64,000 nt of DNA from Sedimentisphaerales bacterium (GCA_963663965.2 CAXXFK010000038.1:51958-115957), one strand, 5' to 3'. Positions 1 to 64,000 are shown, numbered from the stretch's first letter. Numbers and translations are program-made. Notes: generated by a model not told the origin, from the sequence alone.

Positions 1-120
1 TTACCATGAAGTTCTTGAAGGGCATGAAGGAGGGAAGAAGAGATTTGAAATTTGAGACATCCAAATTATATGGCAACCAGATTTCATACGAAGCCGCTGA
101 GATAGTAAAGTCAATGAATT
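1..120 (+). repeat. Dispersed intergenic repeat A, copy 1 (copies at about 2122-2233 and, core only, 3083-3120)
   Basis: catgaagttcttgaaggg...gagatttgaaatttgaga...tttcatacgaagccg aligns with catgaagtttttgaaggg...gagatttgaaatttgaga...tttcctgcgaagccg at 2122-2233. Confidence 0.75.
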
Positions 121-163
121 AATTGTGTGGATGTTGCCGGATAAAAACAAAGTTAGCGATACC

Positions 164-1081
164 ATGGCGAAGTTATTTAATAAAAAATTACGAATCATCA
201 CAATAGCTATCATTATGATTATATTTTTGATCTATAACCGTTATCAAAGCGCTAAAGTCGAGTTGGTGAATGTATTGAGTCATATGCCCGGTTCCATTTA
301 TTATATCAATGGGAAAGTTGACTATTTAGATAAGAATTCCATTGAATGGGTTTTTAAATGCGATACCGGATGGATTGATGAACCAGACGAGGCATGTATT
401 GAGGATGGATTCTTATATTATGAAGAATCAGGAGATCTCTGCCAGTTCGAAATTGAAACCAGTGAAATTCGACGCTATTCATTGGGAGCGGCTATCTGTT
501 CCCATGGTTTTTCGGTATCTCCGGATCAAAATATAGTTGCTTATGTTAGTTATCAAAACACAGACCTGCAAGGCTGTTATCTTAATATATTCAATATGAA
601 AACCAGTACCAATACCGTATTGTATGATAGTGCACATCTGATTACCGCTTTAGTATGGAATTTGTCTGGTGATCATGAGCTATATTTTACAGAAAATGGC
701 ACTATCAAAAAGATTAATATCGATCAGTTCGATATAGTAGAAAAGGTGGTGTCAATATCATCAGAAGATTGCTATTGTTCATTAGCAAATGGGGACGAAA
801 TGATTTACTGGTACATCGATTATTATGGAGCTACGCATGTCTATCAGAAAAACGTATCCAGTGACGAAGTGAATGAGATATTCAATCTGGATATGCCTGT
901 CGAAGCCATTGATTGGGATAGTAACGCAAGGCATGCTTTATTGGTAGCGTTAGAGCCAAGTTCAGGATTGATGGGGGTATTCTGTCACGAAAGTTCCGTA
1001 TATTTTTACGATAGAGAATCCAATAAGAAGTATCGTTTACCATCTATCAAAGGATGTTCCGGTTTTGCGTTAATTGATTGA
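164..1081 (+). CDS. Membrane-anchored hypothetical protein, probable TolB/WD40-like beta-propeller
   Basis: ORF 125..1081, more likely ATG at 164. N-terminal hydrophobic stretch (IITIAIIMIIFLIY) and blade-like motifs FSVSPDQNIVAY, LVWNLSGDHELYF, IDWDSNARHALL. Confidence 0.6.
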   Translation: MAKLFNKKLRIITIAIIMIIFLIYNRYQSAKVELVNVLSHMPGSIYYINGKVDYLDKNSIEWVFKCDTGWIDEPDEACIEDGFLYYEESGDLCQFEIETSEIRRYSLGAAICSHGFSVSPDQNIVAYVSYQNTDLQGCYLNIFNMKTSTNTVLYDSAHLITALVWNLSGDHELYFTENGTIKKINIDQFDIVEKVVSISSEDCYCSLANGDEMIYWYIDYYGATHVYQKNVSSDEVNEIFNLDMPVEAIDWDSNARHALLVALEPSSGLMGVFCHESSVYFYDRESNKKYRLPSIKGCSGFALID

Positions 1082-1408
1082 ATATAAGTGATTGTCTGTG
1101 TAATTGATCTAATATATGTAGGCAGGGAATAGATAGAAATGGGAGGATGGATTCAGGTTGACGGTGAGTGCAGGTAGGGTATAATGGGGGAAGTGCTTGT
1201 TTGGAACGTTTGATCTGGTTTGAGTGGCTGATTATGGAAAGAGTATTCGATATGGAGATAATGGCGATTGAAGGGATGTTGACGGATGGGGTGTTCGGGT
1301 TTGTAATTACTGTTGATGGTGATGTGAAAAAACTGCATGAGCGGCTTTGGCTTTTACGTGACAGGTGTTATTGCCAATATTAAAACTGAATCAATTCAGG
1401 ATTGAAAG

Positions 1409-1789
1409 ATGAACAAGACTATGCTGGTAATATCGTCGATGTTATTTGTGTTTTTATCTGGTTGCATGAACTGTGAATGTAATATGGATCGATATATCAA
1501 TGCCGCTCGAGAACATGAAACAGCTTTCAAAGCATACATCTTTTACGTTTTGCCTGAAAATGAATGGGCTTTAGAAAAATCATTGTTTTTGGCAAGAAGT
1601 AAAATTGAGATGAAGGGGCTATTAGAATTTTTACAGAACACTCCAAGTGACAGTTACCGAGTGGTTCGTGGTTATCACCCAGATTGTTTAGAGTTAAAGC
1701 CGAATACGATATGGGTTGATGGAGAATGGTGGTATTTTGTTGATAAAAAGACATATAAAATTATTTATGATTGTCAAGGATTCATTTGA
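1409..1789 (+). CDS. Hypothetical lipoprotein
   Basis: 126 aa, signal peptide with lipobox (MNKTMLVISSMLFVFLSG-C). Confidence 0.7.
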   Translation: MNKTMLVISSMLFVFLSGCMNCECNMDRYINAAREHETAFKAYIFYVLPENEWALEKSLFLARSKIEMKGLLEFLQNTPSDSYRVVRGYHPDCLELKPNTIWVDGEWWYFVDKKTYKIIYDCQGFI

Positions 1790-1837
1790 ATGTTGAGAGT
1801 ATCCCGTTATGGGGAGTATGATAATGGTATGGTTAAT

Positions 1838-1881
1838 GTGATGGCTTGTTATGGAATGTTGGGTGGTGACTGGCTGATGCC
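1838..1881 (+). repeat. Dispersed intergenic repeat B, copy 1 (copy 2 at 3453-3496)
   Basis: gtgatggcttgttatggaatgttgggtggtgactggctgatgcc vs gtgatggtttgttatgggataatgggtgctgactggctgatgtc: 38/44 identical by hand alignment. Both lie just after a gene end. Confidence 0.75.
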
Positions 1882-1956
1882 GAGGTGGTTGCGGTGGCGG
1901 TAGAGTCGTCAATGTTAAATCACGAAGGGGGCCGGAGGAATAATATAAATCAGTTT

Positions 1957-2104
1957 CACCACAGAGATACAGAGGGCTCAGAGGAAAGGCAGTGAAAACC
2001 GCTTGGGTGGAGTTCGCCCTGCGTGATTGAAACGGCAGAATGATATTAAGGTTTATTTTGAACCGCAGATCCCGATGTGCATCGGGACAGATGGACGCAG
2101 ATAA
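1957..2104. repeat. Short intergenic micro-repeats and a palindrome
   Basis: caccacagagatacagagggctcagagg (cagag x3, 9-bp period); aaccgcagat...cagatggacgcagat interrupted by the inverted repeat tcccgatg-tg-catcggga (2070-2087). Confidence 0.55.
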
Positions 2105-2121
2105 AGAAAAGGGGGGAATTT

Positions 2122-2233
2122 TTAACATGAAGTTTTTGAAGGGGGGGAAGGGATTTGAGATTTGAAATTTGAGATCTTAGAAAAATATGACAATCGAGTT
2201 TCCTGCGAAGCCGTGAAGTTACAAAAGTGAATA
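2122..2233 (+). repeat. Dispersed intergenic repeat A, copy 2
   Basis: Alignment with 1-120 and 3083-3120. Confidence 0.75.
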
Positions 2234-2291
2234 TCAGAAAACCACGTGGGGGGAGTCCAGCCTGCGTGACTGGATGGGAGTCTTGTATAAT

Positions 2292-2651
2292 ATGAATAAA
2301 ATGAAGATACTGATTATTATGGTTTCTATGTTGATTCAAGCTGGGTGTGCTTTAAATAGACCGGTTACGATACAGGTTACAAATGAGGCAGGCATGCCCA
2401 TAGAAAATGTCAGGATATATGCCGATGTTCAGAGAAAAGTTGGATTGATATATTCAAAATTATTGATCCATGTCGAAGGCATTACCCAGAAAAATGGGGA
2501 AGTGACATTATTAATGCCAAGAGGTAAATATAATGGTTTTATCTTTGCTACTCACCCCTCTTTTAGTGATCCCAGATATGGACCATTCAATGATGGGTGG
2601 TTCAATAATGATTTCGCTGAGTTTTCGGTGAGTCTGGAGGGTGTGAAATGA
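2292..2651 (+). CDS. Hypothetical lipoprotein, carboxypeptidase-regulatory/transthyretin-like beta-sandwich
   Basis: Lipobox IQAG-C; pattern VTIQVTNEAGMPIENVRI...GITQKNGEVTL typical of this fold. Start moved to ATG 2292. Confidence 0.65.
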   Translation: MNKMKILIIMVSMLIQAGCALNRPVTIQVTNEAGMPIENVRIYADVQRKVGLIYSKLLIHVEGITQKNGEVTLLMPRGKYNGFIFATHPSFSDPRYGPFNDGWFNNDFAEFSVSLEGVK

Positions 2652-3058
2652 AAAAGTATGTCTTTATTACACAAAGCTTAATGATCATTATACTTGGAGG
2701 GTGTAATATTGGCGGTTATGGATTCAAATTACCGAGTGGTGGCAATTTTAAGTTATTAGATCAAGAGAGTGGAAAGCCGATAACCGGCGCCATGTTTTAT
2801 AGCTGGGATTACTTGTATGAGCCCGCTGCGGCCATGCCCCTGGGAAATTGTGGTCTTATGGTTCCAGCCGTATTTGATTATAGAGATGATAATTATTACA
2901 GCATTAAAATGTTCAAAAATACTCCAGGAGTTGTTTATATCATGGTCGGGCCTGAGCATATTGAAAAACAGGAGGTCAGCAAAATTGTTCCATTTTACTC
3001 ATCTGATTTTAAGGATGGAACCTTAGTGATTTATTTGACAAAAGAGGAACAGGAATAG
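2648..3058 (+). CDS. Hypothetical lipoprotein
   Basis: Lipobox ILGG-C; ATGA overlap with previous gene; LLDQESGKPITGA motif resembles its neighbour's fold. Confidence 0.65.
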   Translation: MKKYVFITQSLMIIILGGCNIGGYGFKLPSGGNFKLLDQESGKPITGAMFYSWDYLYEPAAAMPLGNCGLMVPAVFDYRDDNYYSIKMFKNTPGVVYIMVGPEHIEKQEVSKIVPFYSSDFKDGTLVIYLTKEEQE

Positions 3059-3082
3059 GAGCGTACAGACTTGATGAGCCGG

Positions 3083-3120
3083 GGTTTCGTGCGAAGCCGC
3101 AAAGTTATAAAAGTGAATAG
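3083..3120 (+). repeat. Dispersed intergenic repeat A, core copy 3
   Basis: gtttcgtgcgaagccgcaaagttataaaagtgaata matches gtttcctgcgaagccgtgaagttacaaaagtgaata (2198-2233). Confidence 0.7.
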
Positions 3121-3456
3121 ATGAACCTGCGAGACATTTTTGCAGTTGCTGTTATGGATATAATATTATTATTCTCAATACTCATCTGTTTTATTGTTAA
3201 TCAGATTTTATCATATAAATTTGGTGACTATTTGTATAAACACCATTATCATGCATGGGATAAGATGACAAAAGTACCTGGAGGAATGCGATGGGAATGT
3301 AATCGTTTCACTTTTTTTGATGAATTATTTAGTGATGTATACTACGGAGATCCTGAACTACCAAATAAAAAAAGGAGGTTACGGGTAACAATAGGATTAC
3401 ATTTTTTTTTCAATAATTGCGTTTGTTGTATACCTGATATTATCTGGTTAAAGTGA
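3121..3456 (+). CDS. Small hypothetical membrane protein
   Basis: 111 aa with an N-terminal TM helix. A T-run near 3402-3410 may hide a frameshift in a second TM helix. Confidence 0.55.
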   Translation: MNLRDIFAVAVMDIILLFSILICFIVNQILSYKFGDYLYKHHYHAWDKMTKVPGGMRWECNRFTFFDELFSDVYYGDPELPNKKRRLRVTIGLHFFFNNCVCCIPDIIWLK

Positions 3457-3517
3457 TGGTTTGTTATGGGATAATGGGTGCTGACTGGCTGATGTCTATG
3501 ATGGATAAGGCAAACGT

Positions 3518-4057
3518 ATGAGTCAAAATCTGATCATTTTGTGTCTGACCGGTGTGGTGTGTCTGGGAGTGGGTCTGGTGGCGGGATCTTTTTTTGCGGG
3601 GCGGTATGGTCATACGGTAACGGAAGAGATGCCTGGGTTGATCCGGCAGTTGCTGCAAACGGGCTATTATGATCTGCCCTGTGGGGGCGGGCCGTTATTT
3701 ACCCCGGATCAGGCGGAAGAAGACGGGGCGCTCAAATATGGCGCAGTACGATACCGGTATTTGAATCTGGCGCTGCTTTATGACCCATTCGTTATTGCCG
3801 AGGCGCCGGATGAGGCCGGACGGGTGGCGTATGCGGTGTTGTATCGCATGGCGGATTTACCTTTTCTGGATGAACTGATCCGGTTGAGGATGCAGTTGAA
3901 CCCTGATCTGGCCGGTACGGATGGATCGATACAGAAGTATCCGCTGGATACCTTGATTCAATTAATCGCGCATAAACTGAAATGCGGTTGCCCGGAAGGT
4001 ATGGTTCCGATGGATGCCAAAGAGATGGATGATCTGATCTGCCGGTGGATGTGTTAA
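3518..4057 (+). CDS. Hypothetical membrane-anchored protein
   Basis: 179 aa ORF, N-terminal hydrophobic helix, host-like higher GC. Confidence 0.6.
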   Translation: MSQNLIILCLTGVVCLGVGLVAGSFFAGRYGHTVTEEMPGLIRQLLQTGYYDLPCGGGPLFTPDQAEEDGALKYGAVRYRYLNLALLYDPFVIAEAPDEAGRVAYAVLYRMADLPFLDELIRLRMQLNPDLAGTDGSIQKYPLDTLIQLIAHKLKCGCPEGMVPMDAKEMDDLICRWMC

Positions 4058-4088
4058 GAGTGGTAAATCTTATTCAAACAGGCACTAA

Positions 4089-4267
4089 GGGACCGTCAAT
4101 AAATAAATACTGCATTTCTCATCCCATCTTGCCGCCATCTTCAGCCGCTTCTCAATCGCAAAATCCTCGACATAGAACAGCACTGCCTGCGGCTTTGCTC
4201 AATCGGCGCGACTGAATCTGACGACAAGCTGGGCGATAAATTGCAGCATTTATTTATTTACAGCCCC
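4089..4267. mobile_element. 179-bp MITE-like element
   Basis: Imperfect terminal inverted repeats GGGACCGTCAATAAATAAATACTGCA and (reverse complement of right end) GGGGCTGTAAATAAATAAATGCTGCA; TAA on both flanks (4086-4088, 4268-4270); internal arms also complementary; no transposase ORF. Confidence 0.75.
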
Positions 4268-4497
4268 TAATAAAACAAGAGAATGACGGATAGGAGTACA
4301 AATATCCCCCGTTTTTGTGCCTTGCCCTGGAAAACATTCCCTGAATTCTCCTCTAAAGCTATTTTTGGAGGTACTTTACATCTATTAGACCATTGCCGTT
4401 ATGAATTTGGCTTGACAGTGGGCGTAATGAGAGGTACTAATATAATTATCTATATTATAAGGAGTTGTCACAGTATGTCCGGAGAGAGGACTTTGAA

Positions 4498-5910
4498 ATG
4501 AATTCGTTGGAAAAATATGACCGGCTGGCGAAGAAGTTTCGGTGGAAACTGGGATTGATCCTGTATTTCAGGCAGTTCCTGGGCTGGGCCGCAGTGGTGA
4601 TGTTTCTTTGGGGTGTGGTCGTACTGGTTTTAAAGGGATTGAGCCTGGATACTCTTTGGTATCAGATAGTACCGGGTACGGCGTTGATCGCGCCGGTGGT
4701 GATATCGCTGGTGTGGATGTTGCGATCGCTGCCGGATCCGGCCAGGATTAAAGCCATGCTGGATCTGCGGGTGGCGGGTGGCGGATTGATTACCGCTTCA
4801 GATGAGATCGATATTCAGCAGTGGATGGATCGGATTCCCAATGAACGGTCGCCCCGGCTCTCGTGGCGCGGGGGACGGGTCCTGACGCCGTTTATCCTGT
4901 CGATCGTTTTTCTGGGAGTGGCTTTTGCGATTCCTGCCCGGTTAATCGCCGCGGCGCCGAACCGGCTGGATATCGGGGAAGAACTGGATCAGTTCAATCA
5001 GCAGTTGGCGGTGCTGGAAGAAGAGCAGATCCTGGATGAAGAGCAACTCCAGGAGTATCGCAAGGATATTGCTGATTTGGATAAGAAAGCGGCCGCCGGC
5101 GATTCAGGCGGAATGTGGGAGGCGATGGATCATCTGGATAATTCGCTGGAGAAGGTGGCGGAAAAGGAAGCGCTGGATATGCTCAAGGAGTTGCGGCAGA
5201 ATCGCCTGGCGCAGGAACTGGCCCAGGCTTTGAATCAGAACCAGGATCAACTGCCGGCGGGAGCGCTGGACGCGGCGGTTGAGCAATTGAGCCAGTTGGC
5301 GACAGGCAGTGTGCCGCCGGAGGCGCTGGAAGAGGCCGGTATTTCTCCTGAGGCATGGAAAGAACTGCTGGCAAAGATCCAATCGGGGCAGTTGAGTGAG
5401 GGGGAATGTACCCAGATGCAGCAGATTCTTGGTCAGTGCGGCCAGTGCCAGGGGGGGAAGATCGGACGGCTGGTGGACGCGCGGCTGCTGGATGGCAAAT
5501 TTATGAAACTATGTGAAAAGGCGGGGGAATGTGATCCGGAGGCTTTGCTGGCGTATTTGTCGCAGTGCGAGGGAATGACACCCGGTGACTGTCAGGCCTT
5601 GTGTCAATTACCCGGCAAAGGCGGCGTGACGCGGGGGCGGGGTGACGCGGCGCTGACCTGGAAAGATGAAACCCAGACGGCAGATATGGGCTTTAAGGAA
5701 GCGGTTTTGCCACCCGGATCGCTGGCTTCATTGCGTGACAGTCAGATCCAGGGTGTTTCGATCGGGGATCCGGGTACGGAAGAGCCCCTGGGGCCGTCCG
5801 GCAGCGGCGCGCTGGCCGGGGCGAGCGCCACGGGCGGGACCGCCCGAACTCACACGGTGCTGCCGGTCCACCGAAATTCCGTGAACAATTATTTTAACCG
5901 GAATAAATGA
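4498..5910 (+). CDS. Membrane protein with coiled-coil and Cys/Gly-rich tail, first gene of MoxR cluster
   Basis: Three N-terminal TM segments, long Q/E-rich helical region, C-terminal GKGGVTRGRGDA...VLPPG...VNNYF. ATG 4498 follows GGAGAGAGG. Confidence 0.75.
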   Translation: MNSLEKYDRLAKKFRWKLGLILYFRQFLGWAAVVMFLWGVVVLVLKGLSLDTLWYQIVPGTALIAPVVISLVWMLRSLPDPARIKAMLDLRVAGGGLITASDEIDIQQWMDRIPNERSPRLSWRGGRVLTPFILSIVFLGVAFAIPARLIAAAPNRLDIGEELDQFNQQLAVLEEEQILDEEQLQEYRKDIADLDKKAAAGDSGGMWEAMDHLDNSLEKVAEKEALDMLKELRQNRLAQELAQALNQNQDQLPAGALDAAVEQLSQLATGSVPPEALEEAGISPEAWKELLAKIQSGQLSEGECTQMQQILGQCGQCQGGKIGRLVDARLLDGKFMKLCEKAGECDPEALLAYLSQCEGMTPGDCQALCQLPGKGGVTRGRGDAALTWKDETQTADMGFKEAVLPPGSLASLRDSQIQGVSIGDPGTEEPLGPSGSGALAGASATGGTARTHTVLPVHRNSVNNYFNRNK

Positions 5911-6013
5911 TGTTGTGCCGGCGGGATCGGCATAAAGTTTGTAACAAAAAGACATGATTGACGTCTATTCAAAGAGTGTGTTTGTCTACAGGACTTGAAG
6001 CAGGTATGAGATT

Positions 6014-7051
6014 ATGACAGAGAGACAAGAAGGAAAACTGTTAACCGCAGAAGAGATTGAACCGGTCACGCGGATTTTGAATCAAACGCTGGACAGCCTG
6101 AACCATATGCTGTTAGGGCGGCCGGAGTTACATAAGCTTGTCCTGATCGGCGTGATCGCCCGTGGACATATTCTGCTGGAAGGGGTCCCGGGTGTCGGCA
6201 AAACCGCGTTGATTCGGGCCCTGGGCGAAATTCTGCAATTGAAGTTTAACCGGGTTCAGTTTACGCCGGACCTGATGCCGGGGGATATCCTGGGAACGCA
6301 TATCCTGGAAGAGACCGAGCATGGACGCGCGATGCGGTTTGAGCCGGGCGCGGTCTTTTGTAATATTTTACTGGCAGATGAGATCAACCGGGCTTCACCC
6401 AAGACGCAGGCGGCGTTGCTGGAAGCGATGCAGGAACGGAGCGTCACGCTGCTGGGCGAGACCCGGGTGTTGCCAGATCCGTTTTTTGTGCTGGCTTCGC
6501 AGAATCCCATCGAGCAGGAGGGGACCTATCCATTGCCTGAAGCGCAGCTGGACCGTTTCATGTTCAAACTGCAGGTGCTGGGTTCCAGCGCCGAGGTGCT
6601 GGAGCAGATCATTACGATGCGACGGCGGGGTGAGACGCCGGCCAGTCCTTTTCAGATGAGCCGGGATGATCTGTTAAAGGTGTTTGCGGTTATGGAACAG
6701 GTATACCTGCCGCGGGCAGTGGCCCGATATATCGCCCGGTTGTCGGTCGCGACGCATCCGGATGGCGCGGAAGCAACGGAACCGGTCCGTCACTATGTCA
6801 ATTATGGCGCGTCGCCCAGGGCGGCGATCGCGATTGCGGAGGCCGCCCGTGGATACGCCCTGCTTGCGGGCCGGCCCACCGTGGGTTTTGAAGATGTGCG
6901 CGCGGTGGCTGGGGCGGTACTGAACCATCGGATTTTATTAAATTATAATGCCCGGTTCGACAAGGTTGACAGTACTGTTATCATTCAATCGCTGCTGGAG
7001 AGTCTGGATGAGGCGGGTTTGAATTTGCCGGAAGATGTCGGTGTGGCTTAA
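6014..7051 (+). CDS. moxR: MoxR-family AAA+ ATPase
   Basis: Walker A GVPGVGKT, RVQFTPDLMPGD, Walker B LLADEINRA, ASQNPIEQEGTYPLPEAQLDRF. Confidence 0.95.
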   Translation: MTERQEGKLLTAEEIEPVTRILNQTLDSLNHMLLGRPELHKLVLIGVIARGHILLEGVPGVGKTALIRALGEILQLKFNRVQFTPDLMPGDILGTHILEETEHGRAMRFEPGAVFCNILLADEINRASPKTQAALLEAMQERSVTLLGETRVLPDPFFVLASQNPIEQEGTYPLPEAQLDRFMFKLQVLGSSAEVLEQIITMRRRGETPASPFQMSRDDLLKVFAVMEQVYLPRAVARYIARLSVATHPDGAEATEPVRHYVNYGASPRAAIAIAEAARGYALLAGRPTVGFEDVRAVAGAVLNHRILLNYNARFDKVDSTVIIQSLLESLDEAGLNLPEDVGVA

Positions 7052-7107
7052 TCTGATCGAATACCGAGTGAGACGATTTAAGGAGTGAAACCAGCTTGAA
7101 GGAAATT

Positions 7108-8910
7108 ATGAAACGATACATCGTGGCCCTGGCCGTCTTGTTCCTGTTCACCGCGATGCCGGCCGATGGGGCGACCCGGTTGGAGAAAGCGCCGGAAATA
7201 GAGATCGAGGTTAGCGCGCCGCCGGTACAGGATTGTATCGCGTCCGGTTATTATGAATACCGGATTCATATCACCAATACAGATGATCTGCCGCGGCTGG
7301 TTGAGCTTATTTTGAACGCGAGCGGCCATGTCACGCAATTGTCCCGGGTCGTGCAGGTGGAAGGCAAAGGCTCGGTGACGGCTCCGATTTATCTGCCACC
7401 GGTCAGCATGCAAAGTTATGCCATGCAGGTCCGTGTCAACAATCGATATGGTGGTAATGTCGATCTGGGGATCGATCTGATGTCCTATCGAAATGGCGAT
7501 ACCCTGCTGGTCAGCCAGACGTTGGGTCAGTGGGTGTATGACTGGCAGGTGGTGTTCCCGGAGTTTTCGGAGGATAAACATGGGGAACAACAGCGAATTG
7601 ATAATATGCTTATCAAGCGATTTATGCCGATGGTGAAAACCGATCCCATCGAGGCCTGGAGTACCAACTGGCTGGGGTATACAGCCTATGCCGCTGTGGT
7701 GATCAGCTCGGTGGACTATCAGCGGGCCCCGGCGGCGGTGATTTCGGCAATGGAACGGTATATTGAGGCCGGCGGCACCTTGATAGTGGCCGGGGATTTT
7801 CAGCCCGCGGAAGGGTGGTTTGTGCAAGAGGAACCGCAACCGTTCGGGCGGGCGTACTACCGGGGATTCGGGGTTTTGCTGGCGATGACGGAGATGCGGG
7901 CCAACGAGAGTCAGTGGGGTCAACTGGCCGCTTTCTGGGATCGCAGCGCGGCGCCCTTCCGTCATCAGGATGAGATATCACGTTCCACTGCGGGCGGGGG
8001 TATGAATGTGGTGGAGGATAGCCGAATTCCGGTAAACGGCTTGTTTGTGGTCGTACTGATTTTCGCGATCCTGGTGGGACCGCTGAACGCGCTGGTTTTT
8101 GCCCGCAAGGAAAAGCGGATGCGGATCTACTGGACGGTTCCGTTGTTTTCCGTGATTGCCACCGCGGCGATAGTGCTGGTCTCGTTGTTATCGGAAGGGA
8201 TCACCTCAAGTGTCCGAACCGCGGGTGTGGTTTATCTGGACGAGAACAGTCATCGGGCCGCGGTCTTGAGCCGGATAGGTTATTATTGTCCTTTGCCTCC
8301 GGGAAGTCTGGCCTTCAGCAACGATGTCCAGTTAAAATGCGCGGCGCTGGGGGACTCTTGGGATAGCAGTTCCAACCGGCGGATCGATTACAGTGACGGG
8401 CAGCGTTATTTTGGCTGGATTTCGCCCCGGATGCCGGAATATTTTGTCAGCCGGGCCAGTCAATCGTGCCGTGATCGACTGACGGTGCGGTACGATCTGG
8501 CGGGCGGGATTTCGGTGGTGAACGGGCTGGCGGCCGATATCAAGCAACTCTGGCTGGTGACGGCCGATGGTCAGGTTCGCGGCGGGGAGAATCTGGGCGC
8601 GGGACAGGCCGGCGATCTGGCAGTGTTGGATCGAGAAGCGCTAACCGCGATGGATTATCCGATCGACGTTTACGCGTTGTCGAAGATTTACAGCATGAGG
8701 CAGTGGCATACGCTTACGACGAATATTCCCAATCTCTATTTGAACAACTGGCTGACACCGGGTCATTATGTGGCGATATTGCATGATAATCCTTATACCG
8801 AAGTTGGATTTGAAAATTACAAGTCGACGGGTTCGGCATGTGTGGTTTACGGGGTATTGAATCGTGAGGCACTTGAGCCGGGCAACCAGGCGCGGGCAGA
8901 AAACCAATAA
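7108..8910 (+). CDS. Exported membrane protein with class I glutamine-amidotransferase-like domain
   Basis: Signal peptide, segment MERYIEAGGTLIVAG, two TM helices (ILVGPLN...WTVPLFS), a pattern seen in MoxR/ABC clusters. Confidence 0.65.
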   Translation: MKRYIVALAVLFLFTAMPADGATRLEKAPEIEIEVSAPPVQDCIASGYYEYRIHITNTDDLPRLVELILNASGHVTQLSRVVQVEGKGSVTAPIYLPPVSMQSYAMQVRVNNRYGGNVDLGIDLMSYRNGDTLLVSQTLGQWVYDWQVVFPEFSEDKHGEQQRIDNMLIKRFMPMVKTDPIEAWSTNWLGYTAYAAVVISSVDYQRAPAAVISAMERYIEAGGTLIVAGDFQPAEGWFVQEEPQPFGRAYYRGFGVLLAMTEMRANESQWGQLAAFWDRSAAPFRHQDEISRSTAGGGMNVVEDSRIPVNGLFVVVLIFAILVGPLNALVFARKEKRMRIYWTVPLFSVIATAAIVLVSLLSEGITSSVRTAGVVYLDENSHRAAVLSRIGYYCPLPPGSLAFSNDVQLKCAALGDSWDSSSNRRIDYSDGQRYFGWISPRMPEYFVSRASQSCRDRLTVRYDLAGGISVVNGLAADIKQLWLVTADGQVRGGENLGAGQAGDLAVLDREALTAMDYPIDVYALSKIYSMRQWHTLTTNIPNLYLNNWLTPGHYVAILHDNPYTEVGFENYKSTGSACVVYGVLNREALEPGNQARAENQ

Positions 8911-8922
8911 GAGGTCAAACGG

Positions 8923-9864
8923 ATGGAAGTACAAGTAAAGAACCTGGTAAAGGATTTTGGCAAGACCCGCGCGGTTGACGATTTAACTTTTTCCTTTTCG
9001 AGCGGTAACGTTTTTGGTTTTGTCGGTCCGAACGGGGCGGGCAAGACGACAACGATCCGTATCCTGGCCACCCTGCTGGAACCCTCGGAAGGCGACGCGT
9101 TTATCGACGGGTATTCGGTGGTTCAGGATCCGGAGAAGGTGCGGACCCGGCTGGGCTATATGCCGGATACCCTGCCCACCCACGCGGACATGACGGTTCG
9201 GGATTATGTGGATTTTTACGCGCGGGCCTCGGGCGTGTCGCCTAAGCGTCGTAAGGCAGTGGTGGAAGGGGTCGAAGCGTTTACCAATCTGACGGGGATC
9301 CGGCAGAAGTTTTTGAAGGATTTGAGCAAGGGAATGAAACAGCGGGTGTCACTGGCCCGGTCGCTGGTCCATGATCCGGCAGTATTGATACTGGATGAGC
9401 CGGCCGCCGGGCTCGATCCACGGGCCCGGATTGAATTGCGCGAATTGCTGAAAGTACTGGCGGAGCAGGGCAAGGCGATCCTGATCAGTTCGCATATTCT
9501 GTCGGAGCTGTCGGAAATCTGTCATGGCGCGGTGATTATCGAACAGGGCCGCCTGCTGCACGCGGGGAATATCGAGGAACTGCAACAGGGTTTGTCGGCG
9601 CAGAAGAAAGGGCATGCGGTAACGATACGCACTCAGGATAATCAACATGAGGCGCTGCATAAATTTTTGATTCAGCAGCCGAAGGTGGAAGAAGCGCTGT
9701 TGAATCCCAATAATGTCCAGATCCAGTTTTCCGGGACGAATAGCGACGCGGCGGATCTGATCAAGCGCCTGGTGGCGGCGGAAATTCCCATTATCGAGTT
9801 CCGGCATGAGAAGACCAGCCTTGAAGACATTTTCATGAAGATTACCAAAGGAGGCGTTCAATGA
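8923..9864 (+). CDS. ABC-2 type transporter ATP-binding protein
   Basis: GPNGAGKTT, LSKGMKQR, LILDEPAAGLDP, ISSHIL, C-terminal SLEDIFM. Confidence 0.95.
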   Translation: MEVQVKNLVKDFGKTRAVDDLTFSFSSGNVFGFVGPNGAGKTTTIRILATLLEPSEGDAFIDGYSVVQDPEKVRTRLGYMPDTLPTHADMTVRDYVDFYARASGVSPKRRKAVVEGVEAFTNLTGIRQKFLKDLSKGMKQRVSLARSLVHDPAVLILDEPAAGLDPRARIELRELLKVLAEQGKAILISSHILSELSEICHGAVIIEQGRLLHAGNIEELQQGLSAQKKGHAVTIRTQDNQHEALHKFLIQQPKVEEALLNPNNVQIQFSGTNSDAADLIKRLVAAEIPIIEFRHEKTSLEDIFMKITKGGVQ

Positions 9865-11345
9865 TCGGGCCACGCTGGCACCATACAGGCGTTCTGTCCA
9901 ACCCGGTGATGATCAAGGAGCTGCGCCAGACGGTCAAAGGCAAAATGGCTGTTCTGGGCATGAATTTCATGTTAATCGTCCTGATCGTGATATTTTCCAT
10001 TTCCCTGCTGAATTTCGACGAGAATGAGAATTTTGGCCGGAACATGTTTTACGGCGTGGTTTCGGTATTAGGCATTATCTGCCTGATTGTCGTGCCGATG
10101 AACCTGTTTAACCGGACCGGCGCGGAACGGGATCCGGAGGATCAGGACCTGATGTACATTACCGCCTTATCCCCGCATAAAATTGTGCTGGGAAAGTACG
10201 CGGCCGGGATCCTGGTTGTATTGCTTTATGGCTGCGCGTCGTTGCCCTTTATCGCATTTACCTATCTGCTGAAAGGAGTGGATTTTCTGGCGATCGGGCT
10301 GGCGCTGGGTCATGGCTTTTTGATGGTATTTCTCAGCATTCAGATGGCGATTTTGCTGGGGTGTCTGCCCATGAATAAAAAATCGCGGGTTGGATTCATG
10401 GGATTTGGGGTGGTATTCTTCTGGATTATTTTATCCATGGGTGTTCCCTTCAGTCTGTCGAGGCGGGGAATGGGAGTGCCTTTTATCGGTGCATTGACAG
10501 TGAATTTCTGGTTCAGCACCATGGTCATCGTTTTTCTAGTCGTGTTAATTTACCTGTTGACGATCGCGCGTCTGAAGCCGCTGACGGCCAACCGGGCTTT
10601 CGTGCCGAGAGTGTATCTGAGCGGAATGTGGCTTTTGGGATTGATCGGTATCGTCTTAACGCGAAACGTGGTTCTGTTTCATCTGTGGTTGATCCTATTT
10701 TATGGCATTTCGCTGTTTTCCCTGATTCTGGCTACCAGTGAACGTGATCGGATCAGCGCGCGGATCCGCAGAGGGATCCCGGATGGACCGGGTCGGGTTC
10801 CGGCGTTTTTATTTTTCAGCGGATCGGGTTCGGGAATCCTGTGGTCATTGATTACGCTGGCCGGAACGCTTGGATTCAGTTATTTTTTGGGTCACCTGGG
10901 ATGGTTTACAGCTTATTTTCCCGTGGGTCCGTTTGTGAATGACTATTTGCCGCGATTTGTCATGTCGGCTTTGTCAGTGACCGGTTACAGTCTGATTTTT
11001 TATGGTTTGACCCGACTGTTAAGGCGGGAGAACCTGATGACCAAGACCTGGGCGCTAACTGTTGCTATAATGTTTATTATCGCGGCGATCACTGGCATTC
11101 TGGTTGAATCGGTTGAAAAGCCCAAAGACCTTTATATCGCGACTCCGCTTTGTGGTGTCTTTCTTAAGTCGGATGATCTTTTTTTAATCCTCCTGTGGAG
11201 CTGGGCCGGGATCGCTTTGTTGCCATCGCTGCTAATCGTCATTAAACAATTCAGGGCATTTAAACCCTTATCCGATCAATCCATTGCCGCCCCGGTTCCC
11301 TCCGTTTCCCCGAAAGTTGACGATCATGAAGTTCCGGTTCAATAA
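9861..11345 (+). CDS. ABC-2 type permease, paralog 1
   Basis: Multi-TM; NPVMIKELRQ, AER...DLMYITALSPHKIVLGK. Confidence 0.85.
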   Translation: MIGPRWHHTGVLSNPVMIKELRQTVKGKMAVLGMNFMLIVLIVIFSISLLNFDENENFGRNMFYGVVSVLGIICLIVVPMNLFNRTGAERDPEDQDLMYITALSPHKIVLGKYAAGILVVLLYGCASLPFIAFTYLLKGVDFLAIGLALGHGFLMVFLSIQMAILLGCLPMNKKSRVGFMGFGVVFFWIILSMGVPFSLSRRGMGVPFIGALTVNFWFSTMVIVFLVVLIYLLTIARLKPLTANRAFVPRVYLSGMWLLGLIGIVLTRNVVLFHLWLILFYGISLFSLILATSERDRISARIRRGIPDGPGRVPAFLFFSGSGSGILWSLITLAGTLGFSYFLGHLGWFTAYFPVGPFVNDYLPRFVMSALSVTGYSLIFYGLTRLLRRENLMTKTWALTVAIMFIIAAITGILVESVEKPKDLYIATPLCGVFLKSDDLFLILLWSWAGIALLPSLLIVIKQFRAFKPLSDQSIAAPVPSVSPKVDDHEVPVQ

Positions 11346-12837
11346 TCTAGTCTATACCACCATTGCCAATCCGGTCATGATCAAAGAGTTGCGTCAGACC
11401 GTCAAGGGACGGTTGACCATCCTGGGAACCCAGTTGCTCATGGGGGTTTTGCTGGTGGGGACCTGGTTGTTTTTAACAGAATATAAAAATGACCGGTATT
11501 CAGCGGAGGGCATGGGGCAGAACGCTTTTGCCGCGATACTCATCGTCCTGTCCATTATCTGTTGGGGGATTATGCCATTGATCCTCTATTTTCGTACCAG
11601 CGCGGAACGCCGTCCGGAAGATTTCGATCTGATGTACATCACCCGGCTGACGCCGCATGACTTTGTGCTGGGTAAGTATATGACCGCGCTGTCGCAGATT
11701 TTTCTTTATCTGTTTACCTGTCTGCCCTTTTTGACGTTGCCATATCTGTTTGAGGGGATCGATATTTTCACCATGTATCGCGCCGTGGTCCAGATTGTCA
11801 TCGCGACCATTCTGGCGGCCCAGATTGCTATTCTGCTGGGAACGATACCTAAAAAGAAATTTCTTTTATTTTTATTCGCAGCCGCCTATGGCTTCATGGT
11901 TTTCGGGATGATCGTCGGGATGGTAGAAGCATTTTTGCCATTTGTTTTTGGAGGGTATTCCCGCAGCGTGATGGATCCCTTGTGGAATTTATACGCGCTG
12001 TCGTTTGCGGTGTTGCTTTCGTTCGCTTTGTATATTTTGAATTACGCCTTTATCATGCCGGATACCGCGAACCGGGCAATGGGGCCCCGGCTTTATTTTA
12101 CAATGTTGTGGCTGGTATCCTATGGGATATTTTTTACCCTGACGATTGTGAAAAAGGATGATGAATATTATGGAATATGGACGGTGTTCGCATGGTTCGT
12201 CAGTTGTGTCACGCTTTTGTTTGGTATCAGCGAGCGGGACCGTTTGAGTCCGCGAGTGACCAAAACTATTCCAAAGGGGCCGCTACGGTGGCTGGTTTTT
12301 CCGTTTTACAGCGGATCCGGTCCCGGGATTCTCTGGTCACTTGGCATGATTTTTTTAACTATTTCGACTGGGTATTTGACAGGCTATGGTTTGGACCGGT
12401 TCAACATCATCGAGCTTGAATCCTATGTCATCCATTTGTTTTCATCCATCACGGTGACATCGCTGATTATGGTCTTTTACTGTTTACTGGTCTATTATAT
12501 TACCCGCAGTATCAATGCGCGCGATTTGAAAGGCAATGCCTGGCTGATTACTTTGATTCTGGTTGCCTCGCTGTCCTTATTGATCTGGTTTCTGGATGAG
12601 GCTTTCTCCTGGGGCGATAGCGATTTGATTTATCTTTTGAGTCCGTTCGGGGCGATGGTTTTTCAAGAGGACTCGGACATCAAGGGATTATTGGGATTTA
12701 TTGCCATGGTGTTGTGTTGCGGCGTGGGTGTCTTGAGTATGAAACATATTGGTCCTCAGATCATCCGATTTCGCCGGACACTACCGGCTTTGTACGCTGA
12801 GCGTGAGTCGGTTGAGTCCAGTGAGGTGGCGACATGA
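11326..12837 (+). CDS. ABC-2 type permease, paralog 2
   Basis: Multi-TM; NPVMIKELRQTVKG, AER...DLMYITRLTPHDFVLGK. Start moved to ATG 11326. Confidence 0.85.
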   Translation: MKFRFNNLVYTTIANPVMIKELRQTVKGRLTILGTQLLMGVLLVGTWLFLTEYKNDRYSAEGMGQNAFAAILIVLSIICWGIMPLILYFRTSAERRPEDFDLMYITRLTPHDFVLGKYMTALSQIFLYLFTCLPFLTLPYLFEGIDIFTMYRAVVQIVIATILAAQIAILLGTIPKKKFLLFLFAAAYGFMVFGMIVGMVEAFLPFVFGGYSRSVMDPLWNLYALSFAVLLSFALYILNYAFIMPDTANRAMGPRLYFTMLWLVSYGIFFTLTIVKKDDEYYGIWTVFAWFVSCVTLLFGISERDRLSPRVTKTIPKGPLRWLVFPFYSGSGPGILWSLGMIFLTISTGYLTGYGLDRFNIIELESYVIHLFSSITVTSLIMVFYCLLVYYITRSINARDLKGNAWLITLILVASLSLLIWFLDEAFSWGDSDLIYLLSPFGAMVFQEDSDIKGLLGFIAMVLCCGVGVLSMKHIGPQIIRFRRTLPALYAERESVESSEVAT

Positions 12838-13700
12838 CCGGGACATATGATGAGTATCTGGCGCGTGGCATGCAAGCCGGTTTGCGCTATAGGCTGGCGC
12901 CACCACGGCATATTCCGCAAGGCCTGATGGGAGAACAACTGGGAAACCGGCCCGGTAGTTCGCTGGAATTTATGGATCATCGCGACTATCTTCCGGGCGA
13001 TGATTTGCGCCGGATCGACTGGTCGGCTTATGCCCGAAGCGATAAATTAACCGTCCGGCTCTACCGTGAAGAGATCAATCCCCATCTGGATATTATTCTG
13101 GATGGATCGATGAGCATGGCGTTATCCGGGACGGAAAAGCCGGGCAGTTCGGTGGCGATTGCCGCGATGATGGCCCAGGCGGCCGCGAATGCCGGATTCA
13201 GTTATAAACTCTGGCTGGCATCGGACTATTGTATCGATTTACCGGGTGGCTCGGGTCTACCGACTCACTGGCAGGGGATCCAGTTCAATTATCGCGGTTC
13301 ACCGGTTGATTCACTGTCGCATCCAACGGGCCGGATGAGGTCGCGGGCGATGCGGCTGTTGATCAGTGACTTGCTCTGGGCGGGGGATCCGATGCAACCG
13401 ATGCTGCAACTCAGCCGGGACGCGTCATCCGTTTTCGTGATACAGGTTCTGGCGACGGTGGATATCGAACCGCCGGGCCCGGGCAATTTGCGTCTGCTGG
13501 ATTCGGAAACCGGGCAGTTGTTAGAAGTCTATATTGATACCGCCGCCCGGCAGCAGTATCTTGACCGGCTGGCGCGGCATCAGCAACTGTGGCAGCAGGC
13601 CTGTCAGCATTGCGGCGCCGCGATGACGGTTGTGACAGCCGAGTCGTATTTACAAACATTTGAACTGAAAGATTTTATCGTTAATGGCATCATACAATAG
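12834..13700 (+). CDS. DUF58 domain protein
   Basis: GSSLEFMDHRDYLPGDDLRRIDWSAYAR, LDGSMSM, LISD. Confidence 0.93.
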   Translation: MTGTYDEYLARGMQAGLRYRLAPPRHIPQGLMGEQLGNRPGSSLEFMDHRDYLPGDDLRRIDWSAYARSDKLTVRLYREEINPHLDIILDGSMSMALSGTEKPGSSVAIAAMMAQAAANAGFSYKLWLASDYCIDLPGGSGLPTHWQGIQFNYRGSPVDSLSHPTGRMRSRAMRLLISDLLWAGDPMQPMLQLSRDASSVFVIQVLATVDIEPPGPGNLRLLDSETGQLLEVYIDTAARQQYLDRLARHQQLWQQACQHCGAAMTVVTAESYLQTFELKDFIVNGIIQ

Positions 13701-13734
13701 ACATCATCATTCTGCAGGATCAAGATAACCAACA

Positions 13735-15570
13735 ATGGCCATATTCGGATTTCCATTAGCATTCTGGGCGCTTAGTTCACTGCCGGTATTGGGCGCGATC
13801 TACTGGCTGCGCAACCGTTATCGAAATGTGACAGTCAGTTCGCTACTGTTATGGGATCAATGTTCCCTGGCCCGGGAGGGCGGTCGAAAATTCCAGCGGA
13901 TACAGACGGCGTTGCTGTTTTACCTGGAACTGGCCATTTTATCGTTAACGGCACTGGCCGCCACGGCGCCGTTATTTCCCCTGGGGGGAAAGGTTCGCCA
14001 TTTGGTAGTGGTACTGGATGATTCCTGGTCGATGCAGGCCGTTAATGACGGCAAGAGCTTTCGTCAGGCCGGTCTGGAAAAAGTCATGGATGAATTTCTG
14101 GCGTATCGACACACGCGCGCCACGGTGATTCTGGCCGGGCATACGGTTCGTCAGGCCGGCAGTCATATTTCCAGCAAAGCGGAACTCATCCAAGCGATGG
14201 ATCAATGGCGATGTCAGTCTGATCGTGTCGACTGGGCGCAAGCGATCACTTTGTCAACGGGACTGGCGCAAGGCTGGACGGATATTCTGGTTATCAGTGA
14301 CCATTACCCTGCCGTAGAACCGCAGGGCAATAGCGGGATCCTCTGGCATGCCGTTGGCAGTGAAGTATCTAATCTGGCGATCACCGGGGCATTTCTCAGT
14401 CAGACCGATACGGGCCAACGGCTGGTGGTTGAAGTATCCAATCTGTCCGGTCAGGATACACGAAGCGCACTCACTGTGGGTGTTGAAAACGAAGATCCGG
14501 CCAAGGGGATATCGCGACAGCCGGTAGAACTTTCCGCCCATAGTGTCAAAAGGCTGGTCTTGAGCCTGCCAGATTCCGACAAACCGGTCGGTGTCCAATT
14601 GAAGGGTCAGCGAACGGATGGGCTGTCCGTGGATGATGATGTCGTTTTAATCCCTTTCGTTCGTAAAAAATTACCGGTCACCGTAGCATTAACCAATACG
14701 GATGTCATCCAGTATCTTATCCCGGCGCTGGACGCCAGCGAATTGTGTTCGATGGGCGTGGACTCTCCGGAATTGGTGATAACGGATAATTCGACCCAGC
14801 TGGGTCAGTCCACCGGCCCATGGCGATTGTGTATTCTCAACGAATCCGATGCGGTTCCCATCAATGGGCCGTATCTCACTGATGCAAGTTCGCCCTTGCT
14901 GGAGGGCACGCAGTTCAAGCAAGTGGTATGGGGCGCGGCACGGATCGAAGAATCTGCCGGAGACGCTCAAACGTCCCATCCGGCTTATCAAGGCCGGCCT
15001 CTGATCATGGCCGGCGATGTACCCCTGCTGACAGAATATGTCCGGCGCGACGGGCGGCTGGATTTTCTGATGCGCTGGAATCCAGACTATTCCAATTTAC
15101 AAAACGACATCAATTTTCCAATTATGATCACCAACTGTATCCGAATGTGCATCGCCTCGCGCCCAGGCCCGCAGCGGCCAAACTATGCCGTGGGAGATAT
15201 TATCGATCTGAATCTGCCAGAGGGCGCCGCCAGAATTGTTGTCAGCAATCCCTCCGGGAAGCAGTCGGAATATGATCTGGCACAATATGATTCTCGTCAG
15301 TTTTCCCTGTCGGCTGAGGAAAAAGGGATCTATCAATTTTCACTTTATGACGCGGAGGGCAAGGAACGCATCTATCCAGTCGCCGCCAACTGTCTGGCCC
15401 GTTCAGAATCCGATCTGAATGAATGTTCCAAGGGAGAGGTTGGCGGCTGGCAGGTGGAAACGCAGGCTGACGCCGTCTATCAAAAAGGTTCATGGCTGTT
15501 GGTGCTGGCGGCCCTGGTATTGCTGGCGCTCCATCATGTTTTAATGGCGCGGGGGAGAGTGCGGCAATGA
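13735..15570 (+). CDS. BatA N-terminal domain + VWA domain protein
   Basis: BatA-like N-terminus (LPVLGAIYWL...VSSLLLW), MIDAS-like LDDSWSM, C-terminal ESDL plus TM helix. Confidence 0.85.
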   Translation: MAIFGFPLAFWALSSLPVLGAIYWLRNRYRNVTVSSLLLWDQCSLAREGGRKFQRIQTALLFYLELAILSLTALAATAPLFPLGGKVRHLVVVLDDSWSMQAVNDGKSFRQAGLEKVMDEFLAYRHTRATVILAGHTVRQAGSHISSKAELIQAMDQWRCQSDRVDWAQAITLSTGLAQGWTDILVISDHYPAVEPQGNSGILWHAVGSEVSNLAITGAFLSQTDTGQRLVVEVSNLSGQDTRSALTVGVENEDPAKGISRQPVELSAHSVKRLVLSLPDSDKPVGVQLKGQRTDGLSVDDDVVLIPFVRKKLPVTVALTNTDVIQYLIPALDASELCSMGVDSPELVITDNSTQLGQSTGPWRLCILNESDAVPINGPYLTDASSPLLEGTQFKQVVWGAARIEESAGDAQTSHPAYQGRPLIMAGDVPLLTEYVRRDGRLDFLMRWNPDYSNLQNDINFPIMITNCIRMCIASRPGPQRPNYAVGDIIDLNLPEGAARIVVSNPSGKQSEYDLAQYDSRQFSLSAEEKGIYQFSLYDAEGKERIYPVAANCLARSESDLNECSKGEVGGWQVETQADAVYQKGSWLLVLAALVLLALHHVLMARGRVRQ

Positions 15571-18434
15571 TTTTGTTCGAACCCATCTGGTTGATTTTAA
15601 TGATCCCGGCGCTGGTCTGTTTGTATTACTGGCGTATGCCCGGACGGTTGCTGGCAGTATTGCGAATTATCCTGGTTGCGTTGTTGATCCTGATTATGAC
15701 AGATCCGGCCTTGCGTCTGGGTGACCGCCGAGGCACTGTGGTGGTGATTGCCGACCGGAGCGCTTCCATGCCGCCGGATTCGCAAGAAAGCATGGTCGAA
15801 GCAATCCATATTGTCCAGGATGATATGCCAAACGGGAACTCGCTGGCAGTCGTTTCATTCGGTGAACAAGCGATCATTGACAAAACTCCGCAAAGTCAGC
15901 ATTTTGAGGAATTAATCGCCAATGTCAATCCTGACGGTTCCAATCTGGCTGATGCCCTGAACAAGGCCGTATCCCTGATCGACCGGGATGCTTCGGGCCG
16001 GATTCTGGTTTTCAGCGATGGACGCTGGACAGGCTCGTCGCCCAATGTGATCGCCTCGACCATGGCTTCGCGACACATCGCGATGGACTACCGGATATTT
16101 GAACGGCAACAAGGTCGAGATCTGGCGATAATGGACGTGGTCGCGCCACAGAAAGTTTCGCCCGGCCAGGCCTGGCTGATCAATGCCTGGATCAACTGTC
16201 CGGAACCGGTGGAAGTGAATTATGAACTCATCCGCGGGAATCTGATCATTGGTCGCGGTTCCCGACCACTGAAGTCAGGCCTTAACCGGCTGACCTTTCG
16301 TGACCGGGCCGGAGATTATGGCGTGTATGATTATCAATTGAAAATTGACGGCTACGCGGACGACCCGGTTGCCCAGAATAATTACGCCCGATTTCTGACC
16401 CAGATCGATGTCAACCGTCCCCTGCTGGCGCTCGGTCAGACCGGGCAGTCCGGACTGGTCAATCTATTGCAGAAAGACGGTATTCCGGTCGTGCGTCAGG
16501 AAACCGCCGAAATGGGATTTACCCTGGATGAACTGGCAGGCTATTCCGCCATCCTCATAGAAGATCTCGATGCCGGTGAAATAGGGCCGGGTGGCATGGA
16601 AAATATCGCCGCATGGGTTACGGACACCGGCGCCGGTGTCATCATGACCGGCGGCCCGCACAGTTACGGTCCGGGCGGGTATTTCCGTTCTCCGCTTGAG
16701 CCGATCATGCCGGTCAGCATGGAGCTGCGCCGCGAACATCGCAAGCTCAATATGGCCATTGTGGTCGTGCTGGATCGCTCCGGCAGTATGTCTGTATCGG
16801 CAGACGGAATCAAGACCAAGATGGATCTGGCGAACGCGGCTTCCGCCGAGGTGCTGGGGTTATTGTCGCCCGGCGATGAAATGGGCGTTATTGCCGTTGA
16901 CAGCGCGGCTCATATCATCGCCGACTGTAAACCGATCGGAGAAAATGTGGCCGGATTACGGCAGAAAATTCTTTCGATCGAGTCCACCGGAGGGGGAATT
17001 TTCGTTTATGAAGGCCTGATCCATGCCGCTTCGCTACTATCGGGCGCCGAATCAGAGACCAAACACATTATTCTATTTGCCGACGCGGCCGATTCCGAAG
17101 AACCGGGCGATTATAAAAATCTGATCGCGAAATGCCGACAGGCCGGAGTGACGGTCAGTGTGATCGGACTGGGCAGCGAAAAGGATCAGGACGCGGATTT
17201 GCTGCGCGATATCGCGTTGCGAGGCGAGGGGCGGTGTTTCTTTACGCAAAACGCGCTGGATTTACCCCGTCTGTTTGCCCAGGATACTTTTATGGTGGCC
17301 CGTAACAGTTTTATTAATGAACCGGTTGCGTTTGAGTTCAAGGCCGGCATTGACACCTTGATGGATATTGACACCGCCGGCGATCATCGTGTTGGCGGTT
17401 ATAATCTCTGTTACATCCGACCTGAAGCGACACTCTCCGCGGTCACGCTGGATGGATATGACGCGCCCATTCTTGCCCACTGGCAGGCCGGTATTGGCCG
17501 GGCGGCGGCATTCTGCGCCCAGGCGGATGGCAATTATGCCGGTCAACTGGCGCAATGGTCAGAGGCGGGGCGACTTTATAGTTCGCTGGCCCGCTGGGCG
17601 ATTGGCGATCCACAGGGTTTGGGACAGAACATTCTGGTCACCCAGGAAATTAACAAGGGTATCTGTCAGGTGCAGATTCACATTGATTCCCGGCTGGACC
17701 GGTTGCCGTTCAGTGAACCGCCGGTGGTTAATGTCCTGCGCGAACGGCCGGGCCGGGAGCCGGCCAGAGAGCAACTCCGGTCCACATTGATCAGCGCCGA
17801 TAAGTTTGCCGTAGATATTCCCTTAAGCAGTGACAAGACGGTGCTGGCTACTGTAGACGCCGGTGCCACCGGTAACGTGACGCTGCCGCCGGTCTGTTTA
17901 CCTTATTCTCCGGAATATCTCCCGGAAGACGCCGTTGGCGGTCAGGAGACATTGCAGCGTTTAAGTCGCATGACCGGAGGAGGGCGACTGGCTGACCTGA
18001 CTGGAATCTGGGATTCGTTGGAAGGCCGTCCGGTCTATGTCGATATGACTCCATGGCTGGCCATGGTGGCGATTGTGCTGTTTCTGCTGGAAATTCTTGA
18101 GCGTCGAACGGGTGTCCTGTCAATGCGGCCAGTCAAACGCTGGCTGGAAAGGAGAAAAGCCAAAGGTCTCCAACCCGCAGTGGCGCTGGAATCCACGGAG
18201 GAATCCACTGAAACCGAGAAGCGTGTTTTGCCGGTCAAGCCCAAAAGGGGATATTGGGACATCCTGTCAAAAGTGAAAATCAGACATCAATCATCTACCG
18301 AGCAAAAAGCTGAAAGTTCCCCCAGAAAAGATCAGCAACCCATCACAAAGCCGGTTGCGCCTCCCCAACCGACAGAAGCTGATTCAGGAGAAGGATTGTT
18401 GGATGCGTTAAATAAAATCAAACGCAAGCATTGA
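15567..18434 (+). CDS. Double-VWA membrane protein with glutamine-amidotransferase-like domain
   Basis: MIDAS motifs ADRSASM and LDRSGSM; GAGVIMTGGPHSYGPGGY...LEPIMPV; C-terminal TM and low-complexity tail. Start ATG 15567 overlaps previous stop. Confidence 0.88.
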   Translation: MILFEPIWLILMIPALVCLYYWRMPGRLLAVLRIILVALLILIMTDPALRLGDRRGTVVVIADRSASMPPDSQESMVEAIHIVQDDMPNGNSLAVVSFGEQAIIDKTPQSQHFEELIANVNPDGSNLADALNKAVSLIDRDASGRILVFSDGRWTGSSPNVIASTMASRHIAMDYRIFERQQGRDLAIMDVVAPQKVSPGQAWLINAWINCPEPVEVNYELIRGNLIIGRGSRPLKSGLNRLTFRDRAGDYGVYDYQLKIDGYADDPVAQNNYARFLTQIDVNRPLLALGQTGQSGLVNLLQKDGIPVVRQETAEMGFTLDELAGYSAILIEDLDAGEIGPGGMENIAAWVTDTGAGVIMTGGPHSYGPGGYFRSPLEPIMPVSMELRREHRKLNMAIVVVLDRSGSMSVSADGIKTKMDLANAASAEVLGLLSPGDEMGVIAVDSAAHIIADCKPIGENVAGLRQKILSIESTGGGIFVYEGLIHAASLLSGAESETKHIILFADAADSEEPGDYKNLIAKCRQAGVTVSVIGLGSEKDQDADLLRDIALRGEGRCFFTQNALDLPRLFAQDTFMVARNSFINEPVAFEFKAGIDTLMDIDTAGDHRVGGYNLCYIRPEATLSAVTLDGYDAPILAHWQAGIGRAAAFCAQADGNYAGQLAQWSEAGRLYSSLARWAIGDPQGLGQNILVTQEINKGICQVQIHIDSRLDRLPFSEPPVVNVLRERPGREPAREQLRSTLISADKFAVDIPLSSDKTVLATVDAGATGNVTLPPVCLPYSPEYLPEDAVGGQETLQRLSRMTGGGRLADLTGIWDSLEGRPVYVDMTPWLAMVAIVLFLLEILERRTGVLSMRPVKRWLERRKAKGLQPAVALESTEESTETEKRVLPVKPKRGYWDILSKVKIRHQSSTEQKAESSPRKDQQPITKPVAPPQPTEADSGEGLLDALNKIKRKH

Positions 18435-18666
18435 CCGCCGGCGGGAGTTTGAACCGTGCGACCCTCCTCAAGCCAAACCGCGCTTTAGCTGAATACCAAC
18501 CCTATTATACCCAATGGGTATGAAAATTTCTGATCGCTCACAAGATAAGTTTTTATTCGTGTAGAACTTATATCACGGCCAAGCGAACATTTTCAATTGT
18601 AAGCAGTAAAACGTGAAAATCATTTAGCCGGGCACTCTGAATGGCAGGAATTTAACAAGGTGATCC

Positions 18667-20832
18667 TTATGCCTGATTTTCCAGATCCATTTCGCCGATA
18701 AACCGGATCAGTTTCCGATAGAGGATCAATCCCAGGCTTTTGTTCCGGCCTTTCATGGCGACCATCCCGGTGGAACCATACTGGAAACCCTCTGGCACCG
18801 GTCCATCCAGATTGATAACAATTTTATGATAGGTGTCCAATACCCGGCCATTTAACGGATCTATGGGCAACGAACCCTGGCCGGCCGTCGTCAGGGTCAG
18901 ATCATGAACATAATCCACCGGCGCCGGCGATACGTATACCAGTGTTCCTGTCAGGGCCATCCGGGGATGCATCGCGCTACGAAAGACCATTTTTTTCCCA
19001 ACCATTTCCTGTACTTCGATCACATCCTTCTGATGTATCCATGCTTCACACTGCCAATTGCCATCGGCCAGGCGGGCCACTTCTTCACCCGGTTGGACAT
19101 AATACCCGGCGTTTTCCAATTGAGGGCAGTCAATCAAAGTCCCATCAGAATCCGTCCGGACATTCAGTTGTTCCAGATCCTTACTGCTGGTTTGCACCAG
19201 CGCGGTCAAACGGGTTACTATTTCCAGTTGCTGCGCGATTTCCACGGGATCGATGGTACTATCCGATTGATAAAGCGTGAGTAGCTTCCGCGCCTGAGTC
19301 AATCGATTCCGGGCATCCAGATACTTCTCATGCAAAAGATGATTATCCAGTTCCATAATGGGAGTCGCCGCTTCCACCCGGTCCCCCGTCTGGGCAAGAA
19401 CCCGTTTGACAAAACCGCTTTGACGCGTCCTTATGATTTGTTCATGTTCACGGATCAGACGCGCTTCGGCCCGGATCGGGCACGGAATCGGCATATAGAC
19501 AATGGCAGCAGGCACAATCATGAGGAACAGCAATGCCGCGATACTGGTACGCCAGCGATAGCGTGAAGCCTCCGGTGATTTTCTCAAATAAACCGTAATG
19601 CGAGTCAGTATCGAAAAGACCGTCATGGCAATGTACAACCCAGCCAGCGCCAAACCGAAAATAAGCATTTTACGAGCGATGACCCAGGATAACGCCAGGA
19701 CAATACTGACTTTATAGATTGAAGCAAAAATGCCGAAGGTTAACAGGAAAAACGCCATCCAACCACGGGGGCCCGGCTCATTACTTTTAATTCGCAAGAA
19801 TAACCGTTTGCAGACCCGAACCAGATAATCGCGTGACCGGCTTCTTAAGTTGGGCATTTCCAGCAGATCGCTCAGGATATAGTAGCCATCAAACCGCATC
19901 AATGGATTGACATTCATCAGGAGCGTGGTCACGCTGGCCAGGAAAAAGATATTGTACGCCAGCATCCGCGTGGAATAGGACTCGGAGGCACACCAGACCA
20001 GCAGTGCGATCATGGCGATCATGGATTCAAAATAAACGCCCCCCAATCCGACGATAATCCGTTTTATTTTGCTGTTAAATCCCCATGAACTGGTTACATC
20101 CACATAAGCGCAGGGGGTGAGCATAATCAGGTACACGCCCATGTCGGTGACCTGTCCGCCAAACAACTTGCAGGCGTAGCCGTGTCCCAATTCATGGATT
20201 GCCTTGAGTAAAATTAACGAAATCCATAAGATCGCCATATTCCCGGCGCTGAAGAGAGAACCGGAAAAGGTTTGGATCTCTCCAAAATGCCGAACCGTTA
20301 ATGCCGCGGATCCGCCCAACAGGATCAGGTATATAATAAAAAATACCCGAGTAAACAGCGGGCGCACCAGATGGGCGGTCTTTTCCAGGAAATTGTCCGG
20401 ATTCAACAAGGGGATCTGCAGAAAAAACAGACTAAACAATTTCTGCATCCGTTGCGCTTTCTGTCTTTGAATATGCCGCCGGTAAAGCGCCTTGTCGCTT
20501 GAAATAGGCAGTTGCAGAAAATTCAGCTGGTGGAGATTCAATACAAACTTGAAAAATGGCTCCTGATCTTCCGGATTCATCCACTCCTTTTCGACCAGGA
20601 TCTGAAATATTTCAGCCAGGGTAAGAGCCGGTGTCAGTTGACAAAATATCAGATATTCTTTTAAATTAAATTGATAGCATTGCAGCGACAGGGGATCGCG
20701 CACCACATAATAAGGTTCGCCATGATTGAGATGACGATGGATCTCCAGATCATTACGCAATCCGATGTGGGCCTTGCCCAGACGTTCATGCAAGCGGACC
20801 GTATTGTCTTGTGTTGTATCGGCTTGTACCAT
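18667..20832 (-). CDS. PqqD/RRE-like domain + M50 site-2 metalloprotease + HlyD/MFP adaptor fusion (copy 1)
   Basis: HELGH and NVNPLMRFDGYY zinc-ligand motifs within TM region; N-terminal YVVRDPLS...TLAEI; C-terminal lipoyl-like GFVKRVLAQTGDRV, coiled coil, GYYVQPGE. Confidence 0.88.
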   Translation of the reverse strand: MVQADTTQDNTVRLHERLGKAHIGLRNDLEIHRHLNHGEPYYVVRDPLSLQCYQFNLKEYLIFCQLTPALTLAEIFQILVEKEWMNPEDQEPFFKFVLNLHQLNFLQLPISSDKALYRRHIQRQKAQRMQKLFSLFFLQIPLLNPDNFLEKTAHLVRPLFTRVFFIIYLILLGGSAALTVRHFGEIQTFSGSLFSAGNMAILWISLILLKAIHELGHGYACKLFGGQVTDMGVYLIMLTPCAYVDVTSSWGFNSKIKRIIVGLGGVYFESMIAMIALLVWCASESYSTRMLAYNIFFLASVTTLLMNVNPLMRFDGYYILSDLLEMPNLRSRSRDYLVRVCKRLFLRIKSNEPGPRGWMAFFLLTFGIFASIYKVSIVLALSWVIARKMLIFGLALAGLYIAMTVFSILTRITVYLRKSPEASRYRWRTSIAALLFLMIVPAAIVYMPIPCPIRAEARLIREHEQIIRTRQSGFVKRVLAQTGDRVEAATPIMELDNHLLHEKYLDARNRLTQARKLLTLYQSDSTIDPVEIAQQLEIVTRLTALVQTSSKDLEQLNVRTDSDGTLIDCPQLENAGYYVQPGEEVARLADGNWQCEAWIHQKDVIEVQEMVGKKMVFRSAMHPRMALTGTLVYVSPAPVDYVHDLTLTTAGQGSLPIDPLNGRVLDTYHKIVINLDGPVPEGFQYGSTGMVAMKGRNKSLGLILYRKLIRFIGEMDLENQA

Positions 20833-20835
20833 GCG

Positions 20836-22719
20836 TCAATACCAAAAATGCATCTGGACATATTCGATGACTTTATGCAAGGCGATCCACCAGACGGGTC
20901 GTCGTCCGGCTTCGACCCGTGCCACCCCTTCCATGCCCGAGCGAATCCATTCCGGATTGAGATCGGATTCCGCCCGCACGATATAGATATTTTTTTTGTT
21001 AGACAGGGCGACCGTCGGTGATAAATGCCGGATGGTCAAACCGTAGGCTTCTTCAGGACGGGCACCGGCGGAAAACGTTCCCGACATATTCACCAGAATA
21101 TCATCCATTGCCTGTTCCGGAATATTCAATTCAATAAGCCACTGACCGGAGGGCGCCAGTTCGAACAAGGGGGCGCCCAGTGGCAATATCTGGCCGGTTT
21201 GACGGGCCGGATCGCCCTTGATTACCTGACCATCATAAGGGGCTTTAATGATCAGGCGTCCGATACGTTGATCGAGAATGTCAAGCCGGGATAGCAGATA
21301 ATCACTGTTGGCGCGCGCCAGTTCAATATCCGTGGTCGACCCATTCGCCACCGCTTTTTGCGTTTCAAGCCGGGCAATATTATACTCTGCCAGCAATTCA
21401 CTACGCTGCAATTGGAGCATGTCGTTGCTGAAACGGCACAGGATGTCGCCCTGTTTGACCCGGTCGCCCTCTTTGACCAACACTTCGTCAAGGCGCGCCT
21501 CGGCCGGGGTGGCAAAATGGCGAATCTGTGCAGGAACCGCGCGCGCCGGCACGGTAATCCGATAAGGCAAGCTGGCAAACAGGAACCAGTTGACTAACGC
21601 CAACAGCGCGACGATAACAAACACATTGACCAGGCCGCGAATGGTTTTCAGCTTGTCAATTTGGTGATATATGGAGCTGAAACCATGCATGAATAAAGAA
21701 CGATTGGCCCGGTCGACCAGGTGATAGGCGCCAATCAGCGGTTCGGTTATTTCACGAATTTTACTCAGTTCCGTTTCGTCAAAGGGCAGGTCGGCGCCAC
21801 GGCGCAAGCTCAATACCGCCTGACAACGGCCATCGGCTCCCCGAAGGGGAATCGAAGCGACGGCCGAGTTGCCAGTGGCGGTATGCCACTGCCGGTGTAA
21901 ACGCAGATCATTGGTCATGGTATACTTAGAACCGTGCCGTACATGATGAAACAGGCAAAATGCCTGCGTATCGAGACATTCGAGCATCGCCTCATTAATG
22001 CGGTCAATTTCTTTGCTGCCTTTTTTAATGGTATCGTGACCGGATATGGAAACGATGTTGACTTTGCGCTTATGAACAATCCCCAGCGAGATCTGATCGC
22101 ATCCAATGCGGTTACGCAAATTGTTGGTAATGGCGAAACCCAATTCTTTTCCTGAGGTATAGCCGGCCGCACGGGCAAGGGTTTGCGTGTCCTGAAGGAA
22201 CCCGGTCTGGTTTGGATTGTGATCGGTTAGACCGGAAATGTAGGACATAAACAGGGTATACGCTTCGAGAGCGATCGATTGCTGAATCGCCTGCTGACGG
22301 TCTTTGCAGTAAATCACCAGAACGATCGCCCCGATCATGGCGCTATCGTCGTTATAAACAGGGCAGGACAGGAACGCGATCGAATTGTCACTGGATTCCC
22401 GGTGAGCGTACATTTTCAGGCCGGAGGTCCTCCGGGACAGCGTTTCGTTGAGGAACTCCCGGGCCGATTTTTTCCAGAAATCCGGCGAGGTCGAACCACT
22501 GTGCCAGTATTCTTCCAATACATCCGAGGCACGTTGAATATATAACGTTGCGTAAGGGCAGGAAAATTGGCCAGCGATTATCCCCAAAGCCTGTTGATAA
22601 AGCGCCCTTCTGTTCTTTGTTTGACGGGCTTTATCAATTAATGCGCGATAGACCTGGTTGGGTGATTGTTGGCGGGCATTTCCCATTTTCTCCTGATTGT
22701 TTTCCAGCTTCTGCGTCAT
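20836..22719 (-). CDS. GAF-like domains + TM + HlyD/MFP periplasmic adaptor (copy 1)
   Basis: VASIPLRGADG...AVLSLRR...PFDETEL (GAF-like), one TM, VLVKEGDRVKQGD, IKAPYDGQV, IRSGMEGVARV. Confidence 0.85.
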   Translation of the reverse strand: MTQKLENNQEKMGNARQQSPNQVYRALIDKARQTKNRRALYQQALGIIAGQFSCPYATLYIQRASDVLEEYWHSGSTSPDFWKKSAREFLNETLSRRTSGLKMYAHRESSDNSIAFLSCPVYNDDSAMIGAIVLVIYCKDRQQAIQQSIALEAYTLFMSYISGLTDHNPNQTGFLQDTQTLARAAGYTSGKELGFAITNNLRNRIGCDQISLGIVHKRKVNIVSISGHDTIKKGSKEIDRINEAMLECLDTQAFCLFHHVRHGSKYTMTNDLRLHRQWHTATGNSAVASIPLRGADGRCQAVLSLRRGADLPFDETELSKIREITEPLIGAYHLVDRANRSLFMHGFSSIYHQIDKLKTIRGLVNVFVIVALLALVNWFLFASLPYRITVPARAVPAQIRHFATPAEARLDEVLVKEGDRVKQGDILCRFSNDMLQLQRSELLAEYNIARLETQKAVANGSTTDIELARANSDYLLSRLDILDQRIGRLIIKAPYDGQVIKGDPARQTGQILPLGAPLFELAPSGQWLIELNIPEQAMDDILVNMSGTFSAGARPEEAYGLTIRHLSPTVALSNKKNIYIVRAESDLNPEWIRSGMEGVARVEAGRRPVWWIALHKVIEYVQMHFWY

Positions 22720-22812
22720 GGATATTCATTTAAATTTTAAAGATGAATAATTATACAAATTACGTTTAGATGCCGGGAGACGCGAATGTCCCGATCGCCC
22801 AGTCGCCCCCAA

Positions 22813-23235
22813 TCAGATCAGGCTGATGTTTTCTTCCGATTCAATCGTTTCAGGGAGAATCACCCTGGTAAAAAATGAAAATCCGGTTTCGAAAGAATCC
22901 TCACTAATCAGCTTGCAGCGCATGCACCTGGCAAAAACCATGGGGATATCCACGACATCCCGGTCAAAATAAAGGCGGTAAATATCTCCAATTTTCAACG
23001 GAGCCGGGAACATGGCGCGGCAGCCGCCGGAAGAAATATCCCCGGAGATGCCCAGCATCTTCATATTGAGACATTCACTGGTATTGCCCGGTTGAAGAAT
23101 GATTTTTGCCTTAATCACCAGACGTTCTGAGGATCGTTGACGACGAATATTATCACTGGTCTGATCTTCAATTTCTTTTAAGATATCAAAGCCGTAATCT
23201 TCGTTCGTCAGAGAATAATTGATATCATCGTTCAT
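22813..23235 (-). CDS. PilZ-domain protein (c-di-GMP receptor candidate)
   Basis: RxxxR (QRSSER) and D/NxSxxG (DISSGG) motifs, C-terminal GFSF. Likely start ATG 23235. Confidence 0.85.
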   Translation of the reverse strand: MNDDINYSLTNEDYGFDILKEIEDQTSDNIRRQRSSERLVIKAKIILQPGNTSECLNMKMLGISGDISSGGCRAMFPAPLKIGDIYRLYFDRDVVDIPMVFARCMRCKLISEDSFETGFSFFTRVILPETIESEENISLI

Positions 23236-23338
23236 GGTATTTCTTAAATCAAAAAAAGCCAATAAATAACTGTAATAACAGTTAATTTATCGGCCTGGAG
23301 CAGCAGCGGATTAATGGAAAAAAGGAAAATATGTGATC

Positions 23339-26300
23339 TTATTTATCGGACTGGTTTATGACTCCAGCCATATTGCGAATCAACATCCACAGGCGTCCTA
23401 AAGCCCCGTTTTGCTGAGGGGATCCGGTGATTGGAGTTTCCGGTTCGTGGGTTGTTTCGGCATGGATTGGGGAATCGAACTCATCAGCCGAACCGTTATC
23501 GGTCGTGATCTGGTCGGTGATCCCAGATGGCAGTTCGGTGAACAGGTCGTCAAACATCTTGTCGCTGACAAATTCAAGCGGAACATCCAGGGCTTCGGCT
23601 ATCAGCGCATCAGTGGACCACTCAATTTCATTACTGTCAAAACCATTTTGCCCCGAATGTTCGTCATGATCGTTATTAAAACGCCTGGTATTCTGGATCG
23701 ATTCCTGCGTAATCATTTCGGAAGAATGTTCGTAAGGATGGTTCTGATAAATGATCGATTCGTTATCGACCGGATTCATGATTTTCAGAACCTGTTGATC
23801 GGTATCCTGTTTGGGCCCGGCATCCGCCACCTTAGAAATCTGCTGGTCCGCGGGAGTATTATCGGAAGAGATATTGGAGTCGGAGGGATTCTGATCATCC
23901 GAATTGGTTCGAATGACTTTGTGATGATCCGCTTCAACCTGGATGGATATGCTGTCAGAGACCACGGTCGAACCGTCGGACACCCGAAGCTCGAGAGTCA
24001 CTTCCGCATCGGAATGGATATTGGATGGGATAATTACCGGATCGGGCGAATCTGGATTAAGAATTTTCACCGCAGGGCCCGAGGTTTGCACCCAGGTGTA
24101 GGTCAGGTTATCCCCATCGATATCATCCGCCTGGCCATTAAGAGTGATTGGCTGTTTTTCACGGGCAACAGTATCGTCTCCGGCGCTGACGACAGGAGCA
24201 TCATTGACAGCATTTACCTGAAGCGTAACCGTCGCAGTATGGAAGCCACCCTGGCCGTCTGATACCTGATAGGTAAAACTGTCCTGACCGTTGTAGTTTG
24301 GTGAGGGAGAATAAGAGAAAGTGCCATCCTGGTTATATATTACCGATCCATGTTCAGGTTGGGTAAAATCAGCAATTGACAACAAGTCGCCATCGATATC
24401 CGTATCGTTATCCAGAACCCGGGAGGTCGTGATCGTCTGGTCCTCATTGGTTTCGAAATGATCATTCGTTGTCTGAGGGGTATCGTTCACACCCTGGGTA
24501 TTTAACTCGACAGTCGCAGTACTTTTCGCGCCATCGCCATCCATCACGGTATAGGTAAAATTGTCCTGACCATGGAAATTGGCGTTGGGAGTATAGGTGA
24601 AGGTGCCATCCTGATTATAAACAACATGGCCATGCGCAGGCTGACTGTAATCACCTACGTTTAAAGTATCGCCATCCGCATCGGTATCATTTACCAGTAC
24701 ATTGGCCGTTCGAATCGGTTGATCTTCCAGTCCGCCATATTGTTCACCAAAAGCTTGGGGGGCATCGTTTACAGCGTTTACTTTGACGTTCACAGTTACG
24801 GTATCGGTCCCCCCGTTGCCATCGGAGACGGTATAGGTAAAACTGTCGTGTCCGTTGAAATTGGCGTTGGGCGTATAGGTGAAGGCGCCATCGCCATTAT
24901 GAACAACCGAACCGTTGGCCGCCTGACTGTAATCGGTGATCGTCAGAGAATCGCCATCCGCGTCGATATCGTTGGCGAGGACATTACCCGTCGTGAAGGG
25001 TGTGTCTTCCGAGGTGGCGAAGGAATCACCGGCCGCCTGGGGCGCGTCGTTAGCGGCGCCGACGTTCACGTTCACAGTTACGGTATCGGTCCCCCCGTTG
25101 CCATCGGAGACGGTATAGGTAAAACTGTCGTGTCCGTTGAAATTAGCGTTGGGCGTATAGGTGAAGGCGCCATCGCCATTATGAACAACCGAGCCGTTGG
25201 CCGCCTGACTGTAATCGGTGATCGTCAGAGAATCGCCATCCGCGTCGATATCGTTGGCGAGGACATTACCCGTCGTGAAGGGTGTGTCTTCCGAGGTGGC
25301 GAAGGAATCACCGGCCGCCTGGGGCGCGTCGTTAGCGGCGCCGACGTTCACGTTCACAGTTACGGTATCGGTCCCCCCGTTGCCATCGGAGACGGTATAA
25401 GTAAAACTGTCGTGTCCACTGAAATTGGCGCTTGGGGTATAAGTGAAGGTGCCATTGCCGTTATTCGCGACCGAGCCATGAGCGCCTTGACTGAAATCAC
25501 TGATCGTTAAGATGTCGCCATCGATATCGGTATCATTGGCCAGGACATTCCCTGTTGTCACGGGTGTATCTTCAGCAGTAGCGATCTGTTCGCCGATACC
25601 CATTGGACTGTCATTAGTGCTTTGCACGGTTATTTCAATAGTAGCCGAACTTATGCCTCCATTACCATCTGAAACTTCATAAGTAAAACTATCCGGACCG
25701 TGATAATGTTGATCGGGGACATAAGTGAAGGTCCCATCGTTGTTGTGAGTTATCGAGCCATGTTGGGGTTGAGTAAAATCAGTGATGGTCAGAGTGTCAC
25801 CATCGCTGTCAATGTCGTTATTCAGAACATTTCCGGTATTGAGTGTGCTGTCTTCATTAACCTGATAAGTATCAATATTCGCGACGGGTGCGTTGTTTAC
25901 TGGAGCCGGAGCCACATCGATTACAATTTCATTAATGTCATTCGTGAGGTTTTCGACGCTATTAAGTGTATCGGATCCCAGATTGCCATCGTCGCTATCC
26001 GTATCAGCGATCGTTCCAAAACCATCGTTCATTTGAATGTTATAACCATTCATCGTCCCTGCCAGAACGGCGTAATCATTCCCATCGCCACCATAAAGCT
26101 GGTCGTTGCCTGAATCAGCGATAAATATATCGTCGCCGCCCATGCCGTAGAGTTTGTCATTGCCGGAGCCGCCGATGATGACATCGTTGCCGCCGGTGCC
26201 GTAGATGGTATCATGGCCGCTGCCGCCATCAATGGCGGCGACGCCTGAGAAGGTGGCATTGGAGAAGTCGAGGGTATTGTTGGCCCAGTTGCCTTTGAGG

Positions 26301-28606
26301 GTGATATCATTGCCGGAGAACTGCTCGACTGTGGCATCGTCCGTATGGGTGGTCATGATGACTTCGGTGCCGGTCCCGACGACGGTATCATAACCATCGC
26401 CGCCATAAAAAGTGTCTTCGCCATCCCCATTGTTATAGATGAAGGTGTCGTCGCCGCCCATGCCGTAGAGTTTGTCATTGCCGGAGCCGCCGATGATGAC
26501 ATCGTTGCCGCCGGTGCCGTAGATGGTATCATGGCCGCTGCCGCCATCAATGGCGGCGACGCCTGAGAAGGTGGCATTGGAGAAGTCGAGGGTATTGTTG
26601 GCCCAGTTGCCTTTGAGGGTGATATCATTGCCGGAGAACTGCTCGACTGTAGCATCGCCGGTGTGGGTGGTCATGATGACTTCGGTGCCGGTCCCGACGA
26701 CGGTATCATAACCATCGCCGCCATAAAAAGTGTCTTCGCCATCCCCATTGTTATAGATGAAGGTGTCATCGCCGCCCATGCCGTAGAGTTTGTCATTGCC
26801 GGAGCCGCCGATGATGACATCGTTGCCGCCGGTGCCGTAGATGGTATCATGGCCGCTGCCGCCATCAATGGCGGCGACGCCTGAGAAGGTGGCATTGGAG
26901 AAGTCGAGGGTATTGTTGGCCCAGTTGCCTTTGAGGGTGATATTGTCGCCGGAGAACTGCTCGACCGTGGCATCGTCCGTATGGGTGGTCATGATGACTT
27001 CGGTGCCGGTCCCGACGACGGTATCATAACCATCGCCGCCATAAAAAGTGTCTTCGCCATCCCCATTGTTATAGATGAAGGTGTCGTCGCCGCCCATGCC
27101 GTAGAGTTTGTCATTGCCGGAGCCGCCGATGATGACATCGTTGCCGCCGGTGCCGTAGATGGTATCATGGCCGCTGCCGCCATCAATGGCGGCGACGCCT
27201 GAGAAGGTGGCATTGGAGAAGTCGAGGGTATTGTTGGCCCAGTTGCCTTTGAGGGTGATATTGTCGCCGGAGAACTGCTCGACCGTGGCATCGTCCGTAT
27301 GGGTGGTCATGATGACTTCGGTGCCGGTCCCGACGACGGTATCATAACCATCGCCGCCATAAAAAGTGTCTTCGCCATCCCCATTGTTATAGATGAAGGT
27401 GTCGTCGCCGCCCATGCCGTAGAGTTTGTCATTGCCGGAGCCGCCGATGATGACATCGTTGCCGCCGGTGCCGTAGATGGTATCATGGCCGCTGCCGCCA
27501 TCAATGGCGGCGACGCCTGAGAAGGTGGCATTGGAGAAGTCGAGGGTATTGTTGGCCCAGTTGCCTTTGAGGGTGATATCATTGCCGGAGAACTGCTCGA
27601 CTGTAGCATCGTCCGTATGGGTGGTCATGATGACTTCGGTGCCGGTCCCGACGACGGTATCATAACCATCGCCGCCATAAAAAGTGTCTTCGCCATCCCC
27701 ATTGTTATAGATGAAGGTGTCGTCGCCGCCCATGCCGTAGAGTTTGTCATTGCCGGAGCCGCCGATGATGACATCGTTGCCGCCGGTGCCGTAGATGGTA
27801 TCATGGCCGCTGCCGCCATCAATGGCGGCGACGCCTGAGAAGGTGGCATTAGAGAAGTCGAGGGTGTTATTGGCCCAGTTGCCCTTGAGGGTGATATTGT
27901 CGCCGGAGAATTGTTCCACTGTGGCATCATCCGTATGGGTGGTCATGATGACTTCGGTGCCGGTCCCGACGACGGTATCATAACCATCGCCGCCATAAAA
28001 AGTGTCTTCGCCATCCCCATTGTTATAGATGAAGGTGTCGTCACCACTACCCCCGTATAACTTGTCATTTCCGGTTCCGCCATAAATTAAATCATTTCCA
28101 TCACCCCCATCGATGGTATCGTGACCGCTGCCACCGATAATTACATCATCGCCGCCACCGCCACTTAAATTATTATTAGCCCAGGTTCCGATGATGATAT
28201 CATTACTATCTGAACCATTTTCATTTGAGAGTATGGTCCATGACCCGTCCGAAAAATTGATGGTATTGGCGTCATTATTAATAACCAGCGATTGATCATC
28301 GAATGAAAGAGTCAGATGGCCCTGTTGATCGACCGAATAATCGAAAATGTCATGATTGCCTTCAATCGTATATGAATTGGTAGCTTGATCGAAGACCGCA
28401 TGGTCCAGATCACCAAATACATCCGGTTGGTTAACCCCCATGTCTTCCAGTATATCGGCATCCAAAACCGGTAAGTCCGGCTGGGCATCCGGGGCGCCAT
28501 CATCAACATCCACCCAGGTGGCTGAAAGCATGATTCTGGGTTCAAGCGCTGTGACCTGGATATTATTCAGTTTATCAGAATTCTTCTTTTTCATGACAGT
28601 TTTCAT
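23339..28606 (-). CDS. LEPR-xLL family giant secreted protein / adhesin with RTX Ca-binding repeats and cadherin-like Ig domains
   Basis: N-terminal ALEPRIMLSA; many GGxGxD nonapeptides; six NDAP...ED...GNVLAND...DSFTYTVSDG Ig-like units; a PKD-like domain (YTWVQTSGP); acidic tail. No hydrophobic Sec signal. Confidence 0.92.
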   Translation of the reverse strand: MKTVMKKKNSDKLNNIQVTALEPRIMLSATWVDVDDGAPDAQPDLPVLDADILEDMGVNQPDVFGDLDHAVFDQATNSYTIEGNHDIFDYSVDQQGHLTLSFDDQSLVINNDANTINFSDGSWTILSNENGSDSNDIIIGTWANNNLSGGGGDDVIIGGSGHDTIDGGDGNDLIYGGTGNDKLYGGSGDDTFIYNNGDGEDTFYGGDGYDTVVGTGTEVIMTTHTDDATVEQFSGDNITLKGNWANNTLDFSNATFSGVAAIDGGSGHDTIYGTGGNDVIIGGSGNDKLYGMGGDDTFIYNNGDGEDTFYGGDGYDTVVGTGTEVIMTTHTDDATVEQFSGNDITLKGNWANNTLDFSNATFSGVAAIDGGSGHDTIYGTGGNDVIIGGSGNDKLYGMGGDDTFIYNNGDGEDTFYGGDGYDTVVGTGTEVIMTTHTDDATVEQFSGDNITLKGNWANNTLDFSNATFSGVAAIDGGSGHDTIYGTGGNDVIIGGSGNDKLYGMGGDDTFIYNNGDGEDTFYGGDGYDTVVGTGTEVIMTTHTDDATVEQFSGDNITLKGNWANNTLDFSNATFSGVAAIDGGSGHDTIYGTGGNDVIIGGSGNDKLYGMGGDDTFIYNNGDGEDTFYGGDGYDTVVGTGTEVIMTTHTGDATVEQFSGNDITLKGNWANNTLDFSNATFSGVAAIDGGSGHDTIYGTGGNDVIIGGSGNDKLYGMGGDDTFIYNNGDGEDTFYGGDGYDTVVGTGTEVIMTTHTDDATVEQFSGNDITLKGNWANNTLDFSNATFSGVAAIDGGSGHDTIYGTGGNDVIIGGSGNDKLYGMGGDDIFIADSGNDQLYGGDGNDYAVLAGTMNGYNIQMNDGFGTIADTDSDDGNLGSDTLNSVENLTNDINEIVIDVAPAPVNNAPVANIDTYQVNEDSTLNTGNVLNNDIDSDGDTLTITDFTQPQHGSITHNNDGTFTYVPDQHYHGPDSFTYEVSDGNGGISSATIEITVQSTNDSPMGIGEQIATAEDTPVTTGNVLANDTDIDGDILTISDFSQGAHGSVANNGNGTFTYTPSANFSGHDSFTYTVSDGNGGTDTVTVNVNVGAANDAPQAAGDSFATSEDTPFTTGNVLANDIDADGDSLTITDYSQAANGSVVHNGDGAFTYTPNANFNGHDSFTYTVSDGNGGTDTVTVNVNVGAANDAPQAAGDSFATSEDTPFTTGNVLANDIDADGDSLTITDYSQAANGSVVHNGDGAFTYTPNANFNGHDSFTYTVSDGNGGTDTVTVNVKVNAVNDAPQAFGEQYGGLEDQPIRTANVLVNDTDADGDTLNVGDYSQPAHGHVVYNQDGTFTYTPNANFHGQDNFTYTVMDGDGAKSTATVELNTQGVNDTPQTTNDHFETNEDQTITTSRVLDNDTDIDGDLLSIADFTQPEHGSVIYNQDGTFSYSPSPNYNGQDSFTYQVSDGQGGFHTATVTLQVNAVNDAPVVSAGDDTVAREKQPITLNGQADDIDGDNLTYTWVQTSGPAVKILNPDSPDPVIIPSNIHSDAEVTLELRVSDGSTVVSDSISIQVEADHHKVIRTNSDDQNPSDSNISSDNTPADQQISKVADAGPKQDTDQQVLKIMNPVDNESIIYQNHPYEHSSEMITQESIQNTRRFNNDHDEHSGQNGFDSNEIEWSTDALIAEALDVPLEFVSDKMFDDLFTELPSGITDQITTDNGSADEFDSPIHAETTHEPETPITGSPQQNGALGRLWMLIRNMAGVINQSDK
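24786..25430. repeat. 282-bp intragenic tandem repeat (94 aa), about 2.3 copies
   Basis: acgttcacagttacggtatcgg recurs at 24786, 25068 and 25350; near-identical DNA. Confidence 0.93.
26130..28042. repeat. 318-bp intragenic tandem repeat (106 aa), 6 copies
   Basis: Shadow ORFs recur at 26205, 26523, 26841, 27159, 27477, 27795 (period 318); units nearly identical. Confidence 0.97.
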
Positions 28607-28929
28607 TCCTATGCTTACAAAATTGATATAAACCTTTAGTAACTAAACAGACGCAAAAAATATAAAATACAGATAACAGAAATGCCAATTCAGGAGGGAA
28701 AAAAAACGGGTTTTTTATAAAAAAGAAGGGGATGTGGTGTTAAAGTGAACTTAATTAGACAATTGCAATCGTGATAACACTATCATTTTTCTCCGAACCG
28801 CGATCGGGAAAATAAGTAAACTTCAAATTTAACCCGGGAATTATAGTCCTATAAGTGTGTCAGGAAGAATTTGATACGGTATTTTGATTTTTCCAATTCC
28901 ATTCGCATCATTTCATTCGGGCCTTATAC

Positions 28930-28962
28930 AAAAAAAAGCCCTTTTGCTTTAGGCATCAGGGC
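28930..28962 (-). terminator. Intrinsic terminator-like hairpin in the leader of the LEPR-xLL operon
   Basis: Minus strand gccct-ga-tgc-ctaaa-gca-aa-agggc followed by T8. Confidence 0.5.
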
Positions 28963-28992
28963 GATCATAAGAAAATAAAATCGAAATAAGAG

Positions 28993-29158
28993 ATGGGATG
29001 CGCCGTCAGGCTATTTACCAGCCTTGGCTTCTCAGTCAAGCCCGGCCAGTCTTGGACCTGAGTTTTTCAGTGAACTCCGGTTGGTCCATTGTCAATCAGA
29101 ACATACAGCTTTCGGTCAACTCTGTGTGTGTTCATAAATTCAACTCATCGAATCCCAT
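28993..29158 (-). ncRNA. Candidate structured cis-regulatory RNA, family not recognised
   Basis: Several short complementary pairs in about 165 nt, directly upstream of a terminator on the same strand; see findings. Confidence 0.3.
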
Positions 29159-29635
29159 TCTATCTATTTCGGTTAACCAGACTTTCATTATATCTTAACC
29201 GATCATGCCAGCAATGATATTTTAAAACCTTTTACCATTATTGCTGTAACTTCATATCCCAGGCATGGATACAATACGACATATAATAAGACAATTTACG
29301 GGTCCGATATCTGCCAGTTCATCATTGGCCGATCAGGAGGATTGGATGGCAGTAACTCACGATCAGGAGGCAACAGCATCGAGCGAGGCGGCATGGCGAA
29401 ACCTGAGGGGATGATTAGGGAGGGCCTAGAAGAGGGGCGACTTTAATAAAAAAAACTACATAACATGTTGTGAATAAAGGCAATATGGCTATCATGGTTG
29501 ATATGACAGTTTACGGATGATTTCGGTGAGTTTTCTGTTGTAATTGCACGTAAGTTGGACTATCATAATGGTTTCTATTGTTTTTGAGCTGATGAGCTGA
29601 CCCGATAGATTTTGAGACTGAATTGAAAGGCACAT

Positions 29636-30499
29636 ATGGATACTGATAAGAAACATCCCGAGGAAGTGGGCGATTTTGAAGATCTGCATCATGAGGGCGA
29701 GATACCGGAATTTGTGAAGAAATACGGCGGCCGGATACTGGTCTTTGTGGCGGTGTTTCTAGTGGCGGTATCGGCGCTGCAGTTGATTAAATATAATATA
29801 GGCGAGTCGCAGCGGGAGAAGAAAGAGCGGCTGGCAAGTCTGGTCGTGGAGCAGAATAAGATGGCGGTGGAAGCAGTAAATCCGGATCCGGAAGCCAAGG
29901 ATTCGGCGCCAAAGAAGGCCTATAAATCGGCAGAACTGGTGGCGAATCTGGAGAAGTTGAGCAAGCAGGCCGCAGATTCGAATGTGGGCAAGATGGCGAC
30001 GCTGCAAGCGGCGGAAGCGATTCGGTCTGACATTATCTTTGCCGATCAGTTCTTCAGCCAGGAAGAGAAACAGGCGATCAGCCAGCAAGCCAACGCAATT
30101 TATGAAACGCTGTTAAAGAAGTATCCGAACGATCCGGCGATTGTTGGTCCGGCGCTGATCGCTCAGGGACTGCTGGCTGAAGAGCTGAAGGAATGGGACA
30201 AGGCAGGGCAGTTCTACAATCAGGCGATCGAAAAGGCGAGTGGTGTACTGGCCGGTACGGTATTTGTGCAGCAGGCGCGCGACCGGTTGATGGGAATGGA
30301 TAAGCGGAAAGAGACGATCGAGTTTGTGGACGCTCCGGAACCAGAGCCGGTAGTTGAACCGGAAGCCGGGGCGGTTACGGTACCGACGGTGGAAAATATG
30401 ATGGGGGCGGCAACCAAACCTGAGGGCGCTGAGTCTGAAGCCGCCGGGCCGGAGATTGAGATAGTACCGAATTCGGAAAATCCCGGCGAAACGAAATAA
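29636..30499 (+). CDS. Single-TM periplasmic TPR-like protein (YfgM-like architecture)
   Basis: FVKKYG followed by a TM helix; TPR-like YETLLKKYPND...ALIAQGLLAEELKEWDKAGQFYNQA; Pro/Glu tail. Confidence 0.7.
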   Translation: MDTDKKHPEEVGDFEDLHHEGEIPEFVKKYGGRILVFVAVFLVAVSALQLIKYNIGESQREKKERLASLVVEQNKMAVEAVNPDPEAKDSAPKKAYKSAELVANLEKLSKQAADSNVGKMATLQAAEAIRSDIIFADQFFSQEEKQAISQQANAIYETLLKKYPNDPAIVGPALIAQGLLAEELKEWDKAGQFYNQAIEKASGVLAGTVFVQQARDRLMGMDKRKETIEFVDAPEPEPVVEPEAGAVTVPTVENMMGAATKPEGAESEAAGPEIEIVPNSENPGETK

Positions 30500-30524
30500 G
30501 CCGTCTTTTTAGTAAGAAATGAAC

Positions 30525-30562
30525 AGGGCAAGCCTCCTATCCGCTTGCCCTTTTGTTATTTT
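30525..30562 (+). terminator. Intrinsic terminator
   Basis: agggcaagc-ctcctatcc-gcttgccct followed by tttgttattttt. Confidence 0.7.
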
Positions 30563-30852
30563 TGGCAGGAGCAATGCATCCTTAAAACCGCGATTTCTCC
30601 TGTGAAAATTGATAGAATACCATGTATACCCATCGGGAATGGAAATGTCCGATCACTCGCAAACTAACTATTTTCTTTTTAAAGACTTATTAAACGGTCA
30701 AGTGGGTATTTTTGATCGAAAAAGAAGTATCTCAGTATTCTAGTTCCAGATTTCACTAAGATTATTAAGAGTAAAGAGAAAAGCGTGAAATGCAATAGCA
30801 GTTTTTGACCTGCCGAAAAACAGGGCTTTAAAGGTAATTTACAAAAAGAACG

Positions 30853-31924
30853 ATGGTAGAATTTGATGACAATGCGACAGAGGCTGATGAACTGGCTGAG
30901 TCGGAGATTGAGGATGATGGCGGACGGCATGAATGTTTGACGATCCGTCGCATGCTGCCTAACCGTCGAATAGATAAGTATCTGAATCATCGTTTCCCCG
31001 ATTTTTCGCGTACGGCGATCCAGCGGCTGATCAAAGAAGAAGCCGTGACAGTGAATGGACGTACGACCAAAGCGAGTTATAACCTGAATCCCGGTGATAA
31101 AGTGGATATTCTGTTACCGCCGCCCCCCACGACGGAGATACCGGGGGAAGATATTCCATTGAATATAATCTATGAAGATGACCATATGATTGTTCTGAAT
31201 AAACAGGCGGGTCTGATTGTACATCCGGCGCGGGGGAACCGATCCGGGACATTGGTGAATGGGTTAGTGTATTACAGTGATTCACTATCAAGCGGGAGTG
31301 GTGAGTTTCGGCCGGGGATTGTGCACCGACTGGACCGGAATACCACGGGAGTCATTGTGGTGGCGAAGAACGATCTGGCGCACTGGCGGATCGCACACCA
31401 GTTTGAACACCGGCTGACACAGAAGACCTATGTGGCGATTGTGCAGGGGCAGATGGAACTGGATGGGGATACCATCGATATGCCGTTGGGACGACATCCA
31501 AAGGTGAGAGAGAAATATTCGGTGCAGATTGAAACGGGCAAACCGGCGGTGACCGGCTATGAGGTGCTTGAGCAGTTTAATGGGTACGCGTTTGTGCGTT
31601 TGATGCCAAAGACCGGCCGGACACACCAGTTGCGGGTGCATATGAGCGCGATCCGGCATCCGATTGTGGCGGATGATATGTATGGAGGGAAGGCGCGTAA
31701 CGGTTGAGCAACTGGCGAATGGGCAGGCGTTGCCGGGACCGGATGAACCGGGCGATGGGCTGGCGCCGGATAGGTCGATTATCAGCCGGCAGGCACTGCA
31801 CGCATTTGAATTACGATTCCGGCATCCACAAACTGGGAAGCCCATGGTGTTTGAGGCACCGTTGCCGGAGGACATGGCCTTAATGTTAACGTTATTGAGG
31901 CGATATCGAGTCGGGGGGAAGTAA
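30853..31924 (+). CDS. rluD: RluA/RluD-family pseudouridine synthase, frameshifted near 31696
   Basis: S4 domain, LNKQAGLIVHP, GIVHRLDRNTTG, TGRTHQLRVH; the conserved RQALHA...HP...FEAPLPED tail is in another frame (31664..31924). Confidence 0.85.
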
Positions 31925-32073
31925 TAGGTAATACGAAAAATTACAGAATAGTCTTATTCCATGCGATATTTGACGATAAAATAGTATAGGAATGAAGAGA
32001 GGGCGACGCTATGGACGCCATAAAGACATTCATGACAAGCAGTTAGAGGCCACGCGCTGGCCGGGAGTCTGAA

Positions 32074-34002
32074 TTGCCCGATACACAAACCACTCAGAAA
32101 ATTTCTGAAATATTGAATCGAATCGCTCAATTGCCAGGAATGCAGCTGGAACCGCAACAGTTTTTTGCCGAGTTTCTGCAATTATCGATTGTAGTTACCG
32201 GCAGTCAGGGCGGAGCGATCTGGGTTTTGCAACCGCAACAAACGCCTCAATGTTACTGTCATTTGAAGCTGGAATTATGCGGGATACAACAACCGGAACA
32301 ACAAAAGATCGTTGTCGAAGCGATTGACAGTGCTGTCAAAGAAGAGAAGCTCGTTATCCTGCCGGCGAATACGGGCAATCCGGAGGAATCGGGGGGGAAT
32401 CTGGCGAACTGTCCGTTGTTCTTGAAGCCGTTGAAAGCGGCCGGGAAAGTGGCGATGGTCTTGCAGATTATTGGTACGCCCCAGATGAGGACAGAGGAGT
32501 TCCGGATGATGGCCGGATTGCTGGAGCGTTCGGGTGAGGCGGCGGAAACCTATCTGGCACATCGGCGGGCCGTGGTATTGGAAGATGATCGCAAGGCGCT
32601 GACGCGATTGCTGCAATTCAGTGAGACGGTTCACACCTCGATGGACCCGGAAAAGGTGATTTATCAGATTGCCAATGGAGGGCGTGATACGATTGGCTGC
32701 AGCCGGGTTGTGGTGTGGGTGGATCCGAAGGTTAAGCGTGGATTGCGGGCGGTGAGCGGTGTGGATAAAGCCGACCGGCGTGCGGTTCTGATGCAGGCGA
32801 TCGAGAAATTGAGCAAGCATTGTCTGTTTATTAAAAAGCCGATTATTTCAACGCGTCAGCAACTGGTGGAGATGCTGGAGGATGATGAATTAAAAGAGTT
32901 GCTGATGGAATATTATAACGTCAGTCAACTGGATCAGATATTTGTGCAGCCGATCAAGGTGGAACAGCGCTACCTGGGCACGCTGGTGGCGGAGGGGTTT
33001 GAAGATGTGGGGACGGCCAGCCTGGCGGGCTTGATCTCGAATGTGGCGAACCACAGCGGGATCGCACTGGATAACGCGCTGCAACTGGCCTCGTCGCCGA
33101 TGTTCAAGCCGCTGGCGAAAATGAAATCCATTCGAACGGAACCGAAACGGAAGCGTAAATGGCTATTCGCTGCGATCATTGTGATTGCGGCCCTGACGGC
33201 GGCCTGTTATGTGCCCTGGCCGGTAACGATTAAAGTCGCGTGTGAATTGTCGCCTTCGACCTTGCGGACGGTCCAATGCGAGCTGGACCAGGTGAAGGTA
33301 AGCCAGATTGTGACTGATTCGGGGAATGTGACTCAAGGACAGTTGATCGCTCAATTGGATGATCTGGATTTTGTGGCGGAGAAAAAGGCTCTGGAGCTGG
33401 CCCTGGACCAGGAACGGTTGAAACGGGACCAGTCGATTCCAGGCAGCAGCGAACAGAAGACCAGCGAGCTGCAAATCAAACGGCTGGAAAACAGCCTGGA
33501 TCTGGTGAGTTCTCAGATCGAGCGGTGCCAGGTGCGTTCGCCAATTGAGGGAGTGATCCTGACCGCCGACCTGGAGCGGCTGGAGGGCCAGGTGATTGGC
33601 AAAGGCGAGACCATCTGTGAGGTGGCGAGCTTCGATCAGTGGCAATTGCGGCTGGATGTGCCGCAGGAAGAAGTGGACTGGCTGCGCAAACGTCTGGCGG
33701 GTGGGGGCGATGGAACAACGGGGGAAGAAGCGCCGGTTTATTATTTTCTGGAGGCGTTTCCGCAGTTCAAGCTGCAAGCCAGTATTAATAATGTCGATCA
33801 GATTGGCCAGATGCCCAAATTGAAACAGGATGGCAATGTGTATGAGGTGAGAATCGGCATTCCCGCAGAGCGTCTGGTTGAAATTCGAGAGGGTTTACGA
33901 AATGGCATGGTGGGGCGCTCGAAAATTGAAACGGTGGAAAAGCCCTTTGGATTTGTTCTGCTCCGCAAGGTGATCCGGTTCTTCCGGGTGACTTTTTTCT
34001 AG
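32074..34002 (+). CDS. GAF-like domains + TM + HlyD/MFP periplasmic adaptor (copy 2)
   Basis: GAF-like region (AVSGVDKADRRA), one TM, VRSPIEGVI, LRNGMVGRSKI...LLRKVIRF; same layout as 20836..22719. Confidence 0.85.
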   Translation: MPDTQTTQKISEILNRIAQLPGMQLEPQQFFAEFLQLSIVVTGSQGGAIWVLQPQQTPQCYCHLKLELCGIQQPEQQKIVVEAIDSAVKEEKLVILPANTGNPEESGGNLANCPLFLKPLKAAGKVAMVLQIIGTPQMRTEEFRMMAGLLERSGEAAETYLAHRRAVVLEDDRKALTRLLQFSETVHTSMDPEKVIYQIANGGRDTIGCSRVVVWVDPKVKRGLRAVSGVDKADRRAVLMQAIEKLSKHCLFIKKPIISTRQQLVEMLEDDELKELLMEYYNVSQLDQIFVQPIKVEQRYLGTLVAEGFEDVGTASLAGLISNVANHSGIALDNALQLASSPMFKPLAKMKSIRTEPKRKRKWLFAAIIVIAALTAACYVPWPVTIKVACELSPSTLRTVQCELDQVKVSQIVTDSGNVTQGQLIAQLDDLDFVAEKKALELALDQERLKRDQSIPGSSEQKTSELQIKRLENSLDLVSSQIERCQVRSPIEGVILTADLERLEGQVIGKGETICEVASFDQWQLRLDVPQEEVDWLRKRLAGGGDGTTGEEAPVYYFLEAFPQFKLQASINNVDQIGQMPKLKQDGNVYEVRIGIPAERLVEIREGLRNGMVGRSKIETVEKPFGFVLLRKVIRFFRVTFF

Positions 34003-34081
34003 GGCCGCACTATAATTCAATAAATGAATCAAATCGGGGAAGCGCAAGCTTCCTGAAAATATAAGCGAACAACTGGATATT

Positions 34082-36295
34082 ATGACAGACGAGATACAAA
34101 AACAGCCCCAAGATTTGGAATTGAATGTCGATTGGCAGGAGGATACCTCGCGGATCCTGCCAAAGAGCCGCAAAGATGTGGAGATTACCGAGCAGGTTTT
34201 TTACGGCAAGCCCTGTTTTGTGCTGAAGGATCCGACGACCCTGAAGTATTTTCGGTTGCGTCCCCCGGAATATCTGATCTATCAGTTGCTCGACGGGGAA
34301 AATACCCTGGATGACATTCTGAGAGCGCTGGCAGAGCGGTTTCCGGCGGACCAGTTTGAGCCGCAGACGGTAATGAATTTTCTGGTGATGCTGCGCGGGG
34401 CCAACCTGCTGATTGTGCCGGGTAAGCAAAACACCGAATATCTGCTGAAGCGTAAGAAAGTGACGACACGGGGATTCTGGACGAAACTGCGTACGGAGTT
34501 TCTGTTTTACAAGATTCCGTTATTGGATCCGGACAAGTTGCTGATCAGGCTGGATAAGACGATCGGCCGGTTTCTTTTCACGCGTGGGATGGCGATCCTG
34601 GTGTTTATACTGCTAGTGGGTGCTATTTATCTGTTTATTGGCAATATAGACAACCTGTCCCGCCGCATGCCGTTGCTCAGCTGGATTAATTTGATGTACC
34701 TGGTGCCGAGTTTTCTGATCGTCAAGTTGATCCATGAATTCGGGCATGGCCTGACGGCGCGTCATTTTGGCACGGAAGTGCATGAGATGGGCATCTTGTT
34801 TCTGGTATTCACGCCCTGTCCCTATTGCGATGTATCGGACTGCTGGATGTTATCGGATAAAGGCAAGCGGATGTGGATTACGGCGGCGGGGATCGCGGTG
34901 GAAATTGTGCTGGCGGCGATGGCGTGTTATATCTGGTCGCTGACCAAGCCGGGCACGGTGATCAATCAATTTGCCCTGAATGTCATGTTGATGGCCAGTA
35001 TTAATACCTTGTTGTTCAATGGGAACCCGCTGTTGCGCTACGATGGGTATTATTTCATGATGGACATGATCGAGATCCCCAATCTTAAGCAGAAGAGCAG
35101 CAGCTATTTATGGTATCTGTTTCAACGGTATGTCCTGGGAGAAGACAACGCGTCAGAGCCGATGGACGCTCACGGCCGCGAAAACGGATTGGTTTTTTAC
35201 GCGATTTGCAGCACAGTTTATCGCTGGTTTATCATGGTGGCGATCATTACCATGATCTGGAAGTTCCTGGATCCTTATGGACTGGGCGCTCTGGCGGCAG
35301 TTATGGCGTTGGCGAGCATTTATTCGGCTTTGATTCAGCCGGTATTCAGATTTTTCAAATATCTCTATACGCATCGACATGCCATCCACTTGCGGATTGC
35401 CAGCTTTTCGTTGCTGGTAGTCATAATCTTGGGTACCGTAGTCTGGATCATGATGATCAAAGTGGAGCAATCCGTCGACGTGCAATGCGTATTGCGACCG
35501 ACTGACATGCAGGTGTTGTATGTCACCCAGCCGGGATTGATCGATTTGTCTGGAGGTGAACTGGTACGGGATGGTCAGGAGGTAACCGAAGGGCAGGTGT
35601 TACTCACCTTGCGCGATCCCGAACTGGAAAGTCAGTATAATGATATTAACTATGAGATTGAACAGTTGAAGGCGGAACGTGAACAGGCCCGGTCCAATAT
35701 GAATCAGGAGGTGGAAGCCGTCGCGTTATCCAGCAAGATCGAATCATTAGAAACGAAGAAAGAACGAATTGCCGAATCGCTGGAGCGGTTGAAGATTATC
35801 GCCAATGCCAATGGGCGATTACAATTGCGGCTGCCACAACCACTGGAGCAGATGGATGGCATGTACCTGGCCTTGCAGCGGGAAGTGATGGCGATTTATC
35901 AATACGGTGACTACGAAGCCATCGCGGCAGTCAATCATAGAGACATTGAACGGATTCAACCGGAGCAGAAAGTACGGATCAAATTATGGGCGATGGATGA
36001 TGAAGAATTGGAAACACAGGTGAAAATCAAACCGCCTACTCATGTGTTACGGCTGTCAAGTCCGGCGTTATCCACTGCATTTCATGGGGAAACACCAACC
36101 TTGCCTTCCAGCGATCCCAAAGATGCTTTGGAACCGGCAGAGAACACCTATGAATTGATATTCCCGCTGCAACAGGATGCCCGATTACGTGATGGTCTGG
36201 GTGGTCGCGCCAAGATCTTGTTTGATGATAAAACCCTGTTTCAGACTTTCTACTGGTGGCTTATTCAGACATTACGTCAGGATATCCGGTTATAA
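34082..36295 (+). CDS. PqqD/RRE-like domain + M50 site-2 metalloprotease + MFP fusion (copy 2)
   Basis: FVLKDPTTLKYFRL...LLDGENTLDDI; HEFGH; FNGNPLLRYDGYY; VRDGQEVTEGQVL and coiled coil. Confidence 0.88.
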   Translation: MTDEIQKQPQDLELNVDWQEDTSRILPKSRKDVEITEQVFYGKPCFVLKDPTTLKYFRLRPPEYLIYQLLDGENTLDDILRALAERFPADQFEPQTVMNFLVMLRGANLLIVPGKQNTEYLLKRKKVTTRGFWTKLRTEFLFYKIPLLDPDKLLIRLDKTIGRFLFTRGMAILVFILLVGAIYLFIGNIDNLSRRMPLLSWINLMYLVPSFLIVKLIHEFGHGLTARHFGTEVHEMGILFLVFTPCPYCDVSDCWMLSDKGKRMWITAAGIAVEIVLAAMACYIWSLTKPGTVINQFALNVMLMASINTLLFNGNPLLRYDGYYFMMDMIEIPNLKQKSSSYLWYLFQRYVLGEDNASEPMDAHGRENGLVFYAICSTVYRWFIMVAIITMIWKFLDPYGLGALAAVMALASIYSALIQPVFRFFKYLYTHRHAIHLRIASFSLLVVIILGTVVWIMMIKVEQSVDVQCVLRPTDMQVLYVTQPGLIDLSGGELVRDGQEVTEGQVLLTLRDPELESQYNDINYEIEQLKAEREQARSNMNQEVEAVALSSKIESLETKKERIAESLERLKIIANANGRLQLRLPQPLEQMDGMYLALQREVMAIYQYGDYEAIAAVNHRDIERIQPEQKVRIKLWAMDDEELETQVKIKPPTHVLRLSSPALSTAFHGETPTLPSSDPKDALEPAENTYELIFPLQQDARLRDGLGGRAKILFDDKTLFQTFYWWLIQTLRQDIRL

Positions 36296-36549
36296 GAAGG
36301 TATAATTGTAAAAGTTTGACAAAAACAATATGGGCAGCCCATTAATTTCCTTGCCCCGATCTGAACATATTTGTCATAATACCGTATAAAATATTAATAA
36401 TCTGTTTCAATCCATTATCGCTTCCTGTAATCAGGAAAATTCCGCGATGAATGTGGATCATCTCAGCGCGGGTGAAGGGGTGAGTTCGTGGATTGATAAT
36501 GTTAATACCGTTGAATTTTACAAAAAATGATTTTTGAGGAACATGCCGG

Positions 36550-38793
36550 ATGAAATCAATTCGATATTATGCGACCATTTTACCGGTTTTATTGATTGTT
36601 GTTTTGGGTATGAATGTCTCCCTGTGTGCCGGGCAGGATACTCTTCAGATTGAAACCCGCGTTCAGCGACACAGTCAGATCGTATCGGCCATCGACGCCA
36701 TGGCGCGGGGAGATTTTGAGGTTGCCCGTTCGGTGATATCGCATACCGAAAGCGATACCAGCTCGACTATTTTAAAACCATTCACCGAACTGCTGACTCA
36801 GTATGACAGTCTGGTAAACAAATTGAACCAGGCGCGTAATGACGCCTATAAGAAATATATCAACGATTTCAAGCGGGAATTGGAAGAAGCGCACTGGCGC
36901 AAGGCGGTATTGGAAACCAGTCAACGCATTGAGCTGAAGAGCGAGAAAAAAAGAACCCTGGAAAAGGAATTCGCCGAAGAACGCGAGAAGAATCTGTTCA
37001 CGGCGCTAACCAACCTGGTGAACGCCTGGACGCTGGCAGACAAAATGGACCTGCAGTACGATATCGATCCGAAACTGCAGAAGACGGTCGTTGATGAATG
37101 TCTACAAATAGCGACAGAACTGGAACAGCATGACAAGGGTCTGGATGCGTATACCAAGGTTTACGGTTTGCTGGAAATCCTGGACAAAGATCATTACGAG
37201 TATAAAGACCTGCATGACCGGCTGCAACGGGAGGTGACGCTGGAAGCGACGTATATCCCGGATCCTAATACCGAAGGGGTTGCCTGGGAAGATCGCCGCA
37301 AGAATGTCAATCTGGAAATGGTGTACCGGTCACTGGCGATTCTGGAATATGGTTTCGTGGAAAAGCCAGATTTTCGGGCTATGTGTTTGAAGGGGCTGGA
37401 TTATTGCCGGATTCTGGCGGAAACCGGGAAGATGAAAGAGGCATTTGAACAATTGGAAGATGAGGAAAAGGTTGACAGTTTCGTGGATACCCTGGAGCGA
37501 CTGGGTGAGAATGTTCTGGAAATCGAGCCGGAAAAATTTGATTCGAGGCAGGTGCTGGCGGTCATTGAACGGCTGTTACTGATCAATAATTTAACGATCG
37601 CGCTGCCTTCGGAAGTGTTGCTGGCAGAGTTCAGCGAAGGGGCGTATAGCAAAACGGATTCCTATACCTATGTGATCTGGCCCTACGATGTGGAAGAGTT
37701 CCGCAAGAGTATGACCAATGAATTTTCGGGTGTGGGCGTGGTGATCATGAAAGACGATGACGGCGTTTTGATGGCCGATTCGCTGGTGAGTTATGATACG
37801 CCGGCTTACCGGGCGGGGATCGACGCGGGCGATCGTATCTTGAAAGTGGATGGCAAAGATACGCGCGATATCACTACCGAAAAGGCGGTTAAACTGATCA
37901 CCGGGCCCGATGGCACGGATGTGGTTTTGACGATACAGCGTGAGGGGTGGGATGAACCGCGCGATCTGATTGTGCGACGCAAGCAGGTGGCGGTTCCGAC
38001 GGTTCGCGGTTTACAGCGAACTATCGACGGCAAATGGAATTATTTTCTCGATCCAGAAAAGAATATCGGGTATGTCCAATTAACCCATTTTTCGGGGGAT
38101 ACGGCCGCCAGTTTACGTACGGTGGTCAAGCAATTGAAGAGTCAGGGCATGCGCGGACTGGTACTGGATTTACGAAACAATACCGGAGGGTATTTGAGCG
38201 GAGCAATCGATGTCGTGGATACCTTTATATCGAAAGGCCGCATCGTAAGTTCACGCGGCCGTGACGACCAGGATGAAGAGGTGAAATTTGCCTCGGCCGA
38301 GCAGACGGTTGATGAAGAATCCCCCATGGTGGTGCTGGTCAATTCCATCTCCGCGAGCGCCTCGGAAATTGTATCGGGCGCTTTGAAAGATAACGGGCGG
38401 GCCATATTGATTGGTACGCGAACATTCGGCAAAGGGAGCGTGCAGACAATCCAACCATTGGGGATGACCAATGCCCAGATGAAGATGACCATTGCCAAGT
38501 ATTATTTACCCAGCGGCCGGTGTGTCCATCGCGACCCGGATGATGACGATAATGACGATTACGGGGTAGAACCGAATATTACCATGGAACTGACCGGTGA
38601 TCAGTTTACAACTTACACAAAAACACAGCGTGAAGCCGGAACCCTGCATCGGGATGATTTGCCGATGGACATGCGGTCCTGGAAGACCTATTCTCCCCAG
38701 GAACTGCTGGACATTGATCCGCAGTTGGAGATGTCTTTGCTTGTTTTAAAAGCGCGTTTACTGCGTGACGATCCGGTCGTTGTGGCCAATTAA
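36550..38793 (+). CDS. ctpA: S41 carboxy-terminal processing protease with PDZ domain and long N-terminal helical extension
   Basis: Signal peptide; PDZ FSGVGVVI; DLRNNTGG, SASASEIV (catalytic Ser), TFGKGSVQ (Lys), YYLPSG. Confidence 0.9.
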   Translation: MKSIRYYATILPVLLIVVLGMNVSLCAGQDTLQIETRVQRHSQIVSAIDAMARGDFEVARSVISHTESDTSSTILKPFTELLTQYDSLVNKLNQARNDAYKKYINDFKRELEEAHWRKAVLETSQRIELKSEKKRTLEKEFAEEREKNLFTALTNLVNAWTLADKMDLQYDIDPKLQKTVVDECLQIATELEQHDKGLDAYTKVYGLLEILDKDHYEYKDLHDRLQREVTLEATYIPDPNTEGVAWEDRRKNVNLEMVYRSLAILEYGFVEKPDFRAMCLKGLDYCRILAETGKMKEAFEQLEDEEKVDSFVDTLERLGENVLEIEPEKFDSRQVLAVIERLLLINNLTIALPSEVLLAEFSEGAYSKTDSYTYVIWPYDVEEFRKSMTNEFSGVGVVIMKDDDGVLMADSLVSYDTPAYRAGIDAGDRILKVDGKDTRDITTEKAVKLITGPDGTDVVLTIQREGWDEPRDLIVRRKQVAVPTVRGLQRTIDGKWNYFLDPEKNIGYVQLTHFSGDTAASLRTVVKQLKSQGMRGLVLDLRNNTGGYLSGAIDVVDTFISKGRIVSSRGRDDQDEEVKFASAEQTVDEESPMVVLVNSISASASEIVSGALKDNGRAILIGTRTFGKGSVQTIQPLGMTNAQMKMTIAKYYLPSGRCVHRDPDDDDNDDYGVEPNITMELTGDQFTTYTKTQREAGTLHRDDLPMDMRSWKTYSPQELLDIDPQLEMSLLVLKARLLRDDPVVVAN

Positions 38794-38821
38794 TGAAAGT
38801 CTGTTAATGAGATAGTTGTTC

Positions 38822-38854
38822 AGCCATAACAGTGGGAGCTGTTATGGCTTTTTT
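38822..38854 (+). terminator. Intrinsic terminator
   Basis: agccataacag-tgggag-ctgttatggct followed by a T-run. Confidence 0.85.
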
Positions 38855-38885
38855 ATTGTCAAAATATTTTCGAAAGGGGTAGATT

Positions 38886-41735
38886 ATGCCGGTAGTTATC
38901 AGGTTATGTGAAATGCGATACTGGTTGGGAATGGTTATGGTTGTGATGAGTTATCTGGGTGGGCAACTGGCTGGCCAGTCAGAATTTCAGGTTGGTGATT
39001 TGCGGTGCGAGTATCTGGTTGAGCCAATATGCCTTGATATTGAGGCTCCGCGTTTAAGCTGGAAATTGGTCGCGCCTGATGGCCGGTCATACGGATTACG
39101 GCAAACGGCTTATCGGGTCTGTGTGGCATCAAGTCAGGATAAGCTGGTCGCTGATGAACTCGATATCTGGGATAGCGGCATGGTCGCAAGCGAACAGAGT
39201 GTTCATGTTCGATATCAGGGCACTCCATTGATCAGCGGGAAAAAGTATTGGTGGCGGGTAGCGGTTCGCGATCATCTGGGACAAGAAGTCTGGTCCGGCC
39301 CATCGCATTGGCGTATGGGTTTGATGCATGGTGAAGATTGGATAGGAGCAAAATGGTTGACACTGGGAGATATGGAACAACCATCACCCGATGCGGAACG
39401 GAAATTCCAGAGAAAAGACATGGAAAAACCTGTCCTGAAGCGATCATATACTTCGGGATTGTTCCGGCGGGAATTCGAGATCGACCGGCCGATCAGGACC
39501 GCGATGGCATGGATCTGCGGGTTGGGGTATTATGAGCTTTCTATCAATGGCCATAAGGTTAGTGACCATGTTTTGGATCCAGGTCAGACCAGTTATGATC
39601 GCCGGGCATTCTATGTGGGGTATGATGTCACTTCACTGTTGAAAAAGGGGTGGAACGCCATTGGCGCGTTAACCGGGAATGGATTTTATGGTCAGACTAT
39701 CGGCTTTACGCCCGCACTAGGGTATAATAAGCCGTGCCTGATACTGCGGCTTCAAATCGAATACGAGGATGATTCTACGCAAACGATCGTTACCGATGAA
39801 CAGTGGCGGGCTACGACCAGCCCGATAGTATATGACAACGTTTACGCGGGAGAGACCTGGGACGCTCGTTTGGAGCAGCCGGGTTGGAATCGAAACGGCT
39901 TTGACGCCCAAGGGTGGCAAATTCCAAGGATGATTACCCGTCCAACGCAAAAACTGGAAGCTCAGAAGATTGAACCATGCCGAATGGTGAAAACCATTGC
40001 ACCGGTTGACATTCGGGCGGTCAAGGAGGGATGGATTATCGATCTGGGCCAGAATATCGCCGGCTGGATGGCGATCCGAGTGCAGGAAAAGGCGGGCACG
40101 CATATCATTTGTGAGCTGGCGGAGCATTTGGCGCCAGATGGCCAGTTGCTCGATCACGCATCGACAGGAGTCTTTGCCACGGGCGTCATTCAACAGGATA
40201 TTTATGTCTGTAAAGGGGAGGGCATTGAGTGCTGGCAGCCGAGATTTACCTATCATGGTTTCCGATACGCTTTGGTGAAAGGTTTGAGCCGGAAACCGCA
40301 ACCGGGCGATTTTAACGGGGTATTGGTACATACCGATCTGGAACGAGTTGGACAGTTTCAATGCAATCATGCCTTACTCAATCAGGAATATGATGTGTCA
40401 CTGTGGACGATCGTCGACAATCTGCACAGTATTCCGGAAGACTGCCCCCATCGGGAGAAGTGCGGCTGGCTGGGCGATGCCCATTGTACAGCGGTTGCAG
40501 ACATCTATAATTTTGATATGGCCCGTTTCTTCAACAAATATATGTTGGATATCGAAACGGTGCTGGGGCGTGGGGGGGAGACCTATCTGCACGAGAAAGC
40601 AACCCCGGGTATTCCATGTAATATTGCGCCAGGTAAACGGCTTTGTCAGGAAGCCCGGGTGGACTGGGGCGCGGCCATCGTTCTGATTCCGTGGTATCTG
40701 CAGCTTTATTATGGCGATGATGAAGTCTGGCAATATCATTATCCCCATATGAAACGATGGATCGAATATGTACAGCGTTATAAAAAGGATGGGATTATTG
40801 AAAATGGCTATGGCGACTGGTGTCCACCGGGTACGAATAGCCAGATGGAGTGTCCGCCCTATCTGACCTCGACCGTGATTTATGCCCGGGCGGTACAGAT
40901 CGCCGGAGACTTTGCCAGGAGACGGGGTGAGAATGATTTTTCCCAGTGGTGTATCAAGGAATATGATGAACTGGTAAGCGCTTTTTATCGAGAGTATATC
41001 AAGCCAATTGACGGACAGGATGCGCTGACCTGCGGATCTCAGACCGGCAATGCCATCGCTTTGGCGCTGGGCGTAATTAAACCGGAAGATCGCGATAAAG
41101 TCGGTCGCGGTCTGGTGTACGATATTGAGGTAAGGCATCAAGGCCATATCTCAACCGGGATCCACGGCAGCCGATATTTGTATTCCGTGTTATGTGACCT
41201 GGGTTATGATGAACTGGCGTGGAAATTGTTGACCCGTAAGGATTATCCCAGTCTGGGATATGTTTTGGCGCGGGGCCTGACAACGTGGCCGGAGGTAATG
41301 ATCGACTGGCCCGAAGGGCAATCCTGGAGCCCCAATTCCTATAATCATCCTATGCAAAGCGGTTTTGCGGCGTTTTTCCATGAGAGAGTCGGCGGCATAG
41401 TGCCGGATGAAGCTCATTGTGGATTCAAGCAATTCAGTTTGAAACCGTGTTTGTATCAACAACTTGAACAGGCGGATGTGTCATTTGAAAGCATTTACGG
41501 CACGATCTCCAGTCGATGGACCAGCAAAGCCGGCCGGTTTAACTGGCAGATTACCGTTCCTGCGAATACCCGTTCGATGGTTTATATACCTGCTATTGAC
41601 AGTGCATCAGTTCAGATCAACGATAAACTATTGCTCGATACCGAAAAGAAAGAATTTGTTCGGGTGGGAGATTATGTCAGATTGACTTTGCCTGCAGGAT
41701 GCTATCGGATAAACAGTATTATCGAGAAGCAATAA
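38886..41735 (+). CDS. Alpha-L-rhamnosidase, glycoside hydrolase family 78
   Basis: LRCEYLVEP...PRLSW, DLGQNIAG, PRFTYHGFRY, PEDCPHREKCGWLGD, YGDWCPP, SYNHPM; signal peptide. Confidence 0.92.
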   Translation: MPVVIRLCEMRYWLGMVMVVMSYLGGQLAGQSEFQVGDLRCEYLVEPICLDIEAPRLSWKLVAPDGRSYGLRQTAYRVCVASSQDKLVADELDIWDSGMVASEQSVHVRYQGTPLISGKKYWWRVAVRDHLGQEVWSGPSHWRMGLMHGEDWIGAKWLTLGDMEQPSPDAERKFQRKDMEKPVLKRSYTSGLFRREFEIDRPIRTAMAWICGLGYYELSINGHKVSDHVLDPGQTSYDRRAFYVGYDVTSLLKKGWNAIGALTGNGFYGQTIGFTPALGYNKPCLILRLQIEYEDDSTQTIVTDEQWRATTSPIVYDNVYAGETWDARLEQPGWNRNGFDAQGWQIPRMITRPTQKLEAQKIEPCRMVKTIAPVDIRAVKEGWIIDLGQNIAGWMAIRVQEKAGTHIICELAEHLAPDGQLLDHASTGVFATGVIQQDIYVCKGEGIECWQPRFTYHGFRYALVKGLSRKPQPGDFNGVLVHTDLERVGQFQCNHALLNQEYDVSLWTIVDNLHSIPEDCPHREKCGWLGDAHCTAVADIYNFDMARFFNKYMLDIETVLGRGGETYLHEKATPGIPCNIAPGKRLCQEARVDWGAAIVLIPWYLQLYYGDDEVWQYHYPHMKRWIEYVQRYKKDGIIENGYGDWCPPGTNSQMECPPYLTSTVIYARAVQIAGDFARRRGENDFSQWCIKEYDELVSAFYREYIKPIDGQDALTCGSQTGNAIALALGVIKPEDRDKVGRGLVYDIEVRHQGHISTGIHGSRYLYSVLCDLGYDELAWKLLTRKDYPSLGYVLARGLTTWPEVMIDWPEGQSWSPNSYNHPMQSGFAAFFHERVGGIVPDEAHCGFKQFSLKPCLYQQLEQADVSFESIYGTISSRWTSKAGRFNWQITVPANTRSMVYIPAIDSASVQINDKLLLDTEKKEFVRVGDYVRLTLPAGCYRINSIIEKQ

Positions 41736-41762
41736 AAATCAACATTACCGACGCATTGAAAT

Positions 41763-41801
41763 AAAAAAATGAGGGCCGACGATCGACGCCGGCCTTCATT
41801 T
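41763..41801 (-). terminator. Intrinsic terminator between convergent genes
   Basis: Minus strand aaatgaaggccg...cggccctcattt followed by T-run. Confidence 0.75.
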
Positions 41802-41820
41802 ATCGAAAGGAAAATTCTAT

Positions 41821-44280
41821 TTAGATAAATAAGTTGACATTGCCCTGCTCGGCGTTTTGCAGATAAAGCGCGACGCCGCCTTCTTCGACACCGTCAATCA
41901 TTTCGTCCTTTTTGATGCCCATCAGATCCATCGACATGGAACAGGCCACCAAACGGACGCCTGATTTCCTGGCATTCTCAATCAATTCTTCCAGGGGAGT
42001 GACATTCTTTTTATTCATAATCCCCTTAATCATCGTGAGGCCCATCCCGCCCATATTCATTTTGGAAAGGGTCAGCTTGCGCGCGCCGCGCGGCATCATG
42101 AAACCGAACATTTTCTCGATCAGGTTTTTACTGACCGGCGGGGGATTGTCCTTGCGGAGGGCATTAAGGCCCCAGAAGGTAAAGAACAGGGTTACGTGAC
42201 TACCCATGGCCGCCGCGCCACTGGCAATTATAAATGCGGCCATTACTTTGTCAAAATCACCTGAAAAGACGACAATCGTTTTATTTTTACTGAGCGGTTG
42301 CATGTTGGTTGACAAAGCCTTAGCTTCACTTTTAATAATCAGGGCGCGAACGGCACCTTGTTCTGGTTTGATATCGGCAAGTTGGTTCCCGGTGGACTGA
42401 CACCAGGCCGCCACATCCGGGGGGAAGCCCGGATCGGAAGCGATGATACTGACAGCCTGACCGACTTGAAGCGAATCAACGGCATTTTTTAACTGGACGA
42501 TCGGGCCCGGACATTGCAGGCCGCGGGCATCAATGGTCTGATCGGGTTTGATCTGAGTGGAGTCGGCGGCCGGATGAGTGCAAACCGGGGCCCCACAAAT
42601 CGATGCGGGAGCTTCCGGTTCGGCGGCCGCCAGGTCAAAAAAATCCTGATAGGTAGTATAACCGCCGGAAAGATTGCGACAGCGATAACCACGTTGAGAG
42701 AGCAAACGGCAGGCAATATAACCACGTAAACCCACCTTACAGAAGACGATCAGTTCCTTGCCTTTGGGCAATTCATCCAGGCGGCCGCGCAGTTCATCCA
42801 GAGGAATAACCATAGCCCCTTCAATCGTGCCCGTCTGGACTTCGGGGAGGGTACGAACATCAAGTAATATCTGGTTTTTACCGGGTGGCAGTTGATCTAC
42901 GTGGGCAAGCTGGACATCCCCATTGAGGGCATTGGAGGCGACAAAACCGGCATAATTGACCGGATCTTTGGCTGAGCCATAGGGGGGGGCGTAAGACAGT
43001 TCCAGATCCTGCAGCTCATAAACGGTCATCCCGGCGCGCTGAGCCACGGCAAGGACATCGATGCGTTTATCCACCCCATCGCTGCCCACCGCCTGGGCAC
43101 CGAGAATCTTACCATCAGTTGGATCGAACAGCAGTTTCAGGCGGATGGCCGCGGCGCCAGGATAGTATCCGGCGTGACTTTGCGGATGGGTATAAACTTT
43201 TTCATAAGCGATTTTTTGCTTTTTAAGCAATTTTTCACTGAGACCAACCATCCCGACAGACAGATCGAAGACTTTACAGATGGCGGTACCCTGGGTGTTT
43301 TTATAAACCGAATTGCGGCCAAAGATGTTGTCCGCCGCGATGCGGCCCTGACGGTTGGCCGGACCGGCCAGCGGTATGAGTGAATCGAGACCGGCGATAA
43401 AACTTTTTACTTCAACAGCATCTCCTACGGCGTAAATGGCCGGATCGTTGGTTTGCATGTGTTCATTAACGGCAATTCCTCCACGAGGCCCAAGATTCAA
43501 TCCGGCGTTTTCAGCCAGTTTTGTTTCAGGACGAACGCCGATAGCCATAATGACCAATGCGGTATTGATGGACTGGTTGTCTGACAGATCCAGTTTAAGC
43601 CCGTTGCCTTCGCCGGTGATGTTAGTTAGTGATACCCCCAGACGGAGATCAACGCCATGAAGACGCAACTGACGATGCAGGGGGGTAGCCATTTCGCGAT
43701 CAATAACATTAAAGACCTGGTCGGCTAATTCAACCAGGGTTACTCGTATCTTACGTTCATGCAAGGCTTCGGCCATTTCAAGTCCGATGTATCCACCGCC
43801 CACTACAACTGCGTGTTGAGGCTGTTCATTATCCACTACTTTTTTAATGGCATCCATATCGGGTATGTTGCGCAAAGTAAAGACGCGCGGGTGATCGATA
43901 CCGGGAATAGCGGGCTTGATCGGTTCAGCGCCAGGGCTGAGAATCAGGTAATCGTAGGGGGTGGCCTGTTCGCTGCCGGATTTTTTATCCCGGCTGATGA
44001 CTTCTTTCCGCTGGCGATCGATTTTAATCACTTCAGTATTGACCCGGACATCGATACCAAACCGCCAGGCCATCCGTTCTGGAGTCTGGACCAGCAGGCT
44101 GTCGCGTTTTGGAATGGCGCCGCCGATATGATAAGGCAGTCCACAATTGGCGAAAGAAATATATTCGCCCCGTTCGAACATGATAATTTCGGCATTTTCA
44201 TCCAGTCGGCGTGCGCGCGCGGCGGCCGAAGCTCCGCCAGCAACACCGCCCACGATTACAATACGTTTACGTTCGGACAT
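41821..44280 (-). CDS. CoA-disulfide/persulfide reductase fused to rhodanese, TusA and DsrE2 domains
   Basis: GGVAGG, SFANCGLPY, GGGYIG, LSYAPPY; rhodanese CKVGLRG; TusA GLQCPGP; DsrE2 LFFTFWGL...ACSMSMDLMG. Start ATG 44280 (or 44292). Confidence 0.93.
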   Translation of the reverse strand: MSERKRIVIVGGVAGGASAAARARRLDENAEIIMFERGEYISFANCGLPYHIGGAIPKRDSLLVQTPERMAWRFGIDVRVNTEVIKIDRQRKEVISRDKKSGSEQATPYDYLILSPGAEPIKPAIPGIDHPRVFTLRNIPDMDAIKKVVDNEQPQHAVVVGGGYIGLEMAEALHERKIRVTLVELADQVFNVIDREMATPLHRQLRLHGVDLRLGVSLTNITGEGNGLKLDLSDNQSINTALVIMAIGVRPETKLAENAGLNLGPRGGIAVNEHMQTNDPAIYAVGDAVEVKSFIAGLDSLIPLAGPANRQGRIAADNIFGRNSVYKNTQGTAICKVFDLSVGMVGLSEKLLKKQKIAYEKVYTHPQSHAGYYPGAAAIRLKLLFDPTDGKILGAQAVGSDGVDKRIDVLAVAQRAGMTVYELQDLELSYAPPYGSAKDPVNYAGFVASNALNGDVQLAHVDQLPPGKNQILLDVRTLPEVQTGTIEGAMVIPLDELRGRLDELPKGKELIVFCKVGLRGYIACRLLSQRGYRCRNLSGGYTTYQDFFDLAAAEPEAPASICGAPVCTHPAADSTQIKPDQTIDARGLQCPGPIVQLKNAVDSLQVGQAVSIIASDPGFPPDVAAWCQSTGNQLADIKPEQGAVRALIIKSEAKALSTNMQPLSKNKTIVVFSGDFDKVMAAFIIASGAAAMGSHVTLFFTFWGLNALRKDNPPPVSKNLIEKMFGFMMPRGARKLTLSKMNMGGMGLTMIKGIMNKKNVTPLEELIENARKSGVRLVACSMSMDLMGIKKDEMIDGVEEGGVALYLQNAEQGNVNLFI

Positions 44281-44291
44281 ATAACTCTCCA

Positions 44292-44639
44292 TTAATAAGA
44301 AGGGGATTGAGGGGATTTATCCAGTATAGGTGAACAATCGCAAGTATTTCTTATGCAATTGATCAGATTGGGCAATTGACGAGTATTTATCTGATAATAT
44401 ACAGTTCGGCCCTCTCGCCGGCTGGTTAAGAAACCGTGGCCTTTCATCAACCGCAGATGTTCACAAGTCTGATTCGGGGTCGACTGGCAGAGCGAAGCCA
44501 GTTCATGGACGGCAAAGTCACCTTGCATCAGCAATTCGACAATCCGCAAACGGACAGGGTGAGCCATGACCCTGAGGCATTCGGCTACCTGTTCTAACTG
44601 TGCTAAAGATAAAAGCAGGTCTTCATTAATTGACGGCAT
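44292..44639 (-). CDS. ArsR/SmtB family transcriptional repressor
   Basis: MAHPVRLRIV, HLRLMK, RREGRTVYY; Cys-rich. Confidence 0.92.
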   Translation of the reverse strand: MPSINEDLLLSLAQLEQVAECLRVMAHPVRLRIVELLMQGDFAVHELASLCQSTPNQTCEHLRLMKGHGFLTSRREGRTVYYQINTRQLPNLINCIRNTCDCSPILDKSPQSPSY

Positions 44640-44668
44640 AGAGTCCTTTTAAGTATCGAATAGTCAAA

Positions 44669-44688
44669 ATATCGTAACATAACGATAT
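44669..44688. promoter_or_regulatory. Probable ArsR operator (inverted repeat)
   Basis: ATATCGT-N6-ACGATAT just downstream of the -10 box of the arsR promoter. Confidence 0.7.
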
Positions 44689-44691
44689 ATA

Positions 44692-44720
44692 AATATATAA
44701 TCATTTCGCCAGCTTGTCAA
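44692..44720 (-). promoter_or_regulatory. Sigma70-type promoter of arsR operon
   Basis: Minus strand TTGACA (44720-44715), 17-bp spacer, TATATT (44697-44692). Confidence 0.75.
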
Positions 44721-45176
44721 GCGGAATGTGTGGTTAATTGAATAATTCAGGGAACGATAACCGAAATAATGAGGGGGAATAAACAATAACATCTGTGAAT
44801 TCAGTAAGATAAGTACTTTTTGGTTGATTTATCCGTGTGATTTGGCTAGTGTATTTAACCTGAATACAAAGATGCAGAAACCGGAAAAATAAGAGTCGAA
44901 GTGAGAGGGGTGGATTTTTATACAAATCACCATGGAATCTGCTGAAATCAGGCGAGAAGCGTCAAAAGCTTATAATTTAAAAAAGTCACTCAATTATTGT
45001 AATCAAAAATGCAATAAGGAACCTATAATCCTGTTAAAAGATTAACAGCCCGATTCATTGAGTTGGGAGTCATGGAGAAAAAACAAACAAACTTGTTTAA
45101 ATTTCCCTAATTTGTTAGTTATGTCAGGCATGATGATAGCGCATGCCAAGTAAATTTATAAAAATCGAGGCTTAAT

Positions 45177-46559
45177 GTGAAACCGAATAGATTATTTACT
45201 ACCATTCTGGAAGGAAAGCCGGATGACTCAATCGAGGTTTTGCCGGAACCAGATGAATTGATTATTCCCTTGCGGACCACTCGATTTCAATTTAACGATA
45301 TTGCGGTCAAAGAGGGACAGGATATCGAGATGGGAACGGTTCTGGCACGAGACGAAGACAATTTTTCGTTACCACTGTTAGCTCCTCGTGGCGGGATCGT
45401 TCGATTAGAAAAAGTGGCCGGGCACATTGTTCTCGAAAAGATAAAGTCCAAACCGGAGAAATGTTCTGCGGGACCCTATGCCGAAGCACATATCCAAAAG
45501 GATGACAAAACGGCGAAAATCCGTTTGCGTCGGCTGGTTGAAATGGGAGCCTGGTCCTATTTGTACAGCGCCCATGATTATTCGTTGCCCTCGCCGGATG
45601 TGACGCCCCAGGCAGTGATTGTATCAACCATGCGACTGGAACCGTATATGGCGCGTGGCAGTGTACAAATCAAACAGGAATTTGAAACGTTTGTTCGGGG
45701 TTTGGAACATTTGCAATCGCTGGTCGAGTACCAGCCGATTTATCTGGTGATGGCTCCCTCAGACGTGTCTGAGGAATCAGCCCGAATTCAGAATGCCGTA
45801 CGCGGATATGCTTCGGTAAAGGTTATTACGCAACCGCCAATATACCCTAACGACAATTTTACCTTGCTGGCGCGGCAGTTGAAGTTGAAATCGACGGCAG
45901 AGCAACCTGTGTGGTGTTTGAACGCCAGCGGTGTATTGACGATTGAGAAGATCCTGTCGCAGGGAACACACGATACGCGACGGACGATTGCCATTGCGGG
46001 TCCGGGGGTTGAGAAACCTACCCAGGTGAAGGCCTTGATCGGTTATCCCATCCAAGCAATCTTAAAAGGCCGTGTCAAGGTGGAACCCAGTCGAGTAGTA
46101 TACAATGGTGTCTATACCGGGCGTATGCTGGGAGATGATCTGCAGGGCGTTGACCTGGAATGCGGAGGGTTGACGGTTCTGGAAGAACAGACCCAGCGTG
46201 AGTTTTTGAGTTTTATCAACCCGGGTTTCGACAAACAGAGCTTCAGCAAAAGTTTCGCCAGTTTGATTCGCGGCAGTTTTCGCGAAAAGAAAACCACTGC
46301 CATTGGCGGTGAGCGTCGCCCCTGTGTCAACTGTCAGTTTTGTGAAGATGTCTGTCCGGTGGGCATTATGCCTTACCTGATTCATAAGTACCTGTATCAG
46401 GATATGCTGGAAGAGGCGGAAAAAGCGCGCCTGGATCTTTGTATTCTGTGCGGATTGTGTTCTTACGCGTGTCCGTCGAAAATAGAACTGCGTCAGCAGT
46501 TTATCGAAGCCAAGGAACGGATCAAAGAGGAATTGCACAGCGTAACAGTGGAAGAATAG
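45177..46559 (+). CDS. nqrA: Na+-NQR subunit A with intact 2x[4Fe-4S] ferredoxin domain (RnfC-like)
   Basis: First gene of nqr cluster; VKEGQDI, REFLSFINPG...KTTAIGGERR (NqrA-type); CVNCQFCEDVCP and CILCGLCSYACPSKI. Confidence 0.8.
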   Translation: MKPNRLFTTILEGKPDDSIEVLPEPDELIIPLRTTRFQFNDIAVKEGQDIEMGTVLARDEDNFSLPLLAPRGGIVRLEKVAGHIVLEKIKSKPEKCSAGPYAEAHIQKDDKTAKIRLRRLVEMGAWSYLYSAHDYSLPSPDVTPQAVIVSTMRLEPYMARGSVQIKQEFETFVRGLEHLQSLVEYQPIYLVMAPSDVSEESARIQNAVRGYASVKVITQPPIYPNDNFTLLARQLKLKSTAEQPVWCLNASGVLTIEKILSQGTHDTRRTIAIAGPGVEKPTQVKALIGYPIQAILKGRVKVEPSRVVYNGVYTGRMLGDDLQGVDLECGGLTVLEEQTQREFLSFINPGFDKQSFSKSFASLIRGSFREKKTTAIGGERRPCVNCQFCEDVCPVGIMPYLIHKYLYQDMLEEAEKARLDLCILCGLCSYACPSKIELRQQFIEAKERIKEELHSVTVEE

Positions 46560-46666
46560 TTGTCGCTTTGAATGCGTTCTATTCGTTGATGGAAACCGCC
46601 TGAAGGCGGAATCCGTTTTATCATGGCAACCAGACATAAACAGGGTTGCAGCTATAACGGAGTCTT

Positions 46667-47761
46667 ATGAAGATATTACTGAAGCTATTTGAGAAGTGTC
46701 GTCCGATGTTCGAAGAAGGCGGGCAGTTGCATTTTGCGTTGCCGCTATTCGATGCGATAGAGCATTTTTTCTTTGCTGCTGCCGCCCGGACCCAGGTTGC
46801 TCCGCACATCCGAGATCCTCTGGATATCAAACGATATATGATGATGGTAATCTGGGGATTGCTGCCGGCCGTGTTGATGTCCTGGTATTTCTATGGATTG
46901 CGGGTACTGGCCGTGATTATCGTCTCCTATGCCGTGGGCGGCCTGATCGAAGTGGCCGTGGCCTGTATCCGCAAGGAAGAGATCAATGAAGGCTTTCTGG
47001 TCACCGGGCTTCTGTTTCCGATGGTCCTTCCTCCGGCCTTGCCATTGTGGATGGTGGCTGTGGGAGTGGCTTTTGGCGTCCTGGTCGGCAAGGAAATATT
47101 TGGCGGGACAGGCCGCAATCTATTTAACCCGGCGTTACTGGGACGTTGTTTTCTCATGCTGGCGTATCCAACAGCGATGACGAGCAATTATGTGATTCCC
47201 AAAACGGAGTTTCCCGGCCGGTTATTTACCTGGGTTGGAGACTTTTTCAATCTGGATGCCACCACCAGCGCGACTCCGCTGGCCGCTTTAAAGGGAGAAG
47301 GCGCTCTGGCGTCGCTGAAAGACTTGTTCCTGGGTGTGCATGCCAGTAGTCTGGGGGAAAGTTGCACCCTGGCCCTTTTACTGGGAGGTTTGTTTTTATT
47401 GTTTACCCGGGTATCCAGCTGGCGAACCGTGGTCTCGGTGCTGGGATCGTATTTTGTCATGTCCCTGGTGATGCACATGATCAATGGGGACAAATATCCC
47501 TCGCCCTTGTGGCAACTGAGCGCGGGCGGCATTATGCTGGGCGCTCTTTTTATGGCCACCGATCCGGTATCCAGTCCGATGACCCGCAGCGGCCGCTATA
47601 TGTACGGGATATTGATCGGCGTGGTAGCCGTGCTGATCCGGAACCTGGGCGGCTATCCGGAAGGTGTGATGTTCTCGATTCTGATGGGGAATATTGCGGC
47701 GCCGGTGTTTGATGAGATAGCAATTAAACTGCGATTACGGAAACTAGCCCATGAAGGATAA
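46667..47761 (+). CDS. nqrB: Na+-NQR subunit B (NqrB/RnfD family)
   Basis: PHIRDPLDIKRYM, INEGFLVTG, KEIFGGTGRN, FMN site TSATPL, FMATDPVS. Confidence 0.9.
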   Translation: MKILLKLFEKCRPMFEEGGQLHFALPLFDAIEHFFFAAAARTQVAPHIRDPLDIKRYMMMVIWGLLPAVLMSWYFYGLRVLAVIIVSYAVGGLIEVAVACIRKEEINEGFLVTGLLFPMVLPPALPLWMVAVGVAFGVLVGKEIFGGTGRNLFNPALLGRCFLMLAYPTAMTSNYVIPKTEFPGRLFTWVGDFFNLDATTSATPLAALKGEGALASLKDLFLGVHASSLGESCTLALLLGGLFLLFTRVSSWRTVVSVLGSYFVMSLVMHMINGDKYPSPLWQLSAGGIMLGALFMATDPVSSPMTRSGRYMYGILIGVVAVLIRNLGGYPEGVMFSILMGNIAAPVFDEIAIKLRLRKLAHEG

Positions 47762-48374
47762 TTTATTTACAGCAATATTTGCCATTGTGCTGGGAACAGT
47801 GTGCGCCTTTCTGCTGACCGGCGCCCGGGAGACGCTCAAGGGCCGTCAGGATGCCAATCGAAAAGCGGAACGGATCCGCAATGTGCTGGCCGTTTTAGGC
47901 GCAGAGAGCGGTGAAGAGGTCAGCAACGATGAGTTAATCCGTATATTTGAAGAGCGGGTACAGGTTAAGGAAGGCGAAGGTGACGCATTGACCTTATACC
48001 GTTATACCGATCCGACCACCAAAGAGGTATCGGCCATTGCGATCCCATTTGAAGGGCCGGGATTGTGGGCACGGATCAAAGGGTATCTGGCGCTGGAACC
48101 AGACATGAAAACCATCAAGGGGGTCACCTTTTACGAACAGGAGGAAACCCCGGGACTGGGTGGCGATATTGCCGAAGCGCCGTTTTGCAACCAGTTTATC
48201 GGCAAACAGATTTTTGATAAAAACGGCAAGCCAGGATTTTATGTGACCAAGCCGGACATGGCCAAAGGGATCAACGAGGTCGATGGCATTTCGGGCGCGA
48301 CGATTACCTGTGATAAAGTGACCGAAATGCTCAATAAAATGATCGAAAAACTGGCGAACGAATCCAAACCGTAA
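47751..48374 (+). CDS. nqrC: Na+-NQR subunit C
   Basis: GPGLW, ETPGLG, FMN site VDGISGATIT. Confidence 0.9.
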   Translation: MKDNLFTAIFAIVLGTVCAFLLTGARETLKGRQDANRKAERIRNVLAVLGAESGEEVSNDELIRIFEERVQVKEGEGDALTLYRYTDPTTKEVSAIAIPFEGPGLWARIKGYLALEPDMKTIKGVTFYEQEETPGLGGDIAEAPFCNQFIGKQIFDKNGKPGFYVTKPDMAKGINEVDGISGATITCDKVTEMLNKMIEKLANESKP

Positions 48375-48403
48375 TTGCACTAACGTAACTGGAATTGTTG
48401 TTT

Positions 48404-49066
48404 ATGAGTTCAAAAGAAAATTGTAATACGTGTCGACTGGAAGGTTTTTGCGGCGGCAAAGGCAAAGAGACGCTATTGGACGGGATCTGGAAACAAAATC
48501 CGATTTCGATCCAGATCCTGGGCATTTGTTCGGCGCTGGCCGTAACCAATAAACTGGAAAATTCGTTGATTATGGGCGTCGCGCTGATATTTGTCTGTGT
48601 CGGTACGAATGTGTTCGTATCCTTGCTGCGTAAGATGATCCCGCGCCGGATCCGTATGATCGCGGAAGTGACCATCATCGCGACGTTTGTCATTTTATTC
48701 GATCAGTATCTGAAAGCTTACAACTGGGAAATGTCGCGGCAGTTGGGGCCCTATGTGGGACTGATTATTACCAACTGTATCGTCATGGGTCGCGCGGAAG
48801 CGTTCGCGTTGCAGAACCCGCCCATGCTCAGCGTGCTGGATGGTGTGGCCAACGGCATTGGGTATGCCATATTCCTGGCGGCTGTCGCGGCGATCCGCGA
48901 GTTGCTGGGGAAAGGGGAACTGTTGGGTTTTGTTGTGTTGCCCAGGGAATTTTATCTGCCCAACCAGGTGATGATCCTGGCGCCGGGCGCATTTATCGTG
49001 CTGGGCTTTTTAATCGCATTATCGAATGTTTTCAAGGCTCCTGAAGAAGAGGAGGACAGCAAATGA
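48404..49066 (+). CDS. nqrD: Na+-NQR subunit D
   Basis: QILGICSALAVT, VGLIITNCIVMGRAEAFA. Confidence 0.92.
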   Translation: MSSKENCNTCRLEGFCGGKGKETLLDGIWKQNPISIQILGICSALAVTNKLENSLIMGVALIFVCVGTNVFVSLLRKMIPRRIRMIAEVTIIATFVILFDQYLKAYNWEMSRQLGPYVGLIITNCIVMGRAEAFALQNPPMLSVLDGVANGIGYAIFLAAVAAIRELLGKGELLGFVVLPREFYLPNQVMILAPGAFIVLGFLIALSNVFKAPEEEEDSK

Positions 49067-49671
49067 GTGGACCATCCCCCTGGATCATTTTGATTGCGGC
49101 AATTTTTACGAACAATATCCTGCTGGCCAACTTTCTGGGCATGTGTTCTTTTCTGGCCTGTTCGCGTCACATCCAGACCGCATTGGGATTGGGGACGGCA
49201 GTGACCTTTGTTACGACCTGTACTGCTATCATCAATTACGGTGTGTATTATCTGATATTGAAAGAGGGCGCTCCGCTGTGCAGTTATGACCTGACGCACC
49301 TGACCTTCATTGTATTCATCGCAGTGATCGCGGCATTTGTCCAGTTTGTGGAAATGTTTGTGGAGCGGTTCAGTCCCAAACTGTATTTCGCACTGGGTAT
49401 CTTTTTGCCGTTGATTACAGTAAATTGCGCGATTCTGGGCGCATGCCTTTTTATGATTACCCGGAATTATAATTTTCCACAGACCGTTGGGTTTGCGTTT
49501 GGCGCGGGAGTGGGCTGGATGCTGGCAATTGTACTGATGGCCGGACTGCGAACGCGCATGGGGTACAGCAATATTCCACGCCCTTTTAAAGGGGTGGCGA
49601 TTGTCATGGTGATTACGGGTATTATGGCGATGGCTTTTATGGGATTCGCCGGTATGGTTAATATCCAATAA
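49063..49671 (+). CDS. nqrE: Na+-NQR subunit E
   Basis: FLGMCSFLA, FIAVIAAFVQ, GIFLPLITVNCAILG. Confidence 0.92.
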   Translation: MSGPSPWIILIAAIFTNNILLANFLGMCSFLACSRHIQTALGLGTAVTFVTTCTAIINYGVYYLILKEGAPLCSYDLTHLTFIVFIAVIAAFVQFVEMFVERFSPKLYFALGIFLPLITVNCAILGACLFMITRNYNFPQTVGFAFGAGVGWMLAIVLMAGLRTRMGYSNIPRPFKGVAIVMVITGIMAMAFMGFAGMVNIQ

Positions 49672-49710
49672 ACATACGACAGGTAAAGCAACATCTAATC
49701 AGGAACTGCA

Positions 49711-50805
49711 ATGATCTATCTGTATTCGATAATGGCTTTTGTGATCTTAATTACTGGATTAAGCATTCTGTTGATTTTCGCGGAAAAACTGCTGATCAAT
49801 TACGGTATTTGCAAGATTGACATTAATTCAGAAGAAAAACTTCTGGAGGTCGATGGCGGACAATCGTTGTTATCGGCATTGTATTCCAGCGAGGTATTTA
49901 TCCCATCCGCCTGTGGCGGTAAGGGGTCATGTGGCCAGTGTAAAGTGAAGGTTCTCGAAGGAGGCGGGCCGCTTTTGCCAACTGAGACGCCTTATCTGAG
50001 CAGAAAAGAAGTCCGCAGTAATGTCAGGCTGGCCTGTCAGGTCAAAGTTCGTGAGGATGTCAAAATAAAGATCCCCGAGGAGTTGCTGAATGTCAAGATG
50101 TTTAAATCGACTGTCAGCAGCACCCGCAGCCTGACCCACGATATGAAGGAAGTCCGATTCAAGCTGATCGAGCCGGCTGAAATCGAGTTTAAGGTGGGTC
50201 ATTATATTCAGATTGAAGCGCCTTCGCCAGATGGCAAGGTGTTCCGGGCTTATTCGCTCAGTTCGCCCTGTTATGTGCATGATGAGGTGGAGGTGGGCGT
50301 CCGGTTGATACCGGGTGGCATCGCGTCCACCTATATTCACAATATGAAGGTCGGGGATCCGGTGACCTTTACCGGGCCGTTTGGTGAATTCAAACTGAAT
50401 GAGGATCCGGAATGCGAACTGATTTGCGTAGGTGGCGGCGCGGGTATGTCGCCGATGAAGAACATTATCTATTCGGTGTATGACCGCTGGCCGGAGCGTT
50501 CGGTCTGGTTGTTTTTTGGCTGCCGGACGGTTAATGATGTGTTTTATCTGGAGGAATATAAGGAACTGGCCAGGAAGTATCCTAATTTCAAAGTGATCTA
50601 CGCCTTGTCCGATCCGCTGGGACCGGATGATCAATGGGATGGCGAGACCGGTTTTGTCCATTTGTCGGTGGATAAGTATTTAAGCGAGCCGAAACAGCGT
50701 CAGGCGTTTTTGTGCGGACCGCCGCCCATGATCGAAGCGGTGTGGCGTGTTCTGGAAGACAAAGGCTTGACAGACAAAGATATCTTCTACGATAAGTTTG
50801 AATAG
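49711..50805 (+). CDS. nqrF: Na+-NQR subunit F (2Fe-2S / FAD / NADH)
   Basis: TM anchor, CGGKGSCGQC...RLACQ, RAYS, GPFGEF, GGGAGMSP, LCGPPPM, YDKF. Confidence 0.88.
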   Translation: MIYLYSIMAFVILITGLSILLIFAEKLLINYGICKIDINSEEKLLEVDGGQSLLSALYSSEVFIPSACGGKGSCGQCKVKVLEGGGPLLPTETPYLSRKEVRSNVRLACQVKVREDVKIKIPEELLNVKMFKSTVSSTRSLTHDMKEVRFKLIEPAEIEFKVGHYIQIEAPSPDGKVFRAYSLSSPCYVHDEVEVGVRLIPGGIASTYIHNMKVGDPVTFTGPFGEFKLNEDPECELICVGGGAGMSPMKNIIYSVYDRWPERSVWLFFGCRTVNDVFYLEEYKELARKYPNFKVIYALSDPLGPDDQWDGETGFVHLSVDKYLSEPKQRQAFLCGPPPMIEAVWRVLEDKGLTDKDIFYDKFE

Positions 50806-50889
50806 CGCTTATATTATTCAATAAACGATATAAATCCAGAGTATTCTAAGTCGCTGAATTTCTGAAATTATCATAAGTGAGATTGTGAT

Positions 50890-51204
50890 ATGCGGAAAAT
50901 TAGACCGACATTTCTTTTTCGGTTTGTTACTCTCGTAATAATGGTATTATTGTATATTATCGTTTTAAAGTTGGTTATAAATTACTATCTGAATATAGGC
51001 TTAGCTGTTTTTCTGGTACTATTCTGGTTCATTGGGATCGAAAGTGGTTGGTTAGTTAATGGAATTGGGGAGCGTTTTATTAAACGGGCTCAAAACTCCC
51101 AAGGGCGGGTGAATTGTCTCTGGTTTGTCGATATCGATCAGCAGACTAAAATTGGCATGGATATTCATGCGAAGGAGACCGCAGATAATCCAACTTTGAG
51201 ATAA
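50890..51204 (+). CDS. Small hypothetical membrane protein
   Basis: 104 aa, two hydrophobic helices, fills the intergenic gap. Confidence 0.5.
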   Translation: MRKIRPTFLFRFVTLVIMVLLYIIVLKLVINYYLNIGLAVFLVLFWFIGIESGWLVNGIGERFIKRAQNSQGRVNCLWFVDIDQQTKIGMDIHAKETADNPTLR

Positions 51205-51233
51205 ACGTACATGATGTGCTGATAATCCATCGA

Positions 51234-52508
51234 TTATTCATGCCGCAGGGCGATGATGGGATCGACTTTGGCGGCATGCATGGCAGGGTAGATACCGAAT
51301 ACAATACCGATTCCCACGCTGATCGTCAGGGGTAGGAAGATGCTGACGGGAGTTATGACGGTGGGCATGCCGGAGAAAACGGTGATCAGCCAGGGTATCA
51401 GCAGGCCGATCCCGATGCCGATGAATCCGCCAACGGTCGATAGAACCACAGTTTCTATCAGGAACTGGTAAATAATCTGCTTGCGTTTCGCGCCGATCGC
51501 GCGCCGGATCCCAATTTCCCGGGTTCGTTCGGTGACCGAAGCCAGCATAATATTCATGATACCGATGCCGCCGACCAACAGGCTGATACCGGCGATGGAC
51601 CCCAGCACAATATTGAAAGTCCGTTTGGTGGCGCGGGCCTGTTTCAGGAGCGCCAGCGGCACACTGATCTGATAATCCTGTTTGTTATGGAAGGAGCGAA
51701 GCATGCGTTCCAATCCGGCAGCGGCAGTTTCCACCTGATCCAGATCGGCCACCTGGGCAATGATCTGGTGCAGCTCGACTTTCTCACGGGAACGGGAACC
51801 GGCAGTCCGTTTGGAGAAAATATCGCCGAAATATTTTCGGGCGACCACTAAAGGAATATAAATGTCAATTTCCTGGTCCGGGATCTGGATATTGCCCGCC
51901 TGGCCGGTTTCGCTCTGAACAATTCCGATGACCTGAAAAACATCGGTGCCAATGCGGATGTTCTGGCCGATGGTGGATTCGGTGGCCAGAATTTTACGGG
52001 CGCCAAACTCAGTCAGAACCGCGACGGGGCTTTCATCTCTAATATCTTCATTATTGATCGTGCGGCCGGCCAGTACAGGACGGGGAACCAGTTCGAACCA
52101 TTCGGGTGTGGTTCCCACGATGCGCAATTCCAGGCTTTTTTCATAGAGACGGCACTCGCGACGGATGACTTTCGCGGGCGCCACTTTGTCAATCCCTTCA
52201 AAACCGCTGAAGATTCGATCGTGATCCTCATAGGTGAGGCCATAAATACTCATCATGGAATGGACTGTGGACTGGGTTTCCTCTTCGACGGATTTTTGCG
52301 AGGTGATAATGATATTACTGCTGCCCAGTTTTTGAATCTGGTCCATAGCGCTTTTGCTGGCGCCTTCGCCAACGGACAGCATGGAAACGACACTGCCCAC
52401 GCCGAACACAACGCCCAGCATCGTCAGAAAGGACCGGAGTTTATGCAGCCAGAGGTTTTCAGTGCCCTGGCGGATATTGCGTAACAGGCGGGATTCCTTC
52501 ATGACCAT
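51234..52508 (-). CDS. MacB-like ABC transporter permease
   Basis: [53 protein letters not shown]. Confidence 0.93.
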
Positions 52509-53212
52509 TCTCCTCCTTCTATCCGATCGATTTTGCCATCACACATATGCAAGCGGTGGGATGCGTACGCAGCAATATCCGGTTCGTGGGTCACCATAAT
52601 GATCGTTTTTCCTTGCTGATTGAGCGTTTGGAGGAGTTCCATAATCTGAACTCCGGTTACCGAGTCGAGGTTGCCGGTGGGTTCGTCGGCAAAAATGAGT
52701 TGCGGATCATTGGCCAGGGCGCGCGCGATCGCCACCCGTTGCATCTGACCTCCAGACAATTCGGTCGGGCGATGATTGAGCCGCTCTCCCAAACCAACCA
52801 AGTCGGCCAGTTCGCGCGCCCGTTCGGCGCTTTTTTGAACTTCCCAGCCCAGATAATAAAGCGGCAGTTCAATATTTCGCTGCACGGTGAGTTGGGGTAT
52901 CAGGTTAAAGCTCTGAAAAATAAAACCAAGATAACGCAAACGCAATTCGCTCAGGCTGTCATCATCCAGGGTGGAAGTGTCCTGATTATCCAGAAGATAA
53001 CTGCCGGAAGAGAGCCGATCGAGGCACCCCAGGATATTCATCATCGTACTTTTTCCGGAACCGCTGGGTCCCATGATAGCCCAGAACTGACCTTTTTTAA
53101 AGGTATGGCTGACGCCATCCAGCGCGCGGACCTGTTCGGCTCCCATTTGATAAATTTTACGCGCTTCCAGTAGTTGAATGACGTTGTTATTCTGGTTGGG
53201 GGGTTGAGTCAT
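52499..53212 (-). CDS. MacB/LolD-like ABC ATP-binding protein
   Basis: [29 protein letters not shown]. Confidence 0.95.
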
Positions 53213-54056
53213 AATCTCCAGTATCCTGTGGATAAGCCGTAGGGGTGATTTCGATTAATGAGAAACGCCGGAAAGGATTTTTACGATTCCAATTTATGAT
53301 ATTATCGTAAAAGTGATGATCGCCGCCAAAAATTACCGGCACAACCGGATCGCTGTAATTGGCGATGATACGCAGAACATGGTCTTCACGTTGATTGAAA
53401 CGGGCGTCCATGTCATTGCCGGCGAGCTGGACGGCCGTGAAGGAATCGCAGTCACGCACGGTCAGTTCCTGATTCATCGCGAGCATGAGATCGGCGCCGG
53501 GAAGATAGGGGATTTCGGATGCATCCGTAAAAATGTCCGTTGCCAAAACGTTTTGCAGACGATGCCGGTATTCTTCGCGGAACTCCATCCAGTTTACCTG
53601 CATAAACAGACCTTCGGTGCGAAGCGCGCGAATCTGCCATTGATCGCGCAGATAAAGCGCCAGATGGTAAATATCCGACTGGCAGTCATTGATCGCCCGA
53701 TAGATGGTCCGATTCTTGATTCGAGTCTCATCGATCACTGAGCGGACGGATGCACGCAAATCATCATAAAAGGGATCGTCAGGAATGCGTTTCAGCATGG
53801 CATGGCATTCATCCAGCACCCGATGAAAGGGCAGATAATGGATCTGGCGAATATGAATCAGGCAGAAGCGGGATTCGGGGACGGGAAATTTCGAGATGTC
53901 GGAAGTGTTCGGGATGGAATCGGGAAAATGTTCGATAAAACGATCCGCTGTAGTCCGCGGATATTCCCGGGGGGATATGGCCTGGCGACATCCACCAGCC
54001 TGGCTGATCGATACGACAATAAATAGTATGCTTGTTATGTGAACCGTGTTTTTCAA
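53187..54056 (-). CDS. Hypothetical exported protein / lipoprotein inside the exporter operon
   Basis: 289 aa; signal peptide ending QAGG-C; LIHIRQIH, TEG, RED, VIFGGDH motifs; overlaps the ATPase start. Confidence 0.6.
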   Translation of the reverse strand: MKNTVHITSILFIVVSISQAGGCRQAISPREYPRTTADRFIEHFPDSIPNTSDISKFPVPESRFCLIHIRQIHYLPFHRVLDECHAMLKRIPDDPFYDDLRASVRSVIDETRIKNRTIYRAINDCQSDIYHLALYLRDQWQIRALRTEGLFMQVNWMEFREEYRHRLQNVLATDIFTDASEIPYLPGADLMLAMNQELTVRDCDSFTAVQLAGNDMDARFNQREDHVLRIIANYSDPVVPVIFGGDHHFYDNIINWNRKNPFRRFSLIEITPTAYPQDTGDYDSTPQPE

Positions 54057-54150
54057 TATAAGTATTGGGAATTAAATTTTTTAACAAACACATAAATCAA
54101 CGAGAGTCTATCACCTTGAATAATAGATTGATGTTGTCAGAGTTTACCAT

Positions 54151-55953
54151 TTATCTGGGAGCGGGTGTGGGGCTGTTGTCGGGGGGATTTGATCCCTGGG
54201 CATCGGAAGGCCTGCGCTGGCCGGCGAACTGTTCCGCCAGCTTACTGCGTTCTTCAGGGCTCATGTTTTGAAGCCGTTGCTGCATTTGCTGCATCTGATC
54301 GGCGGAAGGGCGTTGTCCCGCCTGGCCCGGAACGCCAGTTTTATTGTCAGGCTGATTTTGAGGTTGTGCCGGGGGGAGATTATCCAGCTTCTCACGAACT
54401 TCTCCGGGCAGAGTTTTATTGCCGTTATTGAGGCTATTCAGCAGTTTTTCTGATTCGTCGACTTGTTCGCCCCGATATAACGGCGGGGTCAAGCTGATTT
54501 CTTCACCTTCCTGCAAACCATTAATAATGTGGATTGTCCGATTGTTATCCATACCCAATTCAACCGGACGCGCTACAAAATCATTATTGGTTTTAACATA
54601 AACATGCGGTTGTCCTTTGATGCGAATAACCGCCTGGATGGGCACATGAATTACATTTTCATATTGCTCGACGATAATCTCCGCTTTACAACTCATGCCC
54701 GTTCGCAGGGCCGGATCCATGACATTAATATTGATGGTTGAGTTATAAACTTTCAGGTCAGGATTCATGAACATGCTTTGCGGGTCGGGCAATGGGGCGA
54801 TACTTTGAACCGAACCGAGAAACTGGCGGTTGGGCAGCGCATCCACCTGAATGATGACCGGGAGACCTTCGCGAACTTTTTTCAAGCTGGCTTCATGAAT
54901 GTCAACTTCGGCGATGACCGCCTCCGAAACCGGCAAATAAATCAGTTCCTGTCTTTCATGCACGGACAGGCCGATTTTAAGGGGTTCATCTGAACCTCGC
55001 CAGGAATCACGTTTGGCGCTGGTGGCGTAAATGACCTGTCCGGGATGAGGCGCAATAATACGGGTATTTTCGATCTGTTCTTTCAGTTGCAGCAGTTTTT
55101 CTTCTTCCTGGATTTTTTCCGCTTCGCCGGCAGCCAGATTGGCATCGGCCTGGATGATATTGGCATTGGATTTCCGTTTCGTCCGCTCTAAAGCCATTTC
55201 AGCCTGTTTAACGTCGCTTTCCAATTGTTCCAGATTCCGCTTGTAATCGAAGTTAACCAATAAATCCAGGTTGTTGCGTGCTAAATCCAGGTCCAGTTGT
55301 TTCCTGTTTTTGGCGATCTCTTCGTTTTGTAATTCAGTTCGGGAAATGTATTTTTCTTCGTATAATTTGAGCGAGTTATTATACGTTTCTTCGGTCCGTC
55401 CCAGTTCTTCTTCAGCCAGCTTGATTCGTGCTTCCGCTTCAGTTTTCAATTTTGGAAATTCGCCTTCAATGTACTTGTTCAGGTCGTCTTTAGCAAATTT
55501 CAAGGTCAGTTCCGCCGTGTCGATATCGCTTTGGGCCTGGCTTTTAACGATTTCGAGATTTTCCTGGGCGTTGATAAAGTTGGCTTTAGCGTTCTGATAG
55601 CGGATGGTACGTTCACGCTGGTCGTTAATCAAGGTGGCGCTGTCCAGTTCGACCAGCAATTCTCCCGTTTGCACGCGAGTACCTTCAGGAATAATATATA
55701 GAATGGTGGTCCGGTCTTCGACGCCGCTTGTCAATATAGTGATATCGCGCGCTTTGATGGTGCCTGATTCCGTAATACTGATTCGTAAGGGACCACTGGC
55801 GACCTGATAAGTGGGCTGGCTGGCAAGTTCCGCAGACGCTTTTAATCGGTAATGGCGCCATGTCATTCCGATCAGCAAAGCGACAATGACAACAATGACC
55901 ACGATCACTGCCGCCTGGCCATTGCGACGATTCTTTTTTTGAGGGGTACTCAT
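54151..55953 (-). CDS. MacA-like periplasmic adaptor with very long coiled coil
   Basis: TM anchor, ITESGTIKA, IIPEGTRVQTGELL, LRTGMSC, VELGMDN...GLQEGE. Confidence 0.9.
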   Translation of the reverse strand: MSTPQKKNRRNGQAAVIVVIVVIVALLIGMTWRHYRLKASAELASQPTYQVASGPLRISITESGTIKARDITILTSGVEDRTTILYIIPEGTRVQTGELLVELDSATLINDQRERTIRYQNAKANFINAQENLEIVKSQAQSDIDTAELTLKFAKDDLNKYIEGEFPKLKTEAEARIKLAEEELGRTEETYNNSLKLYEEKYISRTELQNEEIAKNRKQLDLDLARNNLDLLVNFDYKRNLEQLESDVKQAEMALERTKRKSNANIIQADANLAAGEAEKIQEEEKLLQLKEQIENTRIIAPHPGQVIYATSAKRDSWRGSDEPLKIGLSVHERQELIYLPVSEAVIAEVDIHEASLKKVREGLPVIIQVDALPNRQFLGSVQSIAPLPDPQSMFMNPDLKVYNSTININVMDPALRTGMSCKAEIIVEQYENVIHVPIQAVIRIKGQPHVYVKTNNDFVARPVELGMDNNRTIHIINGLQEGEEISLTPPLYRGEQVDESEKLLNSLNNGNKTLPGEVREKLDNLPPAQPQNQPDNKTGVPGQAGQRPSADQMQQMQQRLQNMSPEERSKLAEQFAGQRRPSDAQGSNPPDNSPTPAPR

Positions 55954-56061
55954 AATAGCTCCTTGAAAAATTCTCTAATCGCTATAAAACGGATTAAAGA
56001 ATATTTAATGAACATTTCATTTTTTATGCTGATAAAATACAGATCAATCACGTTGTGATAT

Positions 56062-58005
56062 TCAGCCGGGATAAGCTGATAACAACAGTTCGTCTTTTAA
56101 TGTTTCGTTGGATGCGGTTTGACTTAAATACTCTTTCCACAACCCCTTATCATCTACCCATAATACGCCCATATCGCGCTGAAGTTCAAGTTCGGCGATC
56201 CGGTACTGGATAACAGCGCTGGTCAGGTCGGTCTGGGCCTGTAACAGGGCATCCTGAGCTTCGAGCAGATCGCGGATTTGGGCTTTGCCTAATTCCAGGA
56301 ACATGTTACTGCTTCTGACACGTTTTTGAGCCAGCAGGACGGATCTCACGCCAATTTTGAGGCTTTCGCGAGAGAGCATTAAATCGCGGAGTTTGGATCG
56401 AATCGATAGTTTGATTTCATCTTCCAGGCTCTGGACGGACCGGACTGCCACTTCCAGATCAATCAAACTTTTCGGTAAGCGTTTCGCTCCGCAGTTCGTT
56501 CAAACGGCAGGTCCAGTTCAAGCAATGCCGAATAATTACCATCGCGCAAGTCAATGGCCGCATCATTGCTGCCGGGCGGAACCTATCCCACGGCCAGAAC
56601 CAAAACCGGCTCGGCCCAGCAGATTCAATTCAGGACGCAGGCTGTCCGCCTGAACAATGACTTTCCGCTGGGCATCATAAACCCGGCCATGAGCGATACG
56701 CAGGTCAAGCCGGTTGTCCAGAGCGATCTTAATTGCCTCATTGGGATCCAGTTCGTAGGGGCCGGCATCTTTTTTATCGGGTGGGATCAGTTCAACCGGG
56801 GCATCCGCAGAGGGGAAAGGGCGGTCCATGCTGGAAGTCTCCTGAGAGTCCGCCTGCTCTTCATTGCGCGCCTGCTCCAGCAAAGCCATCGCCGGCTGGT
56901 TCAGAATTTCCAGATCACGACGATCCAGTTCCAATTATAGCATCGGGAGGCAGTCCAATCAGACTTTTGAAATTATCAAACCGGCTTTCATAACTGGCAA
57001 TACTGGATATCCAGCGGGTTCGTGCCCGTAATTCATTTTGAGTTGCCTGGTCTACCTGAAGTTCATCCAGTTTCACCTGCGTCGGCCAGTCTGCGCGAGC
57101 GGCGAGCGGGCCAGTACCAGACTCCGGTAGTTATTTTCTGAGTTTTGCACATCATCCAGTTCGTTGTAAAACCACCAGATAGTCATTTACGATCCGGACG
57201 ATGAAGGTTTTTTTTTGTAACGTTCGAACTCCTGAAGGGCGTAAACGACATTGCGTTCAGCCTGGGTAAGCGATTCGGTTGCGATGTGTTCTCCAGATCC
57301 GCGCAATAAAGGAATACTGATAGAGGGTGTCAGATGCGTAATCCCAGTGAGGAGGTACCCCCGGCTGTCAGCAGACTGGCCAGATCGACCGCAATGGCCT
57401 GACTTAAAGCGGGCGCCTGTTTTAAGTTTACGGGTCACACCCGTTGAAGCGCCATATTCCATTCCATTCACGGCCTGATCACCGCTTTGATCGGATTGAA
57501 ACGTGCCATTTAATATTCCAGAGAAGGTGTTGCGATAGGCATCCCGTTGTAAATCGAGATCCAAGGCCGTTTCAAAGACACGTTCCTTCCGTGTCTGAAA
57601 TTCCATACTATTAAAGGCGGCTACCCGAAGCACAGTAGCAAGGTCTAATTGGAGAAGCTTGCCATTCAGAGTAAATGAAGGATTATTGGGATCATCAATA
57701 TAGGGTGAATATTCATTATCCGGCCAGTATTTGAGGCTCTGAAGTTTATCGGACCCCAGAGAGGCGGCTCCGGAAACGGGCAGGTTCTGGTTGATCAGAA
57801 TTTTACGCCTCAGTAAATCAGAAGGGCGTTCAATATGGATTGCCTCTGATTGACCAGATGTGGCCTGTCGTTTCTGGCGGATGATATCGTAAGCAGCCTG
57901 ATCAGCTTGCTGGAAATATTCGCGGGGACTGCGACATCCGGGAGTAGTGATGTAAAGTATTGATATTAATGTGATTACGAGTAATCTGCAATTTGTTTTT
58001 ATCAT
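56062..58005 (-). pseudogene. TolC-family outer-membrane efflux lipoprotein broken by multiple frameshifts
   Basis: Lipoprotein start at 58005 (ITTPG-C); fragments 57187..58071, 56563..56934 and 56062..56466 carry ISIPLLRGSG, ALDNRLDL and DLLEAQDALLQAQ motifs. True pseudogene or sequencing error not decidable here. Confidence 0.75.
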
Positions 58006-58285
58006 TATGTCTTTTATTATGAGTTGATTGGGACGATTGGTTAAACGGATGAGCCCTCTTTTAATATACAAACGTTATAAACTGTCTGGTTCTGTCATTA
58101 TTTCCTAATTTTTTTGACATTTTTAAAACTGGACATTTCAGGAAGCTGATATACAATAACAATTTAATGTGGAAAGCAATAACTAATTATTTCAAAGAGA
58201 CTTAAATAAAGTTATGCCCGGTTATTCTTGCGAAAGTACTAATCGTGAGAAAACCGGATACTATTAATCTAGCGATAATAAAGGT

Positions 58286-61200
58286 GTGTTCATGGCATTT
58301 AATGATATTTTAGGCAAAGGATTGCTTAAGCTTTTCAGTAGTTCCTCACAACGTTATGTTAAAAAACGACGTGAATTTGTCAATCAGATAAACGGATTAG
58401 AATCTGAATATGGTCAATTAACTGATACCGAGTTACGGGCGAAAACAGCAGATTTCAAGGCACGTATTCAAGATCAACTGGGAGCAATATTAGACAGGCC
58501 TTTGCGCGAAATCATTCGTGAATTTCCCGGTTTGCCCCAGGAAGCGCGTCTGCCGGCCAAGAAACGGCTGATTGAGCAATTACGTCATAGTTGTGACGCC
58601 ATATTACCAGAAGCCTTTGCCGCGGTGCGTGAAGCGTCGGATCGTCATCTGGGTGTTCGGAATGTTTTCAGTAAAGAGTACCAATTCGATACTTCGATTT
58701 TGTCTGCGCCAATGAAAACGGTTTTTGACGATGTCACGCGCCGGATGAAAGAGGGTGAAAATGTTCATCAGATAGAGCTTCCACCGCAATTTTATCAGGA
58801 AGTCAGGGCGGCATGGCCGGTAGAAAAGCGGCCGCCATACCGGTTTCGACATTTTGATGTGCAGTTAATCGGCGGAAGGGTGCTATATGAAGGCCAGATC
58901 GCTGAAATGGCAACCGGTGAAGGTAAAACACTGGTGGCAACACTGGCCACATTTATTGTGGCTCTGAGCGGGCGCAAGGTGCATGTTGTGACCGTCAATG
59001 ACTATCTGGCGCAACGTGACCGGGATTGGATGGCGCCGGTTTATGAAGCGCTGGGATTGACCGTCGGAGCGATCCAGTCCGCCATGGATACGGTCGGCGA
59101 TGTGCGGCGTGCACAATATTCCTGTGACATTACCTATGGTACCAACAATGAATTTGGTTTTGATTATCTACGTGATAATATGAAATCAGAGTTTGCCCAC
59201 CAGGTGCAAGGACCATTGGACTTTGCCATTGTGGATGAAGTGGACTCGATTCTGATCGATGAAGCTCGAACACCGCTGATTATATCCGGGCCGGCACAGG
59301 ATGATGTGAGCCGGTATAAAAAGGCGGATACCATCGCTCGTGAACTGCTTCGCAAACAAAAGCCCTATACCGATACTCAAAATCAGATCGACCAATTGAA
59401 GCGGCAAGTGGCTTCGCTGGAGGGCGACCTGGCGGATGCCCGCAGGAATAAAGACACCGATAAAATCGCGAAAGTTGAAAGACAGATCGACAGTTGTGAA
59501 AACCAGCAGGCCGAACTGGAAGACAAATTGCTGGGGATAACTCAACTCTATGAGGTGGAATATGATCGCCGCAGCGTGCATCTGACCCATGAGGGTATCG
59601 GCGCCGCGCAGGATATTGCCGGAATCGGCAGTTTTTATGTGGGTAAGAACATGGAATGGCCGCATCTGATGGAGCAGGCCTTACGCGCCCATGTGGTTTT
59701 TGAAAAGGAAAAAGACTATGTAGTTCAGGATAACGAGGTTATTATTGTCGATGAATTTACCGGCCGTTTGATGCAGGGCCGACAATGGTCTGATGGTTTG
59801 CATCAGGCAGTTGAAGCCAAGGAAAATGTCAAGATCAAACAGGAAAGTCAGACGCTGGCAACGATCACCTTGCAGAATTTCTTTAAAATGTATCAGCAGT
59901 TATCGGGCATGACCGGTACGGCGATCACGGAAGAGGAGGAATTTGTCAAGATCTACAGCCTGCCGGTGGTGGCGATACCCACCAATAAACCGATTGTCCG
60001 TGATGACCGGGATGACCTGGTTTATAAATCATTACCGGAAAAGTTTAACGCGATTCTGGATGAGATTTATCAAGTGAGCAAATCGGGGCGGCCAGTACTG
60101 ATCGGCACCATCAGTATTGAGAAAAATGAGGCATTGAGCGCGGCTTTGACTAAACGTCACAATCTGGATCATGAGGTTCTGAACGCCAAGCAGCATGCCC
60201 GGGAGGCGGCGATTATCGCCAAGGCCGGTTGCCAGCATACCCGGCGGGATGGTTCGGTCTGGGGCAATGTGACGATTGCCACCAATATGGCCGGTCGAGG
60301 AACCGATATCAAGCTGGGGCAGGGAGTTCGAGAGATGGGGGGCTTGCATGTTCTGGGTACGGAGCGGCATGAGGCACGACGTATCGACAATCAGCTCCGT
60401 GGCCGTTGCGGCCGCCAGGGGGATCCAGGTTCGAGCCAGTTTTTCCTGTCATTTGATGATGATCTGATGCGTATATTCATGCCGGAATGGTCGATTAACG
60501 CGTTAAAAAAGATTGGCGGTGATGACGGGGAGCCGATTGTACACCGAAGTATATCCAAAGGGGTGGAACGCGCCCAGAAAAAGGTGGAGCAGCGAAACTA
60601 CGAGGCGCGCAAGAGTCTGCTGGAATATGATGAGGTGATGGATTTTCAGCGTCAGGTATTTTATACCCGCCGCCAATTGGTGCTGGAAGGCCGCAAGCTG
60701 ACCGGCGCGCTATGGGAAATGATCGACGACTCGATTGTAGAGAATTGCAATAAAATGCTTAATAGCGATTATCCCTATGAATGCGCCATGGAATGGGCCA
60801 AGTCAACTCTTGGCGTCGATCTGGACTTGCAGCGCGTGCGTAATGAAAAAGTGGATGGTCTGGAACGAATTATCCGGGATCATGCCCGGAATAACGCCGA
60901 TCAGGATATTACCATTACCCTGGGCGAATATATGGCGGATGATGTGGCCAAGGAGAATTGGGACTTGCGAGCGATGGCCAAATGGGCGATGAGCCGCTAT
61001 GGAGTCAATATTTCGCAAAGCCAGATCCGCGAGATGAGTTTTGAGGATGTACGCAAACTGCTGGTTGATTCTGCTTGTGAACGAATTGATAAAGTCGATT
61101 GTTCCAGGCTGACCGCTTTTCTGGATGATACCTTTGCCTTGAAGAGCCTGACCGACTGGATCAATCAGAAGTTCTTATTAGCAGTGCAAGTGGATGAAAT

Positions 61201-62086
61201 CAAAGACAAGCCACGCCAGGAAGTGGAAGATTATCTCATGCAGAAAGCGCGAGCGGCGTATCATAAACGGGAACTTGAGTATCCAGTCGATTACGCCCTG
61301 AGCCTTTCCATTCACCGGCAGCAAACCGCAGGCGCCTATGCCGCGGCAGAACTGGCCAACTGGGTTAAACATAAGTTTGATATTGAGTTGCCGATCAGTC
61401 AGTTACAGGAAAGCTCTTATGATGATACGCGCCAGATGCTGATCGATATGAGCGAAGACTATCATCGCGAGAAACTTGCCTGTGAGATCGACGGGAAAAT
61501 CCGGGACTATGGCACGGATGAAAGCGGACTGACCCGGTTACAACAGTGGGCGAAGGAACGCTTTGAAATTGAACTTCATGATCATGACTTAAACCCGGAG
61601 ATGGTAAGGGATACGCTTCTCCATCAGGCCAGACAGTTTCTGCGTAATGAGCTGAATGATCTGGAACGCTATGTGATGTTGCAGATTTATGACGCCACCT
61701 GGAAGGATCATCTCTACTCGATGGATCATTTGAAAGGCAGTATCGGATTACGGAGTATGGCGGAGAAAGATCCCAAGATCGAATACAAGCGGGAAGGGTT
61801 CCGCATGTTTGAAGAGATGCTGAGTAACATCCGGGACAAGGTAACGGATATCATTTTTAAGGCCAAACTGGGCGCCGAAGAGGAACGTCGGAGTATCTGG
61901 AACATTTCCAGTACGGATCATGGCGTGTTCAGTCAATTTACCGCACAGCAGGAAGCCGCTCAGGCGCCGATGGGTGAAAATAAAGCCGTAACGATTCGGA
62001 TGGAAACACCCAAAGTGGGTCGCAACGATCCCTGTCCCTGCGGCAGTGGTAAGAAATACAAAAAATGTTGTGGTATTAATCAATAA
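58286..62086 (+). CDS. secA: Preprotein translocase SecA with lineage-type insertions
   Basis: [83 protein letters not shown]. Confidence 0.97.
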
Positions 62087-62145
62087 AAGCATTGATTGAT
62101 CAACGTCATTCACCAGAATAGAGTAAACAACAAGTGGATTAATCT

Positions 62146-63341
62146 ATGTACCGAAATAAATTAAATGATTCAATATACTGGGTGGGTGTCAATGATTATG
62201 ATACCGATCTATTCGAATCGATCTGGCCCATTCCTGATGGGGTGAGCTATAATTCATATCTGATTGATGATGAGAAGGTGGCTTTGTTTGATACCGTGAA
62301 GGAATCGTTCTTTTCCCGGTATTTGAACACGATTTGCAACGTGCTGAATGGCCGGCCGGTGGATTATCTGATCATTCACCATCTCGAGCCGGATCACTCC
62401 GGTTCGATCCGAATGCTCAAGCAGGCTTATCCTGGCATGAAGGTGGTTGGCAATGCCAAGACGATCGAGTTTCTAAGTCACATGTTTGAGGATGTGAACG
62501 ATATTGTCGAAATTAAAGACCTTGATGAACTTCATCTGGGAAAAACATACGCTTAAATTTTATCTGACCCCGATGATTCACTGGCCTGAGACCATGATGA
62601 CCTGGGAGGCCTCTACCGGGACATTATTGTCCGGGGACGCCTTTGGCGCTTTTGGCGCTATCGATGGCGCTTTAATCGATGGGCAAATCGATAAGGAAAC
62701 TTATGAAGACAACATGCTACGTTATTATGCCAATATTGTCGGCAAATATTCCAGCATGGTTCAAAAAGCGTTAAAACGTCTGGGAGAATTGGATATTCGG
62801 ATGATTTGTCCCTCACACGGCGTCGTTATTCGGGATGATATCACCTGGTTTCTGGAACGATATCATTGCTGGAGTTTGCAAAGACCGGAACGGGGCGTGG
62901 TTCTGGTGTATGGTTCCATGTATGGCAATACGGAAAAGATGATGGAAGCGGTCGCGCGTGGATTACGTGAAAATGGTGTCCAAGTTGTCCGGGTGCATAA
63001 TATAGCCCGCAGCCATCCCTCTTATGTTATCAGGGATATCTGGCGTTACCAGGGTCTTGTGTTTGGGGCGCCAACGTATGACACCAAGCTCTTTCCACCC
63101 ATGGAATATCTGCTTAATTTGCTGATTGGGAAGATGATAAAAAACAAGATCGTAGGAATTTACGGCACTTATGGCTGGAGCGGGGGCGCGGTGAAGTGTT
63201 TTCGTGAGTTTACTGATCAGTTAAAGCTGGAAGTTGTCGAGCCAGTTATCGAGGCGCGCTTTACTCCCTCTGGAGATGAATCAGATCTTTGCCGGCAAAC
63301 TGGGACAGAATCTTGCTGCCAAACTGAAAACATTATCGTAA
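62146..63341 (+). CDS. fprA: Flavodiiron protein (FprA), two apparent single-base insertions
   Basis: GVSYNSYLI, HHLEPDHSG, HWPET, SGDAFG, PSHG, SMYGNT, YGWSGG. Frame breaks in A-runs at 62541-62545 and 63297-63299. Confidence 0.88.
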
Positions 63342-63358
63342 TCATTATAGCGATCAAT

Positions 63359-64000
63359 TCAGGCTAATCCTGATTTCGAACGTGAGGCGCGTACCATCTG
63401 GCAGGCGGTAATGATGGCCTGTTTCATGCTGTTGGGATTGGCTTTGTTTTTGCCGACGATATCAAAGGCTGTGCCGTGATCGACGCTGGTTCGGATAATA
63501 GGCAACCCCAGGGTGATGTTTACTGCCTGATCAAAAGCCAGTAGTTTAATTGGAATGAGGCCCTGATCGTGATACATGGCAATGATGGCGTCCCAGCGGC
63601 CATCCAGGGCCTGATAAAAGAGGGTGTCGGCCGGATAGGGGCCTTCGACATCAACACCGGCTTCACGGGCCATCACGATGGCCGGCGTGATGACGCGTTG
63701 TTCTTCATCACCCATATACCCGCTTTCACCGGCATGGGGATTAAGGGCGGCCACTGCGATGCGAGGATTGGGAATGTTGAAATATCGCTTTAAGGCATGG
63801 TGGGTCAGATCGATGGGATGGAACACCTTGCCGATGTAAAAATGGTGGCGAATTTCAAAAAGCGCATCATGAATCGTTACCAATGTGACGCGAAACGGAC
63901 CGCCGGTAAACATCATGGCGGTATGGCGTGCTTTGCATTTATCGGCCAGCATTTCTGTATGGCCGGGATATTTATAGCCAGCCAGATGCCAGGATTCTTT
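63359..64000 (-). CDS. pdxA: 4-hydroxythreonine-4-phosphate dehydrogenase, 5' part outside the window
   Basis: PGHTEML, VTIH, ALNPHAGE, GPYPADT, AMYHDQGLIP, RTSVDHGTAFDI; frame open to window end. Confidence 0.95.
   Translation of the reverse strand, partial: KESWHLAGYKYPGHTEMLADKCKARHTAMMFTGGPFRVTLVTIHDALFEIRHHFYIGKVFHPIDLTHHALKRYFNIPNPRIAVAALNPHAGESGYMGDEEQRVITPAIVMAREAGVDVEGPYPADTLFYQALDGRWDAIIAMYHDQGLIPIKLLAFDQAVNITLGLPIIRTSVDHGTAFDIVGKNKANPNSMKQAIITACQMVRASRSKSGLA

Follow-up and report, generated by a model that had tools for sequence, protein, structure and literature searches.

The closest described relative of the locus analysed here is a gene module reported by Kamneva, Poudel and Ward (2015; PMC4452313), in which M50-HlyD, GAF-HlyD and HlyD genes lie beside a wing-less secondary SecA and no ABC transporter is present. 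On computational evidence only, that study proposed the M50 protein as the inner-membrane pore and SecA as the ATPase, and it described a rearranged wing/scaffold domain in planctomycete SecA. Its cluster table comprises M50, HlyD, GAF, SapC and a hypothetical only, with no cargo cluster, and its main text does not name PilZ, PqqD, a leader or RTX. Further points of comparison are type I secretion, in whose substrates RTX repeats precede a C-terminal, uncleaved signal and Ca2+-dependent folding serves as a ratchet (PMC6891781); the daptide pathway, in which MpaP/DapP, an RRE fused to an intramembrane site-2 protease, removes a leader carrying the motif ELExMEAP (bioRxiv 10.1101/2023.03.08.531785); and LapA of Pseudomonas fluorescens, whose release depends on an N-terminal cut under c-di-GMP control (PMC3032545). 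The cargo described below shares its N-terminal motif family, LEPR-XLL (NF012209), with Cag_663/665, from a 2026 preprint (bioRxiv 10.64898/2026.03.19.712371) that reports no known signal for two LEPR-XLL proteins and ascribes export to SapC/TolC/HlyD or autotransport; M50 has 0 occurrences in its main text. The term 'LEPR-XLL' also occurs in PMC10868602 and PMC9611531.

We analysed 64,000 nucleotides from a Sedimentisphaerales bacterium (hereafter the window). The original prediction placed four co-oriented genes here, and four minus-strand ORFs were found at the positions given in Table 1, separated by 76 bp (cargo/PilZ), 93 bp (PilZ/GAF-TM-MFP) and 3 bp (GAF-TM-MFP/M50-MFP). It was also right that the operon holds no ABC gene and no outer-membrane channel (OEP) gene. 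A promoter/terminator scan returned hits at chance level (18 vs 18.3). A second GAF-MFP/M50-MFP pair, which the original prediction did not mention, occupies positions 32074-36295 on the plus strand; in our tree its PqqD-M50-MFP joins the SecA2 clade through a long branch. The host genome (94.6% complete) additionally contains a frameshifted third M50-MFP.

Table 1. Features of the cassette and of the paralogous pair, in coordinates of the window.
Feature	Coordinates	Strand	Remarks
M50-MFP fusion gene	18667-20832	(-)	Peptidase_M50 (PF02163) and HlyD_3 (Pfam)
M50-MFP, RRE-like domain		(-)	~21-108 of the protein
M50-MFP, HExxH	20182-20196	(-)
M50-MFP, NPxxxxDG	19885-19908	(-)
M50-MFP, MFP domain		(-)	~450-698 of the protein
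GAF-TM-MFP adaptor gene	20836-22719	(-)	HlyD_3 match; single TM at residues 366-384
Stand-alone PilZ gene	22813-23262	(-)	Pfam
PilZ, RxxxR	23122-23136	(-)
PilZ, DxSxxG	23023-23040	(-)
Cargo gene	23339-28606	(-)	1755 aa
Cargo, N-terminal leader motif	28508..28546	(-)	residues 21-33; LEPR-xLL with clade-specific S-A/G-T-W-V-D extension
Cargo, RTX region	26057..28165	(-)	N-terminal half; largely six 106-aa (318-bp) repeats; bounds approximate
Cargo, Tandem-95/cadherin-like Ig repeats and PKD-like domain	23936..25897	(-)	94-aa period, 7 stretches; bounds approximate
Cargo, acidic linker	23408..23929	(-)	~175 aa; without Pfam match or usable Atlas match
Cargo, C-terminal short amphipathic segment	23366..23407	(-)	L-W-x-L-x-R-x-x-G, conserved
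Paralogous GAF-MFP	32074..34002	(+)	~22% identical over C-terminal half; separate cassette
Paralogous PqqD-M50-MFP	34082..36295	(+)	28% identical; PqqD above cut-off

The window cassette has M50-HlyD, GAF-HlyD and the lack of an ABC transporter in common with the module of 2015 (PMC4452313). That module usually includes a third HlyD, with or without an OEP; no third MFP was found in the window cassette. The branch to which the window cassette belongs forms a separate M50-MFP clade, carries a PilZ gene instead of a linked SecA and often resides in genomes devoid of a secondary SecA. The idea at the centre of the original prediction, that an M50 fusion replaces the ABC pore, was already put forward in PMC4452313 and is not new. 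The module itself is known, from computation; its PilZ-linked branch without a secondary SecA, and the two-ended signature of the cargo, did not turn up in the literature searched. The cassette is not described in the accessible text of PMC3482391, PMC8567305 or bioRxiv 10.1101/2023.11.21.568195, and no description of the PilZ variant or of a link from leader to M50 was found in a literature from which subscription journals are largely missing. On balance, and by a modest degree of confidence, we read the cassette as a dedicated, leader-recognising, PilZ-controlled export/processing machine without an ATPase gene of its own, serving the adjacent adhesin-type cargo.

The M50-MFP fusion combines an N-terminal domain, an M50 domain with multiple predicted TM segments and a C-terminal part that, by fold comparison, resembles MacA/MexA/AcrA (AlphaFold2 model, mean pLDDT 91.8). 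The zinc ligands proposed to be intact are indeed in place, with HELGH at residues 213-217 and NPLMRFDG at 309-316. We aligned 111 of the best 120 of 976 matches (E<=1e-20; 8000 candidates scored), and H213, E214, H217, N307, P310, D315 and G316, as well as HExxH and P-L-x-x-x-D-G as motifs, were invariant in all 111. The membrane part matches RseP (Z 9.5) and the S2P of M. jannaschii (Z 9.0), values that are modest for helical bundles. Folded alone, the N-terminal domain reached a pLDDT of 87, and the model adopts the three-strand, three-helix winged-helix fold of RRE/PqqD domains. Its best fold matches were lasso B1-leader complexes (Z 10.1, rmsd 2.6 over 84 aligned residues, and Z 9.9), compared with Z 8.3 for PqqD and Z 9.1 and 8.6 for two winged-helix domains of methyltransferases, which are not RREs; the top five Foldseek matches were all RRE/PqqD (E 0.02-0.09). 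At the sequence level, Pfam PqqD matched 0 of 45 M50-MFP family members and a PDB profile search gave no relevant match. The RRE-like domain of the original prediction is supported by fold but not by sequence, and its leader binding is putative. A predicted complex of this domain with the leader scored 0.00 against a mark of 0.32, but the controls were not folded and the result counts neither for nor against binding. The nearest NCBIfam model is that of the daptide protease (NF041824, E 5e-48). Both proteins join an RRE or RRE-like domain to a site-2 protease, and both leaders have a conserved L-E-containing motif (bioRxiv 10.1101/2023.03.08.531785); the window protein, however, falls below the NF041824 cut-off (164 vs 300 bits) and is fused to an MFP, its substrate would be an adhesin-type protein of 1000-7000 aa, not the short precursor of a RiPP, and recurring tailoring enzymes were not found in clade-A loci.

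The neighbouring gene had been labelled GAF-TM-MFP, of which the TM and MFP parts were detected directly. No GAF domain was matched by Pfam in the window copy, but GAF_2 was found in 32 of 34 adaptor family members, and the adaptor matched Atlas GAF clusters at 0.94. Searches of PDB sequences with the GAF and PilZ profiles gave weak or spurious matches only. A third, stand-alone MFP is present in 32 of 53 clade-A loci; it was not seen in the window cassette, no orthologue was found in the host assembly, and a broken paralogue lies on contig C18. As for the outer-membrane channel, predicted to be encoded elsewhere, the host genome has 22 OEP matches outside the operon, including a candidate TolC at C26:58688. 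The candidate is not specific to the system: at E<=1e-35 it matches 35 of 200 genomes, many of them without M50-MFP, and a system-specific TolC could not be established. TolC genes lie within many clade-B loci.

The phylogeny of the M50-MFP family separates two kinds of cassette. Among the 80 loci taken from the best 80 of 571 genome matches, 37 had PilZ but no secondary SecA, 32 had a secondary SecA but no PilZ, 11 had neither gene and 0 had both. A quick, midpoint-rooted tree of 79 of these loci (L056, a short match, was left out) and the two window M50-MFPs resolved two clades (SH-aLRT 100), with the window cassette protein in clade A. PilZ accompanies 37 of the 44 clade-A loci and SecA2 none, with at least 3 kb of downstream sequence in 32 of them; clade B (35 loci) has SecA2 in 32 and PilZ in none. 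Of the seven clade-A loci without PilZ, five are cut short by the end of their contig and two, L044 and L051, are not; all named records in clade A are Planctomycetota. PilZ marks the clade-A branch of the M50-MFP/GAF-MFP module. Clustering of 53 clade-A loci yielded, as families, M50, GAF-MFP, PilZ (42), the third MFP (32) and the cargo; the remainder were shadows in the opposite frame, a sensor kinase in 6 loci and a single ABC ATPase family in 4, and neither an ATPase family recurring in more than four of the 53 loci nor recurring tailoring enzymes were found.

The window PilZ scores above the Pfam cut-off, and 29 of the 30 family members match Pfam PilZ. RxxxR and D/NxSxxG are the motifs of c-di-GMP-binding PilZ domains; across the 30 sequences the first Arg does not vary, and conservation is at least 90% at the second Arg, Asp, Ser and Gly. 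Genes encoding GGDEF domains occurred in five of five genomes examined. A large adhesin, a c-di-GMP receptor and a protease within one circuit recall LapA-LapD-LapG (PMC3032545), although by analogy only: here a PilZ protein is the receptor, an intramembrane M50 takes the place of the periplasmic protease LapG, the candidate tether is C-terminal, and the parts are unrelated.

We counted SecA in the 44 clade-A genomes, scoring at most 25 candidates per genome. A second SecA_DEAD protein was found in 0 of the 23 genomes with one M50-MFP (two of which had no SecA over cut-off and are uninformative) and in 19 of the 21 with extra M50-MFP copies. A profile built from 17 secondary SecAs detected one SecA locus in 29 of 31 PilZ-branch genomes and none in 2, and recovered a second SecA in four of four controls. 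The single copy, seen also in the single-contig genomes G005, G029 and G165, is taken as the housekeeping SecA. The host genome does carry a secondary SecA, at the start of contig C27 and unlinked to the cassette as far as visible, so that the cassette could borrow it. In agreement with the claim that no HlyB-type ABC transporter is involved, none of HlyB grade was found even genome-wide; the one ABC_membrane match of the host is best described by MsbA (446 bits; HlyB 343 vs a cut-off of 726). Five of the SecA2-less genomes have 2-3 ABC_membrane proteins each, of no assigned type.

These results bear on a reading in which the cassette is a cargo-specific adaptor/regulator that uses a remote motor (the secondary SecA here, and housekeeping SecA or an MsbA-like ABC elsewhere) and is not functionally motor-free. 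It would fit the host genome and its same-family relative G115, each of which has two further M50-MFPs and a secondary SecA not linked to the cassette, the canonical SecA of every informative genome, the ABC_membrane proteins in five of five genomes examined and the rearranged SecA wing/scaffold domain of planctomycetes (PMC4452313). We nevertheless hold it to be rather unlikely, given the 29 of 31 genomes with one SecA locus only, single-contig ones among them, and the HlyD over the type I cut-off in 0 of 5 genomes. The housekeeping-SecA version of this reading overlaps the energy step of the dedicated machine that we prefer.

The cargo was described in the original prediction as a 1755-aa RTX/Ig-like protein without a Sec signal, and its length, RTX region and Tandem-95/cadherin-like Ig domains are as claimed; Pfam identifies an adhesin-type protein with RTX, cadherin-like and PKD domains. 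It has no h-region (over 12-residue stretches of the first 40 aa, hydropathy peaks at 0.89) and zero cysteines after the leader. The LEPRIMLS motif occupies residues 21-28. Scanned by themselves, the first 60 aa exceed the cut-off of the NCBIfam model NF012209 (20.9 vs 17 bits, residues 20-29), although this model is not among the matches at E<=0.01 when the full-length cargo is scanned. Twelve clade-A leaders have in common E-x-R-x-x-x-S-x-T, mostly followed by W. RTX matches occur in 13 of 15 complete cargoes and lie entirely within the first half in 11 of these 13; no match lies past 58% of the length in any of the 15, and in the window cargo the last one is at residue 791 of the 1735 that follow the leader. 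An RTX ratchet cannot apply to all cargoes, since two of the 15 are without any RTX match and two more have a single one.

The opposite end of the cargo is also conserved. After the last folded domain, 14 of the 15 complete cargoes have an acidic stretch with 14-26% Asp+Glu, followed by the C-terminal motif (Table 1); an Atlas search with the last 196 aa of the window cargo gave no usable match. We built a PSSM of the motif from 22 sequences (threshold at least 9 bits), of which 21 pass leave-one-out, as do 10 of 13 held-out cargoes (the misses being L032, L115 and L045). None of 10 clade-B neighbours reached the threshold, nor did any of the 11 further LEPR-type proteins that the host genome encodes. 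Among the 3066 host ORFs of at least 300 aa, the window cargo and its paralogue on contig C21 rank as the top two, and two of the other 3064 also pass. The genome-wide search for the motif, which hit 2 of 10 clade-A genomes and 0 of 190 others, is insensitive, so direct inspection and the PSSM were used instead. The segment is amphipathic (mean moment 0.39). A transmembrane sorting signal was considered and ruled out by its best 19-residue hydropathy of -0.07 to 1.2 in the 22 sequences. This motif was not part of the original prediction.

Compared with type I secretion, the system has MFP adaptors, an expected TolC-type channel and an RTX cargo without a Sec signal, but it differs in having no ABC transporter, in its conserved N-terminal leader, in the protease-MFP fusion and in the N-proximal position of its RTX repeats, which in type I substrates come before a C-terminal signal (PMC6891781). 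The two conserved ends also permit a reading of reverse polarity, similar to Lap, in which export is signalled by the C-terminal helix, which exits first, the leader held by the RRE-like domain is the tether, and PilZ-controlled M50 cleavage releases the adhesin. Type I signals are C-terminal and uncleaved (PMC6891781), LapA is freed by c-di-GMP-controlled N-terminal cleavage (PMC3032545), and the helix is both conserved and near the cargo end. Two observations make this reading distinctly unlikely: the RTX repeats adjoin the leader, far from the helix, and the helix is present in 0 of the 21 clade-B neighbours and other LEPR-type proteins. Since LEPR leaders track M50-MFP generally and the helix is absent from these controls, the leader is the shared signal, and the C-terminal helix is most simply a feature added in this branch, acting as a tether or stop signal.

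The original prediction tied the leader to the M50-MFP, and the two do co-occur. In a sample of 200 other Planctomycetota genomes, each at least 90% complete, NF012209 matched at E<=0.002 in 23 of the 56 genomes with any M50-MFP match (5 candidates scored per genome) vs 1 of the 144 without; the exception, G241, was again negative on re-search. NF012209 is insensitive here: 33 of the 56 escaped it, among them five clade-A genomes whose leader is clear. The clade PilZ was found in 10 of the 200 genomes, and the same 10 hold the top M50-MFP scores (at least 668 bits vs 611 for the next); one of them, G163, is by its coordinates the training genome G018. A clade leader profile matched all 10 and 1 of the 190 others, the latter with the lowest score. 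Six of the 10 have one M50-MFP and one SecA; the remaining four carry additional M50-MFP copies together with a second SecA. In G002, G029 and G036 the sole LEPR-XLL match over cut-off is the cargo adjoining the cassette; in G005 such a protein lies 34 kb from the cassette and carries both the leader and the C-terminal motif; and G030 has no LEPR-XLL match over cut-off. The counts are not independent, since most of these genomes are metagenome assemblies with kinship among them, and Fisher tests, which take no account of it, were given no weight.

Computation establishes the layout of the domains, the split into clades, the linkage of the genes, the conservation of both cargo ends and the lack of a second SecA in many genomes; export, leader binding, cleavage and the energy source of the dedicated machine are what we infer. 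The cytoplasmic RRE-like domain would probably bind the LEPR-xLL leader. The M50 membrane domain, the MFPs and an unlinked TolC-type channel may then carry the chain out N-terminus first, a step on which our opinion is evenly divided. With equal reserve, the M50 protease might remove the leader, by analogy with the daptide RRE-site-2 protease; it might instead cut the C-terminal helix, a second candidate target. More tentatively, the acidic linker could span the channel while the adhesin, pending its release, is retained at the inner membrane by the C-terminal helix. PilZ very probably binds c-di-GMP, and it is likely that it gates export or release. No dedicated NTPase is envisaged, and energy could come from Ca2+-driven folding of the early-emerging RTX/cadherin domains, from housekeeping SecA or from the proton-motive force, without distinction among the three. 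Compared with this scheme, the mechanism originally proposed stands in its RRE-like fold, protease ligands, co-occurrence, lack of a HlyB-grade ABC and TolC-type genes elsewhere, but its machine was incomplete, having no third MFP (32 of 53 clade loci), no secondary SecA (as in the other clade) and no role for PilZ. Points against our explanation are the three of 13 held-out cargoes below the motif threshold, the cargoes with no RTX match or only one, the host cassette without a third MFP, the unlinked secondary SecA of the host, the unspecific TolC candidate, the ABC_membrane proteins of SecA2-less genomes, the two uncut clade-A loci in which PilZ was not detected, the lack of Pfam PqqD matches and the non-RRE folds that score near RREs.

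A bolder form of the scheme, which we think unlikely as a whole, would be a class of NTPase-less one-step secretion that mirrors type I and Lap combined: an RRE site-2 protease would serve as leader receptor and channel, the adhesin would leave N-terminus first on a Ca2+-dependent RTX/cadherin folding ratchet, the C-terminal helix would keep it tethered through the channel, and the same protease would release it on a change in c-di-GMP sensed by PilZ. The weakest alternative is a complex for processing only, in which PilZ/GAF-input signalling and regulated intramembrane proteolysis trim or release a cargo exported otherwise and the MFPs only contact TolC: M50 site-2 proteases are established processing and signalling enzymes, none is known to act as a protein-conducting pore, the fold matches to RseP and the M. 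jannaschii S2P (Z 9.5 and 9.0) fit and no motor is linked. A cargo without a Sec signal, the failure to find a type I system above cut-off, the two to three MFPs retained with the protease and the TolC genes of many clade-B loci make it improbable.

Some of the largest proteins made by bacteria are LEPR-XLL proteins. For a dedicated, PilZ-controlled machine of the kind favoured here, the PilZ branch amounts to a natural subtraction experiment, since single-contig genomes combine a single cassette and a single cargo with the lack of a secondary SecA. Four or five genes suffice to make tractable the questions of whether an M50 protease can form the inner-membrane component of a tripartite exporter, where such an exporter gets its energy and whether c-di-GMP gates it directly, and the branch supplies two short cargo motifs as targets for mutation.

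The window's own genome (G000) encodes further proteins with leaders of the kind carried by the cassette's cargo. A cargo paralogue, unlinked to the cassette, retains both the leader and the C-terminal helix motif; its coding sequence is split between different frames, one of 2232 aa and the other of 938 aa, reflecting either a real break or an assembly error. Eleven more proteins of 570–5941 aa, on contigs C11, C13, C18, C33, C37, C40 and C41, have LE-x-R-x-LL-type N-termini, and the C-terminal motif is absent from all 11. At another locus (L090, 5598-18899), the cargo ORF extends 689 aa upstream of its own leader into an in-frame stretch that we take to resemble urocanate hydratase; this extension is probably due to a lost stop codon or an assembly error.

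The window contains a second GAF-MFP/PqqD-M50-MFP pair, adjoined by neither a cargo gene nor a SecA gene, which may serve other LEPR-type proteins as clients. The gene order TPR-RluA-GAF-M50 is also kept in G115, a relative from the same family (locus L108). Separately, the MoxR/BatA/vWA cluster is convergent with the cassette, and the MacB/FtsX-MFP-OEP genes form a distinct, efflux-type cluster.

Features of the window and of its genome (G000)
Feature	Location	Strand	Remark
MoxR AAA, ABC ATPase, membrane proteins, DUF58, BatA/vWA, large vWA protein	window 6014-18434	+	one cluster
TPR protein, RluA-type pseudouridine synthase, second GAF-MFP/PqqD-M50-MFP pair, S41 protease	window 29636-38793	+	
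MacB/FtsX permease, MFP, fragmentary OEP match	window 51234-57000	-	OEP match at C38:108124-108423
Housekeeping SecA	window 58286-62086	+	1266 aa
Third MFP + M50-MFP (L002)	G000 C18:1-3350		at contig start; several frameshifts
Cargo paralogue (L003)	G000 C21:105209-114788		unlinked to cassette
TolC-type gene (L120)	G000 C26:58688-60379		best match to profiles of cassette-adjacent OEPs
Wing-less secondary SecA (L001)	G000 C27:1-1602		at contig start

Scored against the profiles of cassette-adjacent OEPs, the TolC-type gene reached 245 bits vs 188 for the next; it is a candidate, though not specific, outer-membrane partner.

The window's housekeeping SecA contains insertions, and its wing/scaffold match is split, an arrangement that PMC4452313 describes for Planctomycetes. 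The secondary SecA of G115 (L106) is a stand-alone gene, and this protein may therefore be common to several cassettes.
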